64,000 bases of DNA, from contig JABJEI010000029.1 in assembly GCA_018663245.1 (NCBI GenBank), positions 12,821 to 76,820 on the forward strand. Direction: 5' to 3'. Both the position numbers and the translations under genes were made by a program. Below the pieces are notes generated by a model. That model ran no database searches and was not told where the DNA came from. It saw only the letters and a program-made list of their open reading frames with translations. Below, piece by piece: positions 1-64,000 of the stretch; positions within the stretch are counted from its first letter, which is position 1; each line of letters opens with the position of its first letter. This stretch comes from a bacterium (lineage in GTDB: Bacteria > Babelota > Babeliae > Babelales > JABJEI01).

Positions 1-1701
1 CATCCAACATCTATTCAAGAAAAAGCTATTCCAGCTCTTTTGAACACAAACACAGATTTCCACGGACAAGCTGAAACTGGAACCGGTAAAACACTGGCTT
101 TCGGTATACCTCTTCTTGAATCAGTTGATGCTTCAGATCGCTCAACACAGGCTCTCATTGTTGCTCCAACAAGAGAACTGGTTATGCAGATCACACAAAG
201 CTTAAAAGAAGTTTCTCGCGAAGCAAAAATTAGCGTTGAGCCAATTTATGGCGGCGTATCAATCGATAACCAGATTCGCAACCTTCGACGCGGTGTCCAC
301 ATCGCTGTTGGTACACCTGGTAGGCTTAACGATCTATTAAATCGTGGCAAACTAAAGATTGATGGCATCAGTACACTAGTACTTGATGAAGCAGATATCA
401 TGCTAGACATGGGCTTCCGTGAAGATATTGATATCATTTTGAAATATGCTCCAAAGACACGCAACATCTGGCTCTTCTCTGCAACAGTCAAAGAAGGTAT
501 CAACCGTCTTAGCAGAAAGCACATGTCAAATCCTGTCGTTATTAAAACAAACGACGAATCTGTCACAAAAACAAACATCAACCAGCAATTTGCAATTATT
601 CCTATGAGAGACCGTGCAACAGCATTGTGTCGCTTTATAGATAATGCACCTGGTTTCTTTGGCTTTATATTCTGCCAAAGAAAAATGCAGGCAGCTGAAT
701 TAGCTGATGTTTTAATTAGACATGGATACGTTGTTGCAGCTTTGCATGGCGACATGAGCCAAGCACAGCGTAATCGCGTTATTAAAAAGTTTAAGAACAA
801 AGAGTTCAAAATTCTGGTCTGCACCGACGTTGCAGCTCGAGGCATTGATGTCCAAGAAGCAACTCACGTTATAAACTACACAATTCCAGAAGATCAAGAA
901 GGTTACATTCACCGAATCGGTCGAACAGGCCGAGCCGGTAGAACTGGCACAGCCATTACCTTTATTAGTCGACACGAATTTTCTCGTATTAAATCTATTC
1001 AACGGAAATTCAAAGTGGAAATCAACCCAATTGACGTACCTGGTATTGAACAAATAATCCAGAACAGCGTAATCTCAGCAAAGAAATTTGTTGATAAAGC
1101 TGCAGACTGGCCAATAACGCATTACAAGCATGCCCAACAACTCGAAGAAGCATTAAAAGATGCTGATGAGAGTGAATTGCGCAAGATTGTTATTGCATTG
1201 TTGCACGAACGTTTCTTCAAGCAAGTTATTGAGTTAGAAAAAACTTCATTTTCTCCAACAAGCCAGTCTATGACAGGCATGAATGGAAATGTTGAAATAT
1301 CTATCAATGTTGGTTCTGATGATGACTTAGGTCGTGATGACGTTATGGCGTTTATTACAGATCCTGGAATCATACAGGCTGATGAAGTTCTCAAGCTACG
1401 CGTTATTAAACGACGATCGTTCATCGAGATTCCAGAGAAAAAAGCTGGTGATTTGATAGAACAGCTTGACGGAAAGCAACTAGGCGGACGACGAGTCCGA
1501 GCTGAAGTTGTTAACGAAGAGCAACAAGCTCGTCGACGCAGCAGCAATTCACGTGGTGGCGGACGCTCTAGTGGCGGACGATCTTCCGGTGGTGGCGGCG
1601 GCGGTCGTTACGGCGGCGGCAACAGCGGTGGTGGAAGCTACGGAGGCGGCGGTGGAAGCCGATCTCGCTCTTCTAGCAGACCTCAGCGCAAAAGCTGGTA
1701 A
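1..1701 (+). CDS. deaD: DEAD-box ATP-dependent RNA helicase (DeaD/CsdA-like), 5' end cut by the window edge; C-terminal RRM-like domain plus a Gly/Arg/Ser-rich tail
   Basis: The frame is open from nt 1 (HPTSIQEKAIPALL..). Motifs seen: Q-motif remnant PTSIQ, motif I AETGTGKT, Ia PTRELV, Ib TPGRL, II DEAD, III SAT, V ARGID, VI HRIGRTGRAG. The tail reads RGGGRSSGGRSSGGGGGGRYGGG. The TTG start at 40 in the ORF track is an artefact of the truncation. Confidence 0.9.
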   Translation, partial: HPTSIQEKAIPALLNTNTDFHGQAETGTGKTLAFGIPLLESVDASDRSTQALIVAPTRELVMQITQSLKEVSREAKISVEPIYGGVSIDNQIRNLRRGVHIAVGTPGRLNDLLNRGKLKIDGISTLVLDEADIMLDMGFREDIDIILKYAPKTRNIWLFSATVKEGINRLSRKHMSNPVVIKTNDESVTKTNINQQFAIIPMRDRATALCRFIDNAPGFFGFIFCQRKMQAAELADVLIRHGYVVAALHGDMSQAQRNRVIKKFKNKEFKILVCTDVAARGIDVQEATHVINYTIPEDQEGYIHRIGRTGRAGRTGTAITFISRHEFSRIKSIQRKFKVEINPIDVPGIEQIIQNSVISAKKFVDKAADWPITHYKHAQQLEEALKDADESELRKIVIALLHERFFKQVIELEKTSFSPTSQSMTGMNGNVEISINVGSDDDLGRDDVMAFITDPGIIQADEVLKLRVIKRRSFIEIPEKKAGDLIEQLDGKQLGGRRVRAEVVNEEQQARRRSSNSRGGGRSSGGRSSGGGGGGRYGGGNSGGGSYGGGGGSRSRSSSRPQRKSW

Positions 1702-1724
1702 GCTAAACTAAAATAGCAAACATG

Positions 1725-1768
1725 ATATCCTGATCTTGGATTTAACCTTCCAAGATCAGGATATTTTT
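1725..1768 (+). terminator. Rho-independent terminator of deaD
   Basis: Perfect 16-bp stem (1725-1740 atatcctgatcttgga / 1749-1764 tccaagatcaggatat), 8-nt loop, then a T-run running into the ATG at 1769. Confidence 0.85.
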
Positions 1769-2230
1769 ATGACTAATTTTACAGTATTATTCGATATAAA
1801 TGGCGTACTCGCACGTGGCAATTGGTCACTTGCAGATGACTCATACCATCCAACACAACCAATACCAATCGAGCTAATACCTGCCGGAATAGAGATACTA
1901 AAGGCTTGCAACAACAGCTCGTCCGTTCTCAAAACATTCGGACTTACCAACTGCACACAACAGCATATTACTTTTTTGCACAGACATGTGCCAGAACTTA
2001 CTTTTGAACTTAATGGTATAATCGCAGCAGGCTCGCTAGCCTGGAAAAAGCCTAACTACAAAGCATTCTTGTTTGCGTCTCATGCTTACAAACTTGATCC
2101 TCACACCTGCATTTTCATTGATGACAGCCCCATAAACATTGAGGCTGCGAATAATTTTGGAATGATAGGAATTTTATTTGATGAGTCTGTTAAGGTAATG
2201 GCACAACTTGTAGAGCTTGGTGCCATTTAA
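1769..2230 (+). CDS. HAD-superfamily hydrolase-like protein
   Basis: N-terminal LFDINGVL (HAD motif I position, DxN variant) and C-terminal CIFIDDSPINIEAANNFG (motif IV DD). I moved the start to the ATG at 1769 because the track start at 1736 lies inside the deaD terminator stem. Confidence 0.6.
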   Translation: MTNFTVLFDINGVLARGNWSLADDSYHPTQPIPIELIPAGIEILKACNNSSSVLKTFGLTNCTQQHITFLHRHVPELTFELNGIIAAGSLAWKKPNYKAFLFASHAYKLDPHTCIFIDDSPINIEAANNFGMIGILFDESVKVMAQLVELGAI

Positions 2231-2263
2231 AGCAGAATACAATCTAGAACAAAACAATCGACT

Positions 2264-2500
2264 CTAACGATAACGTAGACCACCAGCACGTATACCCGAG
2301 TATCTATTTTGTTCTAACAATTTTAAAGCCTGCCAAAAGCCCCAAAAAGATACAGCAGCGATTGCCGAAATAAAGGTACATGGATCACGCACAATTTGTG
2401 CCAACGTTGATATATTTCGACGCCCATGATGTAAACCATTGGTCGCGCTAAGAGAAGCCGCACTCAAGCTAATTGCGAGCACAAGAAACATTTTTTTCAT
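2264..2500 (-). CDS. Small hypothetical protein with N-terminal signal peptide and C-terminal hydrophobic segment
   Basis: MKKMFLVLAISLSAASLSA signal-like N-terminus. It is the first of four consecutive small minus-strand ORFs with the same architecture. Confidence 0.4.
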   Translation of the reverse strand: MKKMFLVLAISLSAASLSATNGLHHGRRNISTLAQIVRDPCTFISAIAAVSFWGFWQALKLLEQNRYSGIRAGGLRYR

Positions 2501-2506
2501 AATAAT

Positions 2507-2956
2507 TTATCCCTTAATAAATACTTTGTTACCCATCACTTGTAAAAAATAAAAGGTAAACAATCTATATGCTGCAAAAACTATTAACACCTTTATAACC
2601 AAAACACATTTATTATTTTTAAGTAATCTTTTAGGTAATTGAGTTCTGCAGTTTGGACATGTATAGCACTGAGGCTGCCCACTTTCTACCCAATCATTAA
2701 GACAATCAGTATGGAATATATGACTACAACTTGTTTTGATAACAGTATTTGTTGAAAGCTCATCAAGGCAAATTGGGCAGTCCTGAGTCAAATCATCCTT
2801 AGCCTCAACAGGGCTAGAAGACGTTGATACCTTAAAAAGGTTATATCTTATGCCAAATCTGGCTAACTTCAACCCAATATTAACAGCGTTAGTAGAGGCC
2901 ATACTCAAGCTAACTGCCAACACAATTAATACTTTTTTAATTACTCTCAACTCCAC
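2507..2956 (-). CDS. RING-H2 zinc-finger protein (eukaryotic E3 ubiquitin-ligase-like) with signal peptide and C-terminal TM helix
   Basis: Complete C3H2C3 pattern: CPIC-x13-CSH-x2-H-x2-C-x14-CPNC. N-terminal hydrophobic signal (VLIVLAVSLSMAS) and C-terminal hydrophobic stretch VLVIKVLIVFAAYRLFTFYFL. Confidence 0.7.
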   Translation of the reverse strand: MELRVIKKVLIVLAVSLSMASTNAVNIGLKLARFGIRYNLFKVSTSSSPVEAKDDLTQDCPICLDELSTNTVIKTSCSHIFHTDCLNDWVESGQPQCYTCPNCRTQLPKRLLKNNKCVLVIKVLIVFAAYRLFTFYFLQVMGNKVFIKG

Positions 2957-2960
2957 CTTT

Positions 2961-3344
2961 TTATATAACCGGCTTTTCTAGACAGCCTGTATATTCACAA
3001 AAACAATAAATTGCTCCGCTGCACACCACAAAAATAGCCCCATATATCATCGAGAAAAGATAACGAGACATTTTGTTAGTCTTACCATTCTTAACATTGA
3101 ATGTCAGGTCACAATCTGGGCACGTCCAATCACCAACAGTAAACCCCTCATCCTTCCTAAAACATCTAATCAATTTGCGATGATGCTCATCTTTACAAGA
3201 ATCAATCAAAACAACTGTGCTAGAAGAATCTTGTAGCACAGTTGTTTTATTTTTATGTTGAAGATTTCTTTTTAAACCGTTACCCGTGCAAAAAGCCGAA
3301 AAAACTGCAAAGCAAGCAAATAAAATTACGTATAGTTTCTTCAT
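2961..3344 (-). CDS. Small hypothetical secreted/tail-anchored protein
   Basis: MKKLYVILFACFAVFSAF signal peptide, a CPDC pair, and C-terminal hydrophobic YLFSMIYGAIFVVCSGAIY. I chose the start at the internal ATG (3344) that begins the signal peptide. Confidence 0.45.
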   Translation of the reverse strand: MKKLYVILFACFAVFSAFCTGNGLKRNLQHKNKTTVLQDSSSTVVLIDSCKDEHHRKLIRCFRKDEGFTVGDWTCPDCDLTFNVKNGKTNKMSRYLFSMIYGAIFVVCSGAIYCFCEYTGCLEKPVI

Positions 3345-3396
3345 GCACAAGCCCTTATCCAAAAAATTGAATCTCAATATTAAACAGTATAAACAG

Positions 3397-3669
3397 TCAG
3401 TCTTGTTTCTCTTTTCTATAAAGAGGCAACTGAAGGTTTTTATTTATAGGCCAAGGACTATCACGCAACTTTTTATTCAATGAATTTATTAACTCTTGAT
3501 TTCGCATGCTCGGCCTAAGAGGAAACTGTGTCATTGCATGACCCAACGCAGCAGTGAACCAAACCGGCTTCATCGCCAACACTGTCAAGGCGCGGCAAGA
3601 ATCTTTAATTGTACAAGAAGCTGAAATTGCCACCGAGCAAACAAGTAAAATACCGTATAATTTCTTCAT
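3397..3669 (-). CDS. Small hypothetical secreted protein, N-terminal paralog of 2961..3344
   Basis: The MKKLYGILLVCSVAISAS signal peptide is nearly identical in pattern to its neighbour (MKKLYVILFACFAV). Confidence 0.4.
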   Translation of the reverse strand: MKKLYGILLVCSVAISASCTIKDSCRALTVLAMKPVWFTAALGHAMTQFPLRPSMRNQELINSLNKKLRDSPWPINKNLQLPLYRKEKQD

Positions 3670-3684
3670 TCGTTAATAAATTCC

Positions 3685-4320
3685 TTATTCTCTATTTTGT
3701 AAGTAATCAAAAACAAATTTACTCCAACCTTCCATCACGTCGTAGCGAGCGCGGCACTCATCAATTGTTGCCAAGGTTCCACTTTTTAATTCTGATTTTA
3801 CGCTGATATCGCTCGAGCTTGCTCGTAACAACAACACAAACCCCAAGTGTACTTTACCAACATCGTTTGTATCATCATTCAACAATCCGATAGGCTCAAT
3901 CTCAAACGAACCCGAATAGTTTATCTCTTCATGGAACTCACGGCGCGCCCAAGAAAAAATGTCACTATCTTGCATGTCTTCTTTGCGAAGATGACCACCA
4001 ATCCCGAGAGAAAACTTACTACTCAAGCGAGTTTCAGAAGATGTAGCACGGCGCTGCATCAAAAAATACCGCCCATCATGCTCAAAAATAAGATACGGAA
4101 TAATCTGCTTATATGTTTGATCAGACTCCATGACCGAACGCCACAAAAATTCTTTTTTATCGTTAATAAGCTTCATAAATTGATCAACATCAACCGGACG
4201 CACACCGGTCCACTCTGGATACATTTCTTTATTAAATAATACATCACGAGCAACCACTAGAATCTGCTCATCTTGCTTACCCGCAAACGGCTGACTCTGT
4301 TTCTGTACCGAACTAGACAT
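3685..4320 (-). CDS. Nudix-family hydrolase (non-canonical box spacing)
   Basis: GGHLRKE-x12-REFHEEINY resembles the Nudix box GX5EX7REUXEEXGU, but with a longer insert. Confidence 0.6.
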   Translation of the reverse strand: MSSSVQKQSQPFAGKQDEQILVVARDVLFNKEMYPEWTGVRPVDVDQFMKLINDKKEFLWRSVMESDQTYKQIIPYLIFEHDGRYFLMQRRATSSETRLSSKFSLGIGGHLRKEDMQDSDIFSWARREFHEEINYSGSFEIEPIGLLNDDTNDVGKVHLGFVLLLRASSSDISVKSELKSGTLATIDECRARYDVMEGWSKFVFDYLQNRE

Positions 4321-4512
4321 CCGACATCTCCTTCTACTCGTTAAGAATTCCTGTATTTATACCCATTATACCTCAAAAACTGTAAAGCAGAACGGGAGAA
4401 AGCACAAATATTTTTTTCCCACGCACACACCCAAACCATTTACATTAGAATATTTTATTCACTATCATAGAAATATAAAGGTCAATTAGTACAAATCGCC
4501 AGGAGTGCATTT

Positions 4513-6441
4513 ATGAATAAGTTAAAAAAATCCGTCCTACTTCTTTTGATTGTCTCAATTCCACTTGCAATGACCCATGCAAAAAAAGACAGCTGGTGGC
4601 AGAAGGCCAAAAATAAGCTCAAAGAATGGAGCCAGACGGTTAAGAAAGATGTCCAAAAAGTTGAAGAAAAAGTTAAAGACGACCTAGACAAAGCGGGACA
4701 AGCTCTACGTGATGCCGCCCAAAAGGTTGAGAAAAAATTTAATCTCGATTTCATCAAAGATGATACAGTTAAAAACATCATCAAGCTTATCCTTGCTCTC
4801 GACCCCAAAAAAGGCCTGCAGATCATTAAACGGATAACTGCCCAAAAAGCAAATGACCCTTATTACGACAAACATGGTACCGTAAGCCACAATCCTGGCC
4901 CAACAACGCTAGAGAAGCAGTTTCTGCAAGCTCGAGATCCAAATACTTTTGAAGCACTTTCTAAGCTTCTAAACACAAATAAAAACAAATTATTAAAAGA
5001 CCCTGTGCGAGTTGGTATAAGTTTTAGCGGCGGTGGCTATCGCTCCATATCTTGGGGCATGGGCGCCCTACTAGGCCTTGATGAACTTGGCATTCTTGAC
5101 GCAACAACCTGCATGGCGGGCGTATCAGGAGGCGCATGGCTACTTACATCATGGATTAAGCACGGCACAGATACAAAGCAATTTGGTCAACTTTTAAACG
5201 CAAACCTCTCTAACCGACTCTTTGAAAATCTAAAACTTGTCAAAGTACTAGAACTAGCACTTGCTTATCTACTTGACGGTAAAAAAATGGGACCAGTTGA
5301 CCTGTTTGGCATAGGCCTTGCAGGACCATTACTCGACCATGATTACACCCTACGCTTAGTTGATTTTCAACAGCAGATGTTGACTGGAAAGCGCCCTCTA
5401 CCAATATTTAATGCTGGTGGAGCGGTTGACCCGACAAACATCTCATTTGCAGCAAGCCCTCTCAACACGCGCATTAATGTGTTCAATCCCGCACAAAAAA
5501 CATACAGCTCTACAACAATCCCTCCATGGGCAACAGGTAATAAATGGTCAGGAGGCGTATCACAAACAGGCCTTTCAACGACCCTGGCAACAATTTCAGC
5601 AATCTGTGGATCAGCGTTTACCGTCAGCGTCCTAGAAACGATTGAACGTTATGAAAGATTCTTGATCAAAATATTAGGTAAAAAGTTGTTTAATAAGCTG
5701 TACACAAAGCTGGATTCAACCAACGTTGGCAAATTCCGCGTACTACCATTTCCACTACCCAATCCCAATTACGAAATTGCAGGACAGGTTTTTAGCAACA
5801 AACTAAACTTTCCACTAACTGATGAAGGCGTTAAGTGTAATCTTGGGGGTAACAGAAGTGTCAGCGCTATGCTTGGCAGTGCTATAGGGTCGATAAAACC
5901 CCGCAAAATTATATTTGTTATCGATGCCTCAGGAGGCCATTCTGCCACAGTTGCAAGCAGCCTCAAAAAAGAAGACGAACAACAACGCAAAATGGTCGAG
6001 GCGGGTATTCCCGGTTTTACTCAGTTATATCCAGATATCGACTACAGTACGATTAAAGACAAAGAGCTACACATATTCCAAAACGACGACTCTATGATTG
6101 TATTGTTACCATTTTTGAATCAATCACAATATGGAAGCAGCAACACCTTTAAGACCGACTATAAAGGCAAACAGGCCGATATGCTACGCATGGTCTATAA
6201 ATCCTTTGGTGTAATAAAAGAAAACAAAAAAGAAATCTTGTCGTCGATGACTAAGTTCATTAGAAGAGAACGTAGCACTCCTGCCCAAAAAGCAGCAGCC
6301 AAGCAACTTGCAAACAAAGTAAGGCCACCCAGAAAGTATGACGCTAAAAAACCACTTCAAATAGAACAGCTAGAAAAAGTTTTACAGCAGCTACCTAAGC
6401 ACCAGCCAATACAACCGGGTAAGCATCAAATGATTGCATAA
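4513..6441 (+). CDS. Secreted cPLA2 / lysophospholipase (PLA2_B)-like phospholipase, paralog 1
   Basis: AGGAG RBS 7 nt upstream and a signal peptide. SGGGYRS oxyanion motif and GVSGGAW nucleophile elbow match cPLA2-type SGGGFRA / GLSGSTW. A later IDASGG is the candidate Asp of the Ser-Asp dyad. Confidence 0.75.
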   Translation: MNKLKKSVLLLLIVSIPLAMTHAKKDSWWQKAKNKLKEWSQTVKKDVQKVEEKVKDDLDKAGQALRDAAQKVEKKFNLDFIKDDTVKNIIKLILALDPKKGLQIIKRITAQKANDPYYDKHGTVSHNPGPTTLEKQFLQARDPNTFEALSKLLNTNKNKLLKDPVRVGISFSGGGYRSISWGMGALLGLDELGILDATTCMAGVSGGAWLLTSWIKHGTDTKQFGQLLNANLSNRLFENLKLVKVLELALAYLLDGKKMGPVDLFGIGLAGPLLDHDYTLRLVDFQQQMLTGKRPLPIFNAGGAVDPTNISFAASPLNTRINVFNPAQKTYSSTTIPPWATGNKWSGGVSQTGLSTTLATISAICGSAFTVSVLETIERYERFLIKILGKKLFNKLYTKLDSTNVGKFRVLPFPLPNPNYEIAGQVFSNKLNFPLTDEGVKCNLGGNRSVSAMLGSAIGSIKPRKIIFVIDASGGHSATVASSLKKEDEQQRKMVEAGIPGFTQLYPDIDYSTIKDKELHIFQNDDSMIVLLPFLNQSQYGSSNTFKTDYKGKQADMLRMVYKSFGVIKENKKEILSSMTKFIRRERSTPAQKAAAKQLANKVRPPRKYDAKKPLQIEQLEKVLQQLPKHQPIQPGKHQMIA

Positions 6442-6473
6442 GCCAAGCTTCAATGTCACGCAAAACAGACAAA

Positions 6474-6494
6474 GGGGGCTTTATGCCCCCTTTT
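6474..6494. terminator. Hairpin terminator between convergent genes
   Basis: gggggc (6474-6479) / gccccc (6485-6490), 5-nt loop, flanked by AAA on the left and TTTT on the right. Confidence 0.6.
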
Positions 6495-6504
6495 CACTAC
6501 TTAC

Positions 6505-7260
6505 CTAAAAATTACGAGCAATTATTTTTATGTTACGCGGACTAGGCAATAGCTTGAAGTCAAGAAGGCGCTCCTGCTCCTCAAGGTTGCCCAGTGTTTT
6601 TGTGTTAACAAAATTCTGAATGTAGTAGTTACCCTGATATCCGCACGACTCTAGATCAGCTATAATTGCCCGTATATCACGCTCGTTGAGAAGCGCAGTA
6701 TGAACCGTTGTTCTGATCTCACAAGCAAGGCCAGATTGGCACAAAAAAGACAACGTCTCATGAAACAATTCAAACCCATGCTTGCGACCAGTTACACGCT
6801 CAAAGTGACGCTCAGGGGCCTTGTAGTCCAGTGCGATAAAGTCTATCAACTCTAGCTCAATAAGTTCTTTAACAACCGACGGATTTATTCCATTGGTGTC
6901 TAGTTTTATTTTGAACCCAAGACGCTTTATATGGCATATAAGATCAATCAATCCCGGAAACATCGTGCACTCTCCGCCAGAGAACACAACACCGTCGAGA
7001 AACTTCTGTCTTGATTGTAAAAAAGCAAAAATCTCTCCAATCGGAACAATTGGACGATTGCGCAAAACAATGTCTGGATTATGGCAATACAAACAGCGCA
7101 TGTTGCATCCAGCAAACCACAAAATGCACGCCGTGTGATCAGGAAAATCCTGTAGCGTAAACGGCGTTAGTGCGCAAATTGGTGGTGGAGCTACTTGCTC
7201 ACGTACAGAAGCTTGATTCTCAAGCTTACTCTGTGAAGTGGACTCTTTCTCTATGCTCAC
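6505..7260 (-). CDS. nrdG: Anaerobic ribonucleoside-triphosphate reductase activating protein (radical SAM)
   Basis: CNMRCLYCHN (CxxxCxxC radical-SAM cluster), about 250 aa, immediately downstream of nrdD. The GTG start overlaps the nrdD stop by 35 nt. Confidence 0.85.
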   Translation of the reverse strand: MSIEKESTSQSKLENQASVREQVAPPPICALTPFTLQDFPDHTACILWFAGCNMRCLYCHNPDIVLRNRPIVPIGEIFAFLQSRQKFLDGVVFSGGECTMFPGLIDLICHIKRLGFKIKLDTNGINPSVVKELIELELIDFIALDYKAPERHFERVTGRKHGFELFHETLSFLCQSGLACEIRTTVHTALLNERDIRAIIADLESCGYQGNYYIQNFVNTKTLGNLEEQERLLDFKLLPSPRNIKIIARNF

Positions 7261-9136
7261 CCTTTTTCCCTAAGTTAAAACTATCTGTTGGCCTATGATA
7301 CCCCATCACACGCGTCCACACTTGTGTTTTTTTATTACACTTGGGACACAATGGCTTCTCACCTGCCAAATATCCATGATCAATACAAATCGAAAAAACC
7401 GGAGTCACAGTAATGTATGGCAAGCTATAATTCTCTATAACTGTACGTACAAATCTCTTACATGCTTGTACTGAACTTATTTTTTCGTTCATGTATAGAT
7501 GAAGTACGGTTCCCCCAGTGTAGGTACACTGTAACTTGTCCTGTAATTCCAGAGCAAGGAAGGGATCATCTGTAAAATTAGCTGGAAGTTGACTGCTATT
7601 TGTGTAATAAATATTCTCACCCGAGCCAGCCCTAATGATATCAGGAAAAGCACATTTGTCCTCCTTTGCAAATCGATAGGTTGTACCCTCAGCCGGTGTT
7701 GCCTCAAGATTATACAGGTTCCCTGTTTCTTCCTGAAACTCACGTAAAAGATCCCGAATAAATTCGATAATCTTTAAGCACATTTGCACGCCCTCAGGAC
7801 TACTAACATCATGTACATCATCAGTAAAATTGCGTACCATCTCGTTCATACCATTAACACCAATGGTGCTAAAATGATTGTTAAAATGCTTAAGATAACG
7901 CCTGGTATAAGGATAAAGTCCACGGTCATACATCTCTTGTACAAAAACGCGTTTTTTCTCAAGTGTCGATTTTGCAAGCCTGCACAATCGCTCAACTTCC
8001 TTATACAACCCCAGTTCATCACCCTTAAAGCGAAACCCCAAACGAGCCATGTTAAGCGTAACAACTCCGATAGAGCCGGTCATTTCGGCCGAACCAAACA
8101 GGCCGTTGCCCCGCTTTAACAATTCACGCAAATCAAGCTGCAATCTACAGCACATACTCCTAACAGAATCAGGCTTGTACGCATTAGGATTTGGCACTTT
8201 ATTGCCCTGCTCATCCTTAGTAAATTGACTACCTATAAAATTCTGAAAATATGAGTTTCCAATCTTAGCAGTGTTTTCAAAAAGCGCTGTGGCCGCCTTA
8301 CTATCCCAGTCAAAATCGTCAGTTATATTAACCGTTGGTATTGGAAACGTAAAAGGCTGTTCATGCTGGTCACCCTTGGTCAGAACCTCATAAAAAGCCA
8401 CATCAATCATCTCAAGCTCTTGCTGGAAGTGCTCAAACGTCAAATCTTCGAGCCGATCAACTCCGCGCTCTCTGGCTTTAGCCAGCAATACTGGATCATC
8501 AACTCCTTCAAAAAAGTGCTTACCAGCTGTTTTTGGTGTCTGTTTTTTTAGGTCCTTTGGAACCGTAAAATCAAGTGTAATATTTGTAAACGGACACTGC
8601 CCCCATCGAGATGGAACATTAAGATTGTACACAAAACTACGCAACGCTTTAACTAAGTTTGTGTGGTCAACCTGATCACGAAAAACGTAAGGTGCCAAAT
8701 AAGTATCAAACGAACTAAACGCCTGCGCACCAGCCCATTCAGACTGTAATGTTCCCAAAAAATTTGCGGCTTGCCCCAGGGCTTCTCTTAAGTGTCGCGG
8801 TGGCTTACTAGCAACTTTACCCTGTATGCCATTAAACCCCTCTTCAAACAACACTCGCAAGCTCCACCCCGCGCAATAACCTGTTAAGAAATCAAGATCA
8901 TGAATGTGATAGTCTGCATTGCGATGCGCTTGGCCCTCTTCAGGAGCATACACACTATCTAACCAATAGTTGGCTATAATTTTACCTGCCAAATTATTTA
9001 CAAGTCCTGCACTACTGTAACCAAGATTGGCATTAGCATTAACTCGCCAATCTTGGCGACCAATATACTCTTGCACACAGTCAGAACAGCGAACAGTGCT
9101 ATTCCTATCAAGGCCCTTGCAATTGGTGTCTGTCAT
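7226..9136 (-). CDS. nrdD: Anaerobic (class III) ribonucleoside-triphosphate reductase
   Basis: C-terminal Zn-ribbon CPKC and glycyl-radical motif TRVMGYHRP. The length (636 aa) and overall sequence are typical of NrdD. Confidence 0.93.
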   Translation of the reverse strand: MTDTNCKGLDRNSTVRCSDCVQEYIGRQDWRVNANANLGYSSAGLVNNLAGKIIANYWLDSVYAPEEGQAHRNADYHIHDLDFLTGYCAGWSLRVLFEEGFNGIQGKVASKPPRHLREALGQAANFLGTLQSEWAGAQAFSSFDTYLAPYVFRDQVDHTNLVKALRSFVYNLNVPSRWGQCPFTNITLDFTVPKDLKKQTPKTAGKHFFEGVDDPVLLAKARERGVDRLEDLTFEHFQQELEMIDVAFYEVLTKGDQHEQPFTFPIPTVNITDDFDWDSKAATALFENTAKIGNSYFQNFIGSQFTKDEQGNKVPNPNAYKPDSVRSMCCRLQLDLRELLKRGNGLFGSAEMTGSIGVVTLNMARLGFRFKGDELGLYKEVERLCRLAKSTLEKKRVFVQEMYDRGLYPYTRRYLKHFNNHFSTIGVNGMNEMVRNFTDDVHDVSSPEGVQMCLKIIEFIRDLLREFQEETGNLYNLEATPAEGTTYRFAKEDKCAFPDIIRAGSGENIYYTNSSQLPANFTDDPFLALELQDKLQCTYTGGTVLHLYMNEKISSVQACKRFVRTVIENYSLPYITVTPVFSICIDHGYLAGEKPLCPKCNKKTQVWTRVMGYHRPTDSFNLGKKGEHRERVHFTE

Positions 9137-9511
9137 GGCTTATACCCCCTTAAATACAGTAGATTGATTACAATTCAGGTCAAAAAACCCGACTGAGACA
9201 AACCAGCCGGGACACTAATGCATTTTATATACGAATATTTACTCAGTCAATAGTTTTAATAAAAAACACAAATAGAGTGATATTGATTTTCTCCAAATCA
9301 ATAAGGTCCAACTTAAAACGAGCTAAATTTAGTTTGTCTTGTATATACAAAATGCCCTGCAAAAATGCACAGGTTTTCCATCTACATCTAAATTCTAACT
9401 GCATACTCACAACTATTTCACAGAAATTACACACAGCCCTTCACCTCTGCTGCTCATATTGGCTAAGCTGTGCCAAACAATTAAACGAACCCTGGATAGA
9501 AAGAGCAGTTC

Positions 9512-11131
9512 ATGTCAAAAATTACATCAATCACCTTAGCAACCCTTGTATGCACGAGCTTTGGGCAATCTAAGTGCGCCAATATTTACCTGCCACAAGC
9601 TATTGCAGCGCGAGCAGTTACTTCGGTAATCAAACCTAAAACCCGAACCTTTAAACAACGAGTAACACGTAATCCAACCATAAATGAACTTCTTGATACG
9701 CTTAACATGCTTCAACCGAAACATGCGCTAGCCTATATTATGTGGGCCATCAAGCAGGACAAAAATGATATACACAAAAACATGACGGCCCACGCTGGTC
9801 ATGGAGTCGAGCTCCCCGAAACAGAGCTAACGTTTTTACAAAACAGAGACAAGATCACACGCCCAGCTATCGAACAGACTCTTGGCATACAAATACCAGC
9901 CAAGGCCGCACGTATTGCATGGGCAGGGAGTGGCGGAGGCTATCGCGCTATATGTTTTAATCTGGGCTTTTTACGAGCTATGGAAGAGACTGGCCTGTTC
10001 GACACTGTAACTTACCTTGGTGGAGTGTCTGGTTCGACCTGGTTGCTTGGTGCCTGGTTACGCCACCAAACCTCTATAAAGAACCTAACTCATCTGCTCG
10101 AAAAACAGTTTAAAAATCCACTTATCGACGACTTTGATTTAACCGAAGCTATAAAGATGGGAGTTTTGCGAAAACTTTGCGGAGCCGAGCTTACCCTGGT
10201 TCATCTGTTTGGAATGTTTTTGGCAAAACGAATGTTTGGAGATCATGCACTCTCATACCACATTCGCCTATCTGATTTTGAACCACTATTTTTGGACAAA
10301 AATGCAAAAACGCCACCGCTCCCATTTTACACTGCTGGCGGAGCCCATGACCCAGAAACAATCTCTGTTGCATTCAGCCCTCTTAATACCTTTATCGACA
10401 GTTATAACAAAAAAACTGGTAAATACAGCCACACAAATTATCCAACATGGGCGCTAGGTCGTCGATGGAAAAGAGGCAAAACCACTTACGGCATGAGTGA
10501 GCATTTTGGTTATGTACTAGGAATTTGTGGTTCAGCATTCACCGTCAACATCGCTGAGGCCGCAGAGCGATACCAATCAATGCTTCCCGAAGCTCTGTTT
10601 GAAGCTGCCCACTGGATAAAAATTGGTAAAGAACAGATGCGACTTTCACCTGGATACCATTGGAACCCTGATTACAAAGTTCCACGAAGGCCATACTACA
10701 ACGAAAAAAGAAGCTTCTTGGTCGACTTTGGTGTGAAGCGAAACTGCGGTTGCGTTGAGGCACTTATGGCACCAGAACGGGACGTCCAAATTCTCTTTAT
10801 TGGCGACGCATCAGGTAACGTCACAGGCGCTCCAATGCTGCGAGCAGAACAAGAACGAGCTAATCTTATTGGCAGATCATTCCCTGAAATAGATTATGAC
10901 TCAATTGACGATCAGCCTCTTCATATATTCAAAAATGACGATCTACTCATAATCTATCTTATGTTCCAAAATCAGCACGACACCCCACTTACCAATACAT
11001 TTGTCACTAACTACAACAATCCGCCTGAGGCAATCGCTGCAATGAGCGATAAGGCATACAACATCATCATGGATAATGAAGCAAAAATAAAAGACGCAAT
11101 GAAGCAGTTCTTACAACGTAAAATAACATAA
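9512..11131 (+). CDS. Secreted cPLA2 / lysophospholipase-like phospholipase, paralog 2
   Basis: GSGGGYRA, GVSGSTW and GDASGN motifs; hydrophobic N-terminus. Confidence 0.75.
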   Translation: MSKITSITLATLVCTSFGQSKCANIYLPQAIAARAVTSVIKPKTRTFKQRVTRNPTINELLDTLNMLQPKHALAYIMWAIKQDKNDIHKNMTAHAGHGVELPETELTFLQNRDKITRPAIEQTLGIQIPAKAARIAWAGSGGGYRAICFNLGFLRAMEETGLFDTVTYLGGVSGSTWLLGAWLRHQTSIKNLTHLLEKQFKNPLIDDFDLTEAIKMGVLRKLCGAELTLVHLFGMFLAKRMFGDHALSYHIRLSDFEPLFLDKNAKTPPLPFYTAGGAHDPETISVAFSPLNTFIDSYNKKTGKYSHTNYPTWALGRRWKRGKTTYGMSEHFGYVLGICGSAFTVNIAEAAERYQSMLPEALFEAAHWIKIGKEQMRLSPGYHWNPDYKVPRRPYYNEKRSFLVDFGVKRNCGCVEALMAPERDVQILFIGDASGNVTGAPMLRAEQERANLIGRSFPEIDYDSIDDQPLHIFKNDDLLIIYLMFQNQHDTPLTNTFVTNYNNPPEAIAAMSDKAYNIIMDNEAKIKDAMKQFLQRKIT

Positions 11132-11132
11132 A

Positions 11133-12728
11133 ATGTACCAAGGTACTTTTAATAGTCGATACCTCATACTTGCCCTACTACTATCAACGCAAACTCATGC
11201 TTTTGAGCAAAATGAAACAATAAAAATGTTTGGTCAAAATCGCTCAGATAGAAAGTTTATGCAGCTACTTGAACCAGTAATCAGCGCCATTATGAACGAC
11301 CCATACAAAAATCTTACCGTAAACGTACGAGAGTCTAGCAATCTATGCTCACAAGAGCAGGGGTTCCTAACTCAACGTCACCATCACGTAAAAAAAAGCA
11401 TAGAAAATATCCTCGGACATTCTATCAAAAATGAACACGTACCAAAAATTGGTATTTGTGGTAGCGGTGGCGGATACCGCGCATTAGTTGCGATGTTTGG
11501 TAGTATCAGCGGATTTGAGCAAACAGGCTTACTTGATTGCGTAACTTATGCTTCGGGCCTTTCAGGTGCAACTTGGATGCTTGGAACCTGGTACGCACAT
11601 CAAGGAAACCTGCCACTTCTTAAAATTATCCTAAAAAGTGAGTTACAAAACTCGCTACTAAGCGATTTAGAAATAACAGCAATAATCAAAGATGGTTTCA
11701 TTAAATTTCTATACGGCCAAAAGCTTTCTCTGGTTGGCCTGTTTGGAAACATGGCCGCTAACAGGTTGTTTGGTGACTTTGGACGAGAAGCTTATAATCT
11801 CAAGTTTTCAGATATATCCGAAATGATTCGATACGGTAAAATGCCTATGCCCATCATGACAGCCATAACTGTTGAAGGTGGTTATTCATGGCTTGAGTTC
11901 ACACCTTTTGAAGTAGGCAGTGATCAGCTAGAATTCCACATACCAACCTGGTCCCTTGGACGACGTTTTGAGGGCGGTTTATCGACCAACCGAACGCCTG
12001 AAAACAGCCTAGGTTATATCATGGGACTATGCGGATCAGCATTCACGATCAGCCTATCTGAAGCCATGGAAGGCTACTCTAGATTCTTCCCATCTATTAT
12101 TTATGAAACACTGGATACTGTATCCGGATTCACTGAGATAGGCCACAGCAGAATTTCGCCAGGGATAATAAGCAACCCCCAATACAAAAACGCACAACGA
12201 CCTCTTAATCATTTCCCCGACCTTACCGTCGTCGATGGAGGCTTTTACTTCAATATTCCACTGCCAGCACTTCTAAAAAAGGAACGACAAGTTGATATGA
12301 TAATTGTTCTTGATCACTCTTCAGATATCGAAAACGCTCAAGAATTGCGTAAAGCAGCACGTTACGCAAAAAAACATGGCTATAGATTGCCAAAAATTAA
12401 CTATAGAAATTTACACACCAAAGCTGTAACTGTATTTGTTGACCCCGACCCAAGCATCCCGATGCTTCTTTACATACCATTGCTTAAGAATCCCGCTTAC
12501 TCAGAATTTGACCCCATAGCATGTCTTCATGAAGGCGGATATTGCCATACCTTCAATCTATACTACACCCCAGAACAAGTTACGCAGCTTTGCGATCTGA
12601 CAGAGTTCACAATAAAAGAGCACAAAGCCGAGTTTGTTGATGCAATAGAGATGGCAGTTGAACGCAAAAAAAGACAAACCCTTATTAAGCCACCACTAAC
12701 ATTCTTCACTTACAGCTCACATGACTAA
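11133..12728 (+). CDS. Secreted cPLA2 / lysophospholipase-like phospholipase, paralog 3
   Basis: GSGGGYRA, GLSGATW and VVDGGFYFNIP (cPLA2-like DxG..N.P) motifs. It starts 1 nt after the stop of paralog 2, so the two are probably translationally coupled. Confidence 0.78.
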   Translation: MYQGTFNSRYLILALLLSTQTHAFEQNETIKMFGQNRSDRKFMQLLEPVISAIMNDPYKNLTVNVRESSNLCSQEQGFLTQRHHHVKKSIENILGHSIKNEHVPKIGICGSGGGYRALVAMFGSISGFEQTGLLDCVTYASGLSGATWMLGTWYAHQGNLPLLKIILKSELQNSLLSDLEITAIIKDGFIKFLYGQKLSLVGLFGNMAANRLFGDFGREAYNLKFSDISEMIRYGKMPMPIMTAITVEGGYSWLEFTPFEVGSDQLEFHIPTWSLGRRFEGGLSTNRTPENSLGYIMGLCGSAFTISLSEAMEGYSRFFPSIIYETLDTVSGFTEIGHSRISPGIISNPQYKNAQRPLNHFPDLTVVDGGFYFNIPLPALLKKERQVDMIIVLDHSSDIENAQELRKAARYAKKHGYRLPKINYRNLHTKAVTVFVDPDPSIPMLLYIPLLKNPAYSEFDPIACLHEGGYCHTFNLYYTPEQVTQLCDLTEFTIKEHKAEFVDAIEMAVERKKRQTLIKPPLTFFTYSSHD

Positions 12729-12748
12729 AATAATCTTTTAGCCAAAGC

Positions 12749-14929
12749 CTACAACTCCTGAGTTCCACCACCAAGACAAGCCAATTTGTCGATAATAAGC
12801 GTAGTTTGTGCAACTATCTCAAGACGTTGCCAGCTTATAGGAGCAACAAACTGCTTCTCTTTTAAGCTGTCAAAAAATTGACCAAATAACTGCTCATGCC
12901 CAACTTGGCGATCAGAAGTCGACTGATTAAACCAAGAAGAAAAACCGTACCACTCAATGTGCTGGAAATCATCCAGAATAATAGATTTAGAATCAAAGTG
13001 AACTTCCATCCGCTCTGCAGGCAAATCTTTATGCCCAACTGCTGTGTACATTAATGAGCAAACCGAACCATCACTAAAAGTAATCTGAGCGCTAAAGTTG
13101 TCGGTTGGGAACAGATGGTTACCATCAGGCCGAATTGCCTCAACAGAAAGCGCTACCGGCGTTGCCTGAGTTAATTCACAGAACAGGTCTACATACTGGC
13201 AAACTTCGCCAATAATTCTCCCTGCACCCAAATCTGTTTGCATCCAATGCTCTGGCGAAATCATGCCAGCATTAACTCGATACGAAATCATCAAAGGAGA
13301 ACTACGGAAATCAGTTACCTTACGGATTTTTTTAATAAATGGAGAGAATGATCGGGCATAATCAACACAAAAAGGAACCTCTGGATTTTTTCGCAAGAAT
13401 CCCTTCAAACGCTCAAGCTGCTCAATGCTTGTAACCATAGGCTTTTCAAGCATAACCGCCTTACCATTACGCAACGCATTTAGAGCCTGATCACAGTGGT
13501 AGGCATGCGGTGAAGATATCACAACAGCATCAACGGCATCCTGCGAGAATAGTTCCTGATCATTGTTAACAATGTGCTTCAGATTATACTTCTTAGCAAT
13601 TGACTTAGCTGCACTAACGTTAATATCAGAAACTGCATTTACACTTGCATAGTTAAGCGAAGACAAAATTGGAAGCAAAGTTTTACTAGCAAAAGCACCA
13701 GCACCAATAACACCAACACGGATATTAATCCTGTTCTTTGGCATAAATGTTATACGCGCAGGCCGAATAGAGCCAGTTTTTTTAAGAGGCCTAGTTAAGC
13801 GATTCGTCTTAATTGCTTCATAATTTAGAACAATACCAAGATGTGTCTTATCTTCTAGGAGACCCTTAACACCATTATCATCAGGATATTGCACCGTCTT
13901 ATCAATAAAGTCACTGACACTTATTGTGCCATCTTCTATAAGCGATACAAACGCCTGCATGTTTCGATTTTCTGTCCATCGAACGTGATTGTAAGGATAA
14001 TCAATACCACCATGCTCGTACGAAACATCATGCCTTCCTGGACCGTGTGCATACGAGACAAGAATGTCGACTTGCTTATGATCAAGCGTCTCTTGCTCAA
14101 GTTGCAGTCCAACATCACCAACCAGAACAACACGCCCATTTTTACGTGTAAAATTTATGGTTTGATTAATAATAGAGCTAGATTTTGAAGTTGCAGTTAT
14201 GATCGTACAATCAACACCGCGATACTGAGTCTTGTACGCTATCTCAGTTTCTAGATCAGAATCCTGTGAAGCTAAAACAACATCTATTCCAAACTTTTGG
14301 GCTCTTTCTAACCGCTCCTTAACACGGTCAATGCCAATAACTTTACAACCAGACAACTTTGCTAATCGCGCGGTAATCTGACCAACAATGCCAAGTCCGA
14401 ACACGCATACACGCTCACCCAGCTGTACTCCTGCTCGTCGAAGACCTTGCATAGCAACTGTCCCGACAGTTGTTAAACTTGCAGCAGACAAATACTTGCT
14501 ATCCGAAACGCGCGCTACCAAATTTTTTGAAACAACGATCATACCTGCATGCTGTACGTTGGCTGAGCCAGAACAGGCAACCAGATCTCCTGGTCTAAAC
14601 CTTTGAACATTTCTGCCAACAGCAACCACTGTCCCAGAACAAGAATACCCCAATGAACGGACCTGATGCTCGTTTAAGCGCCCGTTATTACTAATATTTG
14701 TACCAGATACAGAAGCGAGTACTTTCTGCACTTTTTCCGATACATTCTCAAATCCAAGATGCTTCTGTTCATGAAGAGCAGAATCAATCTCGGTACGAGA
14801 ATTAACAAATGAATGACTTATGGATACAAGAACAGAGTTAGCGTCAAGACCTGACTCACAGACCTCTTTAACGGCTACAAAACTCTTGTCCAAGAAGAGC
14901 TGTCGCATAGCAATCCCTTGAACCTCCAC
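12749..14929 (-). CDS. Bi-domain oxidoreductase: N-terminal MDR/zinc-ADH-like domain fused to a C-terminal Gfo/Idh/MocA domain
   Basis: N-terminal half has GYSCSGTVVAVG and the Rossmann motif FGLGIVGQ. C-terminal half has VGVIGAGAFASK and the EKP motif (VMLEKPM). An alternative start at 14908 is possible. Confidence 0.75.
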   Translation of the reverse strand: MEVQGIAMRQLFLDKSFVAVKEVCESGLDANSVLVSISHSFVNSRTEIDSALHEQKHLGFENVSEKVQKVLASVSGTNISNNGRLNEHQVRSLGYSCSGTVVAVGRNVQRFRPGDLVACSGSANVQHAGMIVVSKNLVARVSDSKYLSAASLTTVGTVAMQGLRRAGVQLGERVCVFGLGIVGQITARLAKLSGCKVIGIDRVKERLERAQKFGIDVVLASQDSDLETEIAYKTQYRGVDCTIITATSKSSSIINQTINFTRKNGRVVLVGDVGLQLEQETLDHKQVDILVSYAHGPGRHDVSYEHGGIDYPYNHVRWTENRNMQAFVSLIEDGTISVSDFIDKTVQYPDDNGVKGLLEDKTHLGIVLNYEAIKTNRLTRPLKKTGSIRPARITFMPKNRINIRVGVIGAGAFASKTLLPILSSLNYASVNAVSDINVSAAKSIAKKYNLKHIVNNDQELFSQDAVDAVVISSPHAYHCDQALNALRNGKAVMLEKPMVTSIEQLERLKGFLRKNPEVPFCVDYARSFSPFIKKIRKVTDFRSSPLMISYRVNAGMISPEHWMQTDLGAGRIIGEVCQYVDLFCELTQATPVALSVEAIRPDGNHLFPTDNFSAQITFSDGSVCSLMYTAVGHKDLPAERMEVHFDSKSIILDDFQHIEWYGFSSWFNQSTSDRQVGHEQLFGQFFDSLKEKQFVAPISWQRLEIVAQTTLIIDKLACLGGGTQEL

Positions 14930-15101
14930 GAACTTACGGAACCTTCAAAGTCTTCATCTTAACAGAAGAGACTTACCAAAAGATACCACACATCCCAACC
15001 TTGGCAAGGAGGTCATAAAAAGATAGCATCCATTGCATACCTAACCTCCCACTCAGTACCGTAAATACACACATTAATAAATTGAATAAGAGGATAACAA
15101 T

Positions 15102-16364
15102 ATGAAAAAATTAATACTCATTAGCCTGTTTCTAGCAGCTACCGCAGCATATACCCGCATCCCAAAAGGTCTAGACGGCGGAAGTAACCGCTGCTACTTC
15201 AACGCAACTCTTCAGTCACTGTGCAATATCGAGCAACTTTCAGATTACTTTATTAACAATACTGGAATCGTAAATAAATCCATAAACTTATATAAAGACA
15301 ATGACAATAAAAACAAGATCGTTAGTTCCAAAACAATAGTCACAGAGTTTGCCACAGCTTTAAGCCGAATGCGCAAGGCAACCAAGTCAATAACAATTTC
15401 CAACAAATTTTACCGCAATATTCAAGACAATTTCATTTTCCCCAAATTACGCAGAACTGATATCCGAGCCTACGACAAACAGCGAGATGCTACAGGATTC
15501 ACATCAGGCCTACTCGCAACCCTGGGAAATAACGTTAAAAGCTGCACAGCCTATCAACCACCAGGCTACACAGGAGTCGATGGCCCATGCAACATCGTAC
15601 CTGGTAAACTTTTTGCTTTTTCAGAAATTTACACAAAAATAGCAGCCGAAGATAAAACTGGAGACAAAGCGTACAAAAAAGATGACATACTTTCTATAAA
15701 AAACGACTACTCTGATAAGCTAAGCTTACCTATACCAAAACAAAACAAACCAAATCGTCTCACAGAATTACTTAACAACTATCATCAAGAACCCAACGAA
15801 ACAGACTTCACAATAAGTTACAGAAGTGATGGAAACCCAATTTACATAAAAGCCAAAACATTCATCACCCTGCAAAGCACGCCAGAAATTTTACAGTTAA
15901 TGTTCAAGCGACAAATTTACGCTAAAGACGGAACAATAACCAAAGACAATGCCAAAATCAGCTTCCCACAAGAGCTAGATCTTTCCGACTTCCCGCTGAC
16001 AGATAAAAACACAATCGGAAACAGAAACTACCAACTAATCGCCATTATCGCCCAGTCGGGCAGCATTACTGGTGGACACTACATCGCCTACACTCGTGAC
16101 GTTACCCAAACAAACAAAAATAAGCAGTGGTACAAGTGTGATGATTCTATAATCACACAACTCAATAACAAAAAAGCCCAAAAAGTTTTTGCCGGTGAGC
16201 ACGAAGGAGATTTCACTCCATATCTACTTTTTTACCAACGCCAAGATTCATTTAATGAGGCGTCGCAAATGGCAGGAGAAATTCCTGACATTTCCAAAGA
16301 CTTAACCAAGCTTAACGCACAGCTGGCAATCATCAAAAATGCAATCGACCAACAAGGAAGTTAA
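15102..16364 (+). CDS. Secreted ubiquitin-specific protease (USP/UCH, peptidase C19)-like protein
   Basis: Signal peptide, then Cys box GGSNRCYFNATLQSL, His box GSITGGHYIAYTRD and WYKCDDS. This is the eukaryotic USP core arrangement. Confidence 0.75.
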   Translation: MKKLILISLFLAATAAYTRIPKGLDGGSNRCYFNATLQSLCNIEQLSDYFINNTGIVNKSINLYKDNDNKNKIVSSKTIVTEFATALSRMRKATKSITISNKFYRNIQDNFIFPKLRRTDIRAYDKQRDATGFTSGLLATLGNNVKSCTAYQPPGYTGVDGPCNIVPGKLFAFSEIYTKIAAEDKTGDKAYKKDDILSIKNDYSDKLSLPIPKQNKPNRLTELLNNYHQEPNETDFTISYRSDGNPIYIKAKTFITLQSTPEILQLMFKRQIYAKDGTITKDNAKISFPQELDLSDFPLTDKNTIGNRNYQLIAIIAQSGSITGGHYIAYTRDVTQTNKNKQWYKCDDSIITQLNNKKAQKVFAGEHEGDFTPYLLFYQRQDSFNEASQMAGEIPDISKDLTKLNAQLAIIKNAIDQQGS

Positions 16365-16489
16365 AATAATAGGCTTCAAATCTAGAAGAACAGTGTTAAG
16401 CTCAGATTATATTTGCAAATCGGCAACTTCAAATGAACGTGGCCGATGAGCATCATTAACATCTATAATCGTTTAAACAAGAGTTATTC

Positions 16490-16900
16490 ATGACAAAAAT
16501 TATAAACCCTGGTCAAAGATCGCTTTATTACATCGCAATTATCGCTTTGCTTTTAACAACCCCACACCTACAAGCAGTAAAACAATTGAAAAATGCAAAA
16601 ATAATAAAGAAAATTCATGGCATTCCAAGATTTTTCCATAAATTAAAAAATTCCACTTACATGGAAAATTTTAGATCTACCAAAACTTTCAGTGATACTT
16701 CACCGATAAATGGAAATAAAAATAATAAACTCAATTACCAGCAACTGATTATTCGCAATAACAAGCAACGATGCCGGCGTGCATGCGAATTCACAGTCGA
16801 ATACTCAAAGATAGATGGAAAGATTACCAGAATATGGAGCGATAACATCCCAATGAAAGGAAAAATATTCTACGACCTTAAAGCCATCATTACAAAATAA
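16490..16900 (+). CDS. Hypothetical secreted basic protein
   Basis: ORF with hydrophobic N-terminus YYIAIIALLLTTPHLQA; no recognisable motif. Confidence 0.4.
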   Translation: MTKIINPGQRSLYYIAIIALLLTTPHLQAVKQLKNAKIIKKIHGIPRFFHKLKNSTYMENFRSTKTFSDTSPINGNKNNKLNYQQLIIRNNKQRCRRACEFTVEYSKIDGKITRIWSDNIPMKGKIFYDLKAIITK

Positions 16901-16903
16901 TCA

Positions 16904-16925
16904 ACGGGGAGACTAAGCTCCCCGT
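16904..16925. terminator. Hairpin between convergent genes
   Basis: acggggag / ctccccgt 8-bp stem with a 6-nt loop; the T-run is weak. Confidence 0.45.
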
Positions 16926-16932
16926 ACTTTCA

Positions 16933-19509
16933 CTACGCTTGCAACAAGCCCTTGATTGCTTTATCAAGATCACCTGTCAGCTCTCCACCACCTTGAATGG
17001 TCGAGCCCTTTCCGCCACCACGTAAGCCATGCTCACTCAGCAGCTTAGAAAACGACTCTGTCGTAATTTTTGCATCCAATGAAGCATCTTTGCAGGCAAC
17101 AAACTGGCTTCTATCGGCATCCTGATTTACTACCACATACAATCCAGGTTTACCTCGGTTAAGCTTGGTAGCAATGTCACGAACCGAAGACGCGTCATAG
17201 CCCTTAAGCGTTAACACAAGCATAGGCACATCATTAACCAGCTCGACTTTTTCTAGCCATACAGGCAGCTTTGCGGCTACCAGCTGAGTGCGTAATTTTT
17301 TGGCCTGATTGTTTGCCTGTTTAAGCTGCTTGCGTTGACGTTCTACCGCTTCCAAAATCTCAGCCTGCTGTACCTTAAAGTCAGTACCAAGCCTGTTAAT
17401 AATACCAAATGATTGTTGATAGTTTTTAACAGCAGATGGCCCGGTAAGGCCAACAATTCGACGAATTCCCGCAGACAGCGAGCCTTCTTCAATAATTTTA
17501 AATACACCGATATCACCAGTTGCATTTACATGTGTTCCACCACACAGCTCTGCTGAGAACTCTCCAATGTCGATAACACGAACACAGTCAGGGTTATACT
17601 TGTCACCAAAGAACGAAACAACACCGCGTTCCGTTGCATCTTTGTAAGTAGTTTCAAAAACATTAAGCGTAATGTTTTCCATAATTTTGGCATTAACCAG
17701 CGCTTCTACCTCGCGAATCTGATCCTCACTCATCTGCTTGTGATGTGTAAAATCAAATCGTAAATGACCTGGCTCAACTAAAGAACCGGCCTGCTTAACC
17801 CCCGAGCCCAACACTTGCACCAATGCAGCTTGCAGAAGGTGCGTAGCTGTATGATTCTTCATCGTGTTTGAGCGGGCTTCTTGATCAACTGACAGGGTAA
17901 TCGTGTCGCCAATTTTTATAGCTGCTGGCAGTGTAGCAACATGGGCAATAGCCTTACCAATTTTTAATAAACCTGTGATTGAGGCCTGAGTGCCGTCACC
18001 AAGCTTTATTTGCGACGCATCGCTTACCTGACCGCCACCTTCGACGTAACAAGGAGTCTTATCTGTTACCACCATGCAGGTAGTATTTGCATCAACAGAC
18101 TCAACCGTCCTACCATCAACAATAAGAGCCGTAATTTTAGCCTGTGACTCAATGTTCTGATAACCGACAAATTCTGTTACCTGGCTCAACTCAACATCAA
18201 CCCCTTGCACCTTGAACGCAGCTTTGCCACCAGAACGCTTACGCTGGTCCTTCATCTCTGCGTGGAAACCATCAACATCCACCGTGTAGCCGTGATCTAG
18301 AGCGATAACGTTGGTCAACTCTAAAGGGAAACCAAACGTATCATACAATTTAAACGCTTGTTTGCCAGTAATATGCTTACCGTCTTTGGCCGCACCAATG
18401 TACTCCTGCATAATCTGTTGACCACGATTGAGGTTTTGCACAAACGAATCAATTTCAGATTTTAGGACAGCCTGTATACGGCTTTGGTTGCTTTCAAGAG
18501 CCGGGTAAATTTCCTTCATCGAATCAATAAAAAATGGTAGCAGATCAACAAACAATTGCGCATCGCGTAACTTCTGAGCAAACAAAGCAGCGCGACGAAT
18601 AATTTTGCGAATAACGTATCCACGGCCTTCATTAGATGGTGACCCACCATCACTAATAGCAAGCACACTAGAGCGCATGTGATCAGCCAAAACACGACAA
18701 GATGACTTCTGCTCGCCCTGCTCAAGTGCATAATAATCAGCGCCGGTTAACTCTTTTATACCCTTAAAAATAGGCTCAAAAAGATCGGTATCAAAAACTG
18801 AATCCTTACCCTGCACAACTAATGCTAAACGCTCAAGCCCCATTCCAGTATCAACACCGGTCTGCTTGAGAGGAACGTCAGTACCATCAGCTTGCCGATT
18901 AAACTGCATGAAAACTAGATTCCAAATTTCCAGATATCGGTCAGTTTCAAAGTCATTTTCTGGTCCAAACGACGGACCACGGTCAATAAATATCTCGGTG
19001 CACGGACCACACGGACCAGTGTCACCCATCTGCCAAAAATTATCTTCATCAAATCGATGCATTCGCTCGTGCGGTATGCCAATTTCTTTATTCCAAAGAT
19101 CATAAGCTTCGTCATCACTCAAGTGAACCGTTGCATGCAGCTTTTCTTTTGGCAGACCAATGTCATTAGTTAAAAAATTCCACGCAAACTGGATAGCCTC
19201 ACGCTTAAAGTAATCCCCAAACGAGAAGTTACCCATCATCTCAAAAAACGTCAGATGCCGCTTAGTAAAACCAACATTCTCTAGATCGTTATGCTTACCA
19301 CCAGCACGAATACATTTTTGTATTGAAACCGCACGAGTATAACTACACGTTTCATTACCCAAAAAAAGATCTTTAAACTGATTCATACCAGCGTTTGTAA
19401 ACAGAAGCGTTGGGTCTTGAGCCGGTATTAGTGAAGAACTGTCGACAGGAGTGTGCCCGTTTTGCTCAAAAAATTTAAAAAACTTACGTCGTAGTTCCAT
19501 AGATTTCAT
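16933..19509 (-). CDS. alaS: Alanine--tRNA ligase
   Basis: Full-length AlaRS: N-terminal FFKFFEQNGHT, class II core, editing domain HTATHLL..CGGTH, and a C-terminal DHHA1-like region. Confidence 0.97.
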   Translation of the reverse strand: MKSMELRRKFFKFFEQNGHTPVDSSSLIPAQDPTLLFTNAGMNQFKDLFLGNETCSYTRAVSIQKCIRAGGKHNDLENVGFTKRHLTFFEMMGNFSFGDYFKREAIQFAWNFLTNDIGLPKEKLHATVHLSDDEAYDLWNKEIGIPHERMHRFDEDNFWQMGDTGPCGPCTEIFIDRGPSFGPENDFETDRYLEIWNLVFMQFNRQADGTDVPLKQTGVDTGMGLERLALVVQGKDSVFDTDLFEPIFKGIKELTGADYYALEQGEQKSSCRVLADHMRSSVLAISDGGSPSNEGRGYVIRKIIRRAALFAQKLRDAQLFVDLLPFFIDSMKEIYPALESNQSRIQAVLKSEIDSFVQNLNRGQQIMQEYIGAAKDGKHITGKQAFKLYDTFGFPLELTNVIALDHGYTVDVDGFHAEMKDQRKRSGGKAAFKVQGVDVELSQVTEFVGYQNIESQAKITALIVDGRTVESVDANTTCMVVTDKTPCYVEGGGQVSDASQIKLGDGTQASITGLLKIGKAIAHVATLPAAIKIGDTITLSVDQEARSNTMKNHTATHLLQAALVQVLGSGVKQAGSLVEPGHLRFDFTHHKQMSEDQIREVEALVNAKIMENITLNVFETTYKDATERGVVSFFGDKYNPDCVRVIDIGEFSAELCGGTHVNATGDIGVFKIIEEGSLSAGIRRIVGLTGPSAVKNYQQSFGIINRLGTDFKVQQAEILEAVERQRKQLKQANNQAKKLRTQLVAAKLPVWLEKVELVNDVPMLVLTLKGYDASSVRDIATKLNRGKPGLYVVVNQDADRSQFVACKDASLDAKITTESFSKLLSEHGLRGGGKGSTIQGGGELTGDLDKAIKGLLQA

Positions 19510-19536
19510 AATTTATTCCCTTAAAAATTTATAACT

Positions 19537-20094
19537 TTAAGAATCATCCGACTGGAATAGGTCTTCTATTTTTTGGGCTGCGTCAAAAATAGCCTTCTCA
19601 ACAACCTCACTAGACTGCTTAAACCGCTGTAAAACATACTCATGCACATCTTCGCGTCGCGCAGGGCGCGAGACACCAACTCGCAACCGAGCTGCCTCAG
19701 GAGCAGCGTATTCAATCATCGAACGTATACCGTTATGACCGCGAGCACTACCACCCACACGCCACTTGCTAAGTCCAAACTCAAGGTCGAGCTCGTCATG
19801 CACAATAAGTACCTGTTCTTGCTGCACCCCTTGCTTAAAAAAGCTTTTTAGTACCTTGCCAGAATCATTCATAAACGTTTGTGGCTTAACCAACCAAACA
19901 TCGCGATCACCAAGCCTGGCAACAGCAACTTCCATAAGATCAGAAGATTTCCACGAGGCCCCAAGGCGATGCGCTAGCTCATCAAGGACCAAAAAGCCGA
20001 TATTGTGATGGGTATACTCAAAGCGAGGACCTGGATTGCCAAGGCCAACAATCAAACGAATGTTGCGTTGACGTATAATTTTTTCATTATTCAT
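19537..20094 (-). CDS. pth: Peptidyl-tRNA hydrolase
   Basis: LIVGLGNPG..Y..TRHNIGF-type motifs (VGLGNPGPRFEYTHHNIGF). I set the start at the ATG at 20094; the longer track ORF runs through the upstream gene's terminator hairpin. Confidence 0.92.
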   Translation of the reverse strand: MNNEKIIRQRNIRLIVGLGNPGPRFEYTHHNIGFLVLDELAHRLGASWKSSDLMEVAVARLGDRDVWLVKPQTFMNDSGKVLKSFFKQGVQQEQVLIVHDELDLEFGLSKWRVGGSARGHNGIRSMIEYAAPEAARLRVGVSRPARREDVHEYVLQRFKQSSEVVEKAIFDAAQKIEDLFQSDDS

Positions 20095-20120
20095 TGCAAA
20101 CTTTTGCTCCACACATAACA

Positions 20121-20160
20121 AAATAAAAAAGAGCCGGTGGATATGGGGTTCCACCGGCTC
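20121..20160 (-). terminator. Rho-independent terminator of the skp-like gene
   Basis: 11-bp stem gagccggtgga (20131-20141) / tccaccggctc (20150-20160). On the minus strand it is followed by TTTTTTATTTT. Confidence 0.8.
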
Positions 20161-20192
20161 GTCGATTTTTGTAGCTTGATATCTGTTACGCT

Positions 20193-20816
20193 TTACTTGC
20201 CTTTTGGCTTTGCCGGAGATGCTTTTACCTTTGTCGCGGCAGCCTTCTTAGCTTCAGCTTTTTTTTGCTGACCGTAAGAGTAATTCAACTCTTTGATCAA
20301 CTGATCAGTTACATCAAAGTCTGGGTGAACCCACCCACCAGCAAATGCTTCGACAACGGTCCAATTGCCAGATTTACCAACTTTTTGGCAAGCAGCTGAC
20401 AAATCTTTAGCAAACTTCTCTTGAGCCTTGTTTCCTTCTTCATACATAACGCGCTGACGCTCTTGCATCAAACGCATGTAAACATCGTTTGACTTCTTTT
20501 GGAACGCTTCGAGCTCTTTTTCTGCCGCTGCCTTTGCATCGTCCTTCATGGTCGATTGGGCGTTGCGTATCTCTTTTTCTTTTTTACCTAATTTTTCACT
20601 AATATCGCGAATTTGCGCATCTATTACAGCTGCTTTTTCCTTAACAGTTTGAGAAATGTCCTGGATAGAATCAAGTTTCTCAAACCCTGAAGGGTCAAAC
20701 TTGGCAACGCGCGAAGCTGGTTGCGCCGCTTTTGTTGCAGCAACTTCTGCTACAGCATCAAAAGATAAACCTGTAACCGCTAACAATAGAACTAAACTAA
20801 GCTGTTTTTTCATCAA
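20193..20816 (-). CDS. Skp/OmpH-like periplasmic chaperone
   Basis: Signal peptide, about 200 aa, Lys/Glu/Ala-rich coiled-coil body, which is typical OmpH architecture. The call rests on composition only. Confidence 0.5.
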   Translation of the reverse strand: MMKKQLSLVLLLAVTGLSFDAVAEVAATKAAQPASRVAKFDPSGFEKLDSIQDISQTVKEKAAVIDAQIRDISEKLGKKEKEIRNAQSTMKDDAKAAAEKELEAFQKKSNDVYMRLMQERQRVMYEEGNKAQEKFAKDLSAACQKVGKSGNWTVVEAFAGGWVHPDFDVTDQLIKELNYSYGQQKKAEAKKAAATKVKASPAKPKGK

Positions 20817-21010
20817 TATATTCCTTAAACTTTTTTATGAACTACCTTACAAAAAGTCGCATAGGCTCGCTAAGCACGAACCTTTACTCCGCAAAAACGT
20901 AACTTTTTTTTGTTAATCAGTCAACTCAGACGCAAGTTGCCCACAGACCTAATTTTGGTGATCTGCAGGCAACTTTTAAACAATATTGCGTGTTGAATAC
21001 AATTGATATT

Positions 21011-23224
21011 TTAGGCAAAAACACCTTGGCTAATCAAAATATCCATAGCAATGTTCTGATCCGATATTCCTGGAACCAGCGTATAGAAGTAGTGGATTGA
21101 CCCATCTTCATTCTTCTCGACAGTTACCTTATAATTGGCAAACTGCTCCGACCTGTCCTGCTCAAGACTTGTAATAAGCGGGAAGTGTGTTGCAATCATG
21201 CTGATACTATTAGACTTTTGGCCAAGCTGTGCAGCAAATTTATATCCAGCTCGAGCGCCAACTTCAGGGTCTGTCCCGGAGAATATCTCATCCATCAAGG
21301 TAAACGCAAATTGATTATGCTCTAGCTCATTAACCATGTCGACCAATTCCTTAGCCCGCTTTGCTTCAGCCATGAACAAAGAGTCTCCGCTAGAAATATC
21401 ATCGGTAATGTTAAGATGTGTTGCCAGTCGAGAGAACGGTGTAATAACAGCCGATGCCGCAGGTGAAATACCAAACGACTGTGCCAACAAAGCATTAATC
21501 ATTACAGACTTTAGTGAAGTTGATTTACCACCAGCATTTGGACCGGTAATAATCATGTTCTGCTGCTTGTCGTTACCAAGTGCGATATTATTAGAAACCA
21601 CAACTCCAGAATCTATAAATGGATTCCAAGCACCCTGTAAATCAATAACAGGCCGTGATTCCTGAACAAAGTCAACAAAACAGTAACCTGAAGATAAATC
21701 TGCGTGCTCTTGGTAAAGCTTGGCAATCGAAAGATAAGCATCTACCCGACCAACAGCTTCCATGACCTGAACTAAATCATTCTTCACAGATTCCATTAAT
21801 TTATGTGCTTTTAACACTCGACCTTGCCACGAGAGAGCCGAAGGCTGACCTTCAAATGTATGGGTATCCAAAGTCTTCATTAGCTGATCAAACTCATACG
21901 AACCATCTTCAAGGCGCCTGACTACAATCTCAAGCTGTTCTGACCCAACAACGGTAGCTAGCTCTGGTGTACGATCAATAATGTACGAGATTGAACGAGC
22001 AGAGCGTACAAATTTAGCCAACTCAATGAGGCGACTTTGCAGGTACTGCCTGATACGCATGCGCTCAAGTTCAGCCGTAACTACTATTTTTGCAGGCTTG
22101 TAATAATAAAAATAAACACCAGCACTCACCGCGGCTACTATCGCAGACACTCCACCGGCGATCAACAACTTCTTTTTAGCTGGAATTCCAGATAGCTTCT
22201 TGAACATGCCCATCTTACTATTAACAAATTTATAGGCATTTCTTACGGGACGCGCCGTAACAAGACCTTTTAATCTATCTTTAAAAACAGAGCCCACAGT
22301 TGGAATTTCACTAAATATTTTTCTCGATTCTTCAGTGCTAGCAATAAACGCTTCTCTCTCAAATTCATTGTCAATGCTAGCAGCAGCTTTTTCAAAAAAT
22401 TTCAATACAATATGGGACATACCCTTTGAAACAGCCGTATTTAATGTTGGCAAAGCAACATAAGCTATGGGTGGCATTCCAACCATACCTACCACACTTA
22501 GTTGCGGACCCCTAACACCAACCTCACAACCAAACAAAGACTTATTAAGACGCTTCTTTAAGCCCTTAAACCACTTACCTGACCAATAAACCTTCTCCAA
22601 AGATTTTTCTCTAAAATCCGTTGTTGGCTTCCAGAACGAGAGCACTGTCTCCTGTACGCCAGCAATATCATTCAAAGCCGCATCAAGCTCATCAAAGCTC
22701 TGTGTGCTATCAAGAAAATGTCGCACAAGCGCCTGACGGCCTCGCAAAAGCTGAATGTCACTGATAGGAGCAGCTAGAATATGTGCTAAAGCAGCTTTGC
22801 CAAAAATTGTGTTTGTCCTGTCAAGACGCGACAGCAAGTGTACGCTTGCATCGTCACCAGAGCCACAAAACAGCTCCAAATCTTTCCATACATTTTTATT
22901 TAGGACTTTAGACTGCTGCTTACTACCAAACATACTAAACAGCTCAAAAACAACTCGTGTCTGATCAAGTTCAGACAATGAATCCATGCCATCGGCGACA
23001 AATGCCTTATTATCTTCTTTTTGTTCTTGACTATGCTGTACAAACGACGTTGCACCAGCACCAAGCAAGCCTAGAGACTTGGCATACAAGTCGGCAATAT
23101 CACCATACATATTACGCGCAACCGGAGCAGCTACGCTATCAGCCCTGACCATAGCCGGTGTTATACATAAAGTTATAGCTAAAAAAACAGGAATAGCCCT
23201 GCTAAAGTGATTAGTTAAAAACAT
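21011..23224 (-). CDS. MutS-family ATPase (domain V) with signal/TM segments and no mismatch-recognition domain
   Basis: Walker A ITGPNAGGKST, Walker B LMDEIFSGTD, MutS signature STHF-like (IATHFPL). N-terminal signal-like segment and internal TM LLIAGGVSAIVAAVSAGVYFYYY. Confidence 0.8.
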   Translation of the reverse strand: MFLTNHFSRAIPVFLAITLCITPAMVRADSVAAPVARNMYGDIADLYAKSLGLLGAGATSFVQHSQEQKEDNKAFVADGMDSLSELDQTRVVFELFSMFGSKQQSKVLNKNVWKDLELFCGSGDDASVHLLSRLDRTNTIFGKAALAHILAAPISDIQLLRGRQALVRHFLDSTQSFDELDAALNDIAGVQETVLSFWKPTTDFREKSLEKVYWSGKWFKGLKKRLNKSLFGCEVGVRGPQLSVVGMVGMPPIAYVALPTLNTAVSKGMSHIVLKFFEKAAASIDNEFEREAFIASTEESRKIFSEIPTVGSVFKDRLKGLVTARPVRNAYKFVNSKMGMFKKLSGIPAKKKLLIAGGVSAIVAAVSAGVYFYYYKPAKIVVTAELERMRIRQYLQSRLIELAKFVRSARSISYIIDRTPELATVVGSEQLEIVVRRLEDGSYEFDQLMKTLDTHTFEGQPSALSWQGRVLKAHKLMESVKNDLVQVMEAVGRVDAYLSIAKLYQEHADLSSGYCFVDFVQESRPVIDLQGAWNPFIDSGVVVSNNIALGNDKQQNMIITGPNAGGKSTSLKSVMINALLAQSFGISPAASAVITPFSRLATHLNITDDISSGDSLFMAEAKRAKELVDMVNELEHNQFAFTLMDEIFSGTDPEVGARAGYKFAAQLGQKSNSISMIATHFPLITSLEQDRSEQFANYKVTVEKNEDGSIHYFYTLVPGISDQNIAMDILISQGVFA

Positions 23225-23383
23225 TGATTACCTATGATAAAATTTTAAAAAGTATACAAATGCACACAATAAAACCGTATCACACACAAAAAAACAATCA
23301 ACCGCCTACAGCGCAACATTTAGCAAAAAAATGAATGTCAGAAATTAAGCTTACAAGGGAAAGCTTAGAACTATTTTGCACAC

Positions 23384-23418
23384 AAAAAAGGTGCGGTTGG
23401 ACTTTCCAACCGCACCTT
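23384..23418 (-). terminator. Rho-independent terminator of 23445..24287
   Basis: 13-bp perfect stem aaggtgcggttgg (23388-23400) / ccaaccgcacctt (23406-23418). On the minus strand it is followed by TTTTTT. Confidence 0.8.
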
Positions 23419-23444
23419 AAAATTTAACCGAAACGGTAAGTGGG

Positions 23445-24287
23445 TTAAGCCACTACCTCTTCAAGGCCAACGACCTCTACAGCTTCCAGCTCTTCTGAAA
23501 CAGCCTGGGCAGCAACCTTGTGCAGGTTAACAACTAGGCGTGTTTGTACGGAATTCATCATCTTAACAAGTGAATCAACAACAAATCGTAGGTCTTGTTC
23601 ATCTGCGCCCTCTTGCGAGCGTAGATTTAAAATTCCTGCTGCATGTTGAATTACAACTCCCCATGATTCTGTGGTCATTCCTTCTGGACGTTCTAGCAAA
23701 ATACCAACCTGAACCAAATCAATATCGGACGCTTTAACATCCAATGCACTTAGATCTCGCTCGCTCAAGTTAGGAACCAGCAAGCTTGTTGCTTGCTCAT
23801 CAACTGATGGAGTGAGTTGTGATTGCTCAAAAGATTCTGTTGACTCTTGCGGCGACAATGTCGAATCGCTTTGAGCTGCAACTTCTGCTTGGGCTGCAAC
23901 ATCAACTAAAGCCAAGTTCATCTTCAAAAAAGAACTAGCGCTAGTCATCATCTGGTATAGCGAATCAGCAATGTAATCAATTGGATCTTGATCTTTTGCG
24001 TCCTGAGTGAACGAACTCAAACTGTTCATTGTCTGAGCACGAGCAACAACAGCTTCCCACAAAGCAGGATCTGCACCCAGAGTAGGGACAGCATCCAACT
24101 CTACGGCAATCCCAGAAATCTGGTCAAAAGTAATTTCTCTGGTTGCAGTCTGAGCATCTTGCGCAGCCGACTCTTCCAAAGTTACTTCACTTTTTGCAGT
24201 AGACAAGCGATCTTCCATAGACGTCATTGGTCCTGCAAACTGTATAGCCGGAATCAATAAAACTAATGACAATACTACTTTTTTCAT
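23445..24287 (-). CDS. Hypothetical secreted acidic protein with two internal repeats
   Basis: GGAG RBS before the ATG at 24287 and an MKKVVLSLVLLIPAIQFA signal. Two roughly 60-80-aa repeats share W..V(V/I)....D(Q/E)D...(I/V)xDSLxxMMxS....L..NL..VAAQA. Confidence 0.55.
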   Translation of the reverse strand: MKKVVLSLVLLIPAIQFAGPMTSMEDRLSTAKSEVTLEESAAQDAQTATREITFDQISGIAVELDAVPTLGADPALWEAVVARAQTMNSLSSFTQDAKDQDPIDYIADSLYQMMTSASSFLKMNLALVDVAAQAEVAAQSDSTLSPQESTESFEQSQLTPSVDEQATSLLVPNLSERDLSALDVKASDIDLVQVGILLERPEGMTTESWGVVIQHAAGILNLRSQEGADEQDLRFVVDSLVKMMNSVQTRLVVNLHKVAAQAVSEELEAVEVVGLEEVVA

Positions 24288-24477
24288 CACGCACTCCAAT
24301 ATTGGATTATATAAAATGTAAACTATAACACTTTATCGCAGTATAACCTGCCATGCGTGATTTGCAACTCAGGCAAAAAACCTATTCTGTACAACAAAAA
24401 ACCATTCTATTGCTATCAAAGAAGCAACTTTGTTATTGTAATAATAGAAATTAAATGCCATTAAATAAGAGTGTATC

Positions 24478-25026
24478 ATGTCGACAAAGAATTTTTTGTA
24501 CCTACTATCGCTAAGCTTCTTAGTTGCGCAAGTATTAACTCTATATGCCCCTGAAAACTTAACCGCCCTCGAATGGCTAGAGAAGTCAGAAAAAGAGATG
24601 GATCAGCAGATCAAAGAGTCAGACCTTTTACTCGAATTAGTACAAAGCACCACATCCAAGCAAGAACAAGAAGAGCAAATAAAAATTCGCCTTGTAGGGC
24701 TGATATATGAACAATTAAAGCGCAAAGTTGAACGTAAAAAAGCTAGAGAAGTACAATTAAAAAATCTAAGTAAACGAATAGCATACAATGCCTTAAAGGG
24801 TGCACAAAAAGAGCTACGCGTAGAAAAAATATTGGACGAGGCTCTCGCTGAATTTGATTATGAAGAGCCTGAAGCAAATAATGATCAAACAAAGATCAAC
24901 CGAAAGCCACCAAAAGCGCCCGACATAGCAGAAATTCTTTCACAAACATCCGAATACCGCCCATCATGGAAAAGTAAAATTGAATCTGGTATAGCCTGGA
25001 TAACAAAAAAACTTAAACTTAGCTAA
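24478..25026 (+). CDS. Hypothetical secreted coiled-coil protein
   Basis: Signal-like N-terminus followed by a Lys/Glu-rich helical sequence. Confidence 0.45.
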   Translation: MSTKNFLYLLSLSFLVAQVLTLYAPENLTALEWLEKSEKEMDQQIKESDLLLELVQSTTSKQEQEEQIKIRLVGLIYEQLKRKVERKKAREVQLKNLSKRIAYNALKGAQKELRVEKILDEALAEFDYEEPEANNDQTKINRKPPKAPDIAEILSQTSEYRPSWKSKIESGIAWITKKLKLS

Positions 25027-25636
25027 GTTGCACCTCAAGCACCTTGCCAATATTACTTAAATCCCCAAACAAACAAATCGGGTCCATAGCCTCAATCTCA
25101 TCCATGTACGGTAGGCCACTTGGCATGCCATTTAACAAGAAAATTATCTTATGATTGACGTACGCTTGCCCCATTTCGATGAGCACATTACCGCCAATGT
25201 AATTTTTTATTCCATTTTTTTCTGAGTTAACAAAGAGAATGGCATCACTCTCTAGAATTCTTTTGTAATGCTCACAGAAGTAGTCATTCTCTCTCTTCAG
25301 CGCCGCTTCTTCACCATTATTACGACGATAGAGATGGTCTTTCATCTCTCCCCTAACATATGCTTCGTAGTGGGGATGAATCCAACCGTCAAATCCCAGA
25401 GAACAAAGTTTATTTTTTGAATCAACCATCTCCTCCGTAAAGCTTGTACTGCCCAAAACATAGATCTTAACCTGAGATGAGATTGACCGCACGACAATGC
25501 CGTTTTTAGGTACAATTGATACTTCCAAAGCTTTCTTACTTTTTGATGAAGGCAAACTCTTATCAAGCACAACTCCAACTACATTAAATTGCAAAGCAAA
25601 TACCAGCAAAGCAAGATATAATTTCATCATTTTCAT
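25019..25636 (-). CDS. Hypothetical secreted protein; weak resemblance to the nucleoside 2-deoxyribosyltransferase-like fold
   Basis: MKMMKLYLALLVFAL signal. IYVLGS..., ILFVN... and GGNVLIEMGQAYVNHKIIFLL resemble the ..GT.fE.G.A...KP.. pattern. The functional call is tentative. Confidence 0.35.
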   Translation of the reverse strand: MKMMKLYLALLVFALQFNVVGVVLDKSLPSSKSKKALEVSIVPKNGIVVRSISSQVKIYVLGSTSFTEEMVDSKNKLCSLGFDGWIHPHYEAYVRGEMKDHLYRRNNGEEAALKRENDYFCEHYKRILESDAILFVNSEKNGIKNYIGGNVLIEMGQAYVNHKIIFLLNGMPSGLPYMDEIEAMDPICLFGDLSNIGKVLEVQLS

Positions 25637-25878
25637 CGAATACTCCTCAGGCCTCGCGCGCTTATCATTATGGCGCAATACCGCGCCTAACTACCAAAAA
25701 CCAAGATAATTTTACTTCGCCAAAACAATAAGAACAAGAAATTAAGATAGATATTCAAAATGTAAAACAAAAAACCCACGAAAGTGTGGATACAAGAAAA
25801 GTTTGCACACAAATGCTAGCGGAGGAAAATCCCTGCTAGCCTTAAATAAAACTAATTAACAAAAATCATTAAAAAGTC

Positions 25879-25911
25879 TGGCCTGCCGGGCGAAGCTCAA
25901 AGAGCGAAGCC
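25879..25911 (-). repeat. 33-nt 3'-flank motif, copy 1 (abuts the tmRNA CCA end)
   Basis: The plus-strand sequence tggcctgccgggcgaagctcaaagagcgaagcc shares tggcctgccgggcg...a.a..agcc with 30538-30570. Confidence 0.4.
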
Positions 25912-26316
25912 TGGTGGAGGCGATGGGAATCGAACCCATGTCCGCACTAACTTAGATACACAGCCCTACATGCTTAGTCTTTAATTAATACGTGCAATAC
26001 CTCTGTAAAGACACAGAGTATATACTGCACGTCAGCTTCGTATACACAACCAGGTTACGCAGCTAAAAAACCTTGCCTGGTGCGACCTATCTAAAAGTTA
26101 CACGTAAACAGTGCGGATAGATGCACCTCTGTTTACGCGTAAACCCGAATAATGCGGGTCTACTGCAAAGGTTAGCTTACGCTTTTACGCGAGAGCAACC
26201 CCCACAGGTTGAGACTGATTGCCAGTTCAAAAATGAATGCTTGTTTTACGAGCACACATACAACGCTCGGCATGCTCCGTACACCCTTGCCAACACGTCG
26301 AAGCCAGTACGCCCCC
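25912..26316 (-). ncRNA. ssrA: tmRNA (SsrA)
   Basis: The minus strand starts GGGGGCGUACUGGCUUCGACG and ends GGGUUCGAUUCCCAUCGCCUCCACCA. The acceptor stem GGGGGCG/CGCCUCC includes the G3:U pair. The candidate tag frame at 26223..26185 encodes GNQSQPVGVALA then stop. smpB lies adjacent. Confidence 0.9.
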
Positions 26317-26465
26317 GGAATGTTTAACATCTGGTACGATGATAATCAAAGATCAATTTATTCAAATTGTGCCTACAGTAACCTGATATAAACAGATTTG
26401 TTCAACACAATTATTATACTTTATAGTTTACCACATACGGTCTAATTTTTCCAATATTAGCAGGA

Positions 26466-26924
26466 TCAGTCACGTGTAACATTTTTGAGGTCACGCTTAG
26501 TCTCGCGGTCAATATCACGATCTTTGAGCAGTTGGCGCTTGTCATGCTTTTTGCGAGCCTTACAAAGCCCGATTTCCACCTTGACCAGACTTTTTTTGTT
26601 GAAGTACATTTTAAGCGGGACGATAGTAATACCACGACGAGCAACTGCCATTGTCAGTTGATTTATCTGCTTACGACTCAGCAGCAACTTTCTGCGCCTG
26701 TCTCCAGAGTCGTTAGTCTTGTCATACGCAAACTGGTAGGGGACAATGATAACGTTAACCATAAACAGCTCACCCTCACGCTCGTGAGCAAAGGCTCCGC
26801 TCATCGATACGTTCCCAGAGCGCAAAGACTTAACCTCGTCACCGGTAAGCACAAGGCCTGCCTCAATAGTTTCCAAAATCTGGTAATCAAAAAAAGCTTT
26901 TTTGTTCTTGGCAATTATCTTCAT
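26466..26924 (-). CDS. smpB: SsrA-binding protein SmpB
   Basis: IAKNKKAFFDYQILETIEAGLVLTGDEVKSLR and a C-terminal basic tail; adjacent to ssrA. Confidence 0.95.
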   Translation of the reverse strand: MKIIAKNKKAFFDYQILETIEAGLVLTGDEVKSLRSGNVSMSGAFAHEREGELFMVNVIIVPYQFAYDKTNDSGDRRRKLLLSRKQINQLTMAVARRGITIVPLKMYFNKKSLVKVEIGLCKARKKHDKRQLLKDRDIDRETKRDLKNVTRD

Positions 26925-27421
26925 ATAATCTCTCGCTTCCTTGAACGTCTGATCCCATTAATAATAGCACCAAACACCGGTCGCATTACAGGGTAAAGCA
27001 GCACCGCCAAAAAAATACCGGAAAGGAGACTACCTACCAAAAATGACCATACCGAAAAATGAGTACTAGCATGCTTGGCAACCCAGGTTGTGCTCAACCA
27101 GTCATTAAAATGCGTCATCCAAACAGGATTATACCTGGCCACATCGATCTTTAGCAAGTCAACCAGAACCAGGTGCCCCAAAAAATATTGAGCTCCGACA
27201 ATTGCACACATCGTAAGCGGATTATTAAAAAGATATAAAGTTGCAACCACAACGGCAACGTTAAGACCAAACAGCCAAGGAATACCAAAGGCCATGAGTG
27301 TATGAATGCCCCAAAATGGTGAAAACGCAATAAAAACGCCTAAGCAAAAAGAAAGCGTCAAGCGCTTAACGCTCAGCTCTTTTTTCGCTATTTTTTTAAA
27401 AAAACGTTTAAATATTTGCAC
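26921..27421 (-). CDS. DUF2062-family membrane protein
   Basis: A basic N-terminus followed by LSFCLGVFIAFSPFWGIHT and several TM helices. It has a 4-nt ATGA overlap with smpB. Confidence 0.55.
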   Translation of the reverse strand: MQIFKRFFKKIAKKELSVKRLTLSFCLGVFIAFSPFWGIHTLMAFGIPWLFGLNVAVVVATLYLFNNPLTMCAIVGAQYFLGHLVLVDLLKIDVARYNPVWMTHFNDWLSTTWVAKHASTHFSVWSFLVGSLLSGIFLAVLLYPVMRPVFGAIINGIRRSRKREII

Positions 27422-27537
27422 GCCAAAACTCCTGCCCTACATTGATGTAATGCGTACGTCTTCTTTCATAAAGCACTTTACTGTACACTAGATATGGTAT
27501 CATATTTTATAAAATACCCGTAACGAAAAGGAATAAG

Positions 27538-28203
27538 ATGACTTATCGATTAACTACAATACTCCTAATCGGCTCCTTGTGGGCAGCAGGTACTGGCGCC
27601 CAAGACAAACCGGATGCTGCCACACCTACCACACAAGAACGCCGCGTACTGCACGTAGGTGCAATTACTTGCCAAGGAGACACTAATCCTCTCTTAAGCA
27701 ACGTTGTTTACCACTCCGGCCAGAGAAGCAGCTTTTATAACAACACGTTTACTTTTTTTGTGCCTGATACAGCCAGCTGCATTAACAAAATTATTGTCAC
27801 CAAGTCGTACACACCGCGTTTAAGCAGTACCAGCATCATCCGCTCCATGCGTGTAGCGACTCCCTACCTAGAGATTCAACTAGAACGCACCATCGACACA
27901 CAAGCGGGCACAACAAGCTGGCAAATAACGCCAACAATGCACACCACGCCTTACACAATACGTGAGAACGACCCAGCCCTGGTTATTCTTGCAGACCCAC
28001 TCCTGGTGGACACGGACGCACTCAGTGCCCCTGTTTGGGAGCTAGAGCATGCAGCAATAAAACTGCCAACCATTCCGTTCAAAGATGATTCATCACAAAA
28101 TGATAAACACGAGCTGGATGCCGCGCTTGCAACCATGGAAGCAATTAACACTCGCACCTTCCATGCACTACAGGCAAACGACACAGCCCTAGAGTCTTTG
28201 TAG
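27538..28203 (+). CDS. Hypothetical secreted protein
   Basis: Signal peptide LLIGSLWAAGTGA; no recognisable motif. Confidence 0.45.
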   Translation: MTYRLTTILLIGSLWAAGTGAQDKPDAATPTTQERRVLHVGAITCQGDTNPLLSNVVYHSGQRSSFYNNTFTFFVPDTASCINKIIVTKSYTPRLSSTSIIRSMRVATPYLEIQLERTIDTQAGTTSWQITPTMHTTPYTIRENDPALVILADPLLVDTDALSAPVWELEHAAIKLPTIPFKDDSSQNDKHELDAALATMEAINTRTFHALQANDTALESL

Positions 28204-28209
28204 AAGCCT

Positions 28210-29235
28210 ATGAACAATCGCCTAACGCTTGGCATAGAAACATCCTGTGACGAGACTGCAGCAGCAATTTACTCGAGCTCAGCTGGTGTACTTTCTAGCA
28301 ATATCTACTCACAACGTGAGCATGCTAAGTACGGTGGCGTAGTGCCAGAGCAGTCATCAAGGTCACACATCGAGAAAATAAACAGCATAGTCCAAGGCGC
28401 TCTGGATCAAGCAAATGTAAATTTGGATGACATCGACACAGTAGCAGTCACCAACAAGCCGGGTCTTTCAGGCTCACTTTTGGTCGGTCTCAGCTTTGCC
28501 AAAGCAATCGCATATGCAAAAAATAAAAAACTTGTTGGCGTCAACCACCTTGAAGGGCACCTGTTTTCGCCCTTTCTTGAGAACCCAAACATACCATTCC
28601 CACATATTGCATTGACTGTTTCTGGCGGACACACCTCGATTTATCTGGTCACCGGAATGGGCCAATACCAAACACTTGGCACAACCATGGATGACGCAGC
28701 TGGTGAGGCTTTTGACAAAATTGCACGCATGCTAGGCTTTGATTACCCTGGCGGACCCGACATCGAACGACTGGCAAAACAGGCTGGCTTTGTTGATTAC
28801 TTTAATTACCCTCGCCCACATTCCAAAACACTAGACTTCAGCTTCTCTGGCCTCAAAACAGCTGTTATGTACGACATGGTCAAACGAGGCATGTACGACA
28901 TGCAAAGCAAAAAACTACTACCCGGCACAGACCCCAAGCTGATTGAGCAAGTTGCAAGCTCACTACTTGTCTGCATAACCGACCTGTTTGCAACAAAACT
29001 AAAAACCGCACTCAAAGCCTACCCTGAAGTACAAGCAATCACCTTTGCTGGTGGAGTAGCTTGCAACAAATACATCACCAAAGTGTTAAAGGCTTTTTGC
29101 ACAAAGCGTGGCCGAAGCTTCTTCGTGCCCTCCCGCAAATATTGCACTGACAACGCCGCGATGATCGCCTACGTCGGCAACTTCAAAGCCGAACAAGGCA
29201 AATTCGACTCAATAGATCTAGATATATTCGTATAA
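28210..29235 (+). CDS. tsaD: tRNA N6-adenosine threonylcarbamoyltransferase TsaD (Kae1/Gcp)
   Basis: LGIETSCDETAAAIY, NHLEGH, SGGHT and a C-terminal CTDNAAMIA. Confidence 0.95.
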   Translation: MNNRLTLGIETSCDETAAAIYSSSAGVLSSNIYSQREHAKYGGVVPEQSSRSHIEKINSIVQGALDQANVNLDDIDTVAVTNKPGLSGSLLVGLSFAKAIAYAKNKKLVGVNHLEGHLFSPFLENPNIPFPHIALTVSGGHTSIYLVTGMGQYQTLGTTMDDAAGEAFDKIARMLGFDYPGGPDIERLAKQAGFVDYFNYPRPHSKTLDFSFSGLKTAVMYDMVKRGMYDMQSKKLLPGTDPKLIEQVASSLLVCITDLFATKLKTALKAYPEVQAITFAGGVACNKYITKVLKAFCTKRGRSFFVPSRKYCTDNAAMIAYVGNFKAEQGKFDSIDLDIFV

Positions 29236-29249
29236 ATTATCAAGCAAAA

Positions 29250-29471
29250 CTTACAAACCCTTAACAATTATACAGCCCAACAATCGCCCCGCATTTTAAA
29301 TCCATTGTGCAAAATTATTGCAATTAGAATAGTAAACAGTTTATCATAAGAATACGGGAAGGACCAAAGTGGTCTTTCTAAATAACATAATCTCATGAAG
29401 GAGATATCATGAAGAAACAATTATTCGTTGCCCTTTTGATGGCAACAGGACTCATCGTTAATGCTCAGGCA
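29250..29471 (+). repeat. Duplicated promoter/5'UTR/signal-peptide module, copy 1
   Basis: About 220 nt nearly identical to 29991-30213. It spans ttgcaattagaatagtaaa, a conserved hairpin gaaggacc-aaagt-ggtctttc, the RBS aaggagatatc, and the codons for MKKQLFVALLMATGLIVNAQA. Confidence 0.85.
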
Positions 29472-46446: not shown

Positions 46447-49255
46447 AAACTATCAATACACCCTAATTCTTGTGGTAATGATCGGCTGGTCTCTGCAAAT
46501 AAAGGCCATGCAACAATCATCATCAAGCAGTAGCTCGTCAACATCTACCACTCAAAAGGCCATCATGCCTACAGTGCAAAAAGTTACTGTTATTGAACAA
46601 GCCTCAAACATGCGTCGACTGATCATGCTATTCGATTTTAACTTTAACTCTTCTATTGTTCCAAAATCAGACGCTATGAGCACCGCTTTAGCAACAGCAC
46701 TAGCACAAAAATCTGCCCCTATTTTAGTTAGCAAGCAACTAATTTATAATTTTTATCGTGATATCTCATACTATCAAGCTGCACTTGACTCTTTTCTATC
46801 AAAAGACATAGATTACAGCCCCCCTAATTCGGACGTTTTTGGCAACTATTTTATGGCCACAGGGTTAACCGCCCAACACAAGGTTTCACAGCTTATAAAT
46901 CAACACGGCAAAGATGTAGCTATTACCTACATCTTCAACAAGCTTGACCAGGCACTTGAACTCCTTGGCGGCAATTCATTAATAGCCCAACAAGCAACAC
47001 AAAGTATCGAAAGCAATTCTACACAAATACAACCTGGAGAATGGAACATTTACACCGTTGATAATCTTTTTTATCTACTTGTTCCCAAAAGCTATGTGCA
47101 AGCTATTCTATCCCCCAATCAAACACCTACAAGTGCCACCTTAACAGACATACAAACAAACCAACCCTTCACACGCCGAGAACAAAAGTTAGGCCTGAAG
47201 GTCGACAAACTCACGGCTCACTCAAACTTAAATACTCTAAGCAGTATTCAACAGTTCTTTTTGTCAGTTAATAAACTTAAAACATCTCAAAGTCACAAAC
47301 ATTTTATGCAAAATAAAAATGAGATCACACAACTGCTCAGTAAAGTCCTTATCAGCAAGCTTGACGCTCCACAACAGAAAGAAAGCCCTGTATTCAATAT
47401 TTACCTTGCTGGCCACGGCCGCAATTCTAAAGACATATCTGACATAGCAATACAACAAAAGATTTTAGCAAATCTTACTAATGAAAAAATAAAAACGGCT
47501 GAAGAGCAAGATGCGAAATCCGCTCTTGAGGATATTTTTGAAAATAAAATCAAACAAACAATTACCAGCGCCTCTGGCACCATTGCATCACTGCCTGTAA
47601 CAACGCACTTTGCACAGCTTCTTGACCAATTAAACTACCCATATAACACCAATTCATTAACATATCTCTCATGCTTTGCTGGTGGAAGTAATCGTCAATT
47701 GTCCGTTTATGACATTATCAAAAACATCCTTAAAATATATAATTACACAATGACATGTAGCTCCGCCACAGCAACAACTTCATCAATAAATGACATTCGA
47801 TTTATGCCATCCATTGCTATAACAAGCAGCGGTATTCCTGTCTTCAGTGTAAATATAATTTTTCCACAAAAGCTCACAAAATTCTTTAACGAGCTCGAAC
47901 AACAAGCCACCCATAAAACAGCTACACAATATTCAACAAATAAGCAATTAACCGGAAACGTAAAAAACCCAGCTAAAGTTACCAGTTGGTCAGACATCCT
48001 GAACAATGTTATTCAATTCAAAGATCCTGAAACAGGAAAAATCAACAGTTTGAGTAACATCCCCCTGATTCGCCCTCGCAACACAAATAAATGGTTTTCA
48101 ATAAGTTCATCAGGTAAAAAAGAAATTTTAGAACTTACCCCTACCCGCATGACCGCTTTCGAAAATGAAAAAACACTCAACGCCGACAACTATGCCACCC
48201 TGCTTCTAAGCGCCAACCATGTTCCGATAACTATAAAGATGACCCAACTTATTCCAATAATTTCAAAATCAGCTGGCAACTCTAGTCACGTCATAAAACA
48301 ATTAGATGCCCCCACACTTGGCATTGATGAATTGGCTGCAAAAGTATTTTTACCAATAAGAGATCTCGATGATGCAAAGCTCTTCTTTATAAAACAACTT
48401 GAAGTCAAAAATTCTGGTGAACTCAAAAATAGTTTAAAGACAACAGGAAGAAGCGTAATTCTAAAAAACGTACTATTTTTGAACAATTCAGTAAATCCAC
48501 TTAAATTTAGTACAAGCAACCCTAAGAAAAAACATGGAATAATATTCAAATATGGCAATAAGTATTACAAAAACATATATTCAACTGACGAAATATATAT
48601 AGACTTAAGCTTCGCATCTATTGGCTCGAAAAGTTACAATCAATACGAAGATTTTTATCTCGACAGCATTGACTTTACCGCCCACGGCCCAACGTCACCA
48701 CACTGGAACAGCCCGGGCAAAGTCCCTCGTTCAATAAATAAATTTGGCAAAAAAATAGCCGAAAAAACAAAAGTGTCAAAAAATAAAAAGATGCCAAAAG
48801 TACCCCGCATTTTTAACACCCCATCTCCAGTAAAAAGATCTAGAAAAGAGTACAAAACAGGCGATTATGCAACAAAAGCTAAAATGAAACGAATCGAATC
48901 TAAAGAACAAACCGCTAGATTTGCGAATATGTCTAAAGAAGAACGGGCTATATTTGCGAAGAAAATTAAAGCACGACACGCCCAACGTGCAAAGAAAGCT
49001 AAAAGAAAGCGGACCCTATTTGCAACCCCAACCAAACCAACATCGGCGACGCCTACATCACCATCGTCAACCAGCCAGTCGTTCAAAGAACACGAAAGTC
49101 CGTTCAAGCGCCCTCGACGAAAGGCGCCTAAGCCTCCATCAACACAATTAAACACCTCATTCAATGATAATGACCAAAACATTATAGATGAACAAACGCA
49201 ATTCAATACCTCGTTCGATAACGACGACCAAGATCATGGGATGCCCGATGCGTAA
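46439..49255 (+). CDS. Giant secreted protein, paralog C
   Basis: The start ATG is embedded in ATGCGTAA, overlapping the stop of B by 8 nt. Signal MRKNYQYTLILVVMIGWSLQIKA. FNIYLAGHG (His codon 47414-47416) and LTYLSCFAGG (Cys codon 47672-47674). The tail contains TPSPVKRSRKEYK and KKAKRKRTLF. Confidence 0.85.
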   Translation: MRKNYQYTLILVVMIGWSLQIKAMQQSSSSSSSSTSTTQKAIMPTVQKVTVIEQASNMRRLIMLFDFNFNSSIVPKSDAMSTALATALAQKSAPILVSKQLIYNFYRDISYYQAALDSFLSKDIDYSPPNSDVFGNYFMATGLTAQHKVSQLINQHGKDVAITYIFNKLDQALELLGGNSLIAQQATQSIESNSTQIQPGEWNIYTVDNLFYLLVPKSYVQAILSPNQTPTSATLTDIQTNQPFTRREQKLGLKVDKLTAHSNLNTLSSIQQFFLSVNKLKTSQSHKHFMQNKNEITQLLSKVLISKLDAPQQKESPVFNIYLAGHGRNSKDISDIAIQQKILANLTNEKIKTAEEQDAKSALEDIFENKIKQTITSASGTIASLPVTTHFAQLLDQLNYPYNTNSLTYLSCFAGGSNRQLSVYDIIKNILKIYNYTMTCSSATATTSSINDIRFMPSIAITSSGIPVFSVNIIFPQKLTKFFNELEQQATHKTATQYSTNKQLTGNVKNPAKVTSWSDILNNVIQFKDPETGKINSLSNIPLIRPRNTNKWFSISSSGKKEILELTPTRMTAFENEKTLNADNYATLLLSANHVPITIKMTQLIPIISKSAGNSSHVIKQLDAPTLGIDELAAKVFLPIRDLDDAKLFFIKQLEVKNSGELKNSLKTTGRSVILKNVLFLNNSVNPLKFSTSNPKKKHGIIFKYGNKYYKNIYSTDEIYIDLSFASIGSKSYNQYEDFYLDSIDFTAHGPTSPHWNSPGKVPRSINKFGKKIAEKTKVSKNKKMPKVPRIFNTPSPVKRSRKEYKTGDYATKAKMKRIESKEQTARFANMSKEERAIFAKKIKARHAQRAKKAKRKRTLFATPTKPTSATPTSPSSTSQSFKEHESPFKRPRRKAPKPPSTQLNTSFNDNDQNIIDEQTQFNTSFDNDDQDHGMPDA

Positions 49256-51026
49256 AAACTATCAATCCACCCTAATTTTTGTAGCAATGATTAGCTTGTC
49301 GTTACAAACAATGGCAATGCAGAAATTCACATCGAGCAATAACGCCTCATCATCTAAACAGGCGACCAACACAAAAAGCTCAAAAGCTAAATACTGGGGA
49401 AAGTCCGGTTCAATAACTACTGGTTACAAAATTAGTCACGACGCAGACATGCGCCGATTAATTATTCTTATTAATGACGAAGTGATGACTGACTATCAAG
49501 ATTCGGATGCAATACTATACGAACTAATCAATGCAATATCTGATAAAAGCGCACCAATCCTTATCAAGGGTCTATTTGACTCTTTTATAGTTAATAAAAG
49601 CAACCTGGTAGAGCTAAAAAAACAAAGGCCGCTACACCAACTCCCCATTCATATATGGAATATGTACCTGTCTGGTCATGGAGACCAAGATCCATACGAT
49701 CACTACAAGCGCCACGCAATGGAACTGTTAACAAAAGCTAACTACTTACAAAAAGACGAAAAAAACAAGTTGCTCTCAGGCTCAAAGATAATGTCTAGGC
49801 CTGTAACAGAATTTAGCAAAAAGCATGTAAAGGCCAAATCCTACGCAGCAATGGCGGGCCTTCCCCTATACACACATTTTACCCCACTATTGAACTATCT
49901 TAATAACAACATCAAAACAAACTTTCTTATGTACAACAGCTGCTTCTCTGGTGGAACTTCTCGCATTACCAATTTTTATGACTTTGAGCTCAATAAATTT
50001 AAACGCTATAACTATACAATCGCTACCGGAACCACAACCCCTACCCCTTCCCTCACCTCAAGCCCAAGAATATATGTAAAGGAAGCAAGCCAAAGCTTTT
50101 ATACAATCACTAGTCAAAAATTTTATCCTTTCTTCAAAAGCCTAGAGGCAAGTTATTACCCACTTGCAAACAATACAATTCAGCCCGACACCCAACGCCA
50201 ACCTACGCCACTATCGTGGAGCCAAATTATAGAAAACATTCATAAGCATAAAACGAACCTTTATAACCTTCCTTTAGTTCGGCCCAAAAACACAATAACC
50301 TGGTTTTTTGCTGGCAAGAGTGGTGGCCCGATACTTGAGCTAACGCCAACCAAAGTTAATATTTGGCAGAAAGAACAACCTGTTCTAGACATCAGCTCTT
50401 ATCGCGCGGTTTTGCTTGGATCGCGCTACATCCCACTCACACTCAAGTTATCCTGTCCGGTCGCCCTAATACAGCAGACAGCACTGCAACAAACCTACAT
50501 CAAAGAAATTTATGCCCCCACAATTACACTCATGAAGCTTCTTGATACAACAATTTTCCCACTCAAAGAAATGGCCCAATCAAGCACACTCTTAATCGAT
50601 AAATTAACCGTAAAAAGCAGCTCTATGTTTGCCAAAATACCAATATTAAGGAGCAAAACCTCTACCCTGAAAAACTTAATATTCTCAATTTCTACACAAA
50701 CACCATTCGATGAACGACAGCAATGGCACATAGATTTTACTGTAAACAACGTCCACCACAGCATCCAGGGAGATGCTACAAAAAAAGGTTTCAACAGGGA
50801 CAAACAGTCATGCATAAAGCCTATAGAAAAGTATTTACCAAAGTTTAAAAAACAAAAAAAAGAGATACACGAACATGCAAAATTGTTGGGTGAAGCAAAT
50901 CTAATTGATGTTTCCACAATCTCCAAAGTTTTGGATGAAAAGCCAGACTCTCTTTCAAAAACTCCACGCATAGTTAGCGACTCTCTAAAAAAATACGCAA
51001 TAAAACAGAAGTTAGAAAAAGCTTGA
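49248..51026 (+). CDS. Secreted protein, paralog D (shorter and more divergent)
   Basis: The start sits in a second ATGCGTAA overlap with the stop of C. Signal MRKNYQSTLIFVAMISLSLQTMA. WNMYLSGHG (His codon 49677-49679) and FLMYNSCFSGG (Cys codon 49941-49943). It lacks the NLS-like tail. Confidence 0.8.
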   Translation: MRKNYQSTLIFVAMISLSLQTMAMQKFTSSNNASSSKQATNTKSSKAKYWGKSGSITTGYKISHDADMRRLIILINDEVMTDYQDSDAILYELINAISDKSAPILIKGLFDSFIVNKSNLVELKKQRPLHQLPIHIWNMYLSGHGDQDPYDHYKRHAMELLTKANYLQKDEKNKLLSGSKIMSRPVTEFSKKHVKAKSYAAMAGLPLYTHFTPLLNYLNNNIKTNFLMYNSCFSGGTSRITNFYDFELNKFKRYNYTIATGTTTPTPSLTSSPRIYVKEASQSFYTITSQKFYPFFKSLEASYYPLANNTIQPDTQRQPTPLSWSQIIENIHKHKTNLYNLPLVRPKNTITWFFAGKSGGPILELTPTKVNIWQKEQPVLDISSYRAVLLGSRYIPLTLKLSCPVALIQQTALQQTYIKEIYAPTITLMKLLDTTIFPLKEMAQSSTLLIDKLTVKSSSMFAKIPILRSKTSTLKNLIFSISTQTPFDERQQWHIDFTVNNVHHSIQGDATKKGFNRDKQSCIKPIEKYLPKFKKQKKEIHEHAKLLGEANLIDVSTISKVLDEKPDSLSKTPRIVSDSLKKYAIKQKLEKA

Positions 51027-51088
51027 GAAAGGCGTCATTTAACCTAACCTAAGAAATGTCCTCACACTAATCATCAACATGGCCGGTT

Positions 51089-53047
51089 ATGTTCATTATT
51101 GTGCGCCTCCTTAACGGATTCTCGCGACCTCTTACCTACAAAGTGCCAGCCAATTGGCCAAGGCATAGCCTGATGGGCTCCATAATCCGCGTACCGCTAC
51201 AAAAGCGGGAAGAAAAAGCAATTGTCGAACGAGTATTGCCATCACTTGCCTACAAGCCCGCCTATGCCATTCGTGAAGCGATCTGCCTTGAAACTGTACC
51301 AGAAGACAAATACTTTATGCCGTTCATCAAGCAAGTTGCCGGCTACTATCAAGTAAATCACGTAGCCCTCCTACGGCGGGTTAATTCATTCCTAGATGCA
51401 CCTAAAAAAAAGGCCGACCTGCCCATTCCGGCAGAAGTAGGCAGTTCTGCTCATGTTGAACTAACGCAAGAACAACAAGAAATTTACAAGGCAATTGAGC
51501 CATCCGTTGTACAAGGACAGTACGCACCTTCAGTAATTCACGGTGTAACCAGCTCTGGAAAAACAGAAGTTTATAAAAAATTAATCGAGCTCAGCATTGC
51601 GCAGGGCAAAAGCGTGGTATTCATGGTGCCCGAGGTAACACTTGCAGTACGCTTCACCAGTATTTTGAAGCAACAACTTTCTGCAACTATCCAGATATTT
51701 TCGTTCCATAGTTCCACCGGACCAAAAGAGAAACGTGAACTGTGGCAACACCTACTCGCCGACACTCCCGTACTCATCATTGGAGTACACCTACCAATCA
51801 TGCTCCCACTGCCAAACCTTGGCTGTATAATTATCGACGAAGAGCACGAAAGCGGATATCAAGAAAAACGACACCCTCGTCTGAACAGTCGCGAGCTGGC
51901 AATTATGCGAGCGCAACAAACAAGCATTCCAATCATACTAGGTTCAGCAACACCTTCGAGCAACAGCCTACACAACGTAAAACACAGAGGCTGGAAGCTG
52001 TACTCATTACGCAAACGGTTTTCGGGAGAGTTCCCAAAAATAAAAACGGTCATCCTTGTCAAAGATGCCCGCAGAGAATCGTTCTGGATAAGCACAGTAC
52101 TCAAGCAAGAGCTTCGCAAAACTCTTGCCCAGGGTAAGCAGGCCATTATCTTTTTAAATCGACGTGGGCGATATTTCTTTGCTCTATGCAAGCAGTGTGG
52201 ATTTGTCCCCTCATGCACGCAGTGTTCAGTTAGCCTAACCGTTCACGAGAAAGAACGATTAATCTGTCATTACTGCGCAAAGAGCGAGCTATTGCCGGCC
52301 AGCTGCACGTCCTGTGGCTACAAGAAAAACCCCTATCAAACCAAAGGAATTGGCACGCAACAGGTCGTCAATATCCTCAAAGACATGTTCCCTAAAGCCA
52401 ATGTTGAACGAGCAGATCTTGATACCACAACCAACAAGAAGAGGTGGAGCTGTACGCTCGAGAGTATGCTTGATGGGTCTATCGACATTTTGGTTGGCAC
52501 TCAAACAATCACAAAGGGATACCACTTCCCTAACGTAACGCTTGTTGGCATAATCTGGGGCGATTTGAACCTACACTTCCCATTTTACAACACCACCGAG
52601 AAAACACTGCAACAACTTATTCAAGTTGCTGGACGCGCAGGTAGAACAACAAAACACAGCACTGTAGTTGTGCAAACCATGGCCAAACATCAGCTATTTG
52701 AGCACATTAATGAGCACGATTATGATCTGTGCATGCAGAATGAACTTGAACAACGAGCAATGTCAGGTTACCCCCCATCACGGCGACTTACAGAAATTGA
52801 ACTGCGCAATAAAGATGAAGTAAAATTAGAATTTGAGGCAAGCGCCATCGCAGATCAACTGCGCCGAGGAACAACGTTCACTGTATTGGGCCCAGCCCAA
52901 CCACCAGTTTCCAAAATACAAAATGTACACAGCAGAAAAATTTATATAAAAAGCGACACAATGCAAAGAGTAATCAGCGCATACCAGGCCCTTGAAAAAG
53001 ACAACATCACATCGTCTATCTTCTTTACACCTAATCCGCAAAACTAA
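51089..53047 (+). CDS. priA: Primosomal replication-restart helicase PriA
   Basis: Walker A GVTSSGKTEVY, DExH box IIIDEEHE, and a Cys-rich Zn-binding insert CKQCG..CTQC..CHYC..CTSCG. Confidence 0.93.
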   Translation: MFIIVRLLNGFSRPLTYKVPANWPRHSLMGSIIRVPLQKREEKAIVERVLPSLAYKPAYAIREAICLETVPEDKYFMPFIKQVAGYYQVNHVALLRRVNSFLDAPKKKADLPIPAEVGSSAHVELTQEQQEIYKAIEPSVVQGQYAPSVIHGVTSSGKTEVYKKLIELSIAQGKSVVFMVPEVTLAVRFTSILKQQLSATIQIFSFHSSTGPKEKRELWQHLLADTPVLIIGVHLPIMLPLPNLGCIIIDEEHESGYQEKRHPRLNSRELAIMRAQQTSIPIILGSATPSSNSLHNVKHRGWKLYSLRKRFSGEFPKIKTVILVKDARRESFWISTVLKQELRKTLAQGKQAIIFLNRRGRYFFALCKQCGFVPSCTQCSVSLTVHEKERLICHYCAKSELLPASCTSCGYKKNPYQTKGIGTQQVVNILKDMFPKANVERADLDTTTNKKRWSCTLESMLDGSIDILVGTQTITKGYHFPNVTLVGIIWGDLNLHFPFYNTTEKTLQQLIQVAGRAGRTTKHSTVVVQTMAKHQLFEHINEHDYDLCMQNELEQRAMSGYPPSRRLTEIELRNKDEVKLEFEASAIADQLRRGTTFTVLGPAQPPVSKIQNVHSRKIYIKSDTMQRVISAYQALEKDNITSSIFFTPNPQN

Positions 53048-53070
53048 TAAATAAAAAAGGGGGGAGAAAA

Positions 53071-53112
53071 AGATCAAGCGCCCTGGCTTAGGAGCGCTTA
53101 ATTTGATCTTTT
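53071..53112 (+). terminator. Possible priA terminator
   Basis: aagcgc (53076-53081) / gcgctt (53094-53099), extended by agatc/gatct with a bulge, then TTTT. The stem is imperfect. Confidence 0.35.
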
Positions 53113-53594
53113 AGAGCAGTGTGTATAACCATACTACCCGAGAAGGAGTCCGTTTGTGGACATGACCCATTAAGAGAATGAATCATGAAGCCGTAAACTA
53201 TTTTCGCCCAAAAAAAGAAAAAAAACAAAAGCAACAACACAGCCATACAAAACGCAACAACAAAAGCCCCACTTAAAGGCAACTTTCCCCTCTTGCGCCA
53301 CTTTTATATAAAAAATATAGCAAAACGCAACAGAAAAAATCGCCTAAAAAACATCAAAAAAATGCAATACGAACGCAAAAAATTTTTAGCAAAAACTAAA
53401 CTGGTCTATCCGGATACGTTTCACAAATCATTCCGTAACTCTTTTGCACTTCGGCTTGGCGCCTACTTCAACTGCAAAACCATACCAAAGGTAGCCTTAA
53501 TAAGATTTTGTTATTCAAAAAAAGAGACGCTAATTGTAAGCTAGGATACATGTATCAAGCCATCTAAGATTAATTAACAGGATTAACGCAAAAA

Positions 53595-54466
53595 ATGAAA
53601 AATATATTACTCGCCATAGGTATGCTCACAACATTCTTTGTACAAGCACAACCAATAGATAACTAGGTATGCTCACAACATTCTTTGTACAAGCACAACC
53701 AATAGATAACGCGGCAAAAGAAAAATTGTTCCCCGCAAAACCATTGATCCATGATGCAGTACAAGTTGGCAAACTTAACCTAATCAAGCAGCTAGTAATA
53801 AAAGATAAAAGGTCTGTAAATGCAAAGAATAGCACACTGTGGACACCTCTTCACATTGCGGCCAACATGGGAAGAACAGGCATCGTGCAATTTTTAATCA
53901 CAAACGGAGCCGATGTTAACGCCCAATGTAGCTTAGGTGGGACACCATTTCACTATGCCAACAATGTGAGTATCTCAAAAATTTTAGTAACAAACGGAGC
54001 CGATTTTTGCATCACAGATAAAATTGAATCGAAAGGTCCGTACCAGATTCATAACAAAGAAATAATTAAATTTTATAGATCATTAAGCCGACTAAATTTA
54101 TTATATAAACGCACGACCCCCAAAAAATACTTTTTCAACAAGTACATAAACGGGAGGCCAAAACAAAGCACTGAAAATCTCTTCATTTTAAATCTATTAT
54201 TTAAAGAATATAAAACAAGCAAAAGCCTGATCACTACCTTCACCGAGGAAGACTTCCGCTTCATCTGGGATAAAGATTGGGACCGAGACGAAGCAAAGCC
54301 CCTATCACAAGGACTAAATACATTGTATCGCCTTGCTAAAGAAAATAATTCTAAAACTTGCGTAAAAGATCTTTTAGATTGCAGCATAAAATTAAGAGTG
54401 TTGTCTGGACTAGGAAATGGAAATTCGGGCCTTTGCGTTATTCAACTTATTCAAAGTTATGAATAA
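53595..54466 (+). pseudogene. Ankyrin-repeat protein gene with its signal-peptide region interrupted by a 47-bp tandem duplication
   Basis: The ATG at 53595 encodes MKNILLAIGMLTTFFVQAQPIDN and then hits a TAG (53664-53666) created at the duplication junction. The remaining ORF, 53669..54466, restarts at the internal Met (MLTTFFVQAQPIDNAAKEK..) and carries ANK repeats (TPLHIAANMGRTGIVQFLITNGADVN, GGTPFHYA...LVTNGADF). Confidence 0.75.
53617..53710 (+). repeat. Perfect 47-bp tandem duplication (2 copies)
   Basis: taggtatgctcacaacattctttgtacaagcacaaccaatagataac occurs at 53617-53663 and again at 53664-53710 with 100 percent identity. Confidence 0.97.
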
Positions 54467-54481
54467 TGCAAAGGCCCGAAT
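54423..54481. terminator. Long-stem hairpin between the convergent ankyrin gene and infB
   Basis: Perfect 14-bp stem attcgggcctttgc (54423-54436) / gcaaaggcccgaat (54468-54481) with a 31-nt loop that contains the ankyrin gene stop codon. Confidence 0.4.
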
Positions 54482-54487
54482 AGTCTT

Positions 54488-56518
54488 TTAAGCTTGGTCT
54501 TCTGGTACTTCTTGGAAGCACTCAGCCGTATCATCAACCTGCCAGTCAGTATGACCAACAACCAGGAATGCACACTCAAAGCCAGCCAAAACTCGTTTAG
54601 CTGATTTGCGCTCTTTCTGAAGGCTGCTGATTATACCCTGGCCAATCTCTTTGCCGCGACGGTAAATAGTAATCTGTCCGCCATCAAGCAGGAATCCAGA
54701 ATTTACCTTACCACCAGCAACAATACCAACGCGCTTTATATCAAACACCTTGAGCACAGAGAAATCACCAATTTTTTTCGAGATCATTTTGATCTCTTTA
54801 CCTTGCTCAAGTAGTTTTTCGACATCTTCGATAAGCTTGTAAATAATCGTGAACAAGCGAATATCAACACCTTCACGAGTCGCCAGTTGAACAGCATTAG
54901 GCTCTACTTTTGAATGTAGGCCATAAATAATTGCCCCTGAACTTACCGCAAGCGTAACATCGCTTTCTGTAACAGAACCGACACCATCCAAAATGATATT
55001 AATCTTCTGATCAAAAGACAGGCTTACCTTGTCCAGAGAGCCACGAACTGCTTCTCTTGAAGACTGGGTGTCAGACTTTACGATAACGTTTAGCAGATTC
55101 GAACCTGGTTGCAATAGCAAGCGTCGCGGAACTGGCGCACTGCCACGTTGTCGCAATTTTTTGAACTCTGAAGCAGAAATAACATTAAAGCTATCACCCG
55201 GCTTTGGAAGATCTTGGAATCCGGCAATTCTGGCCGGTTGTGACGGTTGCACTTGTGTAACACGTTTTCCGTACGAATCAACAAGAGAGTTAACTCGACC
55301 AAACGTCCTACCAGCCGCAAAATAGTCACCAATTTTAAGGATACCGTTTTGACAAATAACAGTCGCAACAGGACCTCGACCTCGTTCAAGCTTTGATTCT
55401 AAAACATAGCCTTGAGGAGCTACTGACAAATCTGCTTTTAATTCAAGCATTTCTGCTTGTAGCGCAACTATTTCTAGAAGATTGTCTACGCCATCACCCT
55501 TGAGGGCAGAGACGGGAACCGTTGATATTTGACCACCCCAAGCTTCAGGCAACAGATCATTCTGTGCAAGCTCAGAGTAAATAGCTTCAACTCGCTTAGG
55601 ATCAGCTTTATCCATCTTGTTGATAGCAACAATCATTGGAATTTTAGCTGCACGAGCGTGGTTAATTGCTTCAACAGTTTGAGGCATAATGCCATCATCA
55701 GCTGCTACCATCAAAATAGCTATATCAGCGACGCGAGCACCCCGCATACGAATGGCAGAAAATGCCTCGTGGCCGGGCGTATCAAGGAAAATAAGGTTGC
55801 CGTGATCTGTAGTTACTTCGTAAGCACCAAGATGCTGTGTTATACCGCCAGCTTCTCGCTGAACAACTCGCGTATTGCGAATATAATCCAAAAGAGTTGT
55901 CTTGCCATGGTCAACATGGCCCATAACAACAATAACCGGAAGTCTTATTTGAGCATTTTTTGAGGCTGCAGTTTTTTTAATTGTTTTGCTTTGGTCGCTG
56001 TCCTGCTTTTCTGCATAAGTAGCTTTTAACTCAAAGTCCTCTGCCAATTGAAGAACCTGCTTTTCATCAAGCGGATGGTTCATCGTGCAGGCAAGGCCTT
56101 TGCGAATAAGCGTCAAAATAATTTGGTTAACAGGAAGACCAGAGCGCTGAGCAAATTGCCCGACGGTCATAGGCTCAACAACAATAACATTGCCTGCAAC
56201 TGCCTTTAAAACTTTGTTTAAACGACGTTTTTGCGGATCAATGTCAAGTTTGTCATCATCTTCGACTTTACCAGGAACCTGCTCATTGATAGCGCTCAAC
56301 TCAGGCTTTTCCTGCTTGCCAGAAGGCTGGCTAGGAGAAGCTTTGGATGCTTGCTGTGAAGACTTTTGTCCAACACCAAGCAACACTTCAAGTTGGGCTA
56401 TCTTATCATCAGGAATAACTGACATATGATTGGCAACATCAACATTTTGCCCTTTTAGGGCATCGATGACCTGCTTACTAGTCAAATCATAAATTTTTGC
56501 GAACTCATATACGCGCAT
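54488..56518 (-). CDS. infB: Translation initiation factor IF-2
   Basis: N-terminal IF2_N ([21 protein letters not shown]) and G domain [27 protein letters not shown]. Confidence 0.97.
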
Positions 56519-56573
56519 TGCAGATGCAACTCTCTACCGTAAAAATATAATATAACTCTGGAAGTAACGGGGC

Positions 56574-57683
56574 TTACTCTTCCCCCGAATCCATATCTTT
56601 TTCGTCATCATTCAGGCCAATGTCCTCTTCGGACAGTATAGCTTCTGCATGCTGACGATCAACATCGCCGTCTCGAACAAGATGAATCTTATGTCCAACA
56701 AGTTCTGAGGCCAGTCCAATGTTTTTACCCATCTTACCGATTGCAATTGAATGTTGCTCTTCATCGACCCAAACATTAATGTTCTGGTCATCAACAATCT
56801 CAACACGCTCAACGTGCGCAGGCTTCATCGCCCCACGAACGAGAACTTCCAAAGATTCTGACCACGAAATAACATCAACACGCTCATCACCTAATTCTTT
56901 GAGGATAGGCTTGATACGCGACCCATGAACACCAACACAGGTGCCTACAGGGTCAATGTTATCATCGTTTGAAGCAACAAGTACTTTTGATTTGTAGCCT
57001 GGAGACCGAACGATTTTTTTAATTTCGACGATTCTCTCATAAACTTCTGGTATTTCCAGCTCAAACAATAACTCTAGGAATCTAGGCGAAACACGGTCAA
57101 GAATCAACTGATTCTCGCTTACCGGCTCCTCAAGAACCTCTTTTAGCAAGGCGCGAACAGTATAACCTGCAACACAACGCTCACCAGCAGGAGTCAAAGA
57201 CTTGGGCAGGAATGCAAAGGTGTCGTTAACCACAATCGTAACACCGCTACGCTCACACTTGTGAACAACGCCGTTAATGATTGTGCCTTCTTTTTCTTTG
57301 AATTCTTTGTAAACCGCAGCAGCTTCAACCGCTCGGATTTCTTGTGATATAATTTGCTTGGCTCGTAAAATCTCAATGCGGCCAATTGTTCCTTCAAACG
57401 GAACATTGATGATATCACCAATTTGGGCATCTTTTTTGAATTCACGGGCTTTACGAAGATTCATTTGAATCAGGCTGTCTTCAACCGCAGAAACGGTCTC
57501 TTTATCGACAAACACATCAATATCGTCTGTTTTTTTGTTGTAAGCAGCCGTTAGAGGTATTTCTGGATAGCGTTTGCTATACGCTCCAAGCATACCCTGG
57601 CATATAATATCGGCAACGACGGATCGGTCTAAGCCGCGATCCTGAACAAGTTCGTCTATGACTTGAAAAAGCTTCAACCGCAT
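56574..57683 (-). CDS. nusA: Transcription termination/antitermination factor NusA
   Basis: N-terminal domain, S1 and KH domains (GxxG: IGKMGKNI). Canonical position upstream of infB. Confidence 0.95.
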   Translation of the reverse strand: MRLKLFQVIDELVQDRGLDRSVVADIICQGMLGAYSKRYPEIPLTAAYNKKTDDIDVFVDKETVSAVEDSLIQMNLRKAREFKKDAQIGDIINVPFEGTIGRIEILRAKQIISQEIRAVEAAAVYKEFKEKEGTIINGVVHKCERSGVTIVVNDTFAFLPKSLTPAGERCVAGYTVRALLKEVLEEPVSENQLILDRVSPRFLELLFELEIPEVYERIVEIKKIVRSPGYKSKVLVASNDDNIDPVGTCVGVHGSRIKPILKELGDERVDVISWSESLEVLVRGAMKPAHVERVEIVDDQNINVWVDEEQHSIAIGKMGKNIGLASELVGHKIHLVRDGDVDRQHAEAILSEEDIGLNDDEKDMDSGEE

Positions 57684-57875
57684 CCCTTGAGTTGGTTAAA
57701 GAAAAAGTTTTGAAAACGCAATGTAAGGCTAAGTTTACCAAAAACAGAAAAAATAAAAAGCTTTGCCATTCGCCGCCCTTGATGTAGTAGGAATACAATG
57801 TGTAACAATGGTACCTCTTATTATTATTTATTAACTTACTTATTATAAGTAGTAGTAACAGGCATACCCCCTTTT

Positions 57876-58181
57876 GGTGGATAACTCACTACCCTAATCA
57901 CAAAAGATCCCATGTATCCACAATTTAAGTTTTTTTAGGTGGTGGATAACTTGGTGGATAACTTGGTGGATAACTCAAGGCCGAATGTGGATAACTTATT
58001 ATCACCTATCGGATAGCCCCTGTAGGAGCACAAAACCAGTGTCGCACTCTGTGTCGCTTTTCGTTATCAGCCTGTCAGAGCAGCTATTGAGGGGGGTCTG
58101 TTTTTCAAAATGCCGAGTTATCCACATTCACCTATGAGTTATCCACCACTTATCCACCACTTATCCACCAAGTTATCCACC
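57876..58181. promoter_or_regulatory. Cluster of 11 DnaA boxes in two inverted arrays: candidate oriC (or another DnaA-binding locus)
   Basis: Boxes in TGTGGATAA orientation: 57876-57884, 57941-57949, 57953-57961, 57965-57973 (all gGTGGATAA) and 57986-57994 (perfect). Boxes in TTATCCACA orientation: 57914-57922 (gTATCCACA), 58118-58126 (perfect), and 58139-58147, 58150-58158, 58161-58169, 58173-58181 (all TTATCCACc). Spacing within the arrays is 11-12 bp. An AT-rich tract at about 57815-57860 contains TAAGTAGTAGTAA. Confidence 0.7.
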
Positions 58182-58205
58182 ACCCTTTTTTGGCCGATGA
58201 GGCTA

Positions 58206-58784
58206 TTATGAATTCTTTGACAGGTCGAAAGCCTGTTTTAGGTCGAGGATCCACATATCGCGCATTTTAGAGTTGCGCAAGATGTATGCTGGGTGGAACA
58301 CTGGCTTAACGCTCAGGCCGTTTTTGTTGATGATTTTTTTTCGTGCGTCGGTCATTCGTATAAGTTTTTCTTCAAGAATCACTTTTGTGGCACAGCTGCC
58401 AAGGGAGCAGATCACTTTTGGCTGTATAATATCCAGCTCGCGCTTTAAGATAAGCTTTGTGCAGGGACTGATTTCGCCTTTGTTTGGGAGTCGATTGTTT
58501 GGCGGCCTGCATTTAACCACATTTGTTATGTAATAATCTTCTGGCTTTAAGCCTATTTTAGCAATTGTTTTGCGTAGTAGTTGACCAGATCGGCCTATGA
58601 ATGGGCGTCCAACTTTATCTTCTTCCCGGCCAGGGCCTTCACCCAAAAATAAAAGTGGCGCGTTTGGGTTGCCTTCTCCAAAAACAACTTGCTGGCGACC
58701 AAGGCTGGCTAGTGGGCAATGTTTGCAGGCTTTATAGAGATTGTGTAGGGCTTCAAGCTGTTCATTTTTGTTGGTGTTTGTCAT
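58206..58784 (-). CDS. Family 4 uracil-DNA glycosylase
   Basis: [36 protein letters not shown], and the C-terminal HPAYILR motif. Confidence 0.88.
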
Positions 58785-58856
58785 GAATTTGACCCCGGTA
58801 AGGTACTGTTATTGTTGATTGAGTGTAGCACCGGGGCCAGTTTTTATCGATTGGTC

Positions 58857-60296
58857 TTATCGAGACAAGATGTAGGTCATGATCATTTTAAGCCAATTCA
58901 TCTCTATAGCAGGTTCATTTTTCCTGTAGGATGGGTGCAATCGTGATGGAAGATATATAGAAATGCCGCGAGCACGTCTTAGATTGTGTCCTGCAACGTT
59001 GGCTGTAACTATTTTAAGGATTAACTCTTTACCGGCTTTTAGTTGTTTTGTAAGTTCGGCCACGATGGTTTTTTGCAATGTTATGTCATGCAGTCGTATG
59101 GTATGTAGCCGTTTTTCAAGGTTTTGATAAAAATCGTATAAATCGATGTAGGTTGGTTCGTCGAAGCAGGTGCAGTGGCGTGGAGACTTGCAGTAGGTGA
59201 TCATCTTGCGCACGCTTTTGCTTGATTGGTTGTCGATTGCCTCTATTAAGAGCATGGCAACTGAGCTAATATTGTCTTCGAGTTCTCCAAAGTGCTCTAG
59301 ATCAAGGGCTGCGAGTGTGTAGTCGTTGGTTATTTTACCGTATGACTGCTCGTAAGCGTAGACCATGTGCTTTGCTAGCTCTTCAGGTGTTGTTTCTGCT
59401 TGAGCTAGTGGAAGTAGTACACGTGCATAGTTGAAGCCAGTGCCAAGTTCAACCTCTTGAGAGGCGACCATGTATTTTGCGTGTTTGCTTGCTATTGAGC
59501 CGATTTCGGCCATAGACATTAAGCAGGCGTCAAACGATAAAATATCGAGTTTTTCATTGTTTAGGCACTTTTCTTGTATAGTTGCCAAGGCATAACCCAG
59601 CCCTTTGTTGTCGATGTAGTTACCTGTGCTTTGGTCAAAGCAAATGCCGCGTGTTTGTGGTTTTGCATCTAAAACTACATTTTTGTCCGGGGCAGCTGAA
59701 CTCTCAACAAAGTCCATAAAACTAATGGATCGATCTAGTTCGATTAGGTCTCGCTGCTTGTTGTAGGTAAAAAGGTGTGAAGGATTAATTGCTCGTGCAA
59801 TCATTGGGTCGATAGCGCCTGTTCCGTGGTTCCACATAATGACTGCGTAGTGCTGGGCTGGGAAGCGTTTAATGCTCCAGTCGCAAAAATCAACAAGTGT
59901 ATCAGGATCTCCGCTGTCCATGGCCTGTTCGGGGCTGAACAGAAGCTCTCGAGAGTGGTGTTGTATTTTGTATCGCTGTGTTACCTTGCCACGACCGTAT
60001 CGGTTAGTGTCTAGCTGAACAATTATATTTAAGTTTTCGTTTGAGCCGATTGCCTCCATCTGCTTCATATTACGTCCAGCAAAGCTAAACAGGTCGTTAT
60101 CTGCCGAGATGTAAATCATGACCGTCCAGTTGGCAATTTTTTGCTCTTGCGCTGGTTGTTTGCTTGATAATACTGCTTGTAGATCTACCTGATCTTGAGC
60201 GTTTTGTGTGAGAATGACTGGGTTTTGTTGTTGTGCTTGGATATTGAATAGCGCTGTGCACAACAGCGCCATCGATAGGCAATGTGCCTGCTTCAT
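58857..60296 (-). CDS. Secreted clostripain-family (C11) cysteine peptidase
   Basis: Signal peptide, WTVMIYISADNDL, catalytic His VIMWNHGTG, catalytic Cys ILSFDACLMS. Confidence 0.8.
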   Translation of the reverse strand: MKQAHCLSMALLCTALFNIQAQQQNPVILTQNAQDQVDLQAVLSSKQPAQEQKIANWTVMIYISADNDLFSFAGRNMKQMEAIGSNENLNIIVQLDTNRYGRGKVTQRYKIQHHSRELLFSPEQAMDSGDPDTLVDFCDWSIKRFPAQHYAVIMWNHGTGAIDPMIARAINPSHLFTYNKQRDLIELDRSISFMDFVESSAAPDKNVVLDAKPQTRGICFDQSTGNYIDNKGLGYALATIQEKCLNNEKLDILSFDACLMSMAEIGSIASKHAKYMVASQEVELGTGFNYARVLLPLAQAETTPEELAKHMVYAYEQSYGKITNDYTLAALDLEHFGELEDNISSVAMLLIEAIDNQSSKSVRKMITYCKSPRHCTCFDEPTYIDLYDFYQNLEKRLHTIRLHDITLQKTIVAELTKQLKAGKELILKIVTANVAGHNLRRARGISIYLPSRLHPSYRKNEPAIEMNWLKMIMTYILSR

Positions 60297-60385
60297 TATC
60301 TTCTCCCCCTAGAAAAGAATCGTTCGTGTGTCCCTGATTTTCACCTTATCATGCATAGTGCGTATGAGTGCAAGAGTAGGCGCCT

Positions 60386-61378
60386 TTAGGGGGTTTTTCG
60401 GTGTGCTGAACGCTGGGCTTGGTAAAACCAGATCAGTGCACCAGTAAGGGCAAAGCTAAGTTGGAAGTCGAGAAAAAATATTGCAGTTGGGTTGACTGTC
60501 GCAGTTATGGCAAAAACGAGAATCCAGAGGTGTAGGCCATGTACTGGCAGGGTTAGTAGGTTGCATAGTTTGTAGAGTACAAATGTCATCAAGGCTCGCG
60601 AGAATGAGATGCTGGTCCAGCTGATAGCCCAGTAGGCTAGGCAAAGCATGATTAAGATCGTTTGTTTGGTTTTGAAGCTACAGGGAACAAATCCTAGCAT
60701 TGTGGTCCACAGGAAGATAAAGATCATAAGATGCAGCCCGGAACGGGCAAGCTGGTGTGCTAGTCCCCATGCGTTCCATTGGTCCCGTAAAGCGCTCATT
60801 TCTTCTTTTACAAAGCGTTTATTGCCCAAGAAAATAGAAGTAACGAGTGCGAATGTTTGAGGGCTAAGCGATTTTTTGAGTTTGACTAAAAGCTTCTCTC
60901 TTTGGTGCACAAGTGCTCGTCGAAGGCTCCAAATTGGTCGAGATGTTCGCTTGTAGTCTGGGCGCGGTGTGAACAGAGTTGCGATTGTCCCTTCTTTGAT
61001 CATGTACTCAATGAACGCCCTGTCCTTTGGCTTGCGAAGCTGCACGTTCTTGAGCTCGATGGTGTCGCCAACACGCATCCACCAATCATTTGTGTAGAGC
61101 GATATGGCGCAGTTGTAGGGGGTTGTGTTGATTTGTGATGTTCGCAGAAGAATCTGTTTTTTAAAGCGTTGATTTGTGATGTTTGTGACATCTTTTACTG
61201 TTGCGGTAATAAAGAGTTTTTGACCCTCAAATTGTTGATACAGATTATCAAACGCTTGGTGCTGTGCGTGGTAGTTGTAAAGCCCTACTCCAAGCGCTGT
61301 GAATGCAGCTATAATCCAGAATGTGGCATGTGTGCGATGGCCAGAAAAAATATGTGTAAGCGGTTTTGTGGTAAACAC
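60386..61378 (-). CDS. Short ComEC/Rec2-family membrane protein (DUF4131 plus a partial competence domain)
   Basis: An N-terminal TM followed by an OB-like region (DUF4131 layout), then GLAHQLARSGLHLMIFIFLW, which is typical of the ComEC competence domain. At 330 aa it is much shorter than canonical ComEC. Confidence 0.6.
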   Translation of the reverse strand: MFTTKPLTHIFSGHRTHATFWIIAAFTALGVGLYNYHAQHQAFDNLYQQFEGQKLFITATVKDVTNITNQRFKKQILLRTSQINTTPYNCAISLYTNDWWMRVGDTIELKNVQLRKPKDRAFIEYMIKEGTIATLFTPRPDYKRTSRPIWSLRRALVHQREKLLVKLKKSLSPQTFALVTSIFLGNKRFVKEEMSALRDQWNAWGLAHQLARSGLHLMIFIFLWTTMLGFVPCSFKTKQTILIMLCLAYWAISWTSISFSRALMTFVLYKLCNLLTLPVHGLHLWILVFAITATVNPTAIFFLDFQLSFALTGALIWFYQAQRSAHRKTP

Positions 61379-61462
61379 GTCAGAGGCAATTTGTTGTGGG
61401 CTGGTAGGGGCAATTTGTCTATATCACTTTATCATGGTTGTTTGTTTTGTCATCTTGGCTGC

Positions 61463-61505
61463 AAAAAAGAAGGCCGCGATTTTTTACGCCACGGCCCTTT
61501 TTTTG
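61463..61505 (-). terminator. Terminator downstream of 61507..63177
   Basis: gcaaaaaagaaggccgcg...ccacggccc with an A-run and a T-run on either side; homologous to the hairpin at 63268-63306. The stem is imperfect. Confidence 0.45.
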
Positions 61506-61506
61506 T

Positions 61507-63177
61507 TTATATGTTGTGGCCTAAGTCTTGCCAGTGCAAATCAAGCTCATCTACTGTTGCTTTATTAAGTTCATTGAGCTGATTTTTTTCATGATCGGCA
61601 AGTATTTTTAGAAGGGCCAGTTTTTTACTTTTGTTTATTCTAGAGTCAATCAAATCTTGGGGAGACTTTTCGTCCTCGTTTGCGATCGAAAGACTTGCTC
61701 CGTTTTGAATTAAAAACTTGATAATCTCTAGTCTTTTGGCCCAGTCTTTGTTACCTGATAGCGCATGATGAAGTGCCGTATCACCGTAACGGTCTTGCAT
61801 GTTAAAATCAGCGCGTCTATCGGCCAAGAGTTTGAGGCTGTCTAGGTCCAAATTTTTGGTAGCAAGGTGTGTAAGGCTATCTTTATCTTTTTTGGAGTAA
61901 CCGAATTGCTGATCTACGTTTTTAACGTATGGGATTACATGCTTTAGCATTCCCTTTGAGGTTATTACATCTATTAGTTGGCCGTATTTTCCTACATTTA
62001 ACTTAAGAATGTCGTCTTCATTTTTGATAAGTTCGATAAGTTTTTTTGTGTTGCCTTCGTAAATGGCCTTTAAGTGCGGTGAAGGGTAGCTGTACAAAGG
62101 CTCGCGTCTGTCGCTTTTTAAGATTGGCTCCCACCTTACGATGGTCTTTTTCCAACCAGGATAGTTTTTGATTAGCCATTGGAATAGCGATACGTCTCCA
62201 TAAAACGAGTCGCCTGGTTTTGTGTCCCAATATCCGCTGACGGGTAAGTTGATTTCTTGTGTTCTGAACGTCCGATAGCCTTTAAGTTTTTTAAATGTAG
62301 CGATAGGATGTGATACGGTATTTGCAAGTTTAAGATCCAGGGTGCTTGCGTACTCCATTGGCAGATTGAGGCTTGCATCGTCTGGTCTTCTGAGTAGAAA
62401 TTCGTATGGCAAGCGATTGTCTCCCCATGCGCCTATTAAAAATGGAGCCTTAGTGTTTAGAAGGAAGTCGATTATTGCCCTATTCCCTTCTATTCGATAC
62501 AAGTCATCTGCGCTAACGTTATCATCAATTACTGCGAAGTATTGCATTAGCATTAGGCCGCTTTTTGGGCGAAGTAGATTGTAGGCTTGTGCAAAAGTAC
62601 CAACGGGGTCATTGAGGTGAATAAAGCAATATTGTGAAACAATAAGGTCAAATTGTGGATTTTCTTCAAAATTGTCAGGGTCTTGTTTATAAAGAAACCG
62701 TCCTAAGCTTAAGTCCAGATCTTCAACTTTAAAATTGGCAATATTATATTTTTTACAGATCCCAGCTTCTTCTATTTCTGTCACGTACTTCTCTCCAACT
62801 ACACTTACAATATTGACGGTAATATCGCTAGGTAGCTCACCCTTATCTGCAAGCTCGTTCAGCTTTTCAAATAAAGTATTTCCCCACTGGAAGTGCCCTG
62901 CGCCCAAGTCGAGGATATAGAAAATCTTTTGATTTTTTGGTGCGGTCTTAATAATTGTTTTTGCAAGGTCGGTAGTATTGATTTGCATGATGCTGTAAGA
63001 CGATTGGCCGTCAAAGTTCCAACGACTGAATTTGCCTAGAGATTCAAAGTTATCATTAATAGAGAATTGTAAATTGTCGGGTCTATTTTTTGGGTTAAGT
63101 TTAGCGAGTGCACTTGAGGTAACTAGTGCAAGGGCAAGTAAGCAGGCTACTTTGAGCTGTTTGATCAATTTATTCAT
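61507..63177 (-). CDS. Secreted class I SAM-methyltransferase-like domain fused to C-terminal ankyrin repeats
   Basis: Signal peptide LLALALVTSSALA. Motif I YILDLGAGHFQWG, FDLIVSQYCFIHL, LLRPKSGLML. The C-terminal ANK reads YGDTALHHALSGN...IKFLIQNGASLSIANEDEKSPQDL. Confidence 0.65.
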   Translation of the reverse strand: MNKLIKQLKVACLLALALVTSSALAKLNPKNRPDNLQFSINDNFESLGKFSRWNFDGQSSYSIMQINTTDLAKTIIKTAPKNQKIFYILDLGAGHFQWGNTLFEKLNELADKGELPSDITVNIVSVVGEKYVTEIEEAGICKKYNIANFKVEDLDLSLGRFLYKQDPDNFEENPQFDLIVSQYCFIHLNDPVGTFAQAYNLLRPKSGLMLMQYFAVIDDNVSADDLYRIEGNRAIIDFLLNTKAPFLIGAWGDNRLPYEFLLRRPDDASLNLPMEYASTLDLKLANTVSHPIATFKKLKGYRTFRTQEINLPVSGYWDTKPGDSFYGDVSLFQWLIKNYPGWKKTIVRWEPILKSDRREPLYSYPSPHLKAIYEGNTKKLIELIKNEDDILKLNVGKYGQLIDVITSKGMLKHVIPYVKNVDQQFGYSKKDKDSLTHLATKNLDLDSLKLLADRRADFNMQDRYGDTALHHALSGNKDWAKRLEIIKFLIQNGASLSIANEDEKSPQDLIDSRINKSKKLALLKILADHEKNQLNELNKATVDELDLHWQDLGHNI

Positions 63178-63267
63178 TATTCTCTCTCCTGAAAAGTATT
63201 TTTATCTATTACTAATAGTATAAAACATGCATCGGAGAAGTTTCAAGAGTTTTGTGATACTAGTTGC

Positions 63268-63306
63268 AAAAAAGAAGGCCGCGGTTTTGTGGACCACGGC
63301 CTTCTT
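63268..63306 (-). terminator. Rho-independent terminator of 63329..63985
   Basis: aagaaggccgcgg (63272-63284) / ccacggccttctt (63294-63306), 12 of 13 bp paired. On the minus strand it is followed by TTTTTT. Confidence 0.7.
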
Positions 63307-63328
63307 ATAGTTTGTTATTAATTTTGGC

Positions 63329-63985
63329 TTAGTTAAGCAGGTTGCTTGACCCGATGTTGCTAGACTTAAAGTGTTCAACTAGCTCTTGTGCGGTGATGTT
63401 TTTTCTAGAATCAATCATGCTTTGCTGTTGACTTAATACATTTTGAACGCCGTTAGCTTCAATTTTCTTGTAAGCGCTGTAGTTGCCGAAGACATCTTGT
63501 CCTTTGTTGATGTTTAGGACCTTTACGTCTGTCTTGTTGTTGGCCTGACTACCGTCGACTTTTATTTTAGCATCTATTCTTGGAGAAATAACAGGAGCAA
63601 TGGTATTAACTACCTGCGACCTGAAGAAGCTGATAAACATTAGTAAAGTTGTTCCATCTTTAGCAAATGATAAAGCACTGTTTAAGAGTGATTTGCCCTT
63701 TGAGGCTCGTTTTTTGCGCATTAAGAAATACATTGCCATTACGGTAGGGGCTGTTATAGCCACAGACATAGCGAGTTCTTTTTTAGAGGGCAGGTATTTT
63801 CTTGAGGATAGAATTTTGCTTGCATAAAGAATTAGTCCAAATTTTTGATGTTTCTTTACAAAAGAATCCAAAAAGCTTTGTTTTGGTTTTTTATCGTTAG
63901 TGGCGTTAATAACAGGTGAAACACCCATTGTTAATCCAAGGGTAAGCATTGCGATCCGTAAGACCTTTTTTATTTGTGTGTTCAT
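63329..63985 (-). CDS. Hypothetical exported/membrane protein
   Basis: Signal-like N-terminus LRIAMLTLGLTMGVSPVINA and internal hydrophobic helices; no recognisable motif. Confidence 0.45.
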   Translation of the reverse strand: MNTQIKKVLRIAMLTLGLTMGVSPVINATNDKKPKQSFLDSFVKKHQKFGLILYASKILSSRKYLPSKKELAMSVAITAPTVMAMYFLMRKKRASKGKSLLNSALSFAKDGTTLLMFISFFRSQVVNTIAPVISPRIDAKIKVDGSQANNKTDVKVLNINKGQDVFGNYSAYKKIEANGVQNVLSQQQSMIDSRKNITAQELVEHFKSSNIGSSNLLN

Positions 63986-64000
63986 AAGAAAATAACCTCC

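Follow-up and report, generated by a model that had tools for sequence, protein, structure and literature searches.

Simple-sequence repeat (SSR) contingency loci are tracts in which a short unit of 1-7 bp is repeated many times; they slip at high rates in both directions and show many length states. The CTCTT pentamer tract of Neisseria opa is such a locus and lies in a signal-peptide coding region. In the Streptococcus pneumoniae capsule genes cap3A, cap8E and tts, reversible intragenic tandem duplications have been described (Waite et al. 2001, 2003, cited in PMC4243769). Copy-number variation of promoter repeats in Mycobacterium tuberculosis modulates promoter strength, is polyphyletic and has a frequency of 10^-2 to 10^-3 per chromosome in subpopulations, and short-read assemblies under-report such differences (PMC12817950). 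The Dependentiae isolate Chromulinavorax encodes 98 ankyrin-repeat (ANK) proteins, 78% of them with signal peptides (PMC6561590). In E. coli gene pairs, termination-reinitiation needed no more of the upstream gene than its last 15 nt, and a 2-nt gap between stop and start cut it by only 5-70% (PMC10666635).

The 64-kb stretch of DNA analysed here (the window) carries a 47-bp unit twice in tandem at 53617-53710, in the 5' region of an ANK gene (Table 1). Tandem Repeats Finder reports a period of 47, 2.0 copies, 100% matches and no indels, and a pattern search allowing 3 mismatches returned exactly 2 matches to the 47-mer in the window, versus 0 in 100 shuffles. The site reads ATG(53595) AAA AAT ATA TTA CTC GCC A/TAGGTATGCTCACAACATTCTTTGTACAAGCACAACCAATAGATAAC/TAGGTATGC...GATAAC/GCGGCAAAA, with slashes at the unit boundaries. 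Copy 1 is preceded by A, whereas the unit ends in C, and copy 2 is followed by G, whereas the unit begins with T; the flanking bases therefore do not extend the repeat, and the boundaries are unambiguous. Reading of the sequence found no microhomology at either end-point. The 5' region of the gene contains no simple-sequence repeat, and a 47-bp unit in exactly 2.0 copies lies outside what we took to define SSR contingency loci (a hypermutable tract of short units of 1-9 bp, several copies). We also considered a transposon footprint or target-site duplication and rejected it, as the copies directly abut with nothing between them. To our knowledge, the lengths of known target-site duplications fall far short of 47 bp.

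Table 1 Features of the window discussed in the text.
Feature	Positions	Strand	Remarks
AGGA, weak Shine-Dalgarno-like motif	53579..53582	+	12 nt upstream of the original start
Truncated 23-codon ORF, MKNILLAIGMLTTFFVQAQPIDN	53595..53666	+	Ends at the duplication-made TAG, 53664-53666
47-bp unit, copy 1	53617..53663	+	
47-bp unit, copy 2	53664..53710	+	Missing in the 1-copy alleles L010/L108 and L011
TAG-GT-ATG, mini-ORF stop and restart codon, gap 2 nt	53664..53671	+	Sequence read
ANK-body ORF, 265 aa, begins MLTTFFVQAQP	53669..54466	+	ORF list; undisrupted in every strain examined
Ankyrin repeats, about 3 copies	53747..54019	+	Pfam Ank_2 / Ank
Orphan C-terminal half, 145 aa, predicted helical	54029..54463	+	
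Second perfect tandem duplication, 30 bp x 2, in frame	45866-45925		In the 973-aa ORF 43525-46446
Patatin/PLA2_B phospholipases	4513-6441, 9512-11131, 11133-12728		
Anaerobic ribonucleotide reductase NrdD and activase	6505-9136		
UCH-type ubiquitin hydrolase	15102-16364		
tmRNA gene	25912-26316	-	Rfam RF00023, 143.5 bits; adjoins smpB (26466-26924)
Bax-inhibitor homologue	35452-36180		
C11 peptidase	58857-60296		
ANK + methyltransferase protein	61507-63177		

As 47 is not divisible by 3, the duplication shifts the frame, and the first ORF runs for only 23 codons before it meets the junction TAG. It encodes the predicted signal peptide plus five residues (MKNILLAIGMLTTFFVQA/QPIDN). The ANK frame is closed upstream by an in-frame TAA at 53660-53662, and the first start codon after it is the ATG at 53669. 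When one 47-bp copy is removed, a single ORF of 274 aa results. A preliminary description of this DNA had claimed a perfect 47-bp tandem duplication, a junction TAG in frame with the ATG at 53595 that leaves a 23-codon mini-ORF, and a restart of the ANK body at an internal Met without the charged n-region. All three were borne out: the first by the sequence read, Tandem Repeats Finder and the pattern search, the second by the ORF list, and the third by the ORF list and inspection of the N-terminus.

The 274-aa form matches Pfam Ank_2 with 59.8 bits (cut-off 27.3, E=3.8e-16, residues 36-126) and Ank with 58.8 bits (cut-off 21.1, E=3.7e-16), and no Pfam domain besides ankyrin repeats was found in it. 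Searched among 1.84 billion representative proteins, the C-terminal 145 aa returned only the protein itself as a relative. The whole protein, searched against 5.8 billion proteins, gave best matches outside the clone that span the ANK repeats only, at 44% identity or less; neither search found an orthologue beyond the same clone. A single-sequence AlphaFold model of the protein had a pLDDT of 35.6 and was unusable.

The ANK gene follows priA (51089-53047) and is convergent with infB (54488-56518), beyond which lie nusA and the UDG gene. The three nearest Babeliales/TM6 metagenome-assembled genomes (MAGs) keep the UDG-nusA-infB order and have no ANK or priA gene beyond infB, so the ANK gene is lineage-specific. 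The protein resembles the ANK effectors of the Dependentiae Chromulinavorax destructans and Babela massiliensis (PMC6561590) in its predicted N-terminal Sec signal peptide and in coming from a genome rich in eukaryote-like genes. It is unlike them in being an orphan outside the ANK repeats; the searches gave no orthologue, and none lies at the syntenic position of the nearest Dependentiae MAGs. The spacer between priA and the ANK gene (53048-53594) is unusually long, at 547 bp, and A-rich. It has no Rfam match, and promoter matches there were no better than in shuffles, as was the case for our promoter and terminator scans generally. An uncalled, lysine-rich ORF of 83 codons with a TTG start (53293-53544) also lies in this spacer.

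A natural allele with a single copy exists. The 90% cluster of the ANK protein includes P0013, a 274-aa protein identical to the reconstructed intact protein, which is encoded on a 95-kb MEGAHIT contig from assembly ERZ27250255 (L010). Compared with window positions 43595-64000, this contig has one 47-bp copy and is otherwise 100% identical (0 differences over 20.4 kb), and its single copy was re-confirmed through a locus found by an infB-keyed look-up (L108). The expectation that deleting one copy would restore an uninterrupted ORF is thus realized in a natural allele. The earlier suggestion that the duplication is very recent also holds up: its copies do not differ from each other, and contigs of the two alleles have no other difference over 20.4 kb. 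A second 1-copy contig, of 2.8 kb, comes from ERZ27237593 (L011). Here the gene caller started at the internal Met, giving a product of 265 aa. This contig carries a T-to-G change inside the unit (window 53638/53685) that replaces Phe15 by Cys in the signal-peptide h-region and is found in neither unit of the 2-copy allele, and it has two further mismatches near the contig end. The T-to-G change either marks a distinct 1-copy lineage or is a low-coverage error.

The 2-copy allele is far more common. Its exact 265-aa product is encoded on at least 20 contigs, and we scored the allele at every locus with DNA over the duplication site. Two copies were present in L001-L009, L109, L110 and L112-L116, which come from at least 13 assemblies (some of these may share sequencing runs, which makes the number of independent samples uncertain), versus one copy in 2 assemblies. 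They include the SPAdes-style ENA assemblies ERZ4200990, ERZ4201008, ERZ4201010 and ERZ4201011, the MEGAHIT assemblies ERZ27250210 and ERZ27250217, and five NCBI MAGs; a JGI contig for which DNA is absent has the gene spacing of the 2-copy form. Look-ups keyed on the neighbouring genes infB and priA, which are unbiased by the ANK product, found one copy at 1 of 6 infB-keyed places and at 0 of the 4 priA-keyed loci that reach the site. Among about 16 contigs, we found only the 1-copy and 2-copy states: no 3-copy allele and no recurrent independent duplication of another length or position, but one duplication with fixed end-points. An exact, allele-neutral 29-mer boundary pattern had no match in the metagenome and genome contig collections that we scanned, so the locus of this organism is absent from those two collections.

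The preliminary description had allowed for an assembly error, which is ruled out by the occurrence of two copies in at least 13 assemblies made by three assembler types, together with the break signature of Logan contigs. Two Logan k=31 contigs (SRR3725726) end at 53646 and start at 53681, respectively, exactly 30 nt (k-1) inside the unit from either side, and unit-unit junction k-mers must therefore be present in the reads. With an identical 2-copy sequence from SPAdes-style, MEGAHIT and MAG pipelines, and with Logan unitigs that break k-1 nt into the unit on both sides, it is extremely improbable that an assembly or sequencing artefact of any kind made the duplication.

The opposite artefact needs to be weighed as well, namely that the gene is a plain pseudogene, fixed in the population, and that the 1-copy contigs are assembler collapses of the repeat. 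It is true that both 1-copy contigs were assembled by MEGAHIT (k141) within a single accession series, that one of them is short and of low quality with extra mismatches, and that the 2-copy allele heavily predominates. The larger k values among the MEGAHIT defaults are 59-141. The unit, at 47 bp, is shorter than these, so a 1-copy contig requires k-mers that run from the left flanking A through one unit to the right flanking G, and only 1-copy reads can supply such k-mers. Both copies were resolved in two further MEGAHIT assemblies from this series (L008/L115 and L109), and the first 1-copy contig is 95 kb long. No strain has further decay in its 265-codon ORF, a point made weak by clonality. 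We consider a fixed pseudogene with collapsed 1-copy contigs unlikely.

The population is almost clonal. Primary alignments of 27 or more strain loci, drawn from ENA, NCBI, JGI and Logan assemblies of several samples, cover about 255 kb against window positions 5102-64000 and contain about 12 scattered SNPs, mostly in contigs of 2-4x coverage; the sequences are otherwise 100% identical. No indel besides the 47-bp one was found in these alignments, which makes it the only structural polymorphism found in the window. Every strain has the same, unbroken 265-codon ORF, and clonality leaves decay no time to appear. Gene calls of 612, 596, 592 and 579 aa for the upstream gene were considered as a possible polymorphism and rejected, as they are alternative starts (M1, M17, M21 and M34) on identical DNA.

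A second perfect tandem duplication in the window, of 30 bp and in frame, doubles the motif WTSPSKVPR(Y/S). It too has no flanking microhomology, and it is derived, since paralogues A and C carry the motif once. It was present in 4 of 4 strains checked, including the strain with a single 47-bp unit. The in-frame 30-bp duplication is thus fixed in these four strains and the frameshifting 47-bp one is not. This suggests that short tandem duplications are a normal class of mutation in this genome and are not specific to the ANK site. The ORF with the 30-bp duplication belongs to a set of four co-oriented tandem paralogues of 915, 973, 946 and 612 aa (40662-51026), which have signal-peptide-like N-termini and no Pfam match and appear to be a secreted orphan family. 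The first three share 58-65% protein and 74-80% nucleotide identity, the fourth about 30%, and the G+C content of the region (0.38) is below that of the rest of the window.

We took as the hallmarks of a Sec type I signal peptide a basic n-region, then 7-15 apolar residues as the h-region, with positions -3 and -1 taken by small or neutral residues. The full N-terminus, MKNILLAIGMLTTFFVQA/QP, has all of them, with K2, a 13-residue apolar run (ILLAIGMLTTFFV) and V-Q-A at -3 to -1. By inspection and hydropathy the segment looks like a canonical signal peptide, in line with the earlier reading of it as a complete one with a VQA cleavage site. Many proteins of the window start with similar predicted signal peptides (...NAQA/V, ...NIQA/QQ, ...SSALA/K), including the second ANK protein at 61507-63177. 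A Sec-dependent ANK effector would fit what is known of Dependentiae, given that 78% of the Chromulinavorax ANK proteins have signal peptides (PMC6561590). The restart product (MLTTFFVQAQP...) has no basic residue and an apolar run of only 7 residues, and it would very probably not be exported.

AGGA or GGAG stands 5-9 nt before the start in about half of the genes in the window, and the AGGA of the ANK gene is farther off. At the restart ATG (53669), an AGGT abuts the start codon and leaves no usable Shine-Dalgarno spacing, so independent initiation there should be poor. Coupled translation is another route: stop and start codons at a distance of about -8 to +10 nt on one transcript can support termination-reinitiation (PMC10666635), and the TAG-GT-ATG gap of 2 nt lies within this range. 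The locus is in this respect like natural termination-reinitiation gene pairs (PMC6728339, PMC10666635), with stop and start 2 nt apart on one mRNA and within -8 to +10 nt; it is unlike them in that its stop-restart arose by accident from the duplication, and reinitiation here is putative. The closeness of TAG and ATG, which the preliminary description had passed over, makes such a restart plausible, so that outright silencing of the gene need not follow. A search for RNA structure at the repeat was without signal (z=-0.02). On these grounds, the 2-copy allele probably amounts to a loss of secretion with reduced expression, and it need not be null.

The locus shares features with each of the variable systems described above. 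Like the pneumococcal capsule genes, it has a perfect duplication of tens of bp that disrupts an ORF, precise loss of one copy restores the wild type, and both forms are found in one clone; the coexistence of the 1-copy and 2-copy alleles in one clonal background corresponds to the situation in cap3A. In pneumococcus, many independent duplications of varied length and position are said to occur in the same gene, and switching frequencies have reportedly been measured. The ANK locus is unlike this in showing one duplication and two states, and in having its lesion in the signal-peptide region with a restartable ORF left behind. Like Neisseria opa, it has a repeat in the leader-coding region whose copy number sets the frame of the mature protein; unlike SSR contingency loci, its unit is 47 bp, present in 1 or 2 copies, and lacks microhomology. 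It resembles the M. tuberculosis promoter repeats (PMC12817950) in showing copy-number differences of tens of bp in otherwise isogenic populations and differs from them in being coding, frameshifting and known here as one event. A frameshifting intragenic tandem duplication that can be reverted by precise excision is a known kind of lesion. New here are the organism, the site within a signal-peptide region, where a stop-restart junction results, and the direct finding of both alleles against a background that does not otherwise vary.

The preliminary description had named a reversible on/off or localisation switch as one possibility. As an evolved device, this would mean that cells with one copy secrete the ANK effector and cells with two copies hold a signal-less, cytoplasmic or silent form, as bet-hedging in the interaction with a host. 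Several observations can be read this way: the two alleles lie on otherwise identical backgrounds, the copies match perfectly, so that excision brings back the exact ORF, no structural polymorphism other than the 47-bp indel turned up when strains were compared over about 255 kb, and the stop-restart geometry would keep the ANK body expressed. There is also precedent, in the reversible duplications of pneumococcal capsule genes (Waite 2001/2003, cited in PMC4243769) and in phase-variable tandem-repeat copy number in M. tuberculosis (PMC12817950). Set against this are the finding of two states only, with no 3-copy allele, and of a single duplication with fixed end-points. The unit is not a simple-sequence repeat, and without flanking microhomology it should seldom re-form identically. 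The other ANK gene with a signal peptide lacks a comparable repeat, the extra SNPs of the short 1-copy contig fit a retained ancestral lineage better than a revertant, and the in-frame 30-bp duplication elsewhere was simply fixed, which suggests ordinary mutations. We found no evidence for the proposed switch in these two states, the one inferred duplication and its lack of microhomology, and we consider an evolved device of this kind unlikely. We regard as quite unlikely the more specific model of a heritable, reversible localisation switch, in which 1-copy cells would secrete the protein via Sec, 2-copy cells would retain a reinitiated ANK protein in the cytoplasm or make little of it, and excision with occasional re-duplication would keep both cell types, as bet-hedging, in a clonal protist-associated population. 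Were it true, effector localisation would join the traits under duplication-based phase variation, and this in an intracellular bacterium from the environment.

In the literature on tandem-repeat deletion, two perfect repeats of 47 bp are well known to lose one copy often, and revertants are therefore to be expected; reversible capsule variation in pneumococci rests on such losses (Waite 2001/2003, cited in PMC4243769). The statement that tandem duplications of this size "collapse and re-form readily" stands for collapse and is weak for identical re-formation, which is not expected to be frequent given the lack of microhomology.

We think it probable that the locus carries an ordinary, recent and spontaneous 47-bp duplication, inherently revertible and not part of an evolved switch. 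The duplication would have arisen in the signal-peptide-coding 5' end of a Sec-exported, lineage-specific ANK gene, the direction of change being, we infer, from one copy to two. Ribosomes that stop at the junction TAG may reinitiate at the ATG 2 nt downstream, and the product would be the ANK protein minus its first nine residues, with export very probably lost and yield probably lower. Signal-peptide function, reinitiation and loss of export are all predicted here from the DNA. The 2-copy allele, which now prevails in the population, would then be hypomorphic or have lost secretion. The ancestral, intact 1-copy allele persists beside it or has come up anew: copy loss by slippage or recombination between the perfect repeats would restore the gene exactly.

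Two observations count against an ordinary mutation. The disrupted allele is dominant (at least 13 assemblies versus 2 with the intact form), which is unlike a deleterious mutation in a large population and calls for drift or hitch-hiking in a clone, or for an advantage; the dominance of two copies could reflect either of the former, or a selective advantage of not secreting the ANK protein. In addition, the identity of the 95-kb contig's background (0 differences over 20.4 kb) fits back-and-forth switching equally well. If the duplication is nevertheless an ordinary one, a natural loss-of-secretion allele has risen to the majority in an uncultivated protist-associated bacterium, and both alleles have been caught still segregating in an otherwise invariant genome. 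The orphan ANK effector would then be dispensable or counter-selected under the sampled conditions, and the 47-bp indel would provide a ready two-allele marker for this population in the public Saanich Inlet time series. The locus also calls for caution in annotation: gene callers give the 265-aa product as a normal ANK protein, and the lesion stays hidden.

An origin in the Saanich Inlet oxygen-minimum zone is given by contig names (LP_F_10_SI03_150, HAWL17-1_SAMN05224518; PMC10224968). The best matches of the IF-2 protein are in three Babeliales/TM6 (Dependentiae) MAGs, at only 44-45% identity, and these nearest three MAGs also share the UDG-nusA-infB synteny and the architecture of a spacer with DnaA boxes; the population is likely to be a Dependentiae/TM6-like bacterium. 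Effector-type or eukaryote-like genes with predicted signal peptides are dense at 4513-16364, 35452-36180, 58857-60296 and 61507-63177. Together with NrdD, the eukaryote-like gene content is consistent with a protist-associated anaerobe or microaerophile. Besides tmRNA, no Rfam family was detected in the window.

The spacer between nusA (56574-57683) and the UDG gene (58206-58784) is a probable replication origin (57877-58180). It holds 10 of the 12 DnaA-box-like TTATCCAC sites of the window, in two opposed arrays with 11-12 nt spacing, and GC skew flips at 56-60 kb, from about -0.1/-0.2 to +0.12. No dnaA gene adjoins this candidate origin in the window. The ANK gene is about 4 kb away and is transcribed towards it. 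The three nearest Dependentiae MAGs have the same two-array architecture between UDG and nusA (L012 4424-4600, L013 4255-4509 and L014 4456-4708).

Follow-up and report, generated by a model that had tools for sequence, protein, structure and literature searches.

A DnaA-box cluster between a uracil-DNA glycosylase gene and nusA is very probably the chromosomal replication origin of an uncultured marine Dependentiae bacterium

Introduction

Does a dense cluster of DnaA boxes that lies apart from dnaA mark the chromosomal origin of replication (oriC), or a site that titrates DnaA or regulates a neighbouring gene? The question is raised by a 64,000-nt stretch of bacterial DNA (hereafter, the window), in which the intergenic region between nusA and a gene of the uracil-DNA glycosylase (UDG) family carries such a cluster. 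Adjacency to dnaA or dnaN, a common indicator of oriC, is absent here; it is an indicator and not a defining feature, and oriCs that do not adjoin dnaA are familiar, that of E. coli among them. An initial annotation, made from the letters of the sequence alone, read the cluster as a candidate replication origin and named a DnaA-titrating or regulatory locus as the alternative. Homologues of the encoded NusA place the organism in Candidatus Dependentiae (TM6), and contigs identical to the window sequence occur in marine metagenomes; data sets that contain the organism include ERZ4201010 and samples from Saanich Inlet. Judging from its sequence features and their recurrence in relatives, the cluster is very probably the chromosomal oriC of this uncultured marine bacterium, located in the UDG-nusA intergenic region and not beside dnaA.

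Results

Eleven DnaA boxes form two opposed arrays

A scan that allowed up to one mismatch detected 11 boxes of the TTATCCACA type at 57876-58181, two of them perfect and nine with one mismatch, and thereby reproduced exactly the list of the initial annotation. Shuffled versions of the window, searched with one mismatch allowed, gave about 17 matches per 64 kb, or 0.08 per 306 bp, and against this baseline the Poisson probability of 11 boxes in 306 bp is 2e-20, or 1e-15 after correction for all window positions. The earlier estimate that such a 9-mer is expected about once by chance is right for perfect 9-mers only, as one mismatch raises the expectation to about 17 in the window. Eleven boxes in 306 bp constitute a box cluster in the sense applied to oriCs (at least three boxes with a mean spacing below 100 bp).

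A single minus-strand box with one mismatch (TTATCCACC, 57876..57884), termed the proximal box, lies next to the candidate unwinding element described below. It is followed by a gap of 56 bp (57885..57940) and by array B (57941..57994, minus strand), whose four boxes have the same orientation as the proximal box and start at 57941, 57953 and 57965 (TTATCCACC) and at 57986 (perfect), with spacings of 12, 12 and 21 bp. The first three had been described as three tandem 12-mers; the tandem units are there, but the first differs by one base (gtggtggataac). Beyond an inter-array spacer of 123 bp with 51% AT (57995..58117), array A (58118..58181, plus strand), distal to the unwinding element, contains five boxes reading TTATCCAC[A/C], located at 58118 (perfect), 58139, 58150, 58161 and 58173 (TTATCCACC) with spacings of 21, 11, 11 and 12 bp.

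No recognisable element was found in the inter-array spacer (57995..58117), and its sequence showed no apparent conservation among three origins compared by eye, unaligned. Searches with Rfam, run across the window at gathering scores and across 57600-58300 with E values up to 1, gave no sign of a small RNA or structured element between UDG and nusA. One further plus-strand box with one mismatch, GTATCCACA (57914-57922), lies in reverse orientation inside the 56-bp gap. It was considered as a conserved element and rejected; because it recurs in only one other locus (L092), it is probably incidental.

Slippage can produce tandem repeats, and such a repeat might resemble DnaA boxes by chance. 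The repeat units here are longer than the 9-mer (AGTTATCCACCA), as slippage would predict, and the arrays are expanded in some relatives (L037 and L070). Set against the chance probability of 2e-20 obtained in the window alone, this explanation has an almost negligible likelihood, and it is taken up again with the comparative data.

A box, a G/C-containing spacer and DnaA-trios adjoin an AT-rich core

The AT-rich tract that the initial annotation had noted upstream of the left array is present, with an AT content of 90% at 57820-57849. Its core (57815..57846), the candidate unwinding element, is the AT maximum of the intergenic region and lies directly beside a DnaA box, as at oriCs, ending 29 nt from the proximal box. 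The TAGTAGTAA repeats, with TAAGTAGTAGTAA at 57846-57858, and the G/C-containing spacer caggcataccccc at 57859-57871 were likewise found where they had been reported. Read in the orientation of nusA, the window presents TTATCCACC-AAAAGGGGGTATGC-CTG TTA CTA CTA CTT-ATAATAAG..., that is, the proximal box, a 14-nt spacer containing a G/C run (57862..57875, AAAAGGGGGTATGC), a run of trinucleotides (57847..57861) and the AT-rich core.

As published, the rule used to search for a basal unwinding system (BUS) asks for a box with at most two mismatches to TTATCCACA, a spacer of 0-16 nt (commonest, 13) and at least three consecutive DnaA-trios with a central A and the consensus 3′-[G/A]AT-5′, on the strand set by the orientation of the box (Richardson 2019, Pelliciari 2021). 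The window has a box with one mismatch (TTATCCACC, 57876-57884), a spacer of 14 nt and, on the plus strand, the run 3′-GAC AAT GAT GAT GAA-5′ (5′-CTG TTA CTA CTA CTT-3′ on the minus strand), oriented to the box as in C. difficile. Box, spacer and run thus conform to the published rule, and the arrangement recurs in most relatives examined, so that the earlier reading of these trinucleotides as DnaA-trios behind a spacer can be retained. Since the plus strand carries the trios at 57847..57861, it is predicted to be the single strand bound by DnaA.

On the nusA side of the AT core, TTA repeats (TTATTATTA, 57818-57826) form a mirror image of the trio run. A hairpin or cruciform was considered as an explanation and rejected. 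The unwinding element of the window is predicted to form no stable hairpin and folds no better than its shuffles (z = +0.9). Among relatives, the best inverted repeat in this element has on average 9.4 matched bases, compared with 7.7 in shuffles, and complementarity within a locus barely differs from that between loci (9.37 versus 8.94 of 13, p = 0.018). Because of this small difference, the mirror symmetry is a family-level sequence feature and not good evidence for structure.

Strand composition switches at the cluster

GC skew of the plus strand is negative from position 1 to approximately 57 kb and positive from 58 kb, and AT skew flips in the opposite way. The right side was extended by 10 kb using an identical ENA contig (0 mismatches in the 10.7-kb overlap), and over the window plus these 10 kb the cumulative G-C curve reached its minimum at the edge of the right array (58185), with skew remaining positive for 16 kb beyond. 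A GC-skew minimum at this site was the test that the initial annotation had named in favour of an origin, and the locus passed it. The leading strand is enriched in G and T, and the polarity of the negative-to-positive switch is that of an origin, on the local scale covered here (74 kb, and 21 kb per relative).

Plus-strand skew is negative in 35 of the 36 genes to the left of the cluster, 19 of which are on the plus strand and 17 on the minus strand, and positive in 10 of the 11 genes to the right; mean skew at third codon positions (GC3) is -0.30 and -0.24 on the left versus +0.22 and +0.29 on the right. Because the sign change holds for genes on either strand, the switch is independent of transcription direction. 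Little or no co-orientation of genes with replication accompanies this strong skew: in the extended sequence, 17 of 36 genes are co-directional in the left arm (1-57800) and 1 of 11 in the right arm (58200-74000).

These observations bear on the alternative that the cluster is not an initiation site but a DnaA-titrating or regulatory locus, or a DnaA-controlled nusA promoter. A dense box cluster, far from dnaA and directly upstream of nusA, is what such a locus would look like, and DnaA-box clusters that are not origins exist in E. coli (datA and DARS) and in B. subtilis, sharing with the present one their position away from dnaA. Those clusters, however, lack an unwinding element and trios, and no switch in strand composition marks their position, whereas here a switch that does not depend on gene orientation falls at the cluster, an unwinding element is present, and the succession of box, spacer, trios and AT core is an unwinding device rather than a titration device. 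A simple sigma-70 scan found no promoter-like site between the cluster and nusA, and the idea of a nusA promoter inside the origin was rejected on the same result. The alternative put forward by the initial annotation is therefore unsupported, and we consider it very improbable; the reading as a replication origin is the one supported by the skew switch at the cluster, the box-trio module and its recurrence in relatives.

The cluster lies between a UDG gene and nusA, apart from dnaA

The region is flanked on the left by nusA (56574..57683, minus strand; precomputed Pfam domains), which is transcribed away from the origin and followed by infB (54488-56518, minus strand). On the right, the UDG-family gene (58206..58784, minus strand; Pfam PF03167, E = 1.7e-34) abuts the origin with its 3′ end, its transcription running toward the origin, and beyond it a C11 peptidase gene, a ComEC-like gene and an ankyrin/methyltransferase gene also lie on the minus strand. 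A leftward fork would thus be co-directional with nusA-infB transcription and a rightward fork head-on with the genes on the UDG side. That both flanking genes lie on the same strand had been called atypical for an origin; the same-strand arrangement proved to be the conserved one in Dependentiae.

Neither dnaA nor dnaN was found among the 27 ORFs of at least 150 aa in the window that were scanned with Pfam. Searches by tblastn with E. coli DnaA, a query that Pfam scores as a full DnaA, detected no homologue in the window, in the 10 kb added to it, or in 80 relatives as far as 10 kb from nusA. The earlier remark that the window contains no dnaA or dnaN was therefore upheld, and the description of the cluster as far from any dnaA holds as far as the sequence reaches, which is at least 58 kb on one side and at least 16 kb on the other. 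A scan of metagenomes for tandem TTATCCACC boxes yielded 119 loci, mostly further nusA-linked Dependentiae origins; nusA was nearby in at least 32 and dnaA in only six, the latter with GC contents of 35 to 72%.

Other genes in the window include priA, polA, rho, tsaD, alaS, nrdD, a mutS-like gene and several eukaryote-like effector genes. Host-interaction or eukaryote-like genes at 4513-6441, 9512-12728, 15102-16364, 53669-54466 and 61507-63177 encode three patatin/PLA2-like phospholipases, a UCH-type ubiquitin hydrolase and ankyrin-repeat proteins, a set that is consistent with an intracellular parasite of protists. A full-length tmRNA was detected by Rfam at 25912-26316 (minus strand, 143.5 bits), whereas ARAGORN listed neither tRNA nor tmRNA for the whole window. 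Four consecutive large ORFs (915, 973, 946 and 612 aa) without a Pfam match occupy 40662-51026 on the plus strand; two TTATCCACA-type boxes 18 bp apart (40663 and 40681) lie at the start of the 915-aa ORF, and a perfect box lies at 42869.

The layout is conserved among Dependentiae

For comparison, 80 Dependentiae/Babeliales loci, one genome per species, were collected in a scan with a NusA alignment. NusA relatives on megabase contigs share the gene order M16 peptidase, ComEC, C11 peptidase, UDG, a long intergenic region, nusA and infB. In about 65 of the 80 relatives, the densest box cluster of the 21-kb locus starts 400-690 bp upstream of nusA, typically with four boxes in one orientation and then four in the other. 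The local cumulative skew minimum falls within a few hundred bases of nusA in about 75 of the 80, with skew negative on the UDG side and positive on the nusA side; this recurrence of the switch is a further argument against a titrating or regulatory locus.

Read in the orientation of nusA, the common module consists of an inverted box array, a spacer of approximately 100 bp, an array of three or four boxes in 11-bp register, a 58-bp gap, a single box, a spacer of 13-14 nt, CTA/TTA repeats (DnaA-trios) and an AT-rich core. Complete Dependentiae chromosomes also contain it, among them AP025250.1, CP074345.1, OY969699.1 and OY970169.1. In relatives aligned on the nusA-proximal box (position 0), co-oriented boxes lie at -67, -78, -89 and -100 and inverted boxes at approximately -209 to -243; the corresponding positions in the window are 0, -65, -77, -89 and -110, then -242 to -297. 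Neighbouring boxes in relatives are spaced by 11 bp in 226 cases and by 12 bp in 67. The gap between the proximal box and its array has its mode at 58 bp and minor modes at 46, 69 and 80 bp, in 11-bp steps, while the inter-array spacer measures about 88-134 bp with a mode near 100 bp, that of the window being somewhat longer at 123 bp. About 60 related origins possess the oppositely oriented array, with three to five or more boxes in 11-bp register.

The proximal box is the most conserved element of the family alignment, with a mean of 8.4 of 9 matches at offset 0. Past it, most loci read TTATCCAC[A/C], a 13-14-nt spacer often ending in GCnTCAC, three to five CTA/TTA units and an AT-rich stretch, and the family trio consensus is cctaTtaTtAtt. 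The spacer from the box to the first run of at least three trios is 13-14 nt long in 35 of 60 relatives and 3-5 nt in seven more, at least four of which have another box 10-12 bp upstream. Across the family, the stretch from the proximal box to array B shows no conserved motif beyond weak A and T tracts. Position-averaged matching over the family showed no peak from -55 to -1 that would point to hidden low-affinity boxes in 11-bp register within the 58-bp gap, and neither a sigma-70-like promoter (simple scan) nor an IHF-like site (by eye) was found that would explain its conservation.

Where consensus boxes are missing, the layout persists with other box sequences, namely TATTCAC[A/C] (L022), TTTCCACAT (L091) and TCTCCAACAG (L054), or with degenerate boxes (L031). 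In a soil MAG (L010/L016), an insertion at 4289-9751 with two large ORFs of 1111 and 669 aa, neither with a Pfam match on record, separates the origin from nusA, and despite this insertion a degenerate box-trio module and the skew minimum remain beside UDG in L010. Nearly all boxes of one origin are of the same variant, and the variants differ among lineages (TTATCCACA in L012 and L021, TTATCCACC in the window, L013 and L026, and TTATCCAAC in L081), a pattern that points either to the repeats evolving in concert or to their co-evolution with the DNA-binding domain of DnaA. The distal array is greatly expanded in L037 (approximately 9321-9720; about 15 consecutive boxes in 11-bp register, and 20 minus-strand boxes within 400 bp) and comprises 11 boxes in L070 (approximately 9355-9750).

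With respect to slippage, inverted arrays, a single box and perfect TTATCCACA copies occur at fixed offsets in dozens of species whose flanks have diverged, and slippage or chance alone is effectively refuted by these comparative data. The same comparison addresses a further possibility, that the nusA-linked site is a secondary or relict origin and that main initiation takes place beside dnaA elsewhere in the chromosome. This has been published for Babela massiliensis, whose origin was set 152 nt upstream of dnaA (PMC4378268), and dnaA of the present organism lies outside the sequence covered. The Babela assignment, however, rested on GC skew alone, and it is at the nusA site that the skew sign changes in genome after genome. 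Moreover, about 60 species keep the 11-bp register, the 58-bp gap and the 14-nt spacer, whereas in a relict these would not have lasted. Five MAGs labelled Babeliaceae (L024, L041, L055, L057 and L076) also carry the nusA-linked cluster and lack dnaA within 10 kb of nusA. A secondary or relict origin is accordingly very unlikely, and the nusA-linked site is preferred as the main origin.

Some relatives carry a second, mirror-image module

Mirrored trinucleotide repeats are common among the relatives. In eight of 71 related loci (L028, L041, L048, L050, L058, L060, L073 and L083), an inverted box was also found on the nusA side of the AT core, at approximately +62 to +84 from the proximal box. 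In six of these eight, the mirror box is separated from the mirrored trios by 13-14 nt or by 4 nt, the 4-nt spacing matching that of the near side, so that a complete second module is formed; a complete mirror copy (trios, a 13-14- or 4-nt spacer and an inverted box) thus occurs in at least five to seven related species. The window has the mirrored TTA repeats only, without a mirrored box, and is therefore canonical rather than bilateral.

Discussion

The nusA-linked oriC is an ordinary, canonical DnaA-dependent origin and no new kind of origin. Its points of interest are the phylum-wide linkage to nusA and UDG, an unusually rigid geometry, and the joint presence of E. coli-like opposed arrays and a Bacillus-like box-trio module.

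The observed elements, their geometry and conservation, and the skew switch allow a mechanism to be proposed, in which DnaA binding, unwinding and helicase loading are inferred steps. ATP-DnaA would bind the proximal box (57876-57884) and the co-oriented array B (57941-57994), whose 11-12-bp register would allow head-to-tail DnaA oligomers to form. The conserved gap of 56-58 bp would hold these two elements in helical phase and would probably leave room for a bend. From the proximal box, a DnaA filament could then extend over the 14-nt spacer onto the plus-strand trios (57847-57861), stretching and opening the adjacent 90% AT core (57815-57846). Array A (58118-58181), in the opposite orientation, may act like the Right-DnaA subcomplex of E. 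coli, stabilising the opening and helping to load a second helicase. Forks departing both ways would give rise to the observed switch in strand composition.

With the origin placed, the replichore layout is also fixed for this marine bacterium, whose phylum is known almost solely through metagenomes, and the UDG-nusA intergenic region offers a simple landmark by which Dependentiae genome assemblies can be oriented or checked. The approximately 60 to 80 related origins, which share one geometry and differ in box sequence, array length and symmetry, give a ready-made basis for comparing the ways in which box arrays are combined with a box-trio unwinding module.

A bolder proposal, which we regard as unlikely though worth stating, is that the Dependentiae origin represents an ancient fusion of fixed geometry between an E. 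coli-type two-array system and a Bacillus-type box-trio system, and that the repeats on the far side of the AT core represent a second unwinding system acting on the opposite strand. If so, DnaA filaments could engage both strands from both sides, the species of the window would have a half-degenerated version, and the phylum would provide a natural series on the interconversion of one-sided and two-sided origins. The published dnaA-linked origin of Babela would in that case need re-examination.

Among systems known from other bacteria, bilateral oriCs, in which box clusters flank the unwinding element (Yoshida et al. 2026), share a feature with only the eight of 71 relatives in which a mirrored box lies beyond the AT core, toward nusA. 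The origin of Chromulinavorax destructans, a cultured member of Dependentiae, was predicted at 651641-652233 from GC skew and TTATCCACA boxes (Deeg et al. 2019). That prediction and the present one have in common the phylum, the two signals and a similar size (about 590 bp), and differ in that the text of Deeg et al. 2019 gives coordinates only, without architecture or neighbouring genes. The origin of Babela massiliensis was placed from GC skew alone upstream of dnaA (PMC4378268), and since Babeliaceae MAGs carry the nusA-linked module and have no dnaA within 10 kb, this assignment may need checking.

The unwinding module is that of the BUS of B. subtilis and of C. difficile oriC2: a TTATCCACA-type box is followed by a short G/C spacer, by at least three 3′-[G/A]AT-5′ trios and by an AT-rich element. 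The spacer is 14 nt here versus a commonest length of 13 nt, and the trio run matches in form that of C. difficile, 5′-CACCTACTACTATTACTACTATGA-3′; in both the run and its orientation to the box, the window also resembles B. subtilis. In B. subtilis the module lies between dnaA and dnaN, whereas here it lies between UDG and nusA and not next to dnaA. The present origin further differs from those of B. subtilis and C. difficile in not being bipartite and in its proximal box, which in Dependentiae is usually single, with tandem pairs in few relatives, instead of a tandem pair.

The boxes of E. coli oriC all occupy the same side of the unwinding element, a proximal group in one orientation and a distal group in the other, and the Dependentiae origin repeats this plan. 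Its boxes are all on one side, a proximal high-affinity box and the next array are co-oriented and the distal array is opposed, boxes within arrays are 11 bp apart (9-mers with 2 bp between them), a gap of approximately 46-58 bp separates the proximal box from its array, and dnaA is not adjacent. The window accordingly has the array layout of the E. coli-type double DnaA-oligomerisation region (DOR), two opposed arrays on one side with boxes 11 bp apart; array A resembles the Right-DOR of E. coli, array B resembles the array part of the Left-DOR, and the proximal box (57876-57884) corresponds to R1 in E. coli and to box 6 in B. subtilis. The IHF and GATC (SeqA) sites of E. coli have no recognised equivalent: no IHF-like site was recognised in the 56-bp gap by eye against the consensus, and the region has one GATC versus 1.2 expected, so no control of the Dam/SeqA type is expected. 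Other differences from E. coli are that most boxes here are near-consensus rather than of low affinity, that a spacer of approximately 100-123 bp takes the place of the single R2 box between the arrays, that the unwinding element has Bacillus-type trios instead of 13-mers, and that the flanking genes are nusA and UDG instead of gidA and mioC. The layout of the origin thus joins a pair of opposed box arrays, as in E. coli oriC, to a Bacillus-type basal unwinding system.
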